Assembly: GCF_963921235.1 (NCBI RefSeq)
Contig: NC_086107.1
Location: 99,450,001-99,510,000 of the forward strand
DNA length: 60,000 nucleotides
Direction of reading: 5' to 3'
Source of the DNA: Mobula hypostoma
Lineage: Eukaryota
A model generated the notes under the pieces. It did not search any database. It saw nothing but the letters and a program-made list of their open reading frames with translations, and had not been told where the DNA came from. A program made the translations under genes and the position numbers. Of the stretch, positions 1 to 60,000 are shown piece after piece; the stretch's first letter is position 1; the number at the start of each line of letters is the position of its first letter.

Positions 1-761
1 CATTATTGCCCTTCACCTGTCACCGACCAGCCCACCTGGCTTCTCCCTCTCCCTCCCTTATACCAGCTACAGTACTGTGCAAAAGTCTTCGACACATACA
101 CACTGTATAGCCAGGGAGCCCAAGACTTTTGCACAGTACTGTAGTAATTTTATGCACTGCACTGTACTGCTGCTGTAAAAAAAACCACACAATTTTGTGA
201 GTGATGATAAACCTGATTCTGATATGGGTCTCTATTGTGGACTGAGAGTGGGAAGGGGGCAGGGAGAGGGGAATCATGGCTGGGAAAAGGAGAAGGGAGA
301 GGGAAGTACCAGAGAGACATTCTGTAATGATCAATAAAGCAATCGTTTGGGATCAAATGATCCTGCCTGGTGTGTCAGGGCTGGCTGTGCCATCCCTCAC
401 CCGGGCAGCCTCTTTCGGCCACCTGTTCCACACCCCTCCTGCGGCGCTCCACCCTCGCCATTCCCAACCTCCTTTGCTCCCACCAGATTTACAAACTCAC
501 GTTCCACTCCACGTGGACAAATACAAAGGTCACGGCTACACTCTCAATCCTGATGCAGTGTTCCAGCTCTCCCTCTGACTTCACAGACGCTGCCTGACCC
601 ACTGAACTCCTCCGACAGTCTGTCTGTTGCTCCAGATCTCGGTCTCAGCTACTCATTCACTGCCCTGGCTGTTATCAGTTTACGCTCGGGCTGACTTCGA
701 TGATGTGAAGTATTGGGCGGTGAGGATGGGACACAACGGATGGAAGTTGCTGCTTTCTTAC

Positions 762-994
762 CGTACACCGCTGGACCTCAGTGCAGAACCGGAGCTCCGA
801 GAAGAACTTCATGATGGACTCGGTGCTGACGGCCACCCCTTCCTCCAGCGTCCGAATCTTACTGTGCACAATCGCCTCCTTCAGGCCCACGTTGGTCACT
901 AATAGGGGTCCCATCTGACTCTTGTGGGTCGCCTGGTTGGAATCAGTTGTCACAGCAACATGGAATGCATCCTTCCTCTCCTTCCATATTCCAG
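762..994 (-). CDS. FAM234B: FAM234B coding exon 12 (probably penultimate; no stop before the donor)
   Basis: Encodes TGIWKERKDAFHVAVTT...LLVTNVGLKEA...IMKFFSELRFCTEVQRCT. Acceptor TTCATACAG|CT, donor ACG|GTAAGA. 233 nt. Read-through of the donor would stop at 675. Confidence 0.88.
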
Positions 995-2453
995 CTGTAT
1001 GAAGATATCCCATTAAATTTCACAGTACAGTATCATGGATTAAGAAGGGCAAGAGTTGATCACCTTAAAATCAATTTAAAATAGGTTTGCATTGACATAA
1101 CCCTGTTGATGTAAACAAACTTCTATAAAGAGCATCGTAAGTGGTTGCATTACAGCCTGGTATGGAAACACCGATACCCAGGCTCAGAAAAGACTCCTCT
1201 TAGGAAAGACAGGAGTTGCTCAGTATTCATTCACCCCATTTACAAGCAGTGGGCCTCTGTCGGTCGGAGTCTACTGTGGATTTTGCATCCTGGCTGTCTA
1301 CGCGATACGCAAGCCAGGACAGTACGACACGGAGAGCAAGCTGTTTCCCATTCAGCAGGCTGCCCCTCTCCACGCAGCCGATGCATCCAAAGGAACAGCA
1401 GAGACCGATACAGTCTGGCACCAGCAGCCCGTCAGCATTCAGCCTCTCGCCTCTGGTCTGCTCTTCAGTGAAACGGGGACCTTGGTGCCCCCTTCCTGTA
1501 CTGAATCCCTTGAAGCTCTGGTACTCAACGTAGAACTGCCTTAGGGATGCCAGTTCCGGATTTTCCCCCTCGGGGTTTACTCCTGAAGCCTTCCCCATGA
1601 GTGGATACAGCCGCAGGGCAGCGCAAATTTGAGCTAAGAGTTTTCCTTCTCCTAGATGAGCTGCCAACCATGGCTGATGAGTGCCATCTGCCCGAATTTA
1701 CAACCAGAGCCTCAAGGGATTCGATGGATATAGAGACAGTGCGGGAAGCTGGCACCAAGGCAAAAGGTCAGTCACAATTTCACTGGAACAGATCAGAGCG
1801 GAGGGACTGAATGGCCTCGTCTCCTCCTCCCTCTTATGCAAGCTGCAGCTTCATAGAGAACGTTCAGCACAGTAAAATGTTCCAGGACACCTTACAGGAT
1901 TGCTATCAAAGAACAAATTACCACCGTCTAAAAGCTCATCCCCTCCCACCCCCTCACCCTCTCCAGAAACCTGGGTTCAATCCTGATCAATCAAGCGGAG
2001 TTTCCATGTTCTCCCTGTCACTACTAGGCTTCCCCCCGGGTCTGTGACTCACCCTGAAGGTGTACAGACATTTCATTATCATTATGTGTCGTGTTGGATG
2101 ACGTGGGCGATCATGCTCTTTCAATGACCATGATTGTTCTTGGCAAATTCTTCTACAGAAGTGTTTTGCCATTTGCCTTCTTCTGGACAGTGTCTTCACA
2201 AGACGGGTGACCCCAGCCATTATCAATACCCTCCAGAGATTGTCCGCCTGGCATCAACCAGGACTTGTGATGTGCAGCAGCTGCACACACGACCATCCAC
2301 CACCTGCTCCCAGGGCTTCACGTGACCCCGATTGGGGTAGGGGGGGGCTAAGCGGGTGATACACCTTACCCAAGGCCAGTGGAGGGAAGCAGCACCTTAC
2401 ACCTCCTTGGGTAGAGACGTATCTCGACCCCGCCAGCCAAAGACAGTTCATTC

Positions 2454-2680
2454 AACACACACAAAATTCTGGAGGAACTCAGCAGGCCAGGCAGCATCTA
2501 CAAAAAAGAAACAGTTGACATTTCGGGCCAAGACCCTTTGGCAGGACCTCCGAAGGGTTTCGGCCCGAAACGTCGACTGTTTATTCCTTTCCATTGATGC
2601 TGCCTGGCCTGCTGAGTTCCTCCAGCATTTTGCGTGTTTTGCTCAGACTTCCAGCATCTGCAGATCTTCTCGTTTGTGAA
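2454..2680. mobile_element. Palindromic Penelope-end element
   Basis: CACAAAATTCTGGAGGAACTCAGCAGGCCAGGCAGCATC followed by its reverse complement. Confidence 0.75.
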
Positions 2681-3256
2681 AGACGGTTCATTAACTGCTG
2701 TAAATTACCCCCTTTTGTGTATATAGTTATTGAGAAGAAGGATCAGAGGAGACCTGATGGACGTGTGTGAAAGAGAATATGTTACAGGGGTAAAAGGAAT
2801 AAAGGGAAGAGGAACAGGGAATGTTGAATTGCTGCCCCAGGGAGCAGCATGGACTAGATGGGCTGAATAGACCCTCTGTGCAGGTCAGGTGGGTGGGTTT
2901 AACGACATAGAAGCAGAATTAGGGAATTTGGTACGAACATTTATTGAAGTAGATGGAAGGAGCAGCCACGTGAATGTGTGCCCATTGATAACAGGTGAGA
3001 GGGTAATACCAGGTACGTGAGAGACCGAGCCCACAGGAAGAGGGAGATTACGTGGGCACGGTGAGAAGCTGGATGAGGGGCAGGCAGAGATCAAGGGGGC
3101 GACGTGAAGAGAGAAATAAATGAGCAAGATTCCGGACTGGAGCCATTTGAGATCAGAAAATCCTGGAGAGGCTGCTACTGTGGGAATGGGGGTAGTGTCT
3201 GCAGGGCACAAGCAGTATTGGAGAGGACACTGATAATACCCAGATGCCTCGATGCC

Positions 3257-5051
3257 ATTGAGAGACGGGCACAGCTCCATAAAGTGTGGGGTGGGGGCAT
3301 TGAGAGACGGGTACAGCTCCATAAAGTGGGCGGTGGGGGCATTGAGAGACGGGCACAGGTCCATAAAGTGGGGGGGCATTGAGAGACGGGCACAGGTCCA
3401 TAAAGTGGGGAGGCATTGAGAGACAGGCACAGGTCCATAAAGTGGGGGGGGCATTGAGAAATGGGCACAGGTCCATAAGGTGGGGGGGGGCATTGAGAGA
3501 TGGGTACAGCTCCATAAAGTGGGCGGTGGGGGCATTGAGAGACGGGCACAGGTCCATAAGGTGGGGGGGCATTGAGAGATGGGCACAGCTCCATAAAGTG
3601 GGCGGTGGGGGCATTGAGAGACAGGCACAGGTCCATAAAGTGGGGGGGGGCATTGAGAGACGGGTACAGCTCCATAAAGTGGGCGGTGGGGGCATTGGGA
3701 GATGGGCACAGTTCCATAAAGTGGGGGGGGCATTGAGAGACAGGCACAGGTCCATAAAGTGGGGGGGCATTGAGAGATGGGCACAGGTCCATAAAATGGG
3801 GGGGCATTGAGAGACGGGCACAGGTCCATAAAGTGGGGGGGCATTGAGAGACGGGCACAGCTCCATAAAGTAGGGGGGCATTGAGAGACAGGCACAGGTC
3901 CATAATGTGGGGGGGCATTGAGAGATGGGCACAGGTCCATAAAGTGGGGGGGCATTGAGAGATGGGCATAGGTCCATAAGGTGGGGGGGGCATTGAGAGA
4001 CGGGTACAGCTCCATAAAGTGGGCGGTGGGGGCATTGAGAGATGGGCACAGGTCCATAAAATGGGGGGGCATTGAGAGACGGGCACAGGTCCATAAAGTG
4101 GGGGGGCATTGAGAGACGGGCACAGCTCCATAAAGTAGGGGGGCATTGAGAGACAGGCACAGGTCCATAATGTGGGGGGGCATTGAGAGATGGGCACAGG
4201 TCCATAAAGTGGGGGGGCATTGAGAGATGGGCATAGGTCCATAAAGTGGGGGGGCATTGAGAGACAGGCACAGGTCCATAAAGTGGGGGGGCATTGAGAG
4301 ACGGGCACAGGTCCATAAAGTGGGGGGGCATTGAGAGACGGGCACAGGTCCATAAAGTGGGGGGGCATTGAGAGACAGGCACAGGTCCATAAAGTGGGGG
4401 GGATTGAGAGACAGGCACAGGTCCATAAAGTGGGGGGGCATTGAGAGACGGGCACAGGTCCATAAAGTGGGGGGGGCATTGAGAGATGGGTACAGCTCCA
4501 TAAAGTGGGCGGTGGGGGCATTGAGAAATGGGCACAGTTCCATAAAGTGGGGGGGGGCATTGAGAGACAGGCACAGGTCCATAAAGTGGGGGGGCATTGA
4601 GAGATGGGCACAGGTCCATAAAGTGGGGGGGCATTGAGAGACGGGCACAGCTCCATAAAGTGGGGGGGCATTGAGAGATGGGTACAGCTCCATAAAGTGG
4701 GCGGTGGGGGCATTGAGAGACAGGCACAGGTCCATAAAGTGGGGGGGCATTGAGAAATGGGCACAGTTCCATAAAGTGGGGGGGCATTGAGAGACAGGCA
4801 CAGGTCCATAAAGTGGGGGGGCATTGAGAGACGGGCACAGCTCCATAAAGTGGGGGGGCATTGAGAGATGGGTACAGCTCCATAAAGTGGGCGGTGGGGG
4901 CATTGAGAAATGGGCACAGTTCCATAAAGTGGGGGGGCATTGAGAGACAGGCACAGGTCCATAATGTGGGGGGGGCATTGAGAGATGGGCACAGGTCCAT
5001 AAAGTGGGGGGGCATTGAGAGACGGGCACAGCTCCATGAAATGGGGGGGGG
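3257..5051. repeat. G-rich minisatellite, 37-42 bp unit, roughly 45 copies
   Basis: Unit CATTGAGAGAYRGGCACAGSTCCATAAAGT(G)n, with a longer variant ending GGGCGGTGGGGG. Confidence 0.97.
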
Positions 5052-5868
5052 TGTCAACGTACCTCAGGGATTCTTTAGAAGAATGAGGGGTGATTTTATT
5101 GAAAGATACGTGATCCTGAAGGGGCAGATGTTGACATGCTTCTACTCGTGGAGGAGGTTACAACAAGTCATCATTTAAACCTGAGGTTTATGGGACTTTC
5201 TCCTCAAACAGGCTGATGAATCTCTGTCCAGAAAGGTTGTGGAGGATAGATCATTGGGGGGTTTTGAAGCTCAGTGATGAGGAACTGGCACTGAAGAAGG
5301 TGGAGCGGCCTGGGACAGATCAGCCATGGTCATACTGAAGGGTGGGGGGGCAGGCTTGATGGCTGGTGTGGGCTGCAGCAGCTCCTCTTTTCCCATGTTG
5401 CTGTGAAGCACAGAGCCATTCCTGGCTGGCGGTATCTCTCGGGGAGGGGGAATTGACAACTATTTAGCTCTTTCACCATTAATATTTAGTAGTGCAACAA
5501 TCTTACAACCTGGGCTTTATCCCCCGTGCCTGGACACAATGCGGAGCAGGTAGTTATCTGCTCTGTACCCAAATGCACAGGGATGGGATTAGGACCAGGA
5601 TCAGGCCTTTAACACACGGCACAGTAATTATCCCGAGATTCCCAGATGGAGAAGACACAGATATCAACTTCCATTCCGACGAGGTCGGAAGCTTCTCAGC
5701 TACCGCCCGGCCAGGTAAAGACCATCCTTTTATCAGTGCCGGCTGCTCCCTACAGAATGAGAGATTAGCAGAACAAAAAGTGAGCCACTGACTGAAGTCC
5801 ACACGAGACACAATGCCTGCTGTGTTGGGAGACCTCGCGGGAGTGATGGAAGAGTGTACTTGGCTCAG

Positions 5869-5963
5869 CTGAACCCCGAGAACAGTGACACTGATAACCT
5901 GAACCCCGAGAATGGCGACACTGATAACCTGAACCCCGAGAACGGCGACACTGATAACCTGAG
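5869..5963. repeat. 30-bp tandem repeat, about 3 copies
   Basis: CTGAACCCCGAGAAYRGYGACACTGATAAC repeated three times. Confidence 0.9.
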
Positions 5964-6179
5964 TGCTTCGGCATTTATTCAGAGCCGTGTGGGATCGTGG
6001 ATAAAATTCACAGACATCTTTATCTCCCCACTTGACTACCCCAATGGCTTCCTGGCTGGCCTCCCAGACTCCATGAATATGAGCTCATTGGAAACTCTGC
6101 TGCCTGTCTCCCTTACCCTTCTGTTCACCTCCCCCGCGGCCTCAACTCTCCCTGCCCCTGCATCATCCAGCGCCCGAGA

Positions 6180-6730
6180 CTGGGGACGCGCTGCAGACTG
6201 GGCGCAGGGCACGGGGGACGCATTGCAGGCCGTGCGTAGGGAACGCACACCACTGCAGACTGCGGGCGGGGAACAGTAACGCACTGCAGACGGTGCGCAG
6301 GGAATGGCGACGCACCGCAGGCCGCGTACCGGGCATGGGGGCGCACCGCAGACTGAATACTGAGTATGGGGACGCACTGCAGACCAGGTACCAGGCATGG
6401 GCCCGCACTGCAGAGCGCGTACCGGGCATGGGCACGCACCGCAGACTGAACACTGAGTGTGGGGACGCACTGCAGAGCGCGTACTGGGCATGGGCGCGCA
6501 CCGCAGACTGCGTACTGGGCACGGGGATGCGCTGCAGACCAGGTACCAAGCACGGGGGTGCACTGCAGACCAGGTACCAAGCACAGGGGCGCACTGCAGA
6601 CTGAATACTGAGTATGGGGATGCACTGCAGACCGGGTACCGGGCATGGGCACGCACTGCAGAGTGGGTACCAGGCATGGGCCCGCACTGCAGACCGGGTA
6701 CCGGGCACAGAGTCGCACCGCAGACCGTAT
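6180..6730. repeat. CpG-rich degenerate minisatellite (about 30-35 bp unit, core GCACTGCAGAC)
   Basis: Recurrent GCACTGCAGAC...GTACCGGGCATGGG units. Confidence 0.9.
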
Positions 6731-6819
6731 ATAGATTAATAGAGTTGACAGAAGAGTGTGCACAGTTATTAGATCATATACCACATGGTTAATCTGCTTG
6801 CTATTTTGAAATTCTGCAC

Positions 6820-7025
6820 ACTGCTTTACAGTGCCAGCCATCCAGGTTCAATTCCCGTCGCTGCCTGCCGGGGGTTTGTGTGTTCTCCCCGTGACCGCGT
6901 AGGTTTCCTCCCGCAGTCCAAAGACGTACCGGTTGGTAGGTTAATTGGTCATTGTCAATTGTCCCGTGATTGGGCTAGGATTAAATCGGGGGATTGCTGG
7001 GGGGCACGGCACACTGTATCTCATT
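6820..7025 (+). mobile_element. V-SINE-like (HE1-related) element; one of many copies
   Basis: GGTTCAATTCC B box followed by TCTCCCCGTGACCGCG...TTTCCTCCC.CAGTCCAAAGAC. Similar copies near 16070, 18090, 19400, 28085, 32005, 55275 (-) and 59770 (-). Confidence 0.7.
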
Positions 7026-7054
7026 ACCCCTTGGAGTTCTGAGCCGGTACTCAC

Positions 7055-7172
7055 TGGCTGATGCAGTTACTGGGCCCGAGCTGGTGGCCAGCTCCAAGAG
7101 CACGCCAGGGTACGACGGGTGCAGGAGGAAGAGGCGGTATCGGTTGCCGCGGTCGGGGTCGGTCCTCCAGAT
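7055..7172 (-). CDS. FAM234B: FAM234B coding exon 11
   Basis: Encodes IWRTDPDRGNRYRLFLLHPSYPGVLLELATSSGPVTASA. Acceptor CACTCGCAG|AT, donor CCA|GTGAGT. 118 nt, phase 0 to 1. Confidence 0.92.
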
Positions 7173-7529
7173 CTGCGAGTGGACAGAACAATGGCCAATC
7201 AGCAACACTGCCTTGAGCTCACTGTCACACAGAGAGTACGGACACAGGCTGGGTGGCTGGCCACACCTCACACAGAGGCTCAGGTCCCGACTGGTACCTC
7301 AGCCGCCTCTCGAGTCTGACTGAAGCGACACCACCTAGTCCTTACCCACCACACGGATGACAGACATACCCACACGAGGTAGCCTCATTCATAATGAATT
7401 CCTCCTCCTCCCCCTCCCATAACCTCCTCCAGGTCAAGTGCTCCCACCCCACTTCCCTCCCTTCTCACTACAGAGCTGCCGGCCACAGCAGAGTCACTCT
7501 CACTGCCTGTATTGGAGACACCGCATCTA

Positions 7530-7925
7530 TGCTCCCCACCCCAGAGCCGTCCTCCACAGTGGAACCACTCTCCATGGGGGAGCCACTCTACACTCTCCAG
7601 CATGGAGCTACCTTGCCCACGGACCCCACCACGGAGTTGCCCTACTCTCCCGCAGTCCCCACTGCGGAGCTACTGGGCGCAGGGTTCCTACTGTGAAGCT
7701 GCCCTCCATGCTGGAGCCACTCCCAATCCCCACTGCGGAGCTACTTGGCACAAGATTCCTACTGTGAAGCTACTCTCCACGGCGGAGCCACTCCCAGTCC
7801 CCACTGCAGAGCCCCTCTCCTGCAGTCCCCACTGCGGAGCTACTGGGCGCAGGGTTCCTACTGTGAAGCTACTCTCCACGGCGGGGCCACTCCCAGTCCC
7901 TTCTCCACCCACTTTCCCTACTACG
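7530..7925. repeat. Degenerate tandem repeat (about 70 bp unit)
   Basis: CCCACTGCGGAGCTACTGGGCGCAGGGTTCCTACTGTGAAGCT recurs near 7658, 7729 and 7828. Confidence 0.85.
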
Positions 7926-8292
7926 GAGGTCCAGCAGTTAAACTAGAGTTAGCCCGAGGCTTGAGCTAACAGCTTGCGACTTGAGTTCACCATGACAACT
8001 CTGGAATTTACTTTTAGTCAGTCATCTGGAATTAGTAACGATAATCACAAAACTACTAAGTTGTTGTAAATGTCCTTTTAGTTCACTAATGACCTTCAGG
8101 AGAAGAATACTGCCATCCTTCCCCAGTGTGGCCTACACCCACAGCTCCAGGCCCAACAATACGATCACTCTCAACTATCTTCTGAAAGAGTCCCCCAAGC
8201 CCAGAGGTAATTAGAGGTGGGCCAAGAACAGTGAGGAAGAACTCACCAACTGATGAGATCCCTCCACTTTCAGACAGTTTCTCTCCACTCAC

Positions 8293-8442
8293 CGAACGCT
8301 CCGCTCCACATTCTCCGGCCCAGAACAGGAACGCTGACCGCCCATCGGACAGAGGGAGGGAGGCTGCCTCTGAGCCCTGGCTCCGGCACCCCAGCTCTGC
8401 CTGCCACAGCTCCTTGCCCGAGCTCCCATCGATAATTAAACT
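8293..8442 (-). CDS. FAM234B: FAM234B coding exon 10
   Basis: Encodes SLIIDGSSGKELWQAELGC...SDGRSAFLFWAGECGAERS. Acceptor TCCAACAG|AG, donor TCG|GTGAGT. 150 nt. Confidence 0.92.
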
Positions 8443-9410
8443 CTGTTGGACATAAACTTCGTGAGATTCGTTCACAGGCATTAAAATGGAGGCTACAGCA
8501 ACACGACTACAGGGCAACTAGCAACCGAAGGACAAGTTTTTCTTACACAGGTAGTAACTGGAATGCACTTGCAGAGCAGGTGGTGGGATAGGATACACTG
8601 ACTATGTTTAGGAGACAGGTTACAGGCACTTAGATACACAAGGCACAGAATGGTATGTCCCTAATGCCGCCAATTCGGATTAGCGTAGGTGGGCAAAAAG
8701 ATCAGCATGAACACGGAGGGCTGAATGGCCTATTTCTGTGTTGTACCCACTCTGTGACAAGCCATCGCTGCAAGTTAGTGGGGTTTTCCCCACTAACGGA
8801 GGGCAACTTTAGATCAGCAAGTCCAAAGCAAGGAACTGCAGCGTTGAGGGAAGGTGTTTGAGATGATGAGGGGTCGAGGGGAGAAGGACTGTGAATCTGT
8901 ACCAGAAGTGAAACGGTCCCTTTCTATGCAGCAAACACTGAAAGCTCCAGCAAACCCTGCAAACACAAGAGAGGTCGGAGAGTCACTTGGCCCACCAGAG
9001 ACTGCAGATGTTGGAATGTGCAGCAACAGGCAATACTCTGGAGGAACGCAGCAGTCAAGCAATACCTGTGGGAGGAAAGGAATTGTTGCCATTCCGGATC
9101 ATAACCCTTCTTCAGGATCCAAAACGTCAACAATTCCCTTCCTTCCAGACATGCTGACTGACCCCCAGGGTTCCTCCAGCAGATTGTTTGTAGTCCCTTA
9201 CATCTGCTCTGCTATTTCATGAGATCATGACCGATCTTTTATCTTCCTTCACTCACCCAGTAGCCCTTAGGTTCCAAAAATCTACTGATCTCATCTGGGA
9301 TACACTCAGCAACTGAGGCTCCCCTGCCTTCTTGAAAAGAGAATCCCAAAGGTTCGCCATCTCCCACCTTATCTCTTGCCTTAATGAGACTGTGTGCCCT
9401 GGATCTAGAC

Positions 9411-9491
9411 CAGGGGCGCCCAACCTGGGGTTTCACGGACCCCTCGGTTAACAGGAGAAGTCCAAGGCATAAATAAGGTTGGGAACCCCTG
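9411..9491. mobile_element. 81-bp hAT (Charlie-like) MITE
   Basis: CAGGGG...CCCCTG termini; perfect 8-bp TSD ATCTAGAC. Related copies at 20034-20118 and partial at about 50795-50840. Confidence 0.85.
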
Positions 9492-9764
9492 ATCTAGACC
9501 CTCCGGTCGGGGAAGCATCACCTTGCATCCACCCCGTTAAGTTCGGTAAGAATTCTGTGCAAGAAACTTGCCACGGGGAAAAACTTGAGTAGGAGAATGG
9601 GACATGTTCAGGGGAGGTAAAACCTTGTGCAATAGGCCTGTGTATAAGGGGACATGGCACGTGTGGTGTTTGCATGAAAAAGACAGATTACTTAAAGTAT
9701 GACTGCTATGACAGCAATCATTGCCTGTAACCACTGTGTATTCTGTTTTCCATAAGAAATAAAG

Positions 9765-10245
9765 AACCGTGGAGAGCATTCTGACTGGCTGCATCACCGT
9801 CTAGTACGGGGGTGGGGGGTGTTATTGCACAGGATCGAAGTCAGGTGCAAAGAGTTGTAAACTTAGTTATCTCCATCATGGGCACTGGCCTCCATAGTAT
9901 CCCAGACACCTTCAAGGAACTGTGCCTCAGAAAGGCAGCGTCCCTCATTAAGGATCCCCACTATCCAGGTCGCGCCTTGTTTTCATTACTACCATCAGGA
10001 AGGAGATACAGGAGCCTGAAGGCACACACTCAAATGATTCAGGAACAGCTTCTTCCCCTCTGCCATCAGATTTCTGAATGGACATTGAATCGATGAACAC
10101 TACCTCACTACTTTTTTTAATTTCTATTTCTGCACTACTTAATTTAACTAATTCATTATTTTTCTTTTTATTCATTGTATTGCTGCCATAAAGACAATAA
10201 ATTTCATGACATATGCCAGTGATATTAAACCTGATTCTGATTCAG
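9765..10245 (+). mobile_element. L2/Rex-like LINE 3' fragment
   Basis: CLRKAASLIKDPHYPGRALFSLLPSGRRYRSLK peptide; (CTGATT)n tail. Confidence 0.8.
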
Positions 10246-10589
10246 ATATAATCTTATTGTCAACACTTTGAATAAGGCTGTGGAATATTGAGAGCAGTTT
10301 AATTTTATTTACTTCCTTATTATTTAATTCAGTGATACCGCATGGAGTGGGCCTTTCTGGCCCTTCGAGCCAGAAAACCCCACTAAACCCAACTAATCCT
10401 GACCTAATCACAGGATAATTTACAATGAGCAACTAACCCACCCGGTACGTCCTTGGATTCTGGGAGGAAACTGGAGCCCCCAAGGAAAACCCAAGCATTC
10501 CACAGGGAGGACGTACAGCCTCCTTACAGAATGGTGCCAGAACTGATCTCCAAACTCTGGAACGCCCTGGCCGCTATGTTAACACAGAG

Positions 10590-11120
10590 TCCCTCAGTAA
10601 GAAAGGATGTGCTGGCTTTGGAACGTGTCCAGAGGACGCTTATGAGAATGATCCCGGGAAAGAAGAGGTTAACGTATGAAGAGCGTTGGAAGATCTTGGC
10701 CATGTACACCCTAGAGTTTAGAAGAATATAAGAGAGGATTTCATTGAAACCCATCAGATATGGTAAGGCCCAGATAGTGTAGACGTCAAGAGGGTGTCTC
10801 CTGTAGTGAGGGAGTCTCAGACCGAACGGCACACTCTAAGAATAGAAGACTTTACTTTAGAACAGAGATAAGGAGGAATTTCTTTAGCCAGAAGGTGGTG
10901 AATATGTAGAATTCATTGCCACCGGTGGTTGTGGAGGCCAAGTCACTGGGTATATTTAACGCTGAGCTTGGGAGGTTCTTGATTAGAATGGATGTCGTAG
11001 GCTATGGGGAGAAGGCTAGCAAGTAGGGTTGGGAGGGAAAGTAAAGCAGCAATGATCAAATGACGGAGAAGTCTTGATGGGCTGAATGACCTAATTCTGC
11101 TCCTATGTCTGATGGTCTTG
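10590..11120 (+). mobile_element. CR1 LINE 3' fragment
   Basis: RKDVLALERVQRTLMRMIPG peptide and CR1 3' UTR. Confidence 0.85.
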
Positions 11121-11329
11121 GGTTTAGTTATTCCACAGAGCACGCCCTGCCTGGACCTGCTTCCTCTACTGTTAGGTCTCTGCCTTGTCTGTATCACAGT
11201 TCATCAGGTGGGACAGAAGCAGCACTGTACAGTGCTAAACAGTGCTGCGGAGAGCACTGGAGTGAGTGGTGTCTCAGACCCTCCACTGGACCCTTATGCA
11301 CCTGATTTCCTGTTGTTCAGTCAGAATCA

Positions 11330-11890
11330 CAACACCATAAGACACAGGAGCAGAGTTAGGCCATTCAGCCCATCCAGTCTCTCTGCCAGTCCATCATGGC
11401 TGATCCCAGATCCTACTCAACCCCACACACCCACCTCCGATCAGGAAACGATCAACTTCTGCCTTAGATATACCCACGAACTTGGCCTCCACCGCAGTCT
11501 GTGGCAGAGCATCCCACAGATTTACTACTCTCTGGCTAAATAAATTCTTCCTTACCTCTATTCTAAAGGGTCGCCCCCTCAGTTTTGAGGCTGTGCCCTC
11601 TAATCTGGATACCCCCTCCATGGGAAACATCCTCTCCACATCCACCCTATCCAGTCCTTTCAACATTCAGTAGGTTTCAATGAGATCCCCCCACATTCTT
11701 CTAAATTCCAGTGAGTACAGACCCAAAGCTGCCAAACGCTCCTCATATGTTAACCCCTTCAATCCCGGAATCATCCTCGTGAACCTCCTCTGGACTCTCT
11801 CCAATGACAACACATCCTTTCTGAGATACGGGGCCCAAAACTATTGACGATACTCCAAGTGTGGCCTGACTAGAGTCTTACAAAGGCTCA
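11330..11890 (-). mobile_element. CR1 LINE 3' fragment (inverted relative to the 10590 copy)
   Basis: MLKGLDRVDVERMFP...FSQRVVNLWDALP peptide. Confidence 0.85.
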
Positions 11891-12136
11891 GCGTTATTAA
11901 CATGAGTGGATGCAATGTAAAAAAAACCACAGGCAGGATGTTTCCAGCGGAATGGCAGATCTCAAAGCGGCCGAACCAGGGGGGCAGAGACTAGCTCGGT
12001 CCGTCCCAGGGCGCCTACTTGTGCTTGCACCATCCTGAAGGTGGGAGAGAGCCAAGAGGGCCTATTCACTCCCCGGGGAACGGTGTGGGGTGTCAGGACA
12101 CAAACGCCAGAGCAACCCGAAAGGACAAAGTCATAC

Positions 12137-12218
12137 CGTTTTCACATTGTTTCCATTGGTGACCTGGATCAGGAAATCGGGAACCCTGTCTTCATTGAAG
12201 AAGCCGGCCACAGGAGCA
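12137..12218 (-). CDS. FAM234B: FAM234B coding exon 9 (not in the supplied ORF track)
   Basis: Manual translation DAPVAGFFNEDRVPDFLIQVTNGNNVKT. Acceptor TTCCTTCCAG|T, donor ACG|GTATGA. 82 nt, phase 2 to 0. Confidence 0.92.
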
Positions 12219-13064
12219 CTGGAAGGAAAATGATTCCAAGTTACCCAATGGGAGTGAAGAGCACGACCCCAGGCTCTGTGTCACAGAAGCGGCAAGCAAA
12301 CACCATTAGAAAGACTCTAATCAATGGTCATAGCCGTTCAATGGCATTACAATCGCAGTATGCCCCACCATTACAAATCTGCAGGTCACCACTGGCCACA
12401 AAGACAACTGGGCCAGTCAAATAAATACCGTGAGCTCAGGAACCTTTGGAGTCTGGTGCAGCACGAAGGGTGCTGGAAGCGAGGGACGCCAGAGGGTAGG
12501 TTGCTGGGTGTGACTGGTGGGACAGAGTGAAGGGGGAATGAGAGGGTAGACGGGGAAGGGGATAAGGGGGACCAAGGAAACGGGGGAAATAGGCAAGAGG
12601 GTGAAAGGGAGTGACTGGCATGATAGAGGAGTAAGGGGAAAAGACCAGGGGCTGGGAGAAACGAGCAGGGTGGCAGATGGGTAAGTGAGTGGAGAGGTGG
12701 GGACCAGAGAGCCGGGGAGGGAGGGGGAGAACGGGGAATGATTTTTGCAGTCAGGAGTGAGAGTGGTTTGTCTGTGGACGCACTGAGGAGAAGGGGGAGA
12801 GAACAGATGGCCGTGAGGGGTGGGTGGATGGAGTAAATGTGGAGTGGGGTGTGTGGGAAGGAGGGAATGGCGGGCATTGCCCAGAGGCAGAGAAGTAGGT
12901 GGTTGGAGGGAATGTCAGGGATAGAAGGGCAAAGTTTGAATGGGACTGTATTAGCTGAGAGGGGGGCAGGGAGGAAAAGGTTTGCCAACGCAAGGATAGG
13001 AGGTTGTGTGGCCGGCTGAGGGGCCAGTCTCCGCTCACCGACGGACTTCTGGCCAGTTACTCAC

Positions 13065-13214
13065 TCCTTGATACTGCTGCTGACTGTCTGCCACAGGTGC
13101 TGAAGGTGCCTCCCCCTCAGGATTTGCAGCCTGTTCCTCGTGGTAATCAGCAAGGCACTGAAGTTCTTTTCCGGCCCGTCCAGCGTCTGCAGGTCTTGAA
13201 CGGAGCTGTTGCCA
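13065..13214 (-). CDS. FAM234B: FAM234B coding exon 8 (not in the supplied ORF track)
   Basis: Manual translation SGNSSVQDLQTLDGPEKNFSALLITTRNRLQILRGRHLQHLWQTVSSSIK. Acceptor CCCCTCTCAG|T, donor GGA|GTGAGT. 150 nt, phase 2 to 2. Confidence 0.92.
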
Positions 13215-13489
13215 CTGAGAGGGGAAGCAACGTTATCATGTCACAAACAACTGGTTCTCTCTCTCTCTCTCTCTCTCACATACACACACAGAGTCACACA
13301 CACACACACACAGTCACACAGGATAGAAACAGGATAATCCTTCAGTCTGCCATGTTCTTGCTGACCATTAAATACCTTTCTGTACTGACCCCATTTATCA
13401 CCACTGGGTCTAAAGCCTGTAATGCCTTGACAATTCCATTGCACATCCTGCTGCTTCTTAAATTTGTGAGAGTCGCTGCCTCCACCATC

Positions 13490-13800
13490 CCACTCTATTT
13501 TTACAACACTACAAAAGCCTATTCACACAAAAATACAGAAAATACAATTAAGTATTTACAAGACAGTGAACAAATTCACATTAAAATATGATTATTACTG
13601 TCTACAAAACAGCCAATTCCCTGGGAGGCCCACCATTCCACGGTGACCGGACACTCCCTCTTCAAGGACACATGGGCACAAACATATCCCTGGAAGAGGG
13701 GCAGGCAGTCGGCACGGGCCGCGCCCTCGACTACCTGCCGCCTTGGCCCGTGAATGGCCACCGTGGCCTGGTCCAGGAGCAGGACCCACCAGCAGATTCC
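13490..13800 (-). mobile_element. Tx1-like LINE 3' fragment
   Basis: Peptide VAIHGPRRQVVEGAARADCLPLFQGYVCAHVSLKRE resembles a Tx1 ORF2 C-terminus. Confidence 0.6.
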
Positions 13801-16800
13801 CCCAAGTGACCCTTCAGGCTGTGTGGTCCGGATCGCCACCATCCTCTGGGTGAAATAATTCTTCCTTTCATCTCTATGAAATCTCTTACTCCTTACTTGA
13901 AACCGATGTTCACAAATACTTCTGACACATGATGCAGCATCCTGCCATCTACCACGTCTACACTCCTCATAATTCAGTATAACTAGCAGGTCCACCCTCA
14001 GCCTCTCCTGCTCCAACCCATTCTCCTAAGAAATTAACCGTTCCATCCCTGAAACATTCTAGTGAACCTCCTTCGACCAACATATTCAATGGCCCGGCTA
14101 AACTCATCCTCTCATTGAATCCTCTTTCAATTCCACTCGTTTTCTTTGGATCAGAGACATGTCTACAGGAACTCACCGGGTCCACCCTAAGCCTGTCCCT
14201 TCATGGGATACATGGAATAACCATTGTTTCTCGCCGTCTCAGATCCCCACCCTCACCTTTCTTTCCCATACCTAAAGGGTGCTGTTTCCTGCATCCTTGC
14301 AGAATTTAAAAAGGTCACGACTTTTGCTGCCAACTTCTATCCTACTCTCACTTTCACGTGGTCCATATCGAACTCTTCCTTCTGTTATTTCAGGAGGCAG
14401 CCTGGTGTCCAATTTAATTACAAGCCTATAGACTCCCACTGCTAACTGGATTACGCCTCCTTCTACCCTGCAACAGAGCAGACTTCACTGTATTGGTTTT
14501 GGTCCTCCAGCCCCATCGCTTGTTACATTTTCTGTGCCGGTGGTCACAAAGTTACACAGAACAGAAACAGGCCCTTTGGCCCAGCTTGGCAGAGGCAGCA
14601 TGCGGGAACCTCATGCCGAGAAGGCTGAGAGCTGATGTTCGACTCCATTTCACTGACTAAAGCAGCAAGGGAGATTGAAACACGGCTTCCTGCCTTTCTA
14701 TTGCTGGGGGTTCACTCTGCTGCCAGAGAGGGGAGACTGCCTCTTTAAATTGCTGGTGAGATCGCTCTGCTACAGAGAGGGGAGACCGCCTTTTGTCGCT
14801 GGTGCAATCACTCTGCTACAAACAGGAAGAATGTTGCCCAGTTTTCCGCGTTTTGGATGTGGAGATTTTTAAAGTCATATGGTTTTATTTTGTATTCTGT
14901 GTTTTTCGCCATATCTTTCTTGGGTTTTTTTGTGTGCAGGGAAGAGGGATTTAGAGGTTAAATGCCTGTTCCATTTTTGTTCTTTTTTTTGTGCAGGGAG
15001 GAGATATTTAGGGGTTGTTCTTTTCTTTCTTGGTTTTGTGGCTATCTGGAGAAGAATTTCAGAGTTGCATACTTTGATAATAAATGAACCTTTTGTGCCT
15101 TTGAGTTCACCATGCTGATCAAGATGTCAACCTGAGTTATACTTCATTGTCGCCAAACAATTGATACTAGGACGTACAATCATCACAGTGATATCTGATT
15201 CTGCGCTTTCCTCTCCTTGATCACAAGAAATTTTTACAATCTCTCCTCTCAAGTTAGTCCCACTTGCCTGTGTTTGGTTTACATCCCTCCATCTGTACAC
15301 TGTTAAAACTCCTTTTACGTGTCGACATGTCTTCCTTTTACCCAAACCGTGGCTTTCCCTCAGCCGCAGGTGCAGGGTTTTCAGCGACATCCATTCCATT
15401 TCTCACACCCACTTCTTCCCACTCAGAGCCATGATAAGTTTCCCCCTTGCCCTCACTCACTGTCAGTCTTCACAATGAACAGACAATTGGCATCGTTCAC
15501 CACCCTCTCTCTGCCGATGCCTTCAACTGTGTCCAATTTCTCTCCGTCTCCGGTAATACCAACATTCCCTTCTCTGCAACTTAAAACATGTCCATTTTTG
15601 TTAAATTCTCTCAGTTCTGTTGAAAGATCATCAGATTTAAAAGTTCGCTCTGCCTTCACCAATGTTGCTTCATGTCCCGAACTTTTCCTTCATTTCAGAC
15701 TTCCAGCTATCGCTTTACCAGACACTGCATCGCCTATAACCAGAGAGTGAGAGAATAAAACTCCCTCTGAATTGACTGTGGACTGAAGAGGAAAGCAGAA
15801 CTGGCTGCTGAGGTACAAATTTGGCTGCAGGATCTGCAACACAGGTAGCGGGGGTAGGTGCGGAAGATCAGGCAAAGGGAACAAATTGTAATTTATTGCC
15901 ACCGACAAACACACCCATGAAAATTAGCTTTTTCCAGCAGTACTATATATGTACTGTGGTTCAACCCAGTTACAACTGATGCGAAGGCAGAAGCATTTCC
16001 GGTCTTACTGATAAGTGTTTGGGCAATATATATTAATTAAACTTAATTTTTTTGTAGTAAATTATATTTGTAGCGGTTAGCGTAAAGCTATTGCAGCACC
16101 AGCTGTAAGGTTGGGGCTCACTTCCCACTGCAGTCCGTCAGGAGTTTGCACATTCTCCCCGGGTTCTCCGATTTCCTCCCACATTCCAAAAAGATGTCCG
16201 GGTTAGGGTTAGTGAGTTGTGGGCATGCTAAGTTGGCACCAGAAGCATGGCGACTCCTGCAGGCTGCTCAGCACAATCCTCGCTGATTTAATTTGATGCA
16301 AAACGATGCATTTCACTGTATGCTTCAATGCTCATGTGACAAATAAAGCTGATCTTTCTTTCCCTTTAATTCCTTTGTGGAGCTTTGAACTAGCTATCAG
16401 TGACCAGCAGGGGGCAGTGTTGTCCAGGGCTCCAGCTCACACCTGCCAAAATATATATGGGGCAGAACGCACGCTCAGAACATTTGGAGGGTTGTGACGG
16501 CCACAGGTTTAGCCAGGGGAATTGGTGAAATTACCCCAGGGTCCACTACTCAAGTGAGAATACAGGCTGGCGGACGGGCAGTAACAAATTCAGCAGCCAA
16601 TTCCTGGATTACCTCAGGAATTAGTTAGGTTACTCCAGGGTTGAATTACACTTGAACGGAGATGAAGAGGAATTTCTTTAGCCAGAATGTGGTGAACCTG
16701 TGGAATTTGTGGCCACAGGCAGCTGTGGAGGCCAGAACATTAGGTCTATTTACGGTGAATGTCGACAGGTTCTTGATTAGTCAGGGCATGAAAGGATACG

Positions 16801-16899
16801 GGGAGAAGACAGAATGGAGTTGAGAGGATCACTCACGATGAAAGGGTAGAGCAGACTCGATGGGCTGAATGGCCCAATTCTCCTCCTGTATCTTATGGT

Positions 16900-17217
16900 A
16901 CTTATTGCCTGTTATGCCACTGGCATTTAGGGCAACAATGAATGCCCTCCATCTCTCTCTGTTTGGAAGGATTCTTCAATGCTGTTTCTGTAACAAGTGT
17001 TTTTTAACCAGTTGTTGGCCCTGAGCTGAACCCCTGAACCTGGAGGTCCAGTAGACCACTCTTAATCTGGCCTCTACCCTTTCACCTGTTTGGCATGGGT
17101 GACTTGACCAAGAGCCAAAGCACAAGACCCTGACTCCAGCCAACATAGCTCTCCATGTCACTGAGGCACACAAGCCTCCAAACCCTACGACAAGCTTGTA
17201 GTCCTCTTGGAGGCTTC
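16900..17217 (-). mobile_element. Non-autonomous RTE-like element inserted in a CR1 3' tail
   Basis: Minus-strand 5' end CTTGTCGTAGGG...GGCTTGTGTGCCTCAGTGA...GAGCTATG resembles RTE-clade 5' UTRs. 8-bp TSD CTTATGGT. Confidence 0.6.
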
Positions 17218-18295
17218 CTTATGGTTTTATGGTCTAATTCCTGGTGTAATCCGGTGATCAAATGGGATTAGTTGTGCTAACCCAGAGTCAAGTGAGATTA
17301 ACCCTGGGTCTATGTTAGATTAATTGTTGACAGTTATGGTGTGGGGATTCACTGCTCTTCCGGCTTAGTGAGACAGTCTCTCAATGAAACCTTCTCCCTC
17401 CTGCCAGACTAAATGTACAGTACAAAACTACATAGTCTCCTGCATCAAAGGTGGGGGCGAGGTTGTGGAAAGCAGCAGAACCCCCTCTGTGCATTCAGTG
17501 TTTCACACGAAGCAACTAAACTGCCAAAGCTGATAAACTAACAGAAAAAGTAACCATTTTGCATGGAGGGCAGCATATGTGGCAAGAAAGAGCATTTCTG
17601 GTTATTGGCCTTTGACTACTTAACGAAGATGAGTGACCTGAAAAGGTCACGGTTAAACGATACTCTTCTCCTTTGCCCGACGAGGACTGTAGGTCCTTGT
17701 GACTGACAGGCAGGAAGTAGGAGAGAGACAGCGTGCTCCAAAGGTCCTGCTGTGAACCTGCAGGCAGGCACCATACCTGCCAGCTACCCTATCTCTACAT
17801 TACATTGTTCGCTGGCAGGCAGGGTGATGGAAAATCACAGCTCCTTGTGTCCTTGGTTCTATTCTTATTGCCTGCTTTCCTTCTCTCTCACTGTGTCTAT
17901 TGTTAGGATGAACAAACCAGGCCTCTTTCCCCTGAAGAGCTGGAGTTGGGAGAACAGTTTAAGTTAGAAGTTATTATTGACAGAGACATTGGGACAGCCC
18001 TGCAAAAACTGGAAGCCAGTGGCAGAAACCATAAACCTTGAAATTACGCAGAGTGTTTAGAAGAAAGTGCCTTTGCCCTGAGACTGATGTACAGGAACCC
18101 GGGTTCAATGCCTGCCGCTGTCTATAAGGAGCTTGCACGCTCTACCCGTGACCGCGTGGGTTTCCTCCGGATGCTCTGGTTTCCTCCCACAGTCCAAAGA
18201 TGTACTGGTAGATAGGCTAATTGGTTAGTGTAAATTGCCCCACGAATGGGCTCAGATTAAATCGAGGGATTGCTGCGTGATTTGGCCCAAAGGGC

Positions 18296-18600
18296 CAGGA
18301 TGGTCCATTCCACACTGTATCTCAATATGGTGCACCCGACTTCAGGGAGCAGTTACGTTAAAACACGGACATCAGGATGGTCCATTCCACACTGTATCTC
18401 AATATGGTGCACCCGACTTCAGGGAGCAGTTACGTTAAAACACGGACATCAGGATGGTCCATTCCACACCGTATCTCAATATGGTGCACCTGACTTCAGG
18501 CAGCAGTTACGTTAAAACACGGACATCAGGATGGTCCATTCCACACCGTATCTCAATATGGTGCACCCGACTTCAGGGAGCAGTTACGTTAAAACACGGA
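18296..18600. repeat. 77-bp tandem repeat, 4 near-identical copies
   Basis: CAGGATGGTCCATTCC starts at 18296, 18373, 18450 and 18527. Confidence 0.95.
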
Positions 18601-18983
18601 GAACGGGAGCAGGTGGAGGCTCCTTCCTTTGATTCGATCATTTATATTCAGTATCCTGTTTTACTTTACTCCCCAATCCTTTGAAGTCTTCAAGCATTGA
18701 TATTATATTTAACTCCTGGAACATATTAAACAATGTGTCCTTGTTACATGTTTCAGGTTAAGATAGGGGGAGAGGGGATTACAATGTCAGGAACCAGACT
18801 GACTGTCATTGAGCATCTGTTGGGTGCAATGCGGGAAGGAAGATGGTACTGAAGAGAGGAGCTGCCTCTGTACTGACAGAGAACGGCTGGTCGATCGTGA
18901 ACGCAGCCATGATTCAGCCTGGCCTACTGGCCTGAGTGTGCTGTATATTCCATGCCAGGTATACCTCGCCTCCCACAGGCCGG

Positions 18984-18985
<2 letters not shown>

Positions 18986-19061
<76 letters not shown>
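18986..19061. repeat. (CA)n microsatellite
   Basis: Uninterrupted CA run of about 75 bp. Confidence 0.97.
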
Positions 19062-19063
<2 letters not shown>

Positions 19064-21200
19064 CTAGCCAGCTGAGGAAGACAGACAGGCACTACAGTGT
19101 ACCGTCCCCTACCCTGGATTTCAATGCCAGGTTTTGGCGACGATGGTCCTGCTGCAGGGTCTCGGCCCGAAACGCCGACTGTTCACCATTGATGCTGCCT
19201 GGCCTGCCGAGCTCCCCCAGCGTTCTGTGCGTCTCGCCGACAGGGATGAGGCTCGTTGCAGTCCCGCCACGTTCCACGGCTCCTGGTTGTGCTGCAGTCT
19301 AGCGACCAGGGTGACGCTGAGAACCCTGGCCTGCCTACTTGACGCATTCCTGATTGACAGAGGGGGCGGCGCAGGACAGTAAGCTGCCTCCAGCGACAAG
19401 AGCTTTGATCCTGACCTCGGGCACCATCCGTGCGGAGCTTACACGTTCTCCCTGTGATTGTGTGGGGTTCCTCTGGGTGCTCTGATTTCCTCCCAAAACC
19501 CACAGCCTGATGAGTTAACTAGCCAGAGTGAATTGCCCCTGGTGTGTGGGTAACCGTATAAATATGGGGAGAATAACATGGGATGAGAGTAACCTTAATG
19601 CAAATTGGATTTGATGGTCAGAACAGAAGGACCTATTTCTCTGTGGTATGACCAGGGCCCTGTGACAACGGGAATCCAGGTTCGTACGGTACAGTGCTGG
19701 AAATGTTGCTTCAAACTGACAAAGAAGCACACCTGCCCACTACTCCTGGTGGGAAGCAGGCCGAGCCAGCCCCTGCTCCTGTGTAATCACTGTCACTGAG
19801 TTTCCCCGAGCACACCTCGTGGGTGTGCAGTGAGGGAAGGAGAGCGGAGTCGGTGGTCAGGAACGGTTCGTCTGCAGAGAGAGAAGGTCAAAGGCAGCCT
19901 GCCCCGACCGTGTGCACACGAGCTGATGCGTGGGTCCACAACCTGAACATGCAGTGAACCTAGAGCAGACAGCAGTACTCCAATATCGACAGGTAGGTAT
20001 ATTACGTCCTCACAGAGCGCAGGAAGGCTAGACCAGGGATTCCCACCCTGCGGTCCACGGACTGCTTGATTAATGGCATTGGTCTATGGCATATAACAAA
20101 AAAAACTGGGAACCCCTGGCCTTGACTATACAGGAGTAATCTAATATTGAAGGGGATGCACAGTATATCGCACCCTCACAGAGCCCTGCAGTCTGTACAG
20201 CTGAGACTACAGGATCCGTACACAGGCAACTCCCACGGTCTGTACACAGGAGAGCTGTTTGTGCCACTTACAGTCAGTACACGGGCTAGTCCTGCAGTTA
20301 AAACACCCAAAACCACAATACCTAATCCCTTCACCCAATAGTTAATAGAAAAAAAAGATTCAGAGGATATCACTCGGTCACGTATATACTGACCTGTACT
20401 CCCAGCTGCCAAAGTCATCTTTTAGGATGTTTTCCACTACTGATATTTCATTGCAATCTCTTGAAAGATAAGCCAAAATGGCTTTCTAAATACGTGACTG
20501 ACTGCAGCCACAGGTCACATTACTGCTATTTTAAGCAGTAGGATAATGAACTTATTTTGGCATTATTCTCACTACGTGACTTACTGCAGTTGCCTAGAAT
20601 AGGACAACATCACATGCAAACCCCTAGAGACAGCCACAAAGGCCCGTATTAACATGCCCTTCTTTAACCTACCAACAACATGAGTTACTCATTCAAGATT
20701 AGTTTGCACTGACTGATAGACTCTGAAACCTTTCCCTCTTTGGCAAGATGCCTTGACCTACCTGGCCTCTGCTCTCAGACGTACTTTAACACTTCTACTG
20801 TATCAGAGGGGTGGGAGGGGGGGGAGGACTCATTTCACTGTACAGGTCAATACTATATACACCCCAAGGTCGCTAGACCCCACATTAATGCCATTAATCA
20901 CAAGATATCTGAATATCATCACATTGCTGTTTGATGGAACTAGCTGAGCAATAATACCTGCCCTTTCCTCTTGGGCACACCTACTGCTAATGAATGTTGC
21001 TTACAAAGCTATAAAGTCAGGTCACTGTGCTCAAATATGGCAAGGGCACAATCTGCTTGAACGCTATTTTCAAACTGCGGTCAAAGAAGTGAATAGCAGG
21101 TGCAAGGTATGTAGAACTGTGGCCACATTCGCTGAACAAAGACCATAGTGTCTGACCACGATTCCAAAATAAGAAGGATTGCACATGAAGTCCACTCACT

Positions 21201-21921
21201 TACAAGGAGTGATTGATTGAGTTCGTGACCTAAGGTAGAGGGAGTCAATTTTAGAAAACCTAGCACATTTATTTTTCAACATAGTCCCCTCCTACATGTA
21301 CACACTTAGTCCAGCGGTCGTGGAGCATACGGATCCCTTCTTTGTAGAAGTGGTCCACAGCAGGCAACACACATCAAAGTTGCTGGTGAACACAGCAGGC
21401 CAGGCAGCATCTCCAGGAAGAGGTACAGTCGACGTTTTGGGCCGAGGCCCTTCGTCAGGACTAACTGAAAGGAGAGCCACAGCAGGGGTGATTAATAAGT
21501 TCGTGGCCTAAGATGAGTTACTAACTTCAAACTTTCCGCATTATCACTCAAAGAGTTGAGCTGCACGTGCATGTAACAAGAGCGTCTTGGACCTCCAGGT
21601 GGTCCACAGCAGGGGTGATTGATAAGTTCGTGGCCTAAGGTAGAAGGCGATGAGTTACACAGCTCTCGTTACATGCACGTGCAGTTCAACTCTTTGAGTG
21701 ATAATGCAGAAAGTTTGAAGTTTCTCCTCATCTCCTTCAGGCTACTCACTTATCAATCACCCCCGCTGTGGACCACTTTCTGGAGGTCCAAGGCGCCGAC
21801 TTCTACAAAGAAGGGATCTGTATGCTCCATGACTGCTAGACTAAGTGTGTAAATGTAGGAAAAATAAATGTGCTAGGTTTTCTAAAATTGACACCTGCTA
21901 ACTTAGACCACGAACTTATCC
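21201..21921. mobile_element. Mariner-like MITE with long inverted arms and internal TIR copies
   Basis: About 21215-21350 is reverse-complementary to about 21798-21921. Inner inverted pair at about 21520-21583 and 21662-21722. TIR-like GGGGTGATTGATAAGTTCGTGGCCTAAG recurs internally. Confidence 0.75.
21365..21476 (-). mobile_element. Short Penelope-derived insertion inside the MITE
   Basis: 10-bp direct repeat CCACAGCAGG at 21355-21364 and 21477-21486. Contains the family motif CTGACGAAGGGCCTCGGCCC on the minus strand. Confidence 0.75.
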
Positions 21922-22639
21922 CCAGTTCACCCCCTCCCCTCCTGGTACATCAAAGGGACATGGAACCTTCTCAACTACGTTGGCTAGGAGAGCTATTCTA
22001 TTGTCCTGGAAGGATCCCAATCCACCTACTGTATTTTTTTGGCTCTCCTCCATTATGTCTTGTTTAAGTTCGGAGAAAATAAGGAGCCAGACGTTTGATA
22101 CATCTTTTAAATTTGAGCAAACTTGGCGACCTTTTATTCAATATTTTTAGATGATCTAATTCTTTTTACTTTTCCAGTTAATTTTTTTTTTCTCTGCCAA
22201 GTTTTAGATTTGATCAGAAGGATTTTCCCTTTTTTTTAAAACACTGTCCTCAAAATGGACTGCCCAGTCCCCCCTTTTTTTTATTGTTTTAGGTTAGTTT
22301 AGTGGGTTTTTTCCCCTCAATAACAGGAAATCTCGAGTCTTCTTTTTCCCTATGAACTGAAAGAGAAGAAGTGGTTCTCTTGTCTCTTTATATTAGCTTA
22401 ATACTATATATGATTTTGACACTGTATATTCCTTTCTTTGTTTGTACTATTATTGAAATATGTATTTGAGATAACCTGTCCTCTGGTTTGTATTTATCCT
22501 TATTCTTTTAAATCAATAAAAAAAAAGATTGAAAGGAAAGAGATGGAACCAAATTTCCCAGCACCAATGTCAGAACACAATGGCATCAGAAAGCCCCCAG
22601 CCCCTTTCTTTCATTCCACCTGCCACAAGTAATAGTCAC

Positions 22640-22781
22640 CTGTACACCTGCAGGACTCCAGACAAGTTTCCCTCATGCTTCCATTCCACGGCGGAGTCCT
22701 CTTTCCACAGAGACGGGGGCAAGCTGCCCTTGCCATTCGCTTGTTTGTATATGTCCCTCACAGACACAGCTTGGATGCTCC
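22640..22781 (-). CDS. FAM234B: FAM234B coding exon 7 (not in the supplied ORF track)
   Basis: Manual translation GSIQAVSVRDIYKQANGKGSLPPSLWKEDSAVEWKHEGNLSGVLQVY resembles FAM234B GNIQAVALRDIFVQA. Acceptor TTCTTTGAAAG|GG, donor CAG|GTGACT. 142 nt, phase 1 to 2. Confidence 0.92.
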
Positions 22782-22956
22782 CTTTCAAAGAAAGGACTGT
22801 TAGTGAGAGCGGAAGGATCTTTTCATTATTCTAACAGCAGGTGACCACCCCCTACCCCCTCCACTTGACTGACTAATAGTGGCTTTTGAGTCACCGAGCT
22901 TCCCTTTCTATCAGTTAAGGCACCGTTTATAAAATCATGAGAAGCAGAGACAGGAT

Positions 22957-23335
22957 TGGGTGGTGGGGTGGAGATACGTCTCTACCAAAGGAGGTGTGAG
23001 GTGCTCCTTCCCTGTGTTTGCCTGCAGGTCACCCTTGGGCAAGGTGTAGCACCTGCTTAGCCCCCATTCAGGGTCACGTGAAGCCCTGGGAGCAGGTGGT
23101 GGATGGTCGTATGAGCAGCTGGTGCACATCACAAGTCCTGGTTATGCGACCACTGACGCCAGGCAGACAATCTCTGACGAGTATTGATAATGGCTGGGGT
23201 CACCAGTCTTGTAAAGACACAGCCCAGAAGAAGGCAGTGGCAAACCACTTCTGTGGAAAAATTTGCCGGGAATAATCACGGTCATGGGACCTGACCAGCT
23301 TTGTCACATAACACGGCTCGTGACGATGATGGCAA
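22957..23335 (+). mobile_element. RTE-related non-autonomous element (about 380 bp)
   Basis: GGGTGGAGATACGTCTCTACCAAAGGAGG head, GGCAAACCACTTC 3' motif, (GAT)n tail. Further copies at about 2073-2435 (-), 48671-49054 (-), 51177-51547 (+) and partial 51645-51740 (-). Confidence 0.7.
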
Positions 23336-23745
23336 TGATAGACAGGAGAGACAGCATCTTTTCTCCCCCCAGGGTAGGAATGACAAATGCTAGACAGCAC
23401 AGCTTTAAGGTGAAATGGGGAAAGTTTAAAGATGATACGTGGGCCAAGTTATTTTTACATACGTGCCTCGAATGAGCGGCTGAAGTGGTGGTTGGAGCAG
23501 ATATGATTCAGGGACTTTTAGACAGGCCCTGGGGTTTGCAGGGAATGGAGAGATATGGATCACGTGTGGGCAGAAGGAATTAGTTTAATGTGGCATTGTG
23601 GACTGAGGGTGCGGCTCCTTTCTGTGTTCTACGTTTGGTGACTACCTCGACAAGTCTAAGTCCATCTGGAAATTAAATGACCATCGAGCCCAGAGTTCTG
23701 GGAAAAATAAAACAGCTGACAAGCTAAGCAGGTACATTTGTCCTA

Positions 23746-24211
23746 GTCATAGTCATAGTCATACTTTATTGATCCCAGGGGGAAATTGGTTTTCGTTACA
23801 GTTGCACCATAAATAATAAATAGTAATAAAACCATAAATAGTTAAATAGTAATATGTAAATTATGCCAGTAAATTATGAAATAAGTCCAGGACCAGCCTA
23901 TTGGCTCAGGGTGTCTGACCCTCCAAGGGAGGAGTTGTAAAGTTTGATGGCCACAGGCAGGAATGACTTCCTATGACGCTCTGTGTTGCATCTCAGAGGA
24001 ATGAGTCTCTGGCTGAATGTACTCCTGTGCCCACCCAGTACATTATGTAGTGGATGGGAGACATTGTCCAAGATGGCATGCAACTTGGACAGCATCCTCT
24101 TTTCAGACACCACCGTCAGAGAGTCCAGTTCCATCCCCACAACATCACTGGCCCTATGAATGAGTTTGTTGATTCTATTGGTGTCTGCTACCCTCAGCCT
24201 GCTGCCCCAGC
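23746..24211 (-). mobile_element. Rex/Babar-L2-like LINE 3' fragment
   Basis: HPLHNVL...RSTFSQRLIPLRCNTERHRKSFLPVAIKLYNS peptide and (ATGACT)n tail. Near-identical plus-strand copy at about 27170-27443. Confidence 0.8.
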
Positions 24212-24949
24212 TGAGGAAAATGAGATCAGTTTCTGATAAATTCATTGCTAGATTGCCGGGATTCACATAGCGCACCGCTACATAACTGAGCAACTCCTCC
24301 CTTCGCTTCCATTGTCACCAACTCTCCCTCCCACCACCGCTTCTTTGATCATCTCCTCTACTTCCTGACTTTTTATTTTGGGAACGCTCCGTGCGGCCTT
24401 CACAGGGCAATATGTCATTCCGTACCCCATGGGAGCTTTATCAAAACAAACAGTACTATAGCAGCAAGGGGCACGTGACCAAAACAATTAGTCAGTGATA
24501 TTGCCAGCCAGTCTTAAAGTAAGGGAATGTATAGGATGTGGAGAATTAGAGAGTGAATTCCAGAGTCTAGGATCAGGACAAGAGAGGGCACAATGGCATT
24601 AACGAAGCTACTAATTGACTTTGTGATAGCGCAGATATCAGACAGGAACTTCTGTATCCAGAGCTAAATAGGCGTGTAGATCCAAGATAAATGTCTTTCA
24701 AAAAGATTCAGTCAGTAGCTGGTGAAAATTTACCGAGGGAGTGTGTTTCAAAGAAACTTGACTCCTACCCTTCTTTGGCACCAGATGCCGGATGATCAGC
24801 CCTGTAATTAGTGGAGTCGGGGGAGAGTGCAGTCCAGATGAGGCTCATCACGGCACACAGATTAATCACAGCGTAGGAGGAGGCATTCAATCTAGTGACC
24901 TGAATCAGCCATCTTGTTCAGTCCTATTAACTGGCTTTCTCTTACTCTG

Positions 24950-26095
24950 GATTTTGCCTACATAGACTTTCGCAAAGGCCTTTGACAGGTTCCGCACAGA
25001 GGCTGGTCAAGAGGGTTCAGTCGCTCGGCATTCAAGACGAGGCATTAAATTTGATTCAACATTGGCTTTGCAGGAGAAGTCAGAGTGGTAGTGGCTGGTT
25101 GCCTCACCGACCGGAAGCTTGTGACGAGCGGTGTGTCGCAGGGATCGGTACTGAGTCTATTGTTTATCATACACATCAGTGATCTGGTGATATGGTAAAC
25201 TGGATCAGCAAATTTGCAGATGACACCAAGATAGGGGGCATAAAGAACAGTGAAGACGACTAACAAGACTTGTAGCAGGATCTGGACCAGATGAGAAAAG
25301 GGGCTGAGAATTGGCAGATGAAATTTAATAGAGACAAGTGTGAAATGTTGCACTTTGGGAGGACCAACCAGGGTAGGACTTATGCAGTGAGCCTGTAGGG
25401 CGCTGAGGAGAGCGATAGAACAGAGGGATCTGGGAATACAGATCCATAATTCCTTGGAAGTGGTAGATAGAGTCACAAAGAGAGCTTTTGGGATATTGGC
25501 CTTCATAAATCAAAGTACTGAGAACTTTGTTATGTTGAAGTCGCATAAGATCTTGGTGAGGCCTAATTTGGGGTATTGCGTGCAATTCTGGTCATTAACA
25601 CACAGGAAAGATATCAGTGAGATTGCAAAAGCACAGAGAAAATTTACAAGGATGTTGCTGGGTCTTGAGGGCCTGAGTTGTAGGGAAGGGTTGAATAGAT
25701 TCGGACTTTATTCCCTGGAGCGTTGAAGATTGACAGAATTGTTAGAGGTATACAAAATTATGAGGGGTATAGATAGGGTAAATGCAAGCAGACTTTTCCA
25801 CTGAGGTTGGGTGAAACTGGAACTGGAGACTATACATTAAGAGTGAAGGTGAAAAGTTTGAGGAACATGAGGGGGCACTTCTTCACTCAGAGGATGGTGA
25901 GAGTGTGGGACAAGCTGCCAGTGGAAGTAGGTTTGGTTTCAACATTTGAGAAAAAATTGGATAAGTACATGGATGGGACAGATATGGAGAGCTATGGTCT
26001 GAGGTCGTTGGGACTAGGCGGAACAACAGTTTGGCAGGAACTAGATGGGCTGATTGGCCTGTTTCTGTGCTATAGTCCTCTATGGCTCTATGATT
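24950..26095 (+). mobile_element. CR1 LINE RT/3' fragment
   Basis: DFRKAFDRFPH-like, KFADDTK and LVRPNLGYCVQFW remnants. Confidence 0.85.
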
Positions 26096-27444
26096 GCAAG
26101 TACATCTCTGATTTCTTTCTGATAGCCAAATGAATCTGCTTGCGCCATTACACCTATCAATGCTGTGCAACAGCGTAAGCATGTGGTGCGAAGGAGGATC
26201 TCTCCATGTTTCCTTCACCCTAAACCTGTGGTCCTCAGTTTCTCAATCCCTTCTCCATTGGGGGAAGGGGGAAGGGGCAAGGGGCAGATACTGCGTCTGT
26301 ACCCTTCATGTTTAGGAATGCCTCATTCACCTCTGTTTAGCTTCAAGGAGACCACAGCCAGCTTTCCTCACCTGTTACTGGAAATGAAGCTCCTTGTTCT
26401 TGGAACGGCATGAAAAGAATCGCTGGAAGTTTGGATAATGTTACCAATGGACAGGTGTGAGTCAGAGATCGTAAGTGTTCAAGGACAGGTCACCTGTTCT
26501 CAGAGCTATTCTGCATGAACACCTCTCACTGTTCAGCAATTTAAAACATATTCATTGTACTACCCCATGCTTTCCAGAAGGGGGGGCAATTGTCCGCATT
26601 TTACCCTGTGTGCTGTGAGCCCAAGTTACATTCAATTTTTAGTTCATGAACCTTTCCAATTTTGAATATTCACACTGTGTGAATGCAAATTTCAACTGTT
26701 TTTACTTAAAGGCGAAATAACATGAAAAGTTAAAGTAGATGAGAGTTACAAAACCTCCAAGCCTGCTCCAGCACTCATCGATGATCTATTGCCTCAATCA
26801 CTAGGTCCCCCAATTTCCACAGTGAACAAAAATCTATCATTCGCAATCCTGATTATATTCAGCAATGACAGCCCTCGTGGATGGGAAATTACAAACATTC
26901 TTTAAGCTTTTTACCTCAAGGACTTTCTCCTTTTAGTCTCAGTTTTCCAAATCTTTATTCAAAGACGAGACCATCTACTAGATTCTGACCAGCTACTCAG
27001 CTTGCATCCTGTCAATCCCACTCAGAGGTCGATGATGCCATTTTTCTAAAGGGCAATCTTGCTCAATGACTTGCACAATCCTTACTGCAGAGACAGCAGA
27101 AAAAATTCCCCAGGGTGTTGTGTGGGATGGGATATTTCAGTTATGACCTCCACTACATAATGGACTGGGTGGGCACAGGAGTACATTCAGCCAGAGACTC
27201 ATTCCACCGAGATGCAACACAGAGCGTCATAGGAAGTCATTCCTACCTGTGGCCATCAAACTTTACAACTCCTCCCTTGGAGGGTCAGACACCCTGAGCC
27301 AATAGGCTGGTCCTGGACTTATTTCCTGACATAATTTACATATTACTATTTAATTATTTATGGATTTATTACTATTTAATTATTTATGGTGCAACTGTAA
27401 CAAAAACCAATTTCCCTCGGGATCAATAAAGTATGACTATGATT

Positions 27445-27992
27445 AGATCGTAGGTTATAGGAAGAATTAGGCTAGTTGGCCCACTGAGTCTGCTTCACCA
27501 TTTCATCATGGCTGATCCATTTCCCTCTCAGCCTCAATTTCCTGCCTCCTCCCCATATCCCTTCATGACTAAACAAGAATCTATCACCCCGTGCCTTAAA
27601 TATACCCAATGACTTGACCTCCATAACCGCCCGTGACAACGAATTCCCACATTCACCACCTTCTGGCTAAAGAAATTCCTCCTCATCTCTGTTCTAAAAG
27701 GAAGAACCTCTATTCTGAGGTTGTGCCCTCTAGCCTTAGACTCCCCCACCGTAGGAAACATCCTCTCCACATCCGCTCTATCAAGGCCTTTCAACATTCA
27801 ACAGGTTTCAATGCGGTCACCCAATTCTTCTGAATTTCAGTGACTAGAGGCCCAGAGTCATCAAATGACAAGTCTTTCAATCCCAGAATCATTTTCGTGA
27901 ACCACCTCTGAACCCTCTCCAATGACAGCACATCCTTTCTTAGATAAGGGGCCCAAAGCTGCTCACAATACTCCAAGTGAGGCCTCACCAGG
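27445..27992 (-). mobile_element. CR1 LINE 3' fragment
   Basis: LVRPHLEYCEQLWAPYLRKDVLSLERVQR peptide. Confidence 0.85.
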
Positions 27993-30455
27993 TTACGAGG
28001 AGAACCTGGACTTGTTTCCCTTGCAACAGAAGAGATATGGAAAATTACAAGGGCATACAAAGGGCAGATTTAAAGGATGCTGCAGTAGCCTAGCAGTTGG
28101 CACGACACTATTACAGCTCAGGGAGTTTTGGAGTTCAATTCCAGTGGCTGTTCCGTAAGGAGTCTCTGTACGTCCTTCCCGTGGAATGCCAGGGTTTTCT
28201 CCTGGTTCTCTGATTCCCTCCCACAGTCCAAAGACATACTGGGTAGGTTAACTGGTCAGTGTAAATTGTCCTGTGATTAGGTTAGGGTTAATCGGGTTTG
28301 GCGGGGGATGCTTCATTTACCAGTTTAAGATGGCGTTGGTGGGGCACAGTGATATCTTACTGATAGCAAACAAATCTACTAACTACTGTATTAATCACTC
28401 TTTTTCTGGATAACGATCACTGCAATCAATAGCCTGCAGCTTCTCTTTCGGAGCTGAGCTTTGGAACTGCCTGTACAACTTGGCATTTTTGAGGTATGAA
28501 CTGAAGTCTCGAAGGTGCAGGATGGCGGTGGTGTGGCGTGTACCCACCAAATTGAGGCAGTGGGGCCCAGGACGGAGAGCGCCAAATGAGCCAATGTCTG
28601 GCCACTGCCGGAGCGGGTGTGGTGAGCTGAGGCGGGGCAGTGTCCAGCCGGCAGGGCCTGAGTCCAAAAGCCGATATTTGGCCAACTTAAGCACCGGGCC
28701 AGATTGAAAAGGTCAGGGTGTCGGGCTGGAGGCAAGGGACAGGCTGGTGTTCAGCTCACTGCCCAGTGGACTCATCCTTGCGTTAAACTGAGGCTGTGGC
28801 CTGTGACTAATAGGTTCCTGCACCAGCTGCAAGTATGACTGGCTTCATGGCTGCAAACTCAATTCGTGAACTTCGGTTCCGAATATTATTTGCTTACTTT
28901 TTCCATGTTTGCACGATTTATTTTTTTGCATATTAGGTGTTTGACAGTCTTCTTTTTTCAAATGGGTTCTATTGGGTTTCTTTGTTTAGTGGCTGCCTGT
29001 TAAGAGATGAATCTCAAGTTTGTATATAATATACACACTTTGATAATAAATATTCTTTGGACTTTATCTGAGGAGTCACAAGTGGTGCTGAACATTGTGT
29101 AATCATCCGAATGATGAAGGGTCTCGGCCCAAAACTTCGACTGTACTCTTTTCCATCAATGCTGCGTGGCCTGCTGAGTTCCTCCAGCACTGTGTGTGTG
29201 TGTTGATCTGCTATGATCTTGTTGAATGCTGGGAGTTAGCTGGAGGGACTGATTGGCCATCTGCTCCTGCTTTTTTTTTTTAAAAAACACTCTTTCCTAT
29301 GTTTTCAGGATCTGTAGTACAGTTGGTAGGCCCGCACATTGGTGTCATTAAACCAACAGAACCCACAGAACTGGACTGGCTACCTCAGACCCAAGACACC
29401 ACCTGGGAGAAGACCGAGAGTAACCTGCACTGCATCCTCTTCAACGACATGATCCGGAGCCCAGACCCAAACACAGAGCGAAGGAAGGCCAAGAGTAAAA
29501 TAAGAAGTGGAATGAAAGCAGTGGAAAGAAAACTCCCACTACCTACAAAATGCTTCCAATCGCGTGCGTCTCAAATGGCCTCTGTCAACCAAGTCCAGCT
29601 CCTGGCCTTCATGTGTGGCTTAGCTGCTAAGCCCAGCTGAACCGTTTCTACTGACAGAAGCGGGGGCAAAGGCGGGTTTACTGGCACCTTACAGTTGCTT
29701 CAGATGGATAGGATTCATCAACCGTGGCTGGAAGCTCATCCAGACCACTTGACTTCACTCTGGGCGAACACTTTGCCCTCTGTGCTGTAAAGAAATGAGT
29801 GGGGAGTGCTACCCATCTTGAGTGGGAAATGCTGCTGAGTCACCACAAATATACGTGCCTAAGACTTCTGTACAGTGCTGCAGCTTTGTTGGGAAGGCAC
29901 TGCCAGGTATCTGGAGAACTGTGGCTAAGAGTGAACAGAAGGCAACAGGCACCTCCATCACTAACGCCCGGAGCTACATAGAGCGTTCAACACAGCAGTA
30001 TGATAGTGCACAGCCACCTGTAAGGTGGTGTAGCAAGTACAAGTTGAAAATGCTGGGGCTGGGCCTGGCCAGGGCATCAGGGCAACCGAGAAGCCTCCTG
30101 CTGGGGCAAGGGAGGGATAGACTACCTGGAAGCCTACAACCACCTCCATACCCAAGCCAACCAGTCAAAGACTGAAAAGGCAAAGTGCTGTATTTCTACA
30201 CGGTCTGAGCAACTGCAAAAACATGAACTTTGGTCTGCCCTGAACGGAGCAGGATTATACCAGGACCAGCTGACAAACACTGAAGCCTGCTTGTCACTGG
30301 ACAAAGAAAATATGACTAATAAATGGCCACAACCCACCACCAATGTGAGCACTAAGGTGGCCATAGCCTAGGATGGGAAAGGGAGGAATCATGTGAGGAA
30401 GTGGCAACGAAACATTGAGAGCGATCAGGAAGACAAATGTGTGCCTTTTGCTTAC

Positions 30456-30615
30456 CGTAACCGAAGAGAATGTAGAGCGCCCCTTCAGTAGACACACAGG
30501 CCTTTGGGCCAATCAACTTGCCCTCACCAGTGAGATTGTAAGTTACCGGCTGACCAATCAGGGCCCCAGTTGCTCCCGACACAAACACAAAGGACATATC
30601 ATGAATCCGATTGGT
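30456..30615 (-). CDS. FAM234B: FAM234B coding exon 6
   Basis: Acceptor TTCTATTCCAG|AC. Encodes TNRIHDMSFVFVSGATGALIGQPVTYNLTGEGKLIGPKACVSTEGALYILFGY. Donor ACG|GTAAGC. 160 nt. Confidence 0.93.
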
Positions 30616-32579
30616 CTGGAATAGAAAGAATTCATTAGAGTAGCATCCAGTTTTGGCTCTGCTTCCTCTATCTAACTTGGGTGAACTCATTGCCAGCACC
30701 TCCTGATCCTCCACACAAGGCCACACGGTTGCCCTCATTGGAGCGGCCTTGAGAAGCCGCCTGTTGGGGCCAAGGGGTTACTGATTGTTTATTTGGACTT
30801 GATTAATAAATGCAGATCCAAATGCCAAATAGAGGCATGAATTTTGTTTCCCTCTCTGTTCTAGCTCCAGTTTCCTTGGCCTCTCCACATAACAAAAGCA
30901 GTCTCAGCTCCCAGCTGTTCTGCTAAATCTCCTCTGCACCTTCTCTGGGGCATTGACATCATAGTGAATATGTAGTGCCTAAAATGGTCTTAACACTCCA
31001 GTAAGGGTCTCACCTGCGAGTTACAAAGGCTTGGCACAACATCTCTACTTTTGAAACCCACACTTTTATAGACTGTAGCTTCTCTTTCGGAGTTGAGCTT
31101 CTGAACTGCCTGTATAACTTGGCATTTTTGTCGAATGAACTGACGTCTCGAGGGTGCAGGGTGGCGGTGGTGTGGCGTGTACGGACCAAGTTGAGGCAAT
31201 AGATGGGGAATGCTTAGGTTCCAGATGCTTTATAACTTATGTATCAACTTCTGTTAAACATTTTTCAATTTAAAAAAATACAATAACCAGTTAAAGTGAT
31301 TGAAGACAGTGCTGGATTGTCATAAAAATCAAATGGGTTCATTAATACTCTCCAATGAAACCGTCGGACTAGTGACTCCTTCTCAACATAAACTGCTTTT
31401 TCGATATGGCGTTGTAAAAAAATGCCTACTCTACTCACAATGTTGAGTTTCTACACCAAGGACGATGATTTCCTGAAGCTCCAGCATTCCCTCTGGCATC
31501 TCTCTATTGGGGCAGCAAACACTGAATAACTACAGATCGAGATCCATAACGTTATCGATTTAGCAAAGCCGCAGTTCAGTCAGTGCCACAGAGCAATGTA
31601 GCTCTCAAAGTCCTACTGGTGAAGACGATTGACCCACTTTATAAAGGCACAAATCTTGCTCCTCTATGCCACACAGAGGAAATGGTACTCGTAGTGTTGT
31701 TGTACATTGTGCCAGCTTGTTACGATACTTATTTGATGAGTACAGCTGGCCACTACCAGCACCACCCACACGTCCACCCAATATCAAAAAGGATCTGATA
31801 TGATAGTGTTTAAATCAGCAACAGGCAGGGGGTACTACATCTCCGAGACTGGCACAATACCCACAGTTGGAGCTTTGGACTGGCACAGTCAGCACTGAAC
31901 TCAGACATAGCATATGGACTCTTTAGACTGGCATAGGGTGTAGGTGGCATCGTGTTTTTGCAGGACGCCCTGGCGCAGGGTTATGGATGGGGAGGGTACA
32001 GTGCATAGCAGTTAGCCTCATGCTGTTACATCTCGGCGTCAGAGATTGGAGTTCGATACTGTAAGAAGTTTGTACGTCCTGTCCGCGGAACACTTGTGTT
32101 TCCTCCGGGTGCTCCGATTTCCTCTCACAGTCCAAAGACGTGCCGGCTAGTAGGTTAACTGGTCATTGTAAATTGTCCCTTCATTGGGCTAGAGTTCAAC
32201 AGGCGAGTTGCGGGGCAGTGCAGCTCGTTGGGCTGGAAGGGCCTGTTTCATGCTGGACAGATAGATGGATGATGGACGGACAGGTAGATAGACAAATAAA
32301 AACCCGTACCAGTTTAGTCCTATATGTCTAAATGCAGTGTGACTCCTTGGGGGCTGATGAAGCACATATGGCACTGGAGAGGTCCCGGTATCCGTCCCGG
32401 TTAGGACAGCAGAGTACATGCAGAGCCACTGAGCTGGTACGGTGTGAGGCGCCCTGTAGGTTAGTGCAATGGATAGAGTGAGAGAGTGAGAGGATGCAGA
32501 GTGCTCGAGAGAAACAGGTATGTCAGCCCCTCAGAGCAGTGCAATGAAAGCACTGGGTGGGAGCGTTAGGTCACACACT

Positions 32580-33405
32580 TGAGTTTAGAAAGATGCGGGG
32601 GGGTGGGGAGCTCATTGAAAGCTAACAAATATTGAAAGGCATAGACAGAGGGCCGGCTGGTGACGCAATGCCATCGGCGCCGGACCCGGGAGCGGAGGTT
32701 CCCGGGTTCGAAACCAGTCAGGTCCGTTCCCAGGTACGCCTTCCATCTGTGCCAGACTGAGTGTTGAGATCGCAACTCGACCTCGTAAAAATAAAGGGAA
32801 AAATACTGCGAAAAGTGAGGAGTTGCGCACCACACAGTCTCTCTCTCTCGCTCCGCACCTTGTAAAAAGCCATGAAAGAGACATCATCACAGACGGACGC
32901 ACGTACGCACACGCATACGCACAGACTCGCACGCACGCAGGCACACGCAATGAAAGAACGAAAGGCATAGACAGAATGGACATGGAGAGGATGTTTCCTA
33001 TGGTGGGGAAACCTAGGAGCAGAGGACACAGCCTCAGAATATAAGGATGTCCATTCAGAACAGAGATAAGGAGATATTTCTTTAGCCGGAGGGTGGTGAA
33101 TTTGTGGAATTCACGGCTAAAGACGGCTGTGGAGGCCAAGTCATTGGGTATACTTAAAGCGGAGGTTGATAGGTTCCTGATTAGTAAGGGCATCAAAGTA
33201 CACAACCCTGAGATTCGTTTTCTTGTGGGCATACCCAGTAAATCCAAGAACCATGATGGAAACCATGAAAGACCGCACCCAGGTTACAGGGAGAAGGCAG
33301 GAGAATGGCGTTGAGAGAGGATGATGAATATGACATGATGGAATAGTGGAGCAGACTCGATGGGCCAAATCGCCGAATTCTGCTCCTACGTCTAACAGTC
33401 TTATC
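32580..33405 (+). mobile_element. CR1 LINE 3' fragment carrying two nested insertions
   Basis: MERMFPMVG and VVNLWNSRL peptides, interrupted by the SINE at 32650 and a short insert near 33198-33281. Confidence 0.8.
32650..32959 (+). mobile_element. tRNA-derived SINE inserted into a CR1 fragment
   Basis: A-box-like TGGTGACGCAATG, B-box GGTTCGAAACC, (CGCA)n-like tail. 16-bp TSD GAAAGGCATAGACAGA at 32634-32649 and 32960-32975. Confidence 0.85.
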
Positions 33406-34218
33406 ACAGGGTAGCTCTTTAGTCTGGCAGTGTTAGTAGAGTGCTGATGGGTCGTGGCCCTCAGGCAACAGTTGCTGGCAAGATCTGTGCCCCTGGGGTA
33501 AAGAGCACTTATTCATACACATGTGAAATAGCTGGAGGGTACAGAGAGCCCCATTCTCACTGACCGTTAACAATATACTGAAAAGTGTTAACTGACCATG
33601 GATGAAGATGGACGTGGTGTAGGTAGTGACTGGGTGTTTCGGATTTGCTTTGTAGCTGGTTCAGTACAACACTGTGGGCCGAATGGCCTGTTCCTGCGCT
33701 GTACTGTTCTGTGTTCCGTGACCCGGCTGATCTCAGTTAGAGAATGACCTTTGTGTTACTGCAAAGGGCAGCTCTGAGAGCCAGGAGTCTATATTTACAC
33801 TGTACCATCTCAGCCCTCAGAATGATCCTCCGCACTGAAGCTACGTCACTGTTAATGGGAATTGCAGTGTCAACATACCAAAAGTAGCTGACCGTGCAAC
33901 TAATCTCTGTCCTTTCAACAACATTAAGGGTGGCTCAGTCAGCAGGACAATTCTCTGCTCTGTTATGCAGTTCAAATTCACTACAGCTTAATACAATCTC
34001 CCATTAAAAAGCCGTCAGCTGATAACCTAGTGCTCCCCATATCCCGAGGCCATGAAACCGAGAACAGTGCAGTGAATTTCCATGAAGAATCTTCTCCTAG
34101 TCAAATGCCTTACCCGAGTGAACAACAAATGGACATTCCCATGTAGACTTACTCTCTCAGCAAAACTGCAGCACAGATGGGAAAAGAATGTACCAGTTTA
34201 ACAGCGGCTTATTTAAAG

Positions 34219-34537
34219 GGGAGTGTGGGCACGTGGCCAAGTGGTTAAGCTATTGGACTAGTGACCTGAAGGTCATGAGTTCGAGCCCCAGCCAAGGCAA
34301 CATGTTGCATCCTTGAGCAAAGCACTTAATCACACATTGCTCTGCGACGACACCGGTGCCAAGCTGTATGGGTCCTAATGCCCTTCCCTTGGACAACATT
34401 GGTGTCGTGGAGAGGGGAGACTTGCAGCATGGGCAACTGTTGGTCTTCCATACAGCCTTGCCCGGGCCTGCACCCTGGAGAGTGAAGACTTTCCAGGCGC
34501 AGATCCATGGTCTCGCAAGACTAACGGATGCCTTTAC
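34219..34537 (+). mobile_element. tRNA-derived SINE with CORE-like segment
   Basis: A box TGGCCAAGTGG, B box GTTCGAGCCC, CORE-like TCCTTGAGCAAAGCACTTAA. 9-bp TSD TATTTAAAG at 34210-34218 and 34538-34546. Confidence 0.8.
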
Positions 34538-34590
34538 TATTTAAAGCGGTTCTGTAGTTACTCTGGTTGAAGGTGAGAGTGGTCCCATAC

Positions 34591-34721
34591 CAATGTAACC
34601 GGCTTGCTCCCAAGCAGTACGTCTCCAAAGCCATCACCATCAATGTCCGGGAGCTGCACAGGCGGGGCAGCTGGAGTCCGGTGGGAAGGGTACACGCTTT
34701 TCCTTTCCCAGAAGCTACTTC
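34591..34721 (-). CDS. FAM234B: FAM234B coding exon 5
   Basis: Acceptor TATTACAG|GA. Encodes SSFWERK...PAAPPVQLPDIDGDGFGDVLLGSKPVTL (second FG-GAP-like motif). Donor TTG|GTATGG. 131 nt, phase 1 to 0. Confidence 0.9.
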
Positions 34722-35067
34722 CTGTAATACAGTGAAAATTAGGTGATTGTTTACACAGAGACATTGCAACAGAGGTTTCACTATAACAGTGGGAACGTCC
34801 CGCGGCAATGGGGCATGGTTAACAGCCCAAGCATCCCAAGGCAACGTTCCTTAACAACGTGGCCAGTTACAGTAGGAATGTTCCGTAACGACTGGGCCTG
34901 GTGGGAACGTTCTGTAATGACTTGGCTTCATTACAGTGGCTGAGTTCTATAAGAAGAGTCCAATAGCAGAATGTTCTGGAGAAGACACCCAGATACCACA
35001 GTGTTTTGAGGACAGGTTTCCAGGCTATCTTGGGCGAGAGTGGGGCGGCGGGGGGAGGCCTGCACAC

Positions 35068-35253
35068 CTGAGCTGCTGTTAACAGCCTTCAGCATATGAT
35101 TGACTCCAACCAAGATGCAGATGGCGCCCTTTCCATCGGTGTAGCCAATGCCACAGTGGATGAACTTCAGCCGTTCGGAGGCCGGGGTCGTCCAGAGAAC
35201 ACTGCCGTCCACCCCCGACAACACCGCCACCGACACTTGGAGCTTCAAGCTGG
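35068..35253 (-). CDS. FAM234B: FAM234B coding exon 4
   Basis: Acceptor TTTGTTTCCTCAG|CC. Encodes SLKLQVSVAVLSGVDGSVLW...ICILVGVNHMLKAVNSSS. Donor CAG|GTGTGC. 186 nt. Confidence 0.9.
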
Positions 35254-35294
35254 CTGAGGAAACAAAAGAGAAGTCATGCTCCCACTTCCGGACA

Positions 35295-35955
35295 ACTACT
35301 GGGTTATTCAGAGTTCACTGCCAAGAAGGCCCACCAGCATCTTTACTTCCTGAGAAAACTAAAGAAATTTGGCCTGTCCCCTAAAACCCTCACTAATTTT
35401 TATAGATGCACCGTAGAAAGCATTCTGCTAGGGTGCATCACAACCTGGTATAGAAGTTGTCCTGTCCAAGACCGAAAGAAGCTGCAGAAGATCGTGAACA
35501 TGGCGCAGCACATCACACAAACCAATCTTCCATCCTTGGACTCACTTTACACCGCACGCTGTCGGAGCAGTGCTGCCAGGATAATCAAGGACATGACCCA
35601 CCCAGCCAACACACTTTTCGTCCCTCTTCCTTCCGGTAGAAGGCTCAGGAGCTTGAAGACTTGTATGGTCAGATTTGGGAACAGCTTCTTTCCAACTGTG
35701 ATAAGACTGCTGAACGGATCCTGACCCGGATCTGGGCCGTACCCTCCAACTATCCGGACCTGCCTCTCGGTTTTTTTGCACTACCTTACTTTCCATTTTT
35801 CTATTTTCTATTTATGATTTATAATTTAAAATTTTTAATGTTTACTATCGATTTGTAATCCAGGGAGCGGGAAGGGCAGAATCAAATATCGCTGTGATGA
35901 TTGTACGTTCTAGTTATCAATTGTTTGGCGACAATAAAGTATAAGTATAAAGTAT
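35295..35955 (+). mobile_element. L2/Rex-like LINE 3' fragment
   Basis: YFLRKLKKFG...HPANTLFVPLPSGRRLRSLK...FGNSFFPTVIRLLN peptide and AATAAAGTATAAG tail. Confidence 0.8.
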
Positions 35956-36247
35956 TCTCTTTGCTATTAATGCACACTGATGCATTTGGCACTGTCCAGG
36001 ACCCCCTTGTTGGTGAACACAAGATGCCCAGGGTGCCGAGGTAACTTCTCCAGCCTTGCACGTGCTGTTCAAGGTCACAGGTGCGGTCAGCTCGCAGTTT
36101 GGTGTTCTCCATCAGGCTGCTGTTGTTCCACACCCTTCCTTGGGTGTGGACTCAACAATATCAAATGGCAGACTGCTAGTGACTGCGGAGGCTGGAAGTG
36201 GGAAACTTTCAATAGCCCGCAGGACAGTATCCTGGCCTGTGACATTT

Positions 36248-36710
36248 ACAATACTGTGCAAACTTCTGAGGCACATACACATAGCTGGGCTGCCTAAGAC
36301 TCCTGCACGGGACTGTATCTGTCAATGTGAAGTGCCATGGGAGGGGTGGTAGAGGAGTGCCAGTGGTGGGTGGGTGGGTGGTGCGGACACACCCAGCCCT
36401 GAGACACCAGGCAAGGCCATTTGATTCCAAACATTGGGTTTATTGGTCATTACAGGATGTCTCTCCAGTGCTTCCCGCTCCCTTCTCCTTTTCCCAACCC
36501 TGATTCCCCTCTCCCTGCCCCCTTCCCACTCTCAGTCCACAATAGAGACCCAAATCAAAATCAGGTTTATCATCGCTCACATATGTCATGAAATTTGCTT
36601 TTTTTTGCAGCACCAGTACAGTGCAATACATAAAATTACTACAATTCTGTGCAAAAGTCTTAGGCACCTTAGCTATATACATCTGCCTAAGACTGTTTCA
36701 CAATACTGTA
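36248..36710. mobile_element. Composite repeat bounded by two short Tc1-like palindromic MITEs
   Basis: TACA.TACTGTGCAAA...TGCACAGTACTGTA-type cassettes at both ends. Inverted homolog at about 68-385. Confidence 0.65.
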
Positions 36711-37202
36711 CTTTCATCTTATTTCCTGTAATATGGGAGATCATTTGGCTCATTGTCTCTCAAGAGTTATTCAGTTAATCCCATTCCACTAATGAATTCC
36801 CTGTAACCTAACCCCTCACATATGCCCATTAACACTTCCATTAAATCTCCTACGAATAATACCCCTTCAGTCTCTCTCGCGCACGCACAATGAGGGTAAT
36901 TCATAGTGCGCGAGTCTGTAGATTTTATCCTTACCTTCACAAGTTACTGTGTGTTACGTGTACCACTGTGCTTTACACCCTGGATCAGAGAAATGTTGTC
37001 TCATTTCTATATACATGTATATAGTTAAATGACAATAAACTTGAATTGACTTGGAACGTAGCATTTTGATGAAACCCATACAGTCACAGGGAGAATGTGC
37101 GAACCCCAGACAGATAGGATGGAGGTCAAGACAGAACCCCAAATGCTGGAACTGTGAGGAAGAAACTACTATCTATTCCGCTGTGCCACATCACCAACCT
37201 CA

Positions 37203-37723
37203 AGGCTGGTTTATAATTCTGCGTTAACTCAACGCCGTAACCTACGCAAGTGACTTACGCGCGTTGTGAACATTTATACTTCTGCGTTGGTGTGTCTGCG
37301 CCGCTCTGCAATTCGCGCACGTCACGCACGCGCACTCAGCTGCCCACACAAGGCTTCATGGTCATGGTAGTGTCTCTCAGGGTAAACAAGAAGCGAGCGT
37401 CTTTTTTCGTAAAAGCGAATTGTGTCCTCCATAATTTCGGAGGTCTGTAAAGTTTTATGGAAAGCATTGCAGCCAGAGTTCCTTCTCTGCCCTTCAGTCG
37501 CCCAATGGGAAGCTATTGCAGTGTAGGAGGAAATGCGATGCTACCAAGCAGACCAATCACAGTTGTTGCGGTCTGCGTTGCCGCAACGCATAGTTACATT
37601 TTGGGAGAGGTGCGCGTCGCAGCAACGCAAGCTCTCGCGTAGGGTTCCGCGTCAGCTTTGCACGGGGTTTGCAGCGACACAGACCTTACAGTGACGCATT
37701 GATGCAGAAGTATAAACCAGGCT
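37203..37723. mobile_element. PIF/Harbinger-type MITE
   Basis: TIRs AGGCTGGTTTATAATTCTGCG and TGCAGAAGTATAAACCAGGCT; 3-bp TSD TCA on both sides; CpG-rich interior. Confidence 0.8.
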
Positions 37724-38069
37724 TCACATTGGCGATGGGAGGTAGTCTACCTATTAGTCACTGCAACTATTAACAGATTATCCGCGCAGATTAACTCCCG
37801 GATGAGAAACAGACACTTTGCTTTCACAGTCGACAGGGTGTGTAAGGGGACCCTCTTAGGAGATGATCTGCAGGTTTGTACTAGACAAGTGAGGGGTGCC
37901 AAGAGACACTGGCAGCACATCACAATCCTACTTGACCCAACCTAGAAACGTTCCTGCATTGTCCCATCATAGATGACCTTGCCTAGCACTGTGGTGAGAG
38001 CAGGGATCTGTATGGGCAGCGTCCAGTTTTCCTCAGTAACTTGAATTACCCAGCCTTCACACAAACGGA

Positions 38070-38255
38070 GCAACACGCACAAAATGCTGGAGGAACTCAG
38101 CAGGCCAGGCAGCATCTAGGAAAAGAGTAAGCAGTCGACGTTTTGGGCCGAAACCCAAAGACCTGCCGAAGGGTTTTGGCCCAGAACGTCGATTATACTG
38201 CCTTCCTAAATGCTGCCTGGCCTGCTGAGTTCCTCCAGCATTTTGCGTGTGTTGC
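38070..38255. mobile_element. Palindromic Penelope-end element (second copy)
   Basis: About 90-bp arms, near-perfectly reverse-complementary. Confidence 0.8.
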
Positions 38256-39039
38256 AACTGCAGATTTTCCCTTGTTTCTCAGCTTGAGGAACTGCCAGTT
38301 ACTGAGGACTCCGGAATATAAACACGTACAACCTCCTCAAAGTCACACAGCACAGAAATGGGCCCTTCGAAGCCAACTTATCCACACAGACTCTTTTGCC
38401 CATCCACAGTAATTCCACTCACCCCATTAGGGCTGTGTCATTCTACACCTTCTCTACACCATTGGTAAAAACAGCCCTGCTGTTCTTCCTACTGGATTCC
38501 AGCTCAGTACATTTGGTTCCTAGCAAATGTGTCAGCAGGTTGTCAGCGCTGAGAAGAAGCATTCACCAAAGTTAGCTCTCTATTGCACGCCTGTGTTTAG
38601 TTACACACCTCGTCTGCGCACAAGAGTGGAAGAATCACGAGGGAAGGAGAGAATAGACAGGGTCACGGTCCAGTCTGGGGAGTGAGTGTGGGTGGGAGCA
38701 CAGCCACAGTGTCTGAGAGATAGCTCAGAGAGGCAAAAATCACTGAGTGCAGGATACCCCAGAGAGTGATAATAATGAGTGTGAACGACTGACTGGATGA
38801 TAACTCATGGGGGGGGGGGGAGGCGGGACTAAAAGGCAGGGAGCACCCCAAGGAATATCACCGTAGATTTCAAGAGTTTGAAACCAGGCCATTTATGGGC
38901 GTGATTCTACAGCAGTGGGTTTTAGAAAACTCTGGAACAGTAATCAGAAATGAGTTTTCTAGGTACCACTCTGAACTGGTTACAAAGTCCGTCAAAAATG
39001 GGACAGTGATGTTAATTGGAATAGCCCTAATTATATTAC

Positions 39040-39156
39040 CTTGTGGCCTGAAGATGCCTCTTTGGTCTCGGACTTTCCCAGTGGAGCTGAACGAAATAAT
39101 AACATCGGAAACTTGGTCATTGTTGACATCCCAAAGGGTGATCACTGGCGGAAAAC
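39040..39156 (-). CDS. FAM234B: FAM234B coding exon 3
   Basis: Acceptor TTCCTTCCACAG|GT. Encodes FPPVITLWDVNNDQVSDVIISF (FG-GAP-like DxNxDxxxD). Donor CAAG|GTAATA. 117 nt. Confidence 0.88.
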
Positions 39157-39789
39157 CTGTGGAAGGAAAACAAAAGACTAAATTAACAGGAAGGATAGTA
39201 ATCATGAGCTTCTGGGGAGACACAAGCAAGCGGGTAAGCTGAAATGACCAGGGCATGAGGACGGGTAGTTTGAGAAGGGAAGGCTTATTGGGCCTTTCTA
39301 TCTATTCTTAAAAATTACTTGTTCTTACATAACAGCAACTTTCACTTCATCTCCCATTACTGTAACCATCTCCTCTTGAAATCCCTGAGGTGGGTTTATT
39401 CAATGGTTCAATTGTTTTATTCAATATCAGGGAATGTATACAGCATACAACCTGAAATTCTTACTCTTCACAGACATCCAGAAAACAAAAGAAAACCCCA
39501 AAGAATGAATGGTAGAAGAATGTTAGAATCCCAAAGCAATCCTCCTGCCCTCCCACGCAAAAGCAGCAGAAAAGCATCAACCCTCCCCCTCCCCTTACTT
39601 CCCTCCCCAACACCAAGCAAGCAATAGCAAAGCCCACAAAGAGACCGTGGCCTAGGTCCATCAGAAAATGCAGTCCATAACCTAGCACTTCAACGTGCTC
39701 CTTCCACAGTGAGAGGGAAGACCGAAAGCTCACCGTTTCAACATCACAATCTTACAGAGTTTTTTTTGGGGGGGGGGGAGATAACTAAA

Positions 39790-40715
39790 AAGGTTGAAGA
39801 AAGGAAGGTGGTGGACATTGTCTACATGGACTTTGACAAAGTCCCGGATGGGAGGTTGGTCCAGAAGGTTAAGCCAAGATGAAATAGTAAATTGGATTCA
39901 GCGTTGGTTTAGTGGGAGAAGACAGAGTGATAGTCGATGGTTGTCTCCCCGATTGGAGGCCTGTAACTAGTGGTGTGTTGTCTGTTGTAGCTCCGCATCT
40001 ATATTAATGATTTAGATGACAATGTGGTGAACTGGAACAGCATTTTTGCAGATGACACCACAATTGGCGTTGTAGTGAACAGCAAGAATGGCTGTCGAAA
40101 CTTGCAGCAGGATTTGGGCCAGCAGGAAAGAAAGGGCTGAAAAACAGGATATGGAATTTAATGCAGACAAATATGAGGTGTTGCACTTTGGCAGAGCAAA
40201 CTAGGTGGAACTTAGAGTGATTTGTAGGGCACTGAGGTGTCCGTAGTACAAAGGGATCTGGAATACAGATCTATAATTCCTTGAAAGTGGCATCAGAGGG
40301 TTGTAAAGAGACCTTTTGGCATATTAGCCTTCATTAATCAAAGTAAAGAGTACAGGAGATGAAATGTTATGTTGAAGTTGTAGAAGATGTTGTTGAGACC
40401 AAATTCGGAGTACGTGTCTATACCTGGTTGTCCACCTACAAAAGATATCAATAAGCTTGAAAGAGTGCAGTGAAAATTCACAAGTACTTGAGGGCCTGAG
40501 TTACATGGAAAGGTTGAGTGGTTTAGAACGGGAGCACAGGAAAATGAGGAGAGATCTTACAGAGGTGTACAAAATTATGAGGGGCATAGAGAGGGTCAAT
40601 ATATGCAGGCTTTCCCCCCCTTCAGGTTGAAGCCTAGAACTAGACTCAGAGATTCAGGGTGAAAGGTGAAATATTTAAGGGGAAACCTGAGAGGGAACTT
40701 CTTCACTCAGAGGGT
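39790..40715 (+). mobile_element. CR1 LINE RT fragment
   Basis: Degraded VYMDFDKVP and FADDTT remnants; similar to the 24950 copy. Confidence 0.8.
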
Positions 40716-40844
40716 GATGTGTGTATAGTAACCAACTCATTTGAGGATGAGTATGGCAAGGCTGCAGCAGTCTGGTCCGATTTCAGAAATCTGCTGGGGA
40801 AAGGAAATGAATCAGTAGCTGAGAATCCTACCATTAAATACACC

Positions 40845-41665
40845 TTTTTCTCCCCCACTCCACTTTTCGTAGGGGTACTCTCTATGTGACTCCTTTGTCC
40901 ACGTCCCTCCCCACTGATCTCCCTCCTGGGACTTAGCCCTGTAAATGGGGCAAATGCTACATGTGCCCCTACCCTTACCACCATTTCAGGGCCAGTCTAT
41001 CCAGGTGAGGTGACACGTCACCTGAAAGTCATCTATTGTATCCTGCGCTCCACGTGCGGCCTCTTCCATATCAACGAGACCTGATGTACACTGGGGAACT
41101 GCTTTGTTGAGCACTTTCACTCCGTCTGCCACTAAAGGCGGGATTTCCCGGTGGCCACCCATTTTAACTCTACTTCCCATTCTGACATGTCGGTCCATGG
41201 CCTCCTCTACTACCACAATGAGGCCAATTTTAGGTCGGAGGAGTAACATCATGTTCCGTCTGCATAACTTCCAACCTAATGGCATGAACATCACTTTCAC
41301 TAACTTCTGTTCTGTTCTCTCCCCTCTCCCTTCTCTCTTTTTCCATTCCCCATTCTGGTTCCCCTCTCACTCCTTCTCTTCTCCTCACCTGCCCTTTGGT
41401 GCCCCCCTCTCCTTCCCTTTCACTTACCACTTGCTCTCCTCTTCTGTCAGATTCCTTCCTCAGCCCTTCCACCCATCACCTCCCAGCTTCTCACAATATC
41501 TCCCCTCCCCGTCACTTGTTCCACCCGTTATGTGCCTCCTTCCCCTCTCTCCACTTCTTATTCTGGTCCCCCCCCCCCTTTCCTTTCCAGTCCTGATGAA
41601 GGGTTTTGGCCCGAGACATCGACTGTTTAATCATTTCCACAGATGCTGTCTGACCTGTTGAGCTC
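40845..41665 (+). mobile_element. Penelope-like element 3' fragment (GIY-YIG endonuclease remnant and 3' region)
   Basis: Degraded IQVR*HVT...IYCILRSTCGLFHINET...LGNCFVEHFHSV region, pyrimidine-rich tract, then CAGTCCTGATGAAGGG motif. Confidence 0.75.
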
Positions 41666-42904
41666 CTCGTTCCTTCAGCTGCCTTTACCAGGGACCATAC
41701 AAAATGCAGTCAGAGACACAGCACAGAAACAGGCCCTTCACCCGCCACATCTGTGCCACCCGTCACCACATATTTACACTAATCGTACATTAATCCTATT
41801 TTACTCTCTCCACGTTCTCATCAAACCCCTCTCACCAGAACCAACCCGCCCCCAAATTCTGCCATTCACCTTCAATTTAGAGTGCCAAATTACCCCAGAA
41901 ACCTCCCAACTTTGTGGAATGGGAGGAGCAGCCGGTGGAAACAGACAGGACTACAGGGAGAACATGCAAACTCCACATAGACAGCACCGGAGGTCAGGAC
42001 TGAAACTGTGAGGCAGCAGCATATCCTGTCCATGATGGCCATTTTTTTGCCCATCTACACAGATCCACTGCCACATTCGGACCATGTTCTTCTATACTCT
42101 CGCTATTTCAGTGCCTGTCTAAACGTCTCTGAAACATTGTGATCGTATCTCATTCCACCACCTCTGCTGGCGGTAAGTTCCAGGTATCAACCATGCCCTT
42201 GTGCTTAAAAGAAAAAGTTTTCCCCTCAACTACTCTTTAGAACTTAAAGACACAAGGGACCACAGATGATGAAATCGGAAACCAAAGTGCGATTGGCTGG
42301 AGAATCTCAGTGGGTCAGTAGAAGGAAATGAACAGTCAACGTTGAAGGTCAGGACCCTTCATCTGGACTGGAAGGCAGAGGGGAGGACAGCCAGCACAAC
42401 AAGCTGAGGGCAAAAGATGGCGCAAGAACTGACAAGCGATAGGTGAATCCAGTTGAGGAAGGGCAAAGTAGAAAATGTGATAAAGGCTGGGAGCCAACAA
42501 AGGACTACAGATGATGGAATCTGAGAGGAAAGGAAGGTCGAGCACGGAACCAAACACAGGAGGTGGGCTGGAGTAATGGGACAGAGGGGAGAAGAGAATT
42601 CAGTGGGTGCAGTGTGTCAGGTGACGGGCAGATGGGAGTGGAAAGAAACGGGCTGATTAGGGGTGTAGGAATAACCGGTAGATCAGAGAAAAAGGACAGA
42701 AGAGCAGCAGATTACCTGAAACCTTGTCAGGTGCTGCCTGACCCACTGAGTTTTCTCAGCTGTTTAATTTTTGCTTCAGATTCCAGCATATGGTGCTTTT
42801 TATTCACCCTGTCAAAGACATTCCCTTTGTTCCACCCTTCCTCATTCCCAACCTTCTCAAATCTTTAATGTTAGTATAGCAGTGTCAACAAGTAGTGTAG
42901 AGGT

Positions 42905-43495
42905 TCTAATTTTAGTTCAATGCACAATTGAAACCATCCTGACCATTCTGACCAACAGCACCACAGTGTGGTGTGCCAGCTACACAGCCGCTGAGCGACA
43001 CAAGACCTGCGTCGCGTGGTGAAGGCGGCCCAGCGGACTGTCAGGATGGAGCTCCCAGGACTGGACACCATCTACTCCAGCAGATTCAGGAGGAAAGCAA
43101 TCAGCATAACCAGAGACACCACACACCCCGGCCGCTCCTTGTTTGACCCACTGCCGTCCAGCAAAAGGTTCAGGACGCTAAAAGCCAGAACAAATAGACT
43201 GAGGAACAGCTTCTGTCCCAGAGCTGTGGCCTCCATCACACCACTCCCACAGAACGATGACTGAAACTGTGAGCACACACAAGGACTCAAATACTTGCAC
43301 TAACGGCACTTTGTGCATTACTGTGATATTCTGGTGCTGCTGCAGCTTATTTTCTGCTACTTATCTATTTAATACTGTTTTTCTATTACTGTCTTGTTTT
43401 TATCTACCGCTCTATTTAATTGCTTGAGAGGAAGCCAAACAGAGTTTCATTCTACCTGTGTATAATGACAATAAAGATCATTCAATTCAATTCTA
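42905..43495 (+). mobile_element. L2/Rex-like LINE 3' fragment
   Basis: HPGRSLFDPLPSSKRFRTLKARTNRLRNSFCPRA peptide; (ATTCA)n tail. Confidence 0.8.
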
Positions 43496-44264
43496 ATTAC
43501 ATCCTGTAAAAGAAATACTTCCTTTGACTAGTCCTCTGCTTCATTGCTGGCCAGAAAATTGCCATGAACACACCTCCACTGACCAATTATATTTATCCAT
43601 TATGATGTGCTGGTAACCAAGAAGGACATTAGTTGCCTCGTATCTTATGCATTTTCATGATTATCCGAGACATTGGTTAATGCAAAGGAGAACCATATGC
43701 ATCCTCCTGGAGAAATTCAGGGTCTTTCACATTTAGTTAGAAGATAGATCACTGGCTATTCTCAAGCAATTTAATAACAGGTGGAAAAATATAGCGTGCA
43801 AAAGCAACAATTCAAGTTGTACAAATCATGGTTAGCCCACAAACTGTATTCAGTTCTGACCAACTAACTTTGAAAAAACATGAAGGTCCCAGAGAAAGTA
43901 ATAGAACTGTTCTCGAGATGAGGATTTCAGCTCAAGGTTCAAAGTATCAAAGTACAAACATGTCACTGTGTACTATCAAGAGATTCATTTTCTTGCGGAC
44001 ATTACCTCCAGGGTTAGACTAATGAAGCTGAGGGGTTTCTCCTTGGAGTAAAAAAAGTTACAAGGAAACTAGACTTTAACCTCTGGAATCGAATTCACTC
44101 TCTAAATCTTTCACCATCTCCATTTTTCATCCTCCTTTGAGATATCCTCTGAAGCCTATGCCTACGTCTATAAGTGACTTTGGTCATTTTTTTTTAAAGT
44201 CTCCTGTGAATGTCAGAGGATATTTAACCATCTTAAAGTCACTATGTACATGCCAGACATTATA

Positions 44265-44735
44265 AACACGAGAAAGTCTGCAGATACTGGAAATCCAAAG
44301 CAATACACACAAAATGCAGGAGGAACTCAGCAGGTCAGGCAGCATCTCTGGAAATGAATAAACAGTCCACCTTTCAGGCCGAGACCCTTCCTCAGGACTG
44401 AGAGGGAAAGGGGTAGATGCCTGAATTGAAAGGTGGTGGGGAGGGGAAGGAGGCAGCTGGAAGGTAATAGATGGAGCCGGGGGTGTGGGAAAGGTTAAGG
44501 GCTGGAGAAGAATCTGATAGGAGAGGAGAAGAGGGGACCCGGGGGAAGTGATAGGCAGATGAGAAGAGGTCAAAGGTTGGAGTGGGGAATAGAGGAAGGG
44601 AGGGAATTTTTTTTACTGGAAAAAGAAATCTATATTTGTACCATCAGGTTGGAGGCTACCCAAACAGAATACAAGGTGCTGCTCCTCCATCCTGAGGGTG
44701 GCCTCATCTTGGCACAAGAGGAGCCCATGGACTGA
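44265..44735 (-). mobile_element. Penelope-like element 3' fragment
   Basis: Minus-strand peptide EATLRMEEQHLVFCLGSLQPDGTNIDF and the same terminal motif. Confidence 0.75.
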
Positions 44736-45580
44736 TGGAATATAAAGTGTTGCTTCTCCACCCAGAGAGTATACTGTTGCTGAAGTTGCACTAACAAAGT
44801 TGGTAATTATCGCAGCTATTGCCATGCAACTTGCAATGACACATTTCGTTCTGCAAAGTACAAATTAGGAAAAGAAGTAGGGCACTGAGCCCTTGAGCTC
44901 ACTCCGTCATTCAACAAGATCAGATGCTGGCTGACACAATTGCAATGTTAACTCAGCATTCCTGTTTATTCCCAGCAATATTTCACCCCTTGCTCCTCAG
45001 GCTTCTGCCTACCGCAGCCTGCCTTATACAAGAGGGAAAGAGTTTTCTTTGCAGATGGTGTATGGTACTAAAAAGTACATGATGCAGAGCATTCCACTTG
45101 TAACAGACCCTTGCTGCTTTCTCATTGGAGATGCTGGACACCGAGCCACAGGCAGGGTCAATAAGCAGCAGGACATACTATCACTTGCTCCTTCTCTCTA
45201 CCTTAACAGCTGGTTCATGAGCCGGGTGACAAAAAGAGGGCATGGGTTGCACTCTCATAACATCTCCACCAACGCATACGCTCACCCACTGGAAAGTGAT
45301 CAGAGCGTGCAGAACTAATCATTAAAATGTTTGGTGCTTTTATTTGTCCTCCAATGGTGATTCCCTGCCCTTTGGAGCATGTGTGGTTTCTACCCAGCAT
45401 CGGCACCCCCTCACCCTGGCACTTCAGAGGTCAGTCACTTGACCCTGGAGGGATTGCCAGCTCTTACACCCCCGTTCTGCAACACAACATGTGAAGATCA
45501 TGAGGTGTGTCACTCCTTCTCCATCACACTAGTATGTAAACATGGCTACCACTACATTCCAACTTCTCAGTATTGCTTAC

Positions 45581-45991
45581 CGGCTGCTTGTCCAAGGCTC
45601 TTGTTCCACGAAGTCTTCAAGGCGTGCCTCTTCGGACATGGGATAAAGAAAGCACAAACTAAGACTAGGACCATGGTCAAAATAAGAGTGAGGAGGAAGG
45701 CAGATGTCCGCAGGCAAGGAAGAAATGAAGTTCTGGTTTTTGTAGTAAACTCATCTGACACTTCAGTTGCATGTACCTCCACTGAGCTGGGCTGATCTGA
45801 CCGGCATTGTTTTACCTTTAACGAGTGCATCTCAACCACTGTGTCTGCGTCTCTGTTGAGCACAGCCTCAATGGTCGCCTCAGTCTGCAGACTGCCATTT
45901 TTCTGATAGTTGACGTCACCTTCGTCCGCACTGTCATCACTGTCAGCCTGCCGCAGCGGGTCATACTCTCCTAGATCATGGGACTTTTTAC
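45581..45991 (-). CDS. FAM234B: FAM234B coding exon 2 (cytoplasmic N-terminus and transmembrane helix)
   Basis: Acceptor TTTTCCAG|GT. Encodes KKSHDLGEYDPLRQADSD...RTSAFLLTLILTMVLVLVCAFFIPCP...GQAA. Donor CCG|GTAAGC. 411 nt, phase 1 to 1. Confidence 0.95.
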
Positions 45992-46609
45992 CTGGAAAAC
46001 ATTAGATTGAAGAAAGTGACGTTTTAGTCTCAGGTACATAGTCATCACACATTAACATGATTTCCATTCTTTGCACGATCTCAGCCCAATCATTAGTCAC
46101 AAAGAGACAGGGATGAGAAAGTAGGGGAATAAGGCAGGAGAGGTGTAGAGGGTAAGGGAGGTGGGAGAGGGAGGAGATTGAGGATGAGGACAGGAGGGAT
46201 AAGAAAGAGAGGGAAAGGGCACAACAGAGAGAAGGAGATTGTGAAATGGGAAGAGGGAGGAGAAGAAGGGAGGTTGGGGGTAAGGAAGAAGGGCAATAGT
46301 GGGAGGGAGGGGTACGTGGTGGCAGATAATCTGGAGTGGGAACGAAGCAGCGGTGAGGGGAAGAAGAGATAGTAGAGATTGAGAGAGAGTCAGAGAAGGG
46401 TAGTTGGTAAGTGGGAGGGAGGGAGGGAGGGAGGGAGGAAAGGAGTGTGGTGTGGAAGACAGAGAAATCGTGGGGGATGAGGTTTGTGGATGTGAGGAGC
46501 AGGACATACAAGGATCGGAGGATGGGGCGGAGCCCATGAAGGACAATGGAGGGGCTAAATGGACGCGTCATTGGTGGAAGGCTCCATTCTCCGGACCCCA
46601 GCCACTTAC

Positions 46610-46649
46610 CTGGGAGCTTCAACGCCCTGGACAGAGCAGCCGCCATCAT
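46610..46649 (-). CDS. FAM234B: FAM234B coding exon 1 (MMAAALSRALKLP-G)
   Basis: ATG at 46649 (second in-frame ATG at 46646). Peptide matches the FAM234B N-terminus as I recall it (MATVLSRALKLPGKK). Donor CCAG|GTAAGT, phase 1. Confidence 0.93.
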
Positions 46650-46990
46650 CCGTTCACTCCTTGCGCAGGCGCCGGGGGCTGACGTCCCAGAAGCTCCTCT
46701 TTCCATCTTACTCTAAACTGTTTATTTTCAAGCATCCATTGAGAACACGTGAGCAGAGGAATTCCGTTTAAAATAATCAGATAAATCACATTTCAATCCG
46801 TTAACGAAAATTGTATTGTTTTTTGAATAACCAGCCCTGGAGTTCCATCCGGATTTTCTCTGGCGTTGCACAGTTTCCAGTGGAAGTGTGTGTGCTTGAA
46901 GCCGTTCCGGACTAACAGCAGGTCCGGAAATAGTTTCCTGCGCGGGCCGTTTTGATGCAGCGTCGGGGTAGATTGTGAGGTCTCGGTGGT
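46650..46990. promoter_or_regulatory. Putative bidirectional promoter of FAM234B and DDX59
   Basis: Locally CpG-rich unique sequence between divergent genes. NRF1-like TGCGCAGGCGC at 46662, CRE-like TGACGTC at 46680, ETS-like TTCCGG near 46905 and CCGGAAAT near 46924. Confidence 0.6.
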
Positions 46991-48670
46991 TCACGCACGG
47001 CTCCCTCACCTGAAGAAAGTTGTGGAGAATAGCTGGATGGTTGGAGTCGATCCGGTTAGTGTTTGCGAAGTATCTGTGGGCAGGGTGCAGCGGGTGGGTG
47101 GTTATAGCTTGGTAACGAGGCGGAGCGGGCAGGATAATCATGGTAACATCAACGCCTCTCCCTCCTGTGTTTTCTCCCGCTGTCTCTAATCTGTGATTGA
47201 AGCTGTTTTAATGCTTCTTCTTCTGTGACCCATTACCCTGAAAATGACCGTGGACGCCTGCAGTGTCGCCTCTGCGTGTCTGTACTTTTGTTCGGGGGAT
47301 GTACAAACGTTTCAAAATACGGAATTAAAACCAGGTTCATTATCCCTGGCGTATACGTAGGCCCTTCGGCCCACGATGTTATGCCGACTTTTAAACCTAC
47401 TCCAAGTTCATCTAACCCTCCCCTCCCACCTAGCACTTCATTTTTCTTTCATCCATTTGCCTAGCTGAATCTAAATGTCGTTAATTTATCTGCTTCTACC
47501 ACCTCCCCGGCAGTGCGTTTTATGCAATTACCGCTCACCGTGTATAAAAACACTTACCTCTGATATCCTCCCTATAACTTCCTCCAGTTTAAAAGTATGA
47601 TCTCTCGTATTAACCATTGCGGCCTGGGGAAAAGGCACCGGCTGTGCACAGTATCTATGATACAGTACTTAATATCTCGTACACCTCTATCAAGTCGCCT
47701 CTCATCCTCCTTCGTTCCAAAGAGGAAAACCCTAGCTTGCTCAAGCTTTCTTCATAAGACATGCTCTGTAATCTAGTCAACACACTGGCAAATCTCCACT
47801 GCGCCCTCTCTTAGTCTTCTACGTGCTATCTCTGATGAGGTGACTAGACCTGAAAGAAATACTCCAATTCTGACTCTCCCTTTTAACCCTTCTCTTCTCC
47901 TTACCTGTCCATCACCTCCATATGGTGCCCTTCCTCCTTCCCATTCTCCCATGGTCCACTGGCTTATCATATCAGATTCCTTCTTCAGCCCTTTACCTCT
48001 TCCACCTATCACATCCCACCTTCTTACTTCATCCAATCTTGCCCCTCACCTGGTCTCATCTGTCAGATTGTATTCCTTCCCCTTCTCCCCCCCCCACTTT
48101 TTTTCTGGATTCTTCCCCCATTATCTTCCAGTTCTGATGAAGGTTCGACTGTTTGTAGGTGCTGCCTGATCAGCTGAGTTCCTCCAGCATTTTGTGTGTA
48201 TTGCACAATACCCCAAGTGTCGCCTCGCCAGCGTTTTGTAGAGCTGCAGCATTATTTGTTGCTTTGCAGCAGCAGTACAGTGCAAGACATGAAAAGTTAC
48301 TGTAACCTGCAAACTAAATAGTGCAAAAGACAGTTAACAAGGTCGTGTTCGTGAAGCGTTCAGAAGTCTGAGGGCAGAAGGGCTGTTTCTAATCATTGAG
48401 AGTGGGTCTTCAGGCTCCTCTACCAACTCCTCAATGGTAGTAATGAGAAAAGGGTATGTCCTGGGTGCTGAGGATCTTTAATGATGGATGCCGCCTTCCT
48501 GAGGCACTGCTTTTTCAAGATGTTCTCAATGATGGGGAGGCTAGTGCTAAAGATGGATATTGTCCACTGGAATCTCTGGTTAAGGTAAAATGGACTGTTG
48601 GGACTTGTACCTTCAGGTCCTTGGGACATATCAATTGCACTTTACTGGTCTTTATCCTATTGGTATAGAT

Positions 48671-49054
48671 ATCATCATCATCATTATCATGTGCCATGTT
48701 GTATGATGTAGGCATTCGGGGCTTTCCATAACCGCGATTGTCCTCGGTACAGTTTTCTACAGAAGTGGTTTGCCATTGCCGCCTTCTGGGCAGTGTCTTT
48801 ACTAGACAGGTGACCCCAGCCATTATTGATATTCTTCACAGATTGTCTGCCTGGTGTCAGTGGTCACATAACCAGGACTTGTGATGTGCACCAGCTCCTT
48901 GTACGACCATCCACCACCTGCCCCTGGCTTCACGTGACCCTGATCGGGGGGCTAAGCAGGTGCCACACCTCACCCAAGGGTGACCTGCAGGCTAGCGGAG
49001 GGAAGGCACTCCTTGCGTCTCCTTTGGTAGAGACGTATCTCCACCCCACCACCC
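48671..49054 (-). mobile_element. RTE-related non-autonomous element (copy upstream of the first DDX59 coding exon)
   Basis: Reverse complement of the 22957 and 51177 copies; (ATC)n at its left end. Confidence 0.75.
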
Positions 49055-49501
49055 GAGGTGTAGCTATGTAGCAGCTAATGTAGCCACACTAACAGTGTTT
49101 GCAAATGCCACTAGCTGGAAAATGCAAACAAGTAGTATTGGACTTCCAATCAAATAGCAGAGCTTTGGTTTAACAGTGGTGCCCTGGATTGTCCATTCTG
49201 CTATGCTGAGGCTTCCTGAGTGGGACGAAGCCACATGCTCCTGAACCAGAGGAAGTATGTCCCCTTCAGTTGTCTGCCTGTGTTACTTTCACTGTTTTAG
49301 ACGATGTGCAGATCTACTTCAATATCTTTCTCTCCTTGCAAGTTAACATCTTAGCTGGAATAATAACGTTTTAAAAATGACCACATGAGGATAGCAATAG
49401 GAACATGACAGACTTTGTTGTTGACTAGCAATTGATGCTTGTCTCTCCACAGGTGTCCCCTGCCCCGTTCCAGGAAGTGGAATGTACTGAGCAGTGACCG
49501 G

Positions 49502-50197
49502 ATGATGTTTGTGCCCAGGTCTCTGAAGGTGAAGAGGGCTGAGGAAAGCAATGAGCAAGCAACCAAGAGGAGCAAGACCCTGGCTGGCGACTCCGAACCC
49601 GGCGATGGCCAGCTGGCCCAGAGCTGCGCGGCTGAAGGGGGAGGAGGGCAGCCAGGAGCCGGGGAAAGTGGCGACGAGGAGCCGGTGAAGGCCCTCAGCC
49701 AAAGCCAGCGCTGGCCGGAGCCTGGGGAGCCGGCTTGCTCCATGTGCGGCCGCTATGGGGAGTACATCTGCGATGAGACAGACACTGACGTGTGCAGCCT
49801 GGAGTGCAAGGCCAAGCACCTGCAGCAGATCACAGGTGCGGGACGCCCTCAAGACGCAGAGGAGTCCAGCCGGGAGGAAGTGATCCCGGACGGCCAGTAC
49901 CGGGAGCACCCCTTTATCTCCAGCCTGTCAGATGAGCAGGTGGAAACCCTGCAGCAGCAGCTGGGGATCACTGTGCAGGGCCCCACCCTCAGGCCCATCG
50001 TGGAGTTCGAGCACTGTGGCTTCCCCGACACCCTGAGTGCCAACCTGCACAGGCTGGGCTACCACAGCCCCACCCCGGTGCAGATGCAGATGCTGCCACA
50101 GGGCCTGGCTGGGAAGGACGTGCTAGCGGCGGCTGACACCGGCTCAGGGAAGACTGCGGCCTTCCTACTCCCGGTGATCATGGCAGCACTGAGGGAG
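49502..50197 (+). CDS. DDX59: DDX59 first coding exon (zf-HIT domain, Q motif, motif I)
   Basis: [12 protein letters not shown] start; HIT zinc finger [29 protein letters not shown] motif GYHSPTPVQ; Walker A ADTGSGKT. Candidate acceptors before 49453 or 49474; donor GAG|GTAGGC. 232 codons. Confidence 0.95.
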
Positions 50198-51176
50198 GTA
50201 GGCAGCAAGGCCAGAAGGTGGACAGGGCTATGGCCAATCAAATGAGGCTCAGAGAATGATGGGTAGAGCAGTGTGTCCAGTGGGGTATAAGCTGAATAAT
50301 GAAGCTGGGGCCAGAAAGGGGTGTGGCAAAGCTGGTGGGTGGGGCTAGGTTGCATTGGGGCGGGGGCAGAAGGTGATGGGCAGGGCCAGATAATGGGTGG
50401 CCTATGGTCATTGATGTGAGGACACAACATGATAAAGCATGGCAGTGACCAGTGGGGTGGGCTGAAAGATGATGATTAGGCTGTGTGGGCAATGGCTGTG
50501 GTCATTAAGAAATGGGTAGGATTGTGTGGCATTCTGGTTGCAGTGGCAATTGGTTGGGGGATCAAGAACGAAAAGGATATAGATTTAATCTGAGAGGGGA
50601 GAGATTTAGTAGAAACCTGAAGGACAGGTTTTTCACCCAGAGGGCAGTTGGTTTGTGGAAGTAACTGACAGAGGGAATGATTAACTACTTTTAAAAGGTT
50701 CATAGATAGTAAAGGTTTAGAGGGAATTGGGCCAAACATGGGCGAATGGAGCCAGCTTACATGGGAATGTTAGTCAGTGTGGCTACGCTACCATGCACGG
50801 ACCCCTCAGTTAATGGCATTAAAAAGGTTGGGAACCCCTGTTCTATGCTTTAATCTGTGAGACAGACATCACAATTTTCATATTCCCCCCAAATGCTTAT
50901 GAAGAGAACTAGCAAGATCATCTGTGCTGTCATGACTGAAATCTGTGCCTAGATTGATGCCGAGTGATCTGTCTGTTTTCTTTTTTGAAGGTCTGAGTGT
51001 AGTACTAGGTTCAGAGGGTATTGTCTGTTTGATTTTTGGCCAAATATTCAGCAGATTTCTTGAAACTAGTGAATCACATTGGTTTTTGAATCAATCCAGT
51101 AGTTTTATTTCTGGTCATATTGTTTATGTAAAAACAAATTTTCTTAAATGAATTTGAATCCCAGAATTGTCTTGTA

Positions 51177-51547
51177 GGGTGGCAGAGTGGAGATACATCT
51201 CTACCAAAGAAGGTATAAGGCGATCCTTCCCTCTGCTAGCCTGCAGATCACCCTTGGGCTAGAGGTAGCACCTGCTTAGCCCCCGATCAGGATCACCTGA
51301 AACCATGGAAGCAGGTGGTGGATGGTCGTATGAGCAGCTGCTGCACATCACAAGTCCTGGTTATGTGACCACTGAAGCCAGGCAGACAATCTCTGAAGGG
51401 TATTGATAATGGCTGGGGTCACCCATCTTGAGTAGGTACTGCCCAGAAGAAGGCAAGGCCAAACCACTTCTGTAGAAAAACTTGCCAAGGGCAATCATGG
51501 CCACAGATGATCACCCACGTCATCGGACATGGCACTTAATGATGATT
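51177..51547 (+). mobile_element. RTE-related non-autonomous element (copy downstream of the first DDX59 coding exon)
   Basis: Same head, body and tail as the 22957 copy. Confidence 0.75.
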
Positions 51548-51998
51548 CCTTAATTCTAATGGATGCTGTCCTTGACCTCTCCAGCAATGCAGTGTTTTAC
51601 CTTGAATCAATATTCCCTCTTCTAGCCTGAAAATCCAGGAGTATTTTGTACCTTACCCAAGTGTGATCTGCAGGCTTGCGGAGGGAAAGAGCACCATACA
51701 CCTCCTTTGGTAGAGATGTATCTTCACCCCACAACCCACGGGAAAAAAACATAAGATGCAATTATATGAATAAAGGGCGAAGACTTGCAACAAAATTATA
51801 GAGATGTGCAAAAGCCATAGAAATGGAAAATTTCAGCTTGGCCAATAATTTTTTTGTATTTCAGAAATAAACTTTATCATAATAAAAATGTGTTAAAAAG
51901 AAGACACAATTAATAGTCATTATCTTCAGTAATGTTAACATAATTTTTAAAACTAAAGCATCATTACCATATGTGGCCCTCTGGGGTGATACACACTT

Positions 51999-52624
51999 GA
52001 TATTTGATGTTGTGGTGCTCGCTGAGCTTGGCAATTAGCTTGTAGATGTTTCGTTACCAATGGAGGTGACATCCTCAGTGCACAGTTGGTGTTTCTCTCT
52101 GGGAGTGCTCACGTTTATATAGGCCCTTGTTCGCTTGCTTCAATCCTGATTGGCTACCCTTCAGTTGACCTTTGAATTCTATTTCATGTTTCCTTGACTT
52201 TTTGGGTTTCGTAAATGGCATCTATTTTGATATGTTTTATTACGGAGTTATCATAACAGAACTGCGCTTCTAAACATTCTTATGCCTGCGTCAGAACCTC
52301 CGCACACAAGAATATTTAAAAGTATGGTTCTCCTCTGATAACTAGGTAAACAAATATTTTGAAATAGACGTTATCTACGAACCCCAAAGAACTAAAGAAA
52401 CGTGAGCCAATAGAATTCAAAGGTCAACTGAAGGGTAGTCAATCAGGACCAAGGCAAGCGAACGGGGGACTATATAAACGCGAACGCTCCCAGAGAGAAA
52501 CAACAACTGCACACTGAGGACATCACCTCGACTGGTGATGAAACGTCTGCAAGCTAATTGCCAAGCTCGACAAACACCGCCACATCGAATGCCTCATCCT
52601 GAGCTACCAATATTTACCACCATC
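51999..52624. mobile_element. Fold-back (inverted-duplicated) Penelope-like element 3' end
   Basis: Left arm (about 52005-52285) is reverse-complementary to right arm (about 52300-52588). Both arms encode degraded Penelope C-terminal-like peptides (QEYLKVWFSSDN*VNKYFEIDVIYEP). 14-bp TSD GGTGATACACACTT at 51985-51998 and 52625-52638. Confidence 0.8.
52508..52551 (+). ncRNA. Minimal hammerhead-ribozyme motif (Penelope-associated)
   Basis: CTGAGGA-C-[ATCACC/TCGACT/GGTGAT]-GAAAC-GTC with short stem I. All core nucleotides present. Activity untested. Confidence 0.6.
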
Positions 52625-53457
52625 GGTGATACACACTTTTAGAGTTGAGGGGGTTCGCCACCAGACTCAACTCCTCTGTGTGCAGTAGCGTAAGGTGCCT
52701 GAACTGCGGAACTCCTTCACGGAGCCCTTGCATTGGTTGTAGCAAACTCAGTGTGTCCTTCAGCATGTACTCCTCCAGCCTGAAATGTGGCAGTCAGCAG
52801 CATTCCCTTATGTACACCTTGCTGTGCTGAACACTAAGTTTTGGGCAGACCAAAGAGTGGCTTTCATCAGGTCGATCTTCCAGCAGCACCTAATGGCTAT
52901 CTCAGTATGTGTCCCTGGGAACAACCTGTAGATTGGAGGGTCAAGTCCCTACAACTGAGTGGAGAGTGGATATAGCCAGTACAAAGAGGAGGAGGGGGGT
53001 ATGAGACAGGGGCTATAAGATTATTGGTTGACCATGGAGGGGTGAATGATGACAGACAGATGGAGCCTGGTTGAAGAGAGGGAGAAGTGGATTTGCAAGA
53101 GAGAGGCTGATGGGTGATAATGGAAGCAGATAAAGAAAGGAACTTCCAATGCAGTCAAGGGAATGTAGGGGGAACCATTAATGCAAGAAATTCTGCAGAT
53201 GCTGAACGTCCAAAGCAATGTACACAAAATGCAGGTCAGGCAGCATCCGTGGAAATGAAAAAGCAGTGGGCATTTTGGGCCAAGACCCTGCTTCAGGACA
53301 GCTGCTGGAGGGTGATGCAAGGACACAAAGGCACTGGTGTTGGGATCTGATACGGGGGGGGGGGGCAGGCGGGGTGAAATAGCAGACCAGACTGGAGGAC
53401 TGAGTAGTCTACTTCTGTTCCTTGTTTGTAAATGAGAATTATTTTCCTTCATTTCAG

Positions 53458-53637
53458 AAGAAAGATTCTCTGCAGCAGCCTGTGGGGTTGATATTGACTC
53501 CAACACGTGAGCTTGCCATTCAGATTGAGCGTCAGGCCAAGGAGCTGATGATGGGTCTCCCCAACATGAGGACAGCTCTGCTGGTTGGGGGGATGCCCCT
53601 CCCACCTCAGCTCCATCGGCTTCAACAAAACATTAAG
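53458..53637 (+). CDS. DDX59: DDX59 second coding exon (motif Ia, GG doublet)
   Basis: Encodes [60 protein letters not shown]. Acceptor TTTCAG|AAG, donor AAG|GTAAGG. 180 nt, phase 0 to 0. Confidence 0.95.
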
Positions 53638-55584
53638 GTAAGGTCTGCAGCAATGTGTGCTGTTCTGCACCTTGCCCTTTGATATTCACCTTCAGGGATT
53701 TCTTTTTAATCTTTATTGAATTCCTTTCAGTTTAAACCTTTGTTTTCTGTCACCTGATATTACGAAACACCATCACGCTCTCATGGCCAATCATCTTGGA
53801 AGAACATGAATAATGATTACGAGGTGTTATTTAACCACTTTAGGCCAATCCTCACGGATTTCACACACATACAGTTTCCAATTGTAGCTGTCAGATCAGG
53901 AATATAGGCTGATGTTATCTTCATCTTTTTCCGCTGTAAACTGCATCTTTTGCTGAGAACTGCCACTGCTCAGATTGGTTCTATCATCTGGGTGTAAGGG
54001 TCAGTTATACTCTGGCTTTTTCACCAGTGACATCCAAGCCATTTGACTGGAACTGAGCATCAGGCTTTGAGAAACATGCTTTAATGTCACTATTGATGGC
54101 CCAATGCAGGCTACACAACATTACACAGGGTTTCCATGGCTGAATCTATGCCTAAATTCAGACAATGATCCTCACTGAAGGGTTTCCCTTCTAAGCTGTA
54201 CAAAAAATGAAGGGGTTATCTTTTGAGTTAAAGAGATTACTGAATGGTCCCAGAATTCCCAATGCCACTAACCGGTGATTCCACTGCCAGCATCTTCCAC
54301 CACCAATCCATGCACCTATGTCACACCTTTGTTGCGGCAAAACCATCCCACGGTGCTTCTTTGGAGCATTACCTGGTACAATTCCAAGCAAAAAGCTGCA
54401 GATGTCTATAAATCTATAACGATGACAGGAAATGCTGAAAATATTTAGCAGGTCAGGCAGCATTATAGAGGGAGAGACAGGCAGCCTTAAAATGTTCTTT
54501 TGGAAAAAGGGTCAACACTGAAGTACTATATGGACAATTAATGGAAAGTTTTGTCCAGTTGGAAGGTTTTAAGTTGCTACCGTGAGGAGGAGAGGAAGGC
54601 AGAGAGGTCATGAGAGGGGATTCAGGTGTTCAGACAGCTGAAGGTGGAACCCAGTGGTGGAGTGATTAAAGTCAGGAATACAGTAAATCAGAAGAGCTGC
54701 CTGAGGGGATGGAAGGACTCGGCTCCGGTACTCTGCCAATCTTCGGTCACCCTGCACCACCTCTCCGATGCAGCCAGACCTCATCCAGAGAATTATCCCT
54801 GATCTTCAGCACTTCATCTGGGAGTACCAAGACTTGGGAGCCCTTTTCTGGATGCCCAGACATTGCCTCTGTGTCTGTGGAACCATTCATATTGAAAGCC
54901 ACTTATTTTGGGGTTATGTTTGGAATGGTAGAGTGGAATGATGGAGGAAATGCCTTTGGAAATGCTTGGGACTGATAACCCTGTCTCTCCCACTGCTCAC
55001 TACTTTAGCTGTTTACCACTCAGAGCCATGTTCCAGGAATTTTAACTAAGACTATTTGTCCCCAGCCAACCTGTACAACAGCCAGCCTTTTATTTTCACC
55101 ACCACTTCACCTCTCCCTTCCACTGTCTTATTTCATAGACTACTTATTCAGCATCCCTTCGGCGGGAGATCCAGGTGAATAGTTTGGGGTGATCACTCCT
55201 AACAGTAGGGTGATAGTGTTGGAGTCAGTATAACATGTTGGGAGCTCCTAGGTTCTGAAAATGTGAGCTGGGATTTATTTTATGTAGAGCCGCAGTGAGG
55301 AATGGGCCTTTCCCACCCTTCTGGCTACATTGCCAGCAACCCACCAATATAACTTTAACCTAATCATGGGACAATTTATAATGACCAATCTGGTAAGTTT
55401 TTGGACTGTGGGAGGAAACCCACACATTCCACAGGGAGGATGTTCAAACTCCTTACAGAGGACGCTGGAATTGAACTCTGAACTCTGACACCCCAAGCTG
55501 TAATAGCATTGTGCTGAACTGCTACACCACCATGGCGTGCTAGTAGAGGTTCCAGAAGCAGCAAGAAGCAAGCTCTTGCAAGTA

Positions 55585-58500
55585 CAATGGATTCTGGTTC
55601 AATGGGATATATTGGAACCGGTACAGTTTGGCCCAATTAACCACCTGCCGCCCCAATTAGCAAAAGTTTCATGGAAATAGTTTAAAAGGTGATTAAAAAG
55701 AAAGACAAACTATCATTTAACTGAGTAGCAATTTATATACTTAAATGAAATACAGAACAAATTAGAACACTACCTTTGCTACTACAGTACTATAGAACTG
55801 TGTATTAGTTCCTAATAGTTATTGACAGAGGAATTCATCCATTGTATCCTATCTTGTTCTTTCGATTGACTGCAAATGAACAGATGCCCAATGCAGATAA
55901 TGGACTGCTTTCATAAAATGCTTCGATGATTGCATCCTCCAAATCTTTATTTTCATTGTAGCATTCAAGCTACCTTCAAATTCTTCATGGTTCATAACTG
56001 CTAAAGTAGTGAAATAGTTTCATTTTTACTCCCGGCTGTTTCTGGCTTCTCCAAACCTTAATGCTTGAAACCGCACTTTCAGATTGGCAAGTATGACGTT
56101 GTGGCCATCTCTGAAACTTGGCTAAAGGATAGTTGCCGTTGGGAGCTGAACGTCCAAGGATATTCGGCGTATCGGAAAGATAGGTTAGTAGTCAGAGGGG
56201 GTGGTGTGGCCCTGTGTATAAGAAATAATATTAGATCATTAGAAAGGGATGACATAGGATCGGAAGGTGTAAAGTCTGTATGGGTTGAATTAAGAAGTGG
56301 CAAGGGAAAAAGGACCCTAATGGCAGTTGTATACAGGCCTCCAAACAGCAGCCGGGATGTGGATTACAAATTACAGCAGGAGATAGAAAACATATGTCAG
56401 AAGGGCAATGTCATGATAATCGTTGGGGATTTTAACATGGAAGTGGATTGGGAAAACCAGGCTAGTACTGGACCTTGAGAGAGAATTTGTAGAATGTCTA
56501 AGGGATGGCTTTTTAGAACAGCTTGTTGTTAAGCCCACTAGGGGATCAGCTGTGCTGGATTGGATGTTGTGCAATGAACCGGAGGTGATAAGAGAGCTTA
56601 AGGTTAAGGAACCTTTGGGGAACAGTGATCACAATACGATCGAGTGCACTTTGAAATTTGAGAAGGAGAAACTAAATTCCAATGTGTCAGCATTTCAGTG
56701 GAATAAAGGAAATTACAATGGCATGAGAGGGGAACTGGCCAAGGTTGACAGGAAAGGGACACTAGCAGGAAGGACAGCAGAGCAACAATGGCCGGAGTTT
56801 CTGCGAAAAATGAGGGAAGTGCAAGACATATGTGTTCCAAATAGGAAGAAATGTTCGAATGGAAGAAGGACACTACCGTGGCAGACGAGTGAAATCAGAG
56901 CCAAAGTAAAAGCAAAAGAGAGGACATACAAGGAAGCCAAAACTAGTGGGAAGATAGAGGATTGGGAGTGCTAAAAAACTTTCAGAATGAAACTAAGAAG
57001 GTCATTAGGAAGGAAAAGATGAATTATGAAAGGAAGTTGGCGACTAATATCAAAGAAGAAAGAAGATACTAAAAACTTTTTAAAGGGTAAAAGAGAGTTG
57101 CGGGTAGATAGAAGACCAATAGAAAATGATGCTGGAGATATTGTAATGAGAGACGCAGAGGAACTAAATGCTAAACTAAATCAGTCTTCACAGTGGAAGA
57201 CATCTGCAGCATACTGGACGTTCAAGAGTGTCAGGGAAGTGAAGTATGTGCAGTGAAAATTACAATTGAGAAGGTGCTCAGGAAGCTTAATGGTCTGAGG
57301 GTAGATAAATCTCCTGGACCTAATGGAATGCACCCTCGGGTTCTGAAAGAAGTAGCTGGAGAGATTGCGGAGGCATTAACAATGATCTTTCAAGAATCGA
57401 TAGATTCTGGCATTGTACTGAATGACTGAAAAATTACAAATGTTACTCCGCTATTTAAGATGGATGGGAGGCAGCAGAAAGGAAATTATAGACCTGTTAG
57501 CCTGACGTCAGTGGTTGGGAAATTGTTGGAATCGATTGTTAGGGATGAAATTACAGAGTACCTGGAGGCACATGACAAGACAGGCCAAAGCCAGCATGGT
57601 TTCCTGAAAGGAAAATCCTGCCTGACTAACCTACTGCAATTTTTTTGAGGAAATTACAAACAGGGTAGACAAAGGAGATGCAGTAGATGTGGTGTACTTG
57701 GATTTCCAGAAGGCCTTTGACAAGGTGCCACACATGAGGCTGCTTAACAAGATAAGAGCCCTTGGAATTACAGGGGAGTTACAAGCATGGGTGGAGCATT
57801 GGCTGATCGGCAGAAAGTGCAGTTGGAATAAAGGGAATCTATTCTGGCTGGCTGCCGGTTACCAGTGGCGTTCCACAGGGGTCGGTGTTGGGACTGCTGC
57901 ATTTTACAATGTATGTCAATGATTTGGACTGTGGGATTAATGGATTTGTGGCTAAATTTGCCGATGATACAAAGATAGGTGGAGGAGCGGTTAGTGTTGA
58001 GGAAACAGAGAGGCTTAGATAGTTTAGGGGAATGGGCAAAGAAATAGCAAATGAAATACAATGTATGGTCATGCACTTGGGTGGAAGAAATAAACAGGCA
58101 GACTATTGTTTAGACGGGGAGAGAATTCAAAATGCAGAGATGCAAAGGGACTTGGAAGTTCTTGTACAAGATACTCTAAAGGTTATCCTCCAGGTTGAGT
58201 CGGTGGTGAAGAAGGCGAATGCAATGTTGGCATTCATTTCTCGAGGTATGGATTATAAGAGCAGGGATGTGATGTTGAGGCTCTATAAGGCACTCGTGAG
58301 ACCACACTTGGAGTATTGTGAGCAGTTTTGGGGTCCTTATTTTAGAAAGGATGTACTGACTTTGGAGAGGGTTCAGAGAAGATTCATGAGAATGATTCCA
58401 GGAATAAAAGGGTTCCCATGTGAGGAACGTCTGGCAACTCCTGGGGTGTGTTCCCTGAAGTTCAGGAGAATGAGGGGGGATCTCACAGAAACATTCCGAA

Positions 58501-59179
58501 TGTTAATAGGCCTGAACAGATTAGATATGGCAAAGTTATTTCACATGGTAGGGGAGTCTAGGACAAGGGGGCATGACTTCAGGATTGAAGGACGTCCATT
58601 TAGAACAGAGATGTGGAGAAATTACTTTAGTCAGAGGGTAATAAATCTGTGGAATTTGTTGCCATGAGCATCGGTGGAGACCAAGTCATTGGGTGCATTT
58701 AAGACAGAGATAGATAGGTTCTTGATTAGCCCGGGCATCAAAAGGTATGGGAAGAAGGCAGGGGGAGTGGGGATGACTGGAAGAATTGGATCAGCCCATG
58801 ATTGAATGGCAAAGCAGACTTGGTGGGCCGAATGGCCTATTTCTGCTCGTATATCTTATGGTCTTAATTCCGTTCTGAATTGTCTTTGTTTATTTCTCAC
58901 CAACTATCTTTGACAAAAATCACTGCTTTTTGAACACAAACACATGCAACTGATGCTATTTAAAAACAGTGTGGTGTCTAATGGCCACACAGCTCTGCAC
59001 TACTAACACTAGTTAGAAACTGTTTGGCAATAGTCTCCTATCCCAATTAAGTGACATGGTGCCCCAAATAAACATAGGGAGTCCTAGCTATTTTCTCAAT
59101 TAGTTTTTGTTCTTTAGAAGTTGTACCAAATAAGCAGTTGCCCTGATTAACCGATGGCCCAGTTAACTGGAATCCACTG
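55585..59179. mobile_element. Non-autonomous Tc1/mariner-pogo-like DNA transposon split by the CR1 insertion
   Basis: TA-flanked imperfect terminal inverted repeats (TIRs): CAATGGATTCTGGTTCAATGGG (left) and CCCAGTTAACTGGAATCCACTG (right). Confidence 0.7.
56075..58866 (+). mobile_element. CR1-type LINE, 5'-truncated, degraded ORF2 (APE endonuclease and reverse transcriptase)
   Basis: ORF pieces YDVVAISETWL, VYRPPNS, VGDFN, SDHNTI, NYRPVSLTSVVGKLLE, YLDFQKAFDKVPH, LVRPHLEYC. Frameshifts and stops present. 3' tail ATCTTATGGTCTTA. Confidence 0.93.
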
Positions 59180-60000
59180 TATTTGCAAAGAAAAGTCACT
59201 CTATGTATATTAATATATTATTCTTGAAGCATTATCAGCTGAATGTAGTTGAGCCCCATAGCATTCCTATCAAAGATCAAGTGCCTAAGGAAGTGAGAGA
59301 ATACGTCATCTCAGAAAGTATGGGGAAAGGTTGTAAAAGGTGGTGTCCTGTGATAGTGCCGAAAATGTTCCTTAACTCAGTCCTCAAAGGGAATTAATTT
59401 TTGGGGTGTGTTTTCACTAATAGGATTATTGCCCTTGGTCTCTTTGATATAGTGTTGCTGTGATTTCTTTCCAAATTGCTGATAGCAGAGTGGTATGCTT
59501 CAGTAAGTTTATGGCCCATCTAAAATGTAGTAGAGAACCACTACATTGCTGTGGGTTTGGAGCCAGATCCTACCTAACATGCAAAATACAGCAGGTTTCT
59601 GGAGGGAACCAGTTGAGATTTAATGCCGATCTGAGAGTTTCATGGATATCAATATCAGACGGCCTGTTTTTGTAATTTACTGACTATTTTTAAACTGGAT
59701 CAGGTTAGAAGTTTGCAGAAGAAGCTTGGTGTTACAACCAGAGTAATTACATTAAAAGATAAGGATTAGCGTTATTTGTCATGTACATTGAGACACAGTG
59801 AAATGCATTGCTTGTGTGTTGGGGCAGCTTGCAAGTAGCTCCACGCTTCCAGCACCAACATAGCATGCCCGCAACTTACTAACCCTAACCTCTGTCTTTG
59901 GGATGTGGGAGAAACTGGAGCATCTGGAGGAAACCCAGGAGGTCATGGGGAGAATGTACAACTTCCTTACAGACAGTACAGTGGTGGAAATTGAACCCCA

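What the first reader, a model, noticed from the sequence alone, without database searches (positions are those of the whole stretch)
51985..52638. Fold-back Penelope element in a DDX59 intron carrying a core-intact minimal hammerhead ribozyme
Seen: the plus strand (DDX59 sense) at 52514-52547 reads CUGAGGA, one extra nucleotide, a perfect 6-bp stem II (AUCACC/GGUGAU), GAAAC and then GUC directly. The left arm carries a more degraded copy on the minus strand (52041-52082). A 14-bp TSD brackets the unit. Known: Penelope-like retroelements carry minimal type I hammerheads whose helix III is reduced to a short palindrome (here ACGU) and is thought to form through dimerisation; an extra base between A9 and 10.1 is tolerated in some viroid hammerheads. 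Inference: the DDX59 pre-mRNA contains a potential self-cleavage site after 52547, but it also contains that site's own antisense arm, so a roughly 280-bp hairpin could sequester it.
Basis: partly seen in the sequence, partly recalled or inferred. Interest (0 to 1): 0.72.

Follow-up and report, generated by a model that had tools for sequence, protein, structure and literature searches.

The report
Decayed Penelope fold-back insertion in intron
This is an old, truncated, hairpin-shaped copy of a Penelope-like jumping gene inside a DDX59 intron; its self-cutting RNA motif is a known kind and is probably silenced by its own mirror copy, and the only surprise is how closely the family resembles elements of liver flukes.

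Summary
In detail: 14-bp TSD, two inverted arms of about 288 nt (80% alike), a one-sided 34-nt tail and a core-intact minimal hammerhead at 52514-52547, in a DDX59 intron. Each arm reads endonuclease C-terminus, stop, pLTR, hammerhead, ORF start, matching both ends of one full-length RT-GIY-YIG protein: a Penelope-like element (PLE) in the published inverted, 5'-truncated form. The family has many copies and the insertion is shared with at least one other species. Cleavage of DDX59 pre-mRNA is unlikely. This copy has lost the family's G10.1, its AUG (the 'extra' base is the U of the start codon) and one of three stem I pairs. It has no same-strand partner for dimerisation. Its antisense arm is transcribed first and abolishes stem II in folding models (P 1.0 to 0.0). 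The scan noted similar fold-back PLE insertions elsewhere in this genome. One lead is new to my searches: the hammerhead/ORF start is 42 of 49 nt identical to a published Clonorchis PLE hammerhead, and 21 of 22 named protein hits that I looked up are opisthorchiid flukes, hinting at parasite-fish horizontal transfer (unproven; short, doubly constrained sequence).

The parts
51985..51998 (.). Left target-site duplication (14 bp)
   Evidence: exact direct repeat with 52625-52638
52002..52288 (-). Left arm: inverted 5'-truncated PLE copy without the tail
   Evidence: 79.6% identical to right arm; family contigs continue with tail sequence beyond 52003 where this arm stops (table 7)
52184..52291 (-). 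C-terminal end of the GIY-YIG endonuclease and stop codon, left arm
   Evidence: translation; tblastn to P0011 residues 788-824, 41% identity
52045..52078 (-). Left hammerhead copy, degraded (stem II mismatch, G16.2 to A, stem I broken); keeps the start codon at 52072-52070
52289..52302 (.). Turn of the fold-back (junction of the two truncated copies)
   Evidence: spanned by one contig of organism B with 6 differences in 270 (table 8)
52303..52590 (+). Right arm: 5'-truncated PLE copy
52301..52405 (+). C-terminal end of the GIY-YIG endonuclease and stop codon, right arm (one premature stop inside)
   Evidence: translation; tblastn to P0011 residues 785-817, 45% identity, E 8e-8 within the element
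52406..52513 (+). Non-coding pseudo-LTR with a TATA-like word at 52471-52478 and a decayed CCAAT-like word at 52439
   Evidence: promoter function is inferred, not tested
52512..52549 (+). Minimal type I hammerhead motif: core 52514-52547, stem II 52522-52527/52534-52539, 2-bp stem I 52512-52513/52548-52549, predicted cut after 52547
   Evidence: family letters
52520..52624 (+). First 35 codons of the PLE ORF (start codon lost in this arm)
   Evidence: matches residues 3-35 of P0011 and 3-43 of P0012; 43 hits at E<=0.001
52591..52624 (+). One-sided 34-nt tail
   Evidence: absent from left arm; family contigs break off at 52586 (61 contigs) and 52624 (47 contigs) in run X1 (table 7)
52625..52638 (.). 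Right target-site duplication (14 bp)
49505..50197 (+). DDX59 coding exon upstream of the host intron (start approximate)
   Evidence: zf-HIT and DEAD 1-38; DDX59 best hit; donor site
53458..53637 (+). DDX59 coding exon downstream of the host intron
   Evidence: DEAD 41-97; splice sites

Best explanation
An old, dead insertion of an endonuclease-bearing Penelope-like retroelement (Penelope/Poseidon-type, closest to fluke elements). Reverse transcription began inside the RNA about 35 codons into the ORF, ran back through hammerhead and pLTR and stopped about 35 codons into the end of the preceding ORF. A second, inverted cDNA began at the nearer start site (hence no tail) and stopped at about the same point. 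Both were joined into one staggered cut, giving the 14-bp TSD. The hammerhead is a passenger of the pLTR. In DDX59 pre-mRNA the antisense arm is made first and the right arm zips onto it from the turn outwards, so the hammerhead never folds; it is also weakened by private mutations and has no same-strand partner. It does not cut DDX59 pre-mRNA to any meaningful extent. Shown: anatomy, protein matches, family letters, shared insertion, folding model. Inferred: insertion mechanism (from published PLE work), co-transcriptional zipping, lack of cleavage.
For: Permuted ORF end-pLTR-ORF start order matching both ends of P0011, an 824-aa RT plus GIY-YIG protein. Family ends pile at 52586 and 52624, 38 nt apart, like the two RT start sites that bound the tail in the anole element; inverted truncated copy plus one-sided 30-40 bp tail is the published layout. 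Family reads U at 52521 (6676 of 7222 summed depth) and G at 52522 (6302 of 7222) in run X1, with the same majority in X5 and X15; family stem I has a third pair (loose-end consensus at 52085 in three DNA runs). In 31 of 33 listed family-majority rows the other arm carries the family letter, so the arms decayed independently from one template (only 40 of 219 rows were shown). Stem II pairing probability 0.997-1.0 without the left arm and 0.0 with it; in-register stem I at most 0.004 even alone; 88% of core bases pair with the left arm. Only the two arms match the element in the window. Published minimal hammerheads do not cleave as monomers, cleave weakly as dimers or need the element's protein.
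Against: No cleavage was measured. A10.1 is not fatal by rule: 3 of 56 representative PLE hammerheads have A there and several have 2-bp stem I (supplement Fig. S3). All catalytic core bases of the right copy are intact. A transcript started from the right arm's own pLTR would lack the antisense arm and keep stem II. The TSD is 14 of 14 identical although the arms are 80% alike, expected with probability 0.04-0.12. Folding models are equilibrium models and ignore proteins and helicases. No contig shown covers the orthologous hammerhead core in the other species, so conservation there is untested.
Confidence: 0.85

Rival explanations
1. The right-arm hammerhead still cleaves in some setting: in short transcripts started from its own pLTR (no antisense arm), dimerising in trans with other family RNAs or helped by a PLE protein, or in DDX59 pre-mRNA after the hairpin is unwound.
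For: Intact core and stable stem II in isolation; TATA-like word upstream; protein-assisted cleavage shown for the anole element.
Against: Loss of G10.1 and of one stem I pair; an off-register stem I is preferred, P about 0.8; a two-copy fold is only about 4.5 kcal/mol better than two monomers and does not form the dimer helix III; no reads ended at the cut site even for the active anole element.
Confidence: 0.07
2. The long hairpin, not the ribozyme, matters: a 265-pair intronic duplex that is edited by ADAR or alters DDX59 splicing and has been kept for that.
For: 265 pairs in the MFE, z -33; insertion shared with organism B and apparently C.
Against: Arm differences are mostly transitions (46 of 58), 21 of CpG type, with no sign of compensation; the element lies 1.8 kb from the donor and 0.8 kb from the acceptor; retention over 1-7% host divergence is expected for neutral intron DNA.
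Confidence: 0.07
3. The two-armed unit is itself an amplifying non-autonomous element with diverged arms (MITE-like PLE derivative), which would explain a perfect TSD beside 80% arms.
For: TSD 14 of 14 against probability 0.04-0.12.
Against: Summed depth at the turn is 80-158 against 9295-15663 over the hammerhead and 16-18 on the left flank (run X1); arm differences are private, 31 of 33; the only listed contig across the turn is the orthologue of organism B.
Confidence: 0.04
4. On origin, compatible with the best explanation: the family entered the fish lineage by horizontal transfer from, or shares a recent donor with, parasitic flatworms.
For: 42 of 49 nt identical (44 of 49 with the family letters at 52521-52522) to Clonorchis sinensis(1) in Fig. 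S3, counted by eye; the 11 vertebrate rows of that figure have different stems. Of 43 hits, 26 were looked up: 21 opisthorchiid, 1 cestode, 4 unnamed, 0 vertebrate. ORF start is 23 of 35 identical to a Clonorchis type, within the 22-26 of 35 among opisthorchiid types and above Dicrocoelium versus Clonorchis, 20 of 35. Fluke fragments stop at the same tail end.
Against: The segment is short and doubly constrained (ribozyme and codons). Fluke gene sets are rich in unmasked repeat fragments while vertebrate sets mask repeats, so the hit list is biased. 17 hits were not looked up; the two best by identity (24-25 of 35) are unnamed. The endonuclease end is only 40-48% identical to flatworm proteins. 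No RT of the fish family was available, so no tree.
Confidence: 0.4
5. The hammerhead-like motif is a chance match.
For: Rfam found no hammerhead; the loose motif is not above shuffles.
Against: [quoted passage not shown]
Confidence: 0.01

Closest known systems
Minimal type I hammerheads of metazoan PLEs, in particular Clonorchis sinensis (1) and (2) (Cervera and De la Pena 2014, PMC4209133, Fig. S3; C. sinensis entry typed 'Cercyon, partial' in Table S1)
   Same: Core, extra base after A9, 6-bp stem II with 6-nt loop, no loop III, palindromic 15.2-16.2, short stem I; 42 of 49 nt identical; opposite-strand pairs 100-700 bp apart are described there.
   Different: Host is a vertebrate; this copy has A10.1 and a 2-bp stem I; no chondrichthyan row in that figure.
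PAc, Poseidon element of Anolis carolinensis (Frangieh et al. 2024, PMC11167929)
   Same: ORF starts at the start of stem II; tail bounded by two internal RT start sites; hammerhead at the pLTR-ORF junction.
   Different: PAc is full length and active in vitro; this is a 626-nt dead fragment of another family; PAc sequence was not compared here.
Inverted 5'-truncated PLE insertions with a one-sided 30-40 bp tail (Craig et al. 2021, PMC8557442, Fig. 2 legend)
   Same: Inverted truncated copy at the 5' end, tail at one end only.
   Different: Here both copies are very short, so the whole insertion is one hairpin.
Full-length RT-GIY-YIG ORF of Dicrocoelium dendriticum (P0011) and unnamed P0012
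   Same: Match both the ORF start and the endonuclease end; no Neptune/Nematis linker zinc finger.
   Different: 45-54% identity only; the fish family's own RT was not seen.
Ultraconserved intronic hammerheads of amniotes (as summarised in PMC6765202)
   Same: Hammerhead motif on the sense strand of an intron.
   Different: Those are discussed as exapted gene-regulatory ribozymes; this is a minimal, decaying, repeat-borne motif with its own antisense beside it. Their canonical helix III and deep conservation are recalled, not checked here.

Membership tests
Endonuclease-bearing Penelope-like elements | Single ORF with RT and C-terminal GIY-YIG endonuclease | tested here: inconclusive
   Only the last 35 and first 35 codons are present; both match one full-length RT-GIY-YIG protein. 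The RT itself is truncated away.
Endonuclease-bearing Penelope-like elements | pLTR between ORF end and ORF start (permuted partial tandem) | tested here: met
   ORF end 52301-52405, non-coding 52406-52513, ORF start 52520-52624
Endonuclease-bearing Penelope-like elements | Inverted 5'-truncated copy and one-sided 30-40 bp tail | tested here: met
   34-nt tail; family ends at 52586 and 52624
Endonuclease-bearing Penelope-like elements | Dispersed multi-copy family, insertion bounded by a TSD | tested here: met
   2919 contigs laid in X1, summed depth up to 15663 against 16-18 on the left flank (not a copy number); TSD
Penelope/Poseidon clade versus Neptune/Nematis | Absence of the CX2-5CxxC linker zinc finger between RT and endonuclease | tested here: inconclusive
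   Absent in 6 of 6 full-length relatives checked; the fish family's own linker is not in the window
PLE minimal hammerhead (min-HHR) | CUGANGA, GAAA and NUH core | tested here: met
   right copy
PLE minimal hammerhead (min-HHR) | Extra base between 9 and 10.1; palindromic 15.2-16.2 | tested here: met
   52521; ACGU at 52543-52546; trait list
PLE minimal hammerhead (min-HHR) | G10.1 (usually paired with C11.1) | tested here: not met
   This copy has A10.1-U11.1; the family has G10.1 with mostly U11.1. 51 of 56 published representatives have G10.1. Met by the family, not by this copy.
PLE minimal hammerhead (min-HHR) | Stem I of about 3 or more pairs closing the core | tested here: not met
   2 pairs in register, probability 0.004; family has 3
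PLE minimal hammerhead (min-HHR) | Self-cleavage as a dimer or with protein help | not testable with these tools
   needs an assay
Rfam hammerhead families | Covariance-model match | tested here: not met
   no hit at gathering score or at E<=10
Exapted intronic ribozyme | Core conserved across species beyond the neutral rate | tested here: inconclusive
   orthologous contigs shown for organisms B and C do not cover the core; intact core expected in about 25% of copies at 10% decay

The most novel reading that the evidence does not exclude
The fish family descends from a Penelope-like element transferred horizontally between parasitic flatworms and cartilaginous fish long ago (before the split of organisms A, B and C), a PLE host-parasite transfer that my literature searches did not find described.
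Probability: 0.4. Interest if true: 0.5.

Novelty: new member of a known kind. Interest (0 to 1): 0.27.

Why it matters
As a locus it matters little: it is one decayed copy of a known kind of element, and similar fold-backs were noted elsewhere in this genome. It does illustrate a general point: in head-to-head PLE insertions each hammerhead is preceded by its own antisense on either strand, so read-through host transcripts are protected from cleavage, which may let such insertions persist in introns. If the fluke link survives an RT tree, it would add a parasite-to-vertebrate transfer for a retroelement class where, in the papers I read, transfer is documented to conifers and suggested for Naiads. 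Had the copy cleaved DDX59 pre-mRNA, it would have been a new route from transposon ribozyme to gene control, but the evidence is against that.

Tried and rejected
No whole genome was held, so copies could not be counted or aligned directly. Rfam gave no hammerhead; the MIR6217 match (E 2e-6, far below gathering score) reflects the long hairpin. My first idea that A10.1-U11.1 came from two CpG decays of G-C was wrong: the family has G10.1 with U11.1. My first label 'Neptune' was dropped: relatives lack the linker zinc finger. Two templates for the two arms (suggested for another locus in e1-7808845) was tested and not supported here. A pattern scan of viral contigs found 0; the metagenome scan gave 7 distant RT loci (29-50%) with no usable hammerhead, so no covariation alignment was possible. 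Pfam did not recognise the two arm translations. RNA: no RNA holder listed; the guessed-RNA run X9 held family contigs but had no cover on the unique flanks, and contigs cannot show ends, so nothing follows about expression or cleavage. A contig of organism C joining 51991 to 52654 with 19 other letters between looks like an uninterrupted paralogue of the flanking repeat and not an empty allele, because another C contig spans the right junction; not resolved. Lunse et al. 2017 was not held. Literature searches for a fluke-fish PLE transfer found no paper with all terms; listings showed none by title or abstract start. Repbase and Dfam could not be searched, so the family may already be catalogued. 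Supplements of the 2026 bioRxiv preprint (one chondrichthyan genome sampled) were not seen and may bear on novelty.

Full report
Observation. The described letters are in place. A 14-bp exact repeat brackets a 626-nt insert. The insert is a fold-back: 52002-52288 pairs with 52303-52590 at 79.6% (227 matches, 58 mismatches, 5 gap columns), and 52591-52624 is a 34-nt tail on the right only. A perfect hammerhead core with stem II occurs once in the window and in 0 of 20 shuffles, whereas the loose motif is not above chance (4 against 0-4). Rfam has no hammerhead hit. The host gene is DDX59 on the plus strand: best solved-structure hit is its zinc finger, the flanking exons continue each other in the DEAD model, and the intron runs 50198-53457. 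The host is called a ray or cartilaginous fish in earlier scan notes; I did not test that.

What it is. Read with stops as X, each arm gives one frame: about 35 codons, a stop shared by both arms, a non-coding stretch, then an ORF start. One full-length RT plus GIY-YIG protein from Dicrocoelium (P0011, 824 aa) matches both parts in permuted order, its residues 785-817 at 52301-52399 and 3-35 at 52526-52624. This is the ORF end-pLTR-ORF start junction of a Penelope-like element. Six of six relatives checked lack the Neptune/Nematis linker zinc finger (criterion from PMC8557442), so Penelope/Poseidon-type is the likelier clade, by proxy. An inverted 5'-truncated copy and a one-sided 30-40 bp tail are the published layout. 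In the anole element the tail lies between two internal RT start sites and the ORF starts at stem II of the hammerhead (PMC11167929). Both recur here: family contigs break off at 52586 and 52624 (61 and 47 contigs in X1; 55 and 49 in X5), the left arm stops near the first site and the right arm at the second, and the left arm keeps a start codon made of A9, the extra U and G10.1.

Family and age. Four runs were laid at 80% likeness (contigs only, 4 of 24 listed runs). In X1, 2919 contigs were laid; summed depth is 9295-15663 over the hammerhead and 16-18 on the left flank. The tool warns that this is no copy number; it shows a family of many copies. Organism B has contigs across the left junction (3 differences in 289), the turn (6 in 270) and the right junction (2 in 249). 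One contig of organism C spans the right junction (15 in 215). The insertion therefore predates the A-B split and probably the A-C split. Of the 40 difference rows shown (179 were not shown), 37 lie in the arms and 33 have a family majority in X1; in 31 of these the other arm carries the family letter, and the other 2 are one column shared by both arms. The arms came from one template and decayed separately, about 10% each. The perfect TSD is mildly unlikely at that age (0.04-0.12).

Is the hammerhead working? Against: the family has U at 52521 (92% of depth) and G at 52522 (87%), so this copy lost both the start codon and G10.1; the family pair is G10.1 with mostly U11.1, so the A-U pair is a one-sided change and not covariation. 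The family has a third stem I pair that both arms lost at the same CpG (loose-end consensus). Alone, 52495-52565 forms stem II (P about 1.0) but in-register stem I only at 0.004, preferring an off-register helix; with the left arm, stem II falls to 0.0 and 88% of core bases pair with the antisense. The antisense arm is transcribed first and the turn is only about 14 nt, so zipping should precede hammerhead folding (inference). No other same-strand family copy lies in the window. Published minimal hammerheads are inactive as monomers and weak as dimers (review passages), or need the element's protein, and no RNA ends were seen at the cut site even for an active element. An intact 13-base core is expected in about 25% of copies at 10% decay. 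For: the core is intact; 3 of 56 published representatives have A10.1 and several have a 2-bp stem I (counted by eye); a transcript from the internal pLTR would escape the antisense. I put meaningful cleavage at under 10%.

The fluke lead. From C3 onward the right arm is 42 of 49 nt identical to the Clonorchis sinensis (1) row of Fig. S3, 44 of 49 with the two family letters (by eye); the 11 vertebrate rows have other stems. The two-arm profile gave 43 hits at E<=0.001 among 1.84 billion proteins; of 26 looked up, 21 are Clonorchis or Opisthorchis, 1 a cestode, 4 unnamed, none vertebrate. The decayed ORF start is 23 of 35 identical to one Clonorchis type, inside the range among opisthorchiid types (22-26 of 35) and above Dicrocoelium versus Clonorchis (20 of 35) (11 hand-picked proteins). 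Among the 120 best of 707 shorter relatives of P0012, all named ones are flatworms, but that query is not the fish element. Against transfer: the segment is short and constrained both as ribozyme and as codons; fluke gene sets include unmasked repeats; the endonuclease end is only 40-48% identical; no RT or tree was possible. I also recall a similar pLTR in snake genomes (memory, untested), which would fit either repeated transfers or an old lineage. Seven literature searches showed no report of such a transfer; subscription papers, Repbase and Dfam were out of reach.

Papers seen. PMC4209133: parts 1-2 of 4 of the text and parts 1-2 of 3 of the supplement. PMC11167929: parts 1-2 of 4. PMC8557442, PMC6765202, PMC544870, PMC6257768 and bioRxiv 10.64898/2026.07.22.740005: passages around search terms only (the two hammerhead-chemistry papers gave no direct number for the G10.1 to A change; that it lowers activity is recalled). 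Lunse et al. 2017: not seen, known only through PMC6765202.

Verdict. Observation confirmed; identity confirmed; regulatory cleavage of DDX59 unlikely. New member of a known kind. The scan has noted similar fold-back PLE insertions in this genome, though no look-alike by sequence and no note naming Clonorchis. Interest 0.27, carried mainly by the unproven fluke link (probability 0.4, interest 0.5 if true).

Noticed in passing
window 41593-41620 (+), 44368-44395 (-), 21431-21458 (-): Three decayed hammerhead-like motifs with a 4-bp stem II, from a different repeat family than the finding; probably the very abundant family of the earlier scan notes.
   Followed up: partly
window 52640-52830: The insertion sits beside or within another repeat (summed depth 958-2943 at 52735-52812); its minus-strand frame resembles the C-terminal end of an L1/Tx1-type ORF2 (recalled resemblance).
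   Followed up: partly
window 51177-51738: A second, imperfect inverted arrangement of a common repeat in the same DDX59 intron (82-nt arms, 83%), with a further inverted copy at 48726-49054 upstream.
   Followed up: no
window 3256-5051, 6181-6731, 18296-18608: Tandem arrays with periods of about 75-80, 31 and 77 nt (self-comparison).
   Followed up: no
window 2453-2644, 38070-38255, 21477-21796: Short palindromic (fold-back) repeats of about 190-300 nt from other families.
   Followed up: no
window 56062-58667 (+): A frameshifted LINE (CR1-like by recalled motifs) endonuclease-RT remnant, likely in a later DDX59 intron.
   Followed up: no
window 45567-46001 (-): An exon-like ORF on the minus strand upstream of DDX59 with a predicted membrane stretch; no Pfam hit.
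   Followed up: partly
window 52301-52624: ORF end, pLTR and ORF start lie in one reading frame in both arms; may be chance (1 in 3).
   Followed up: no
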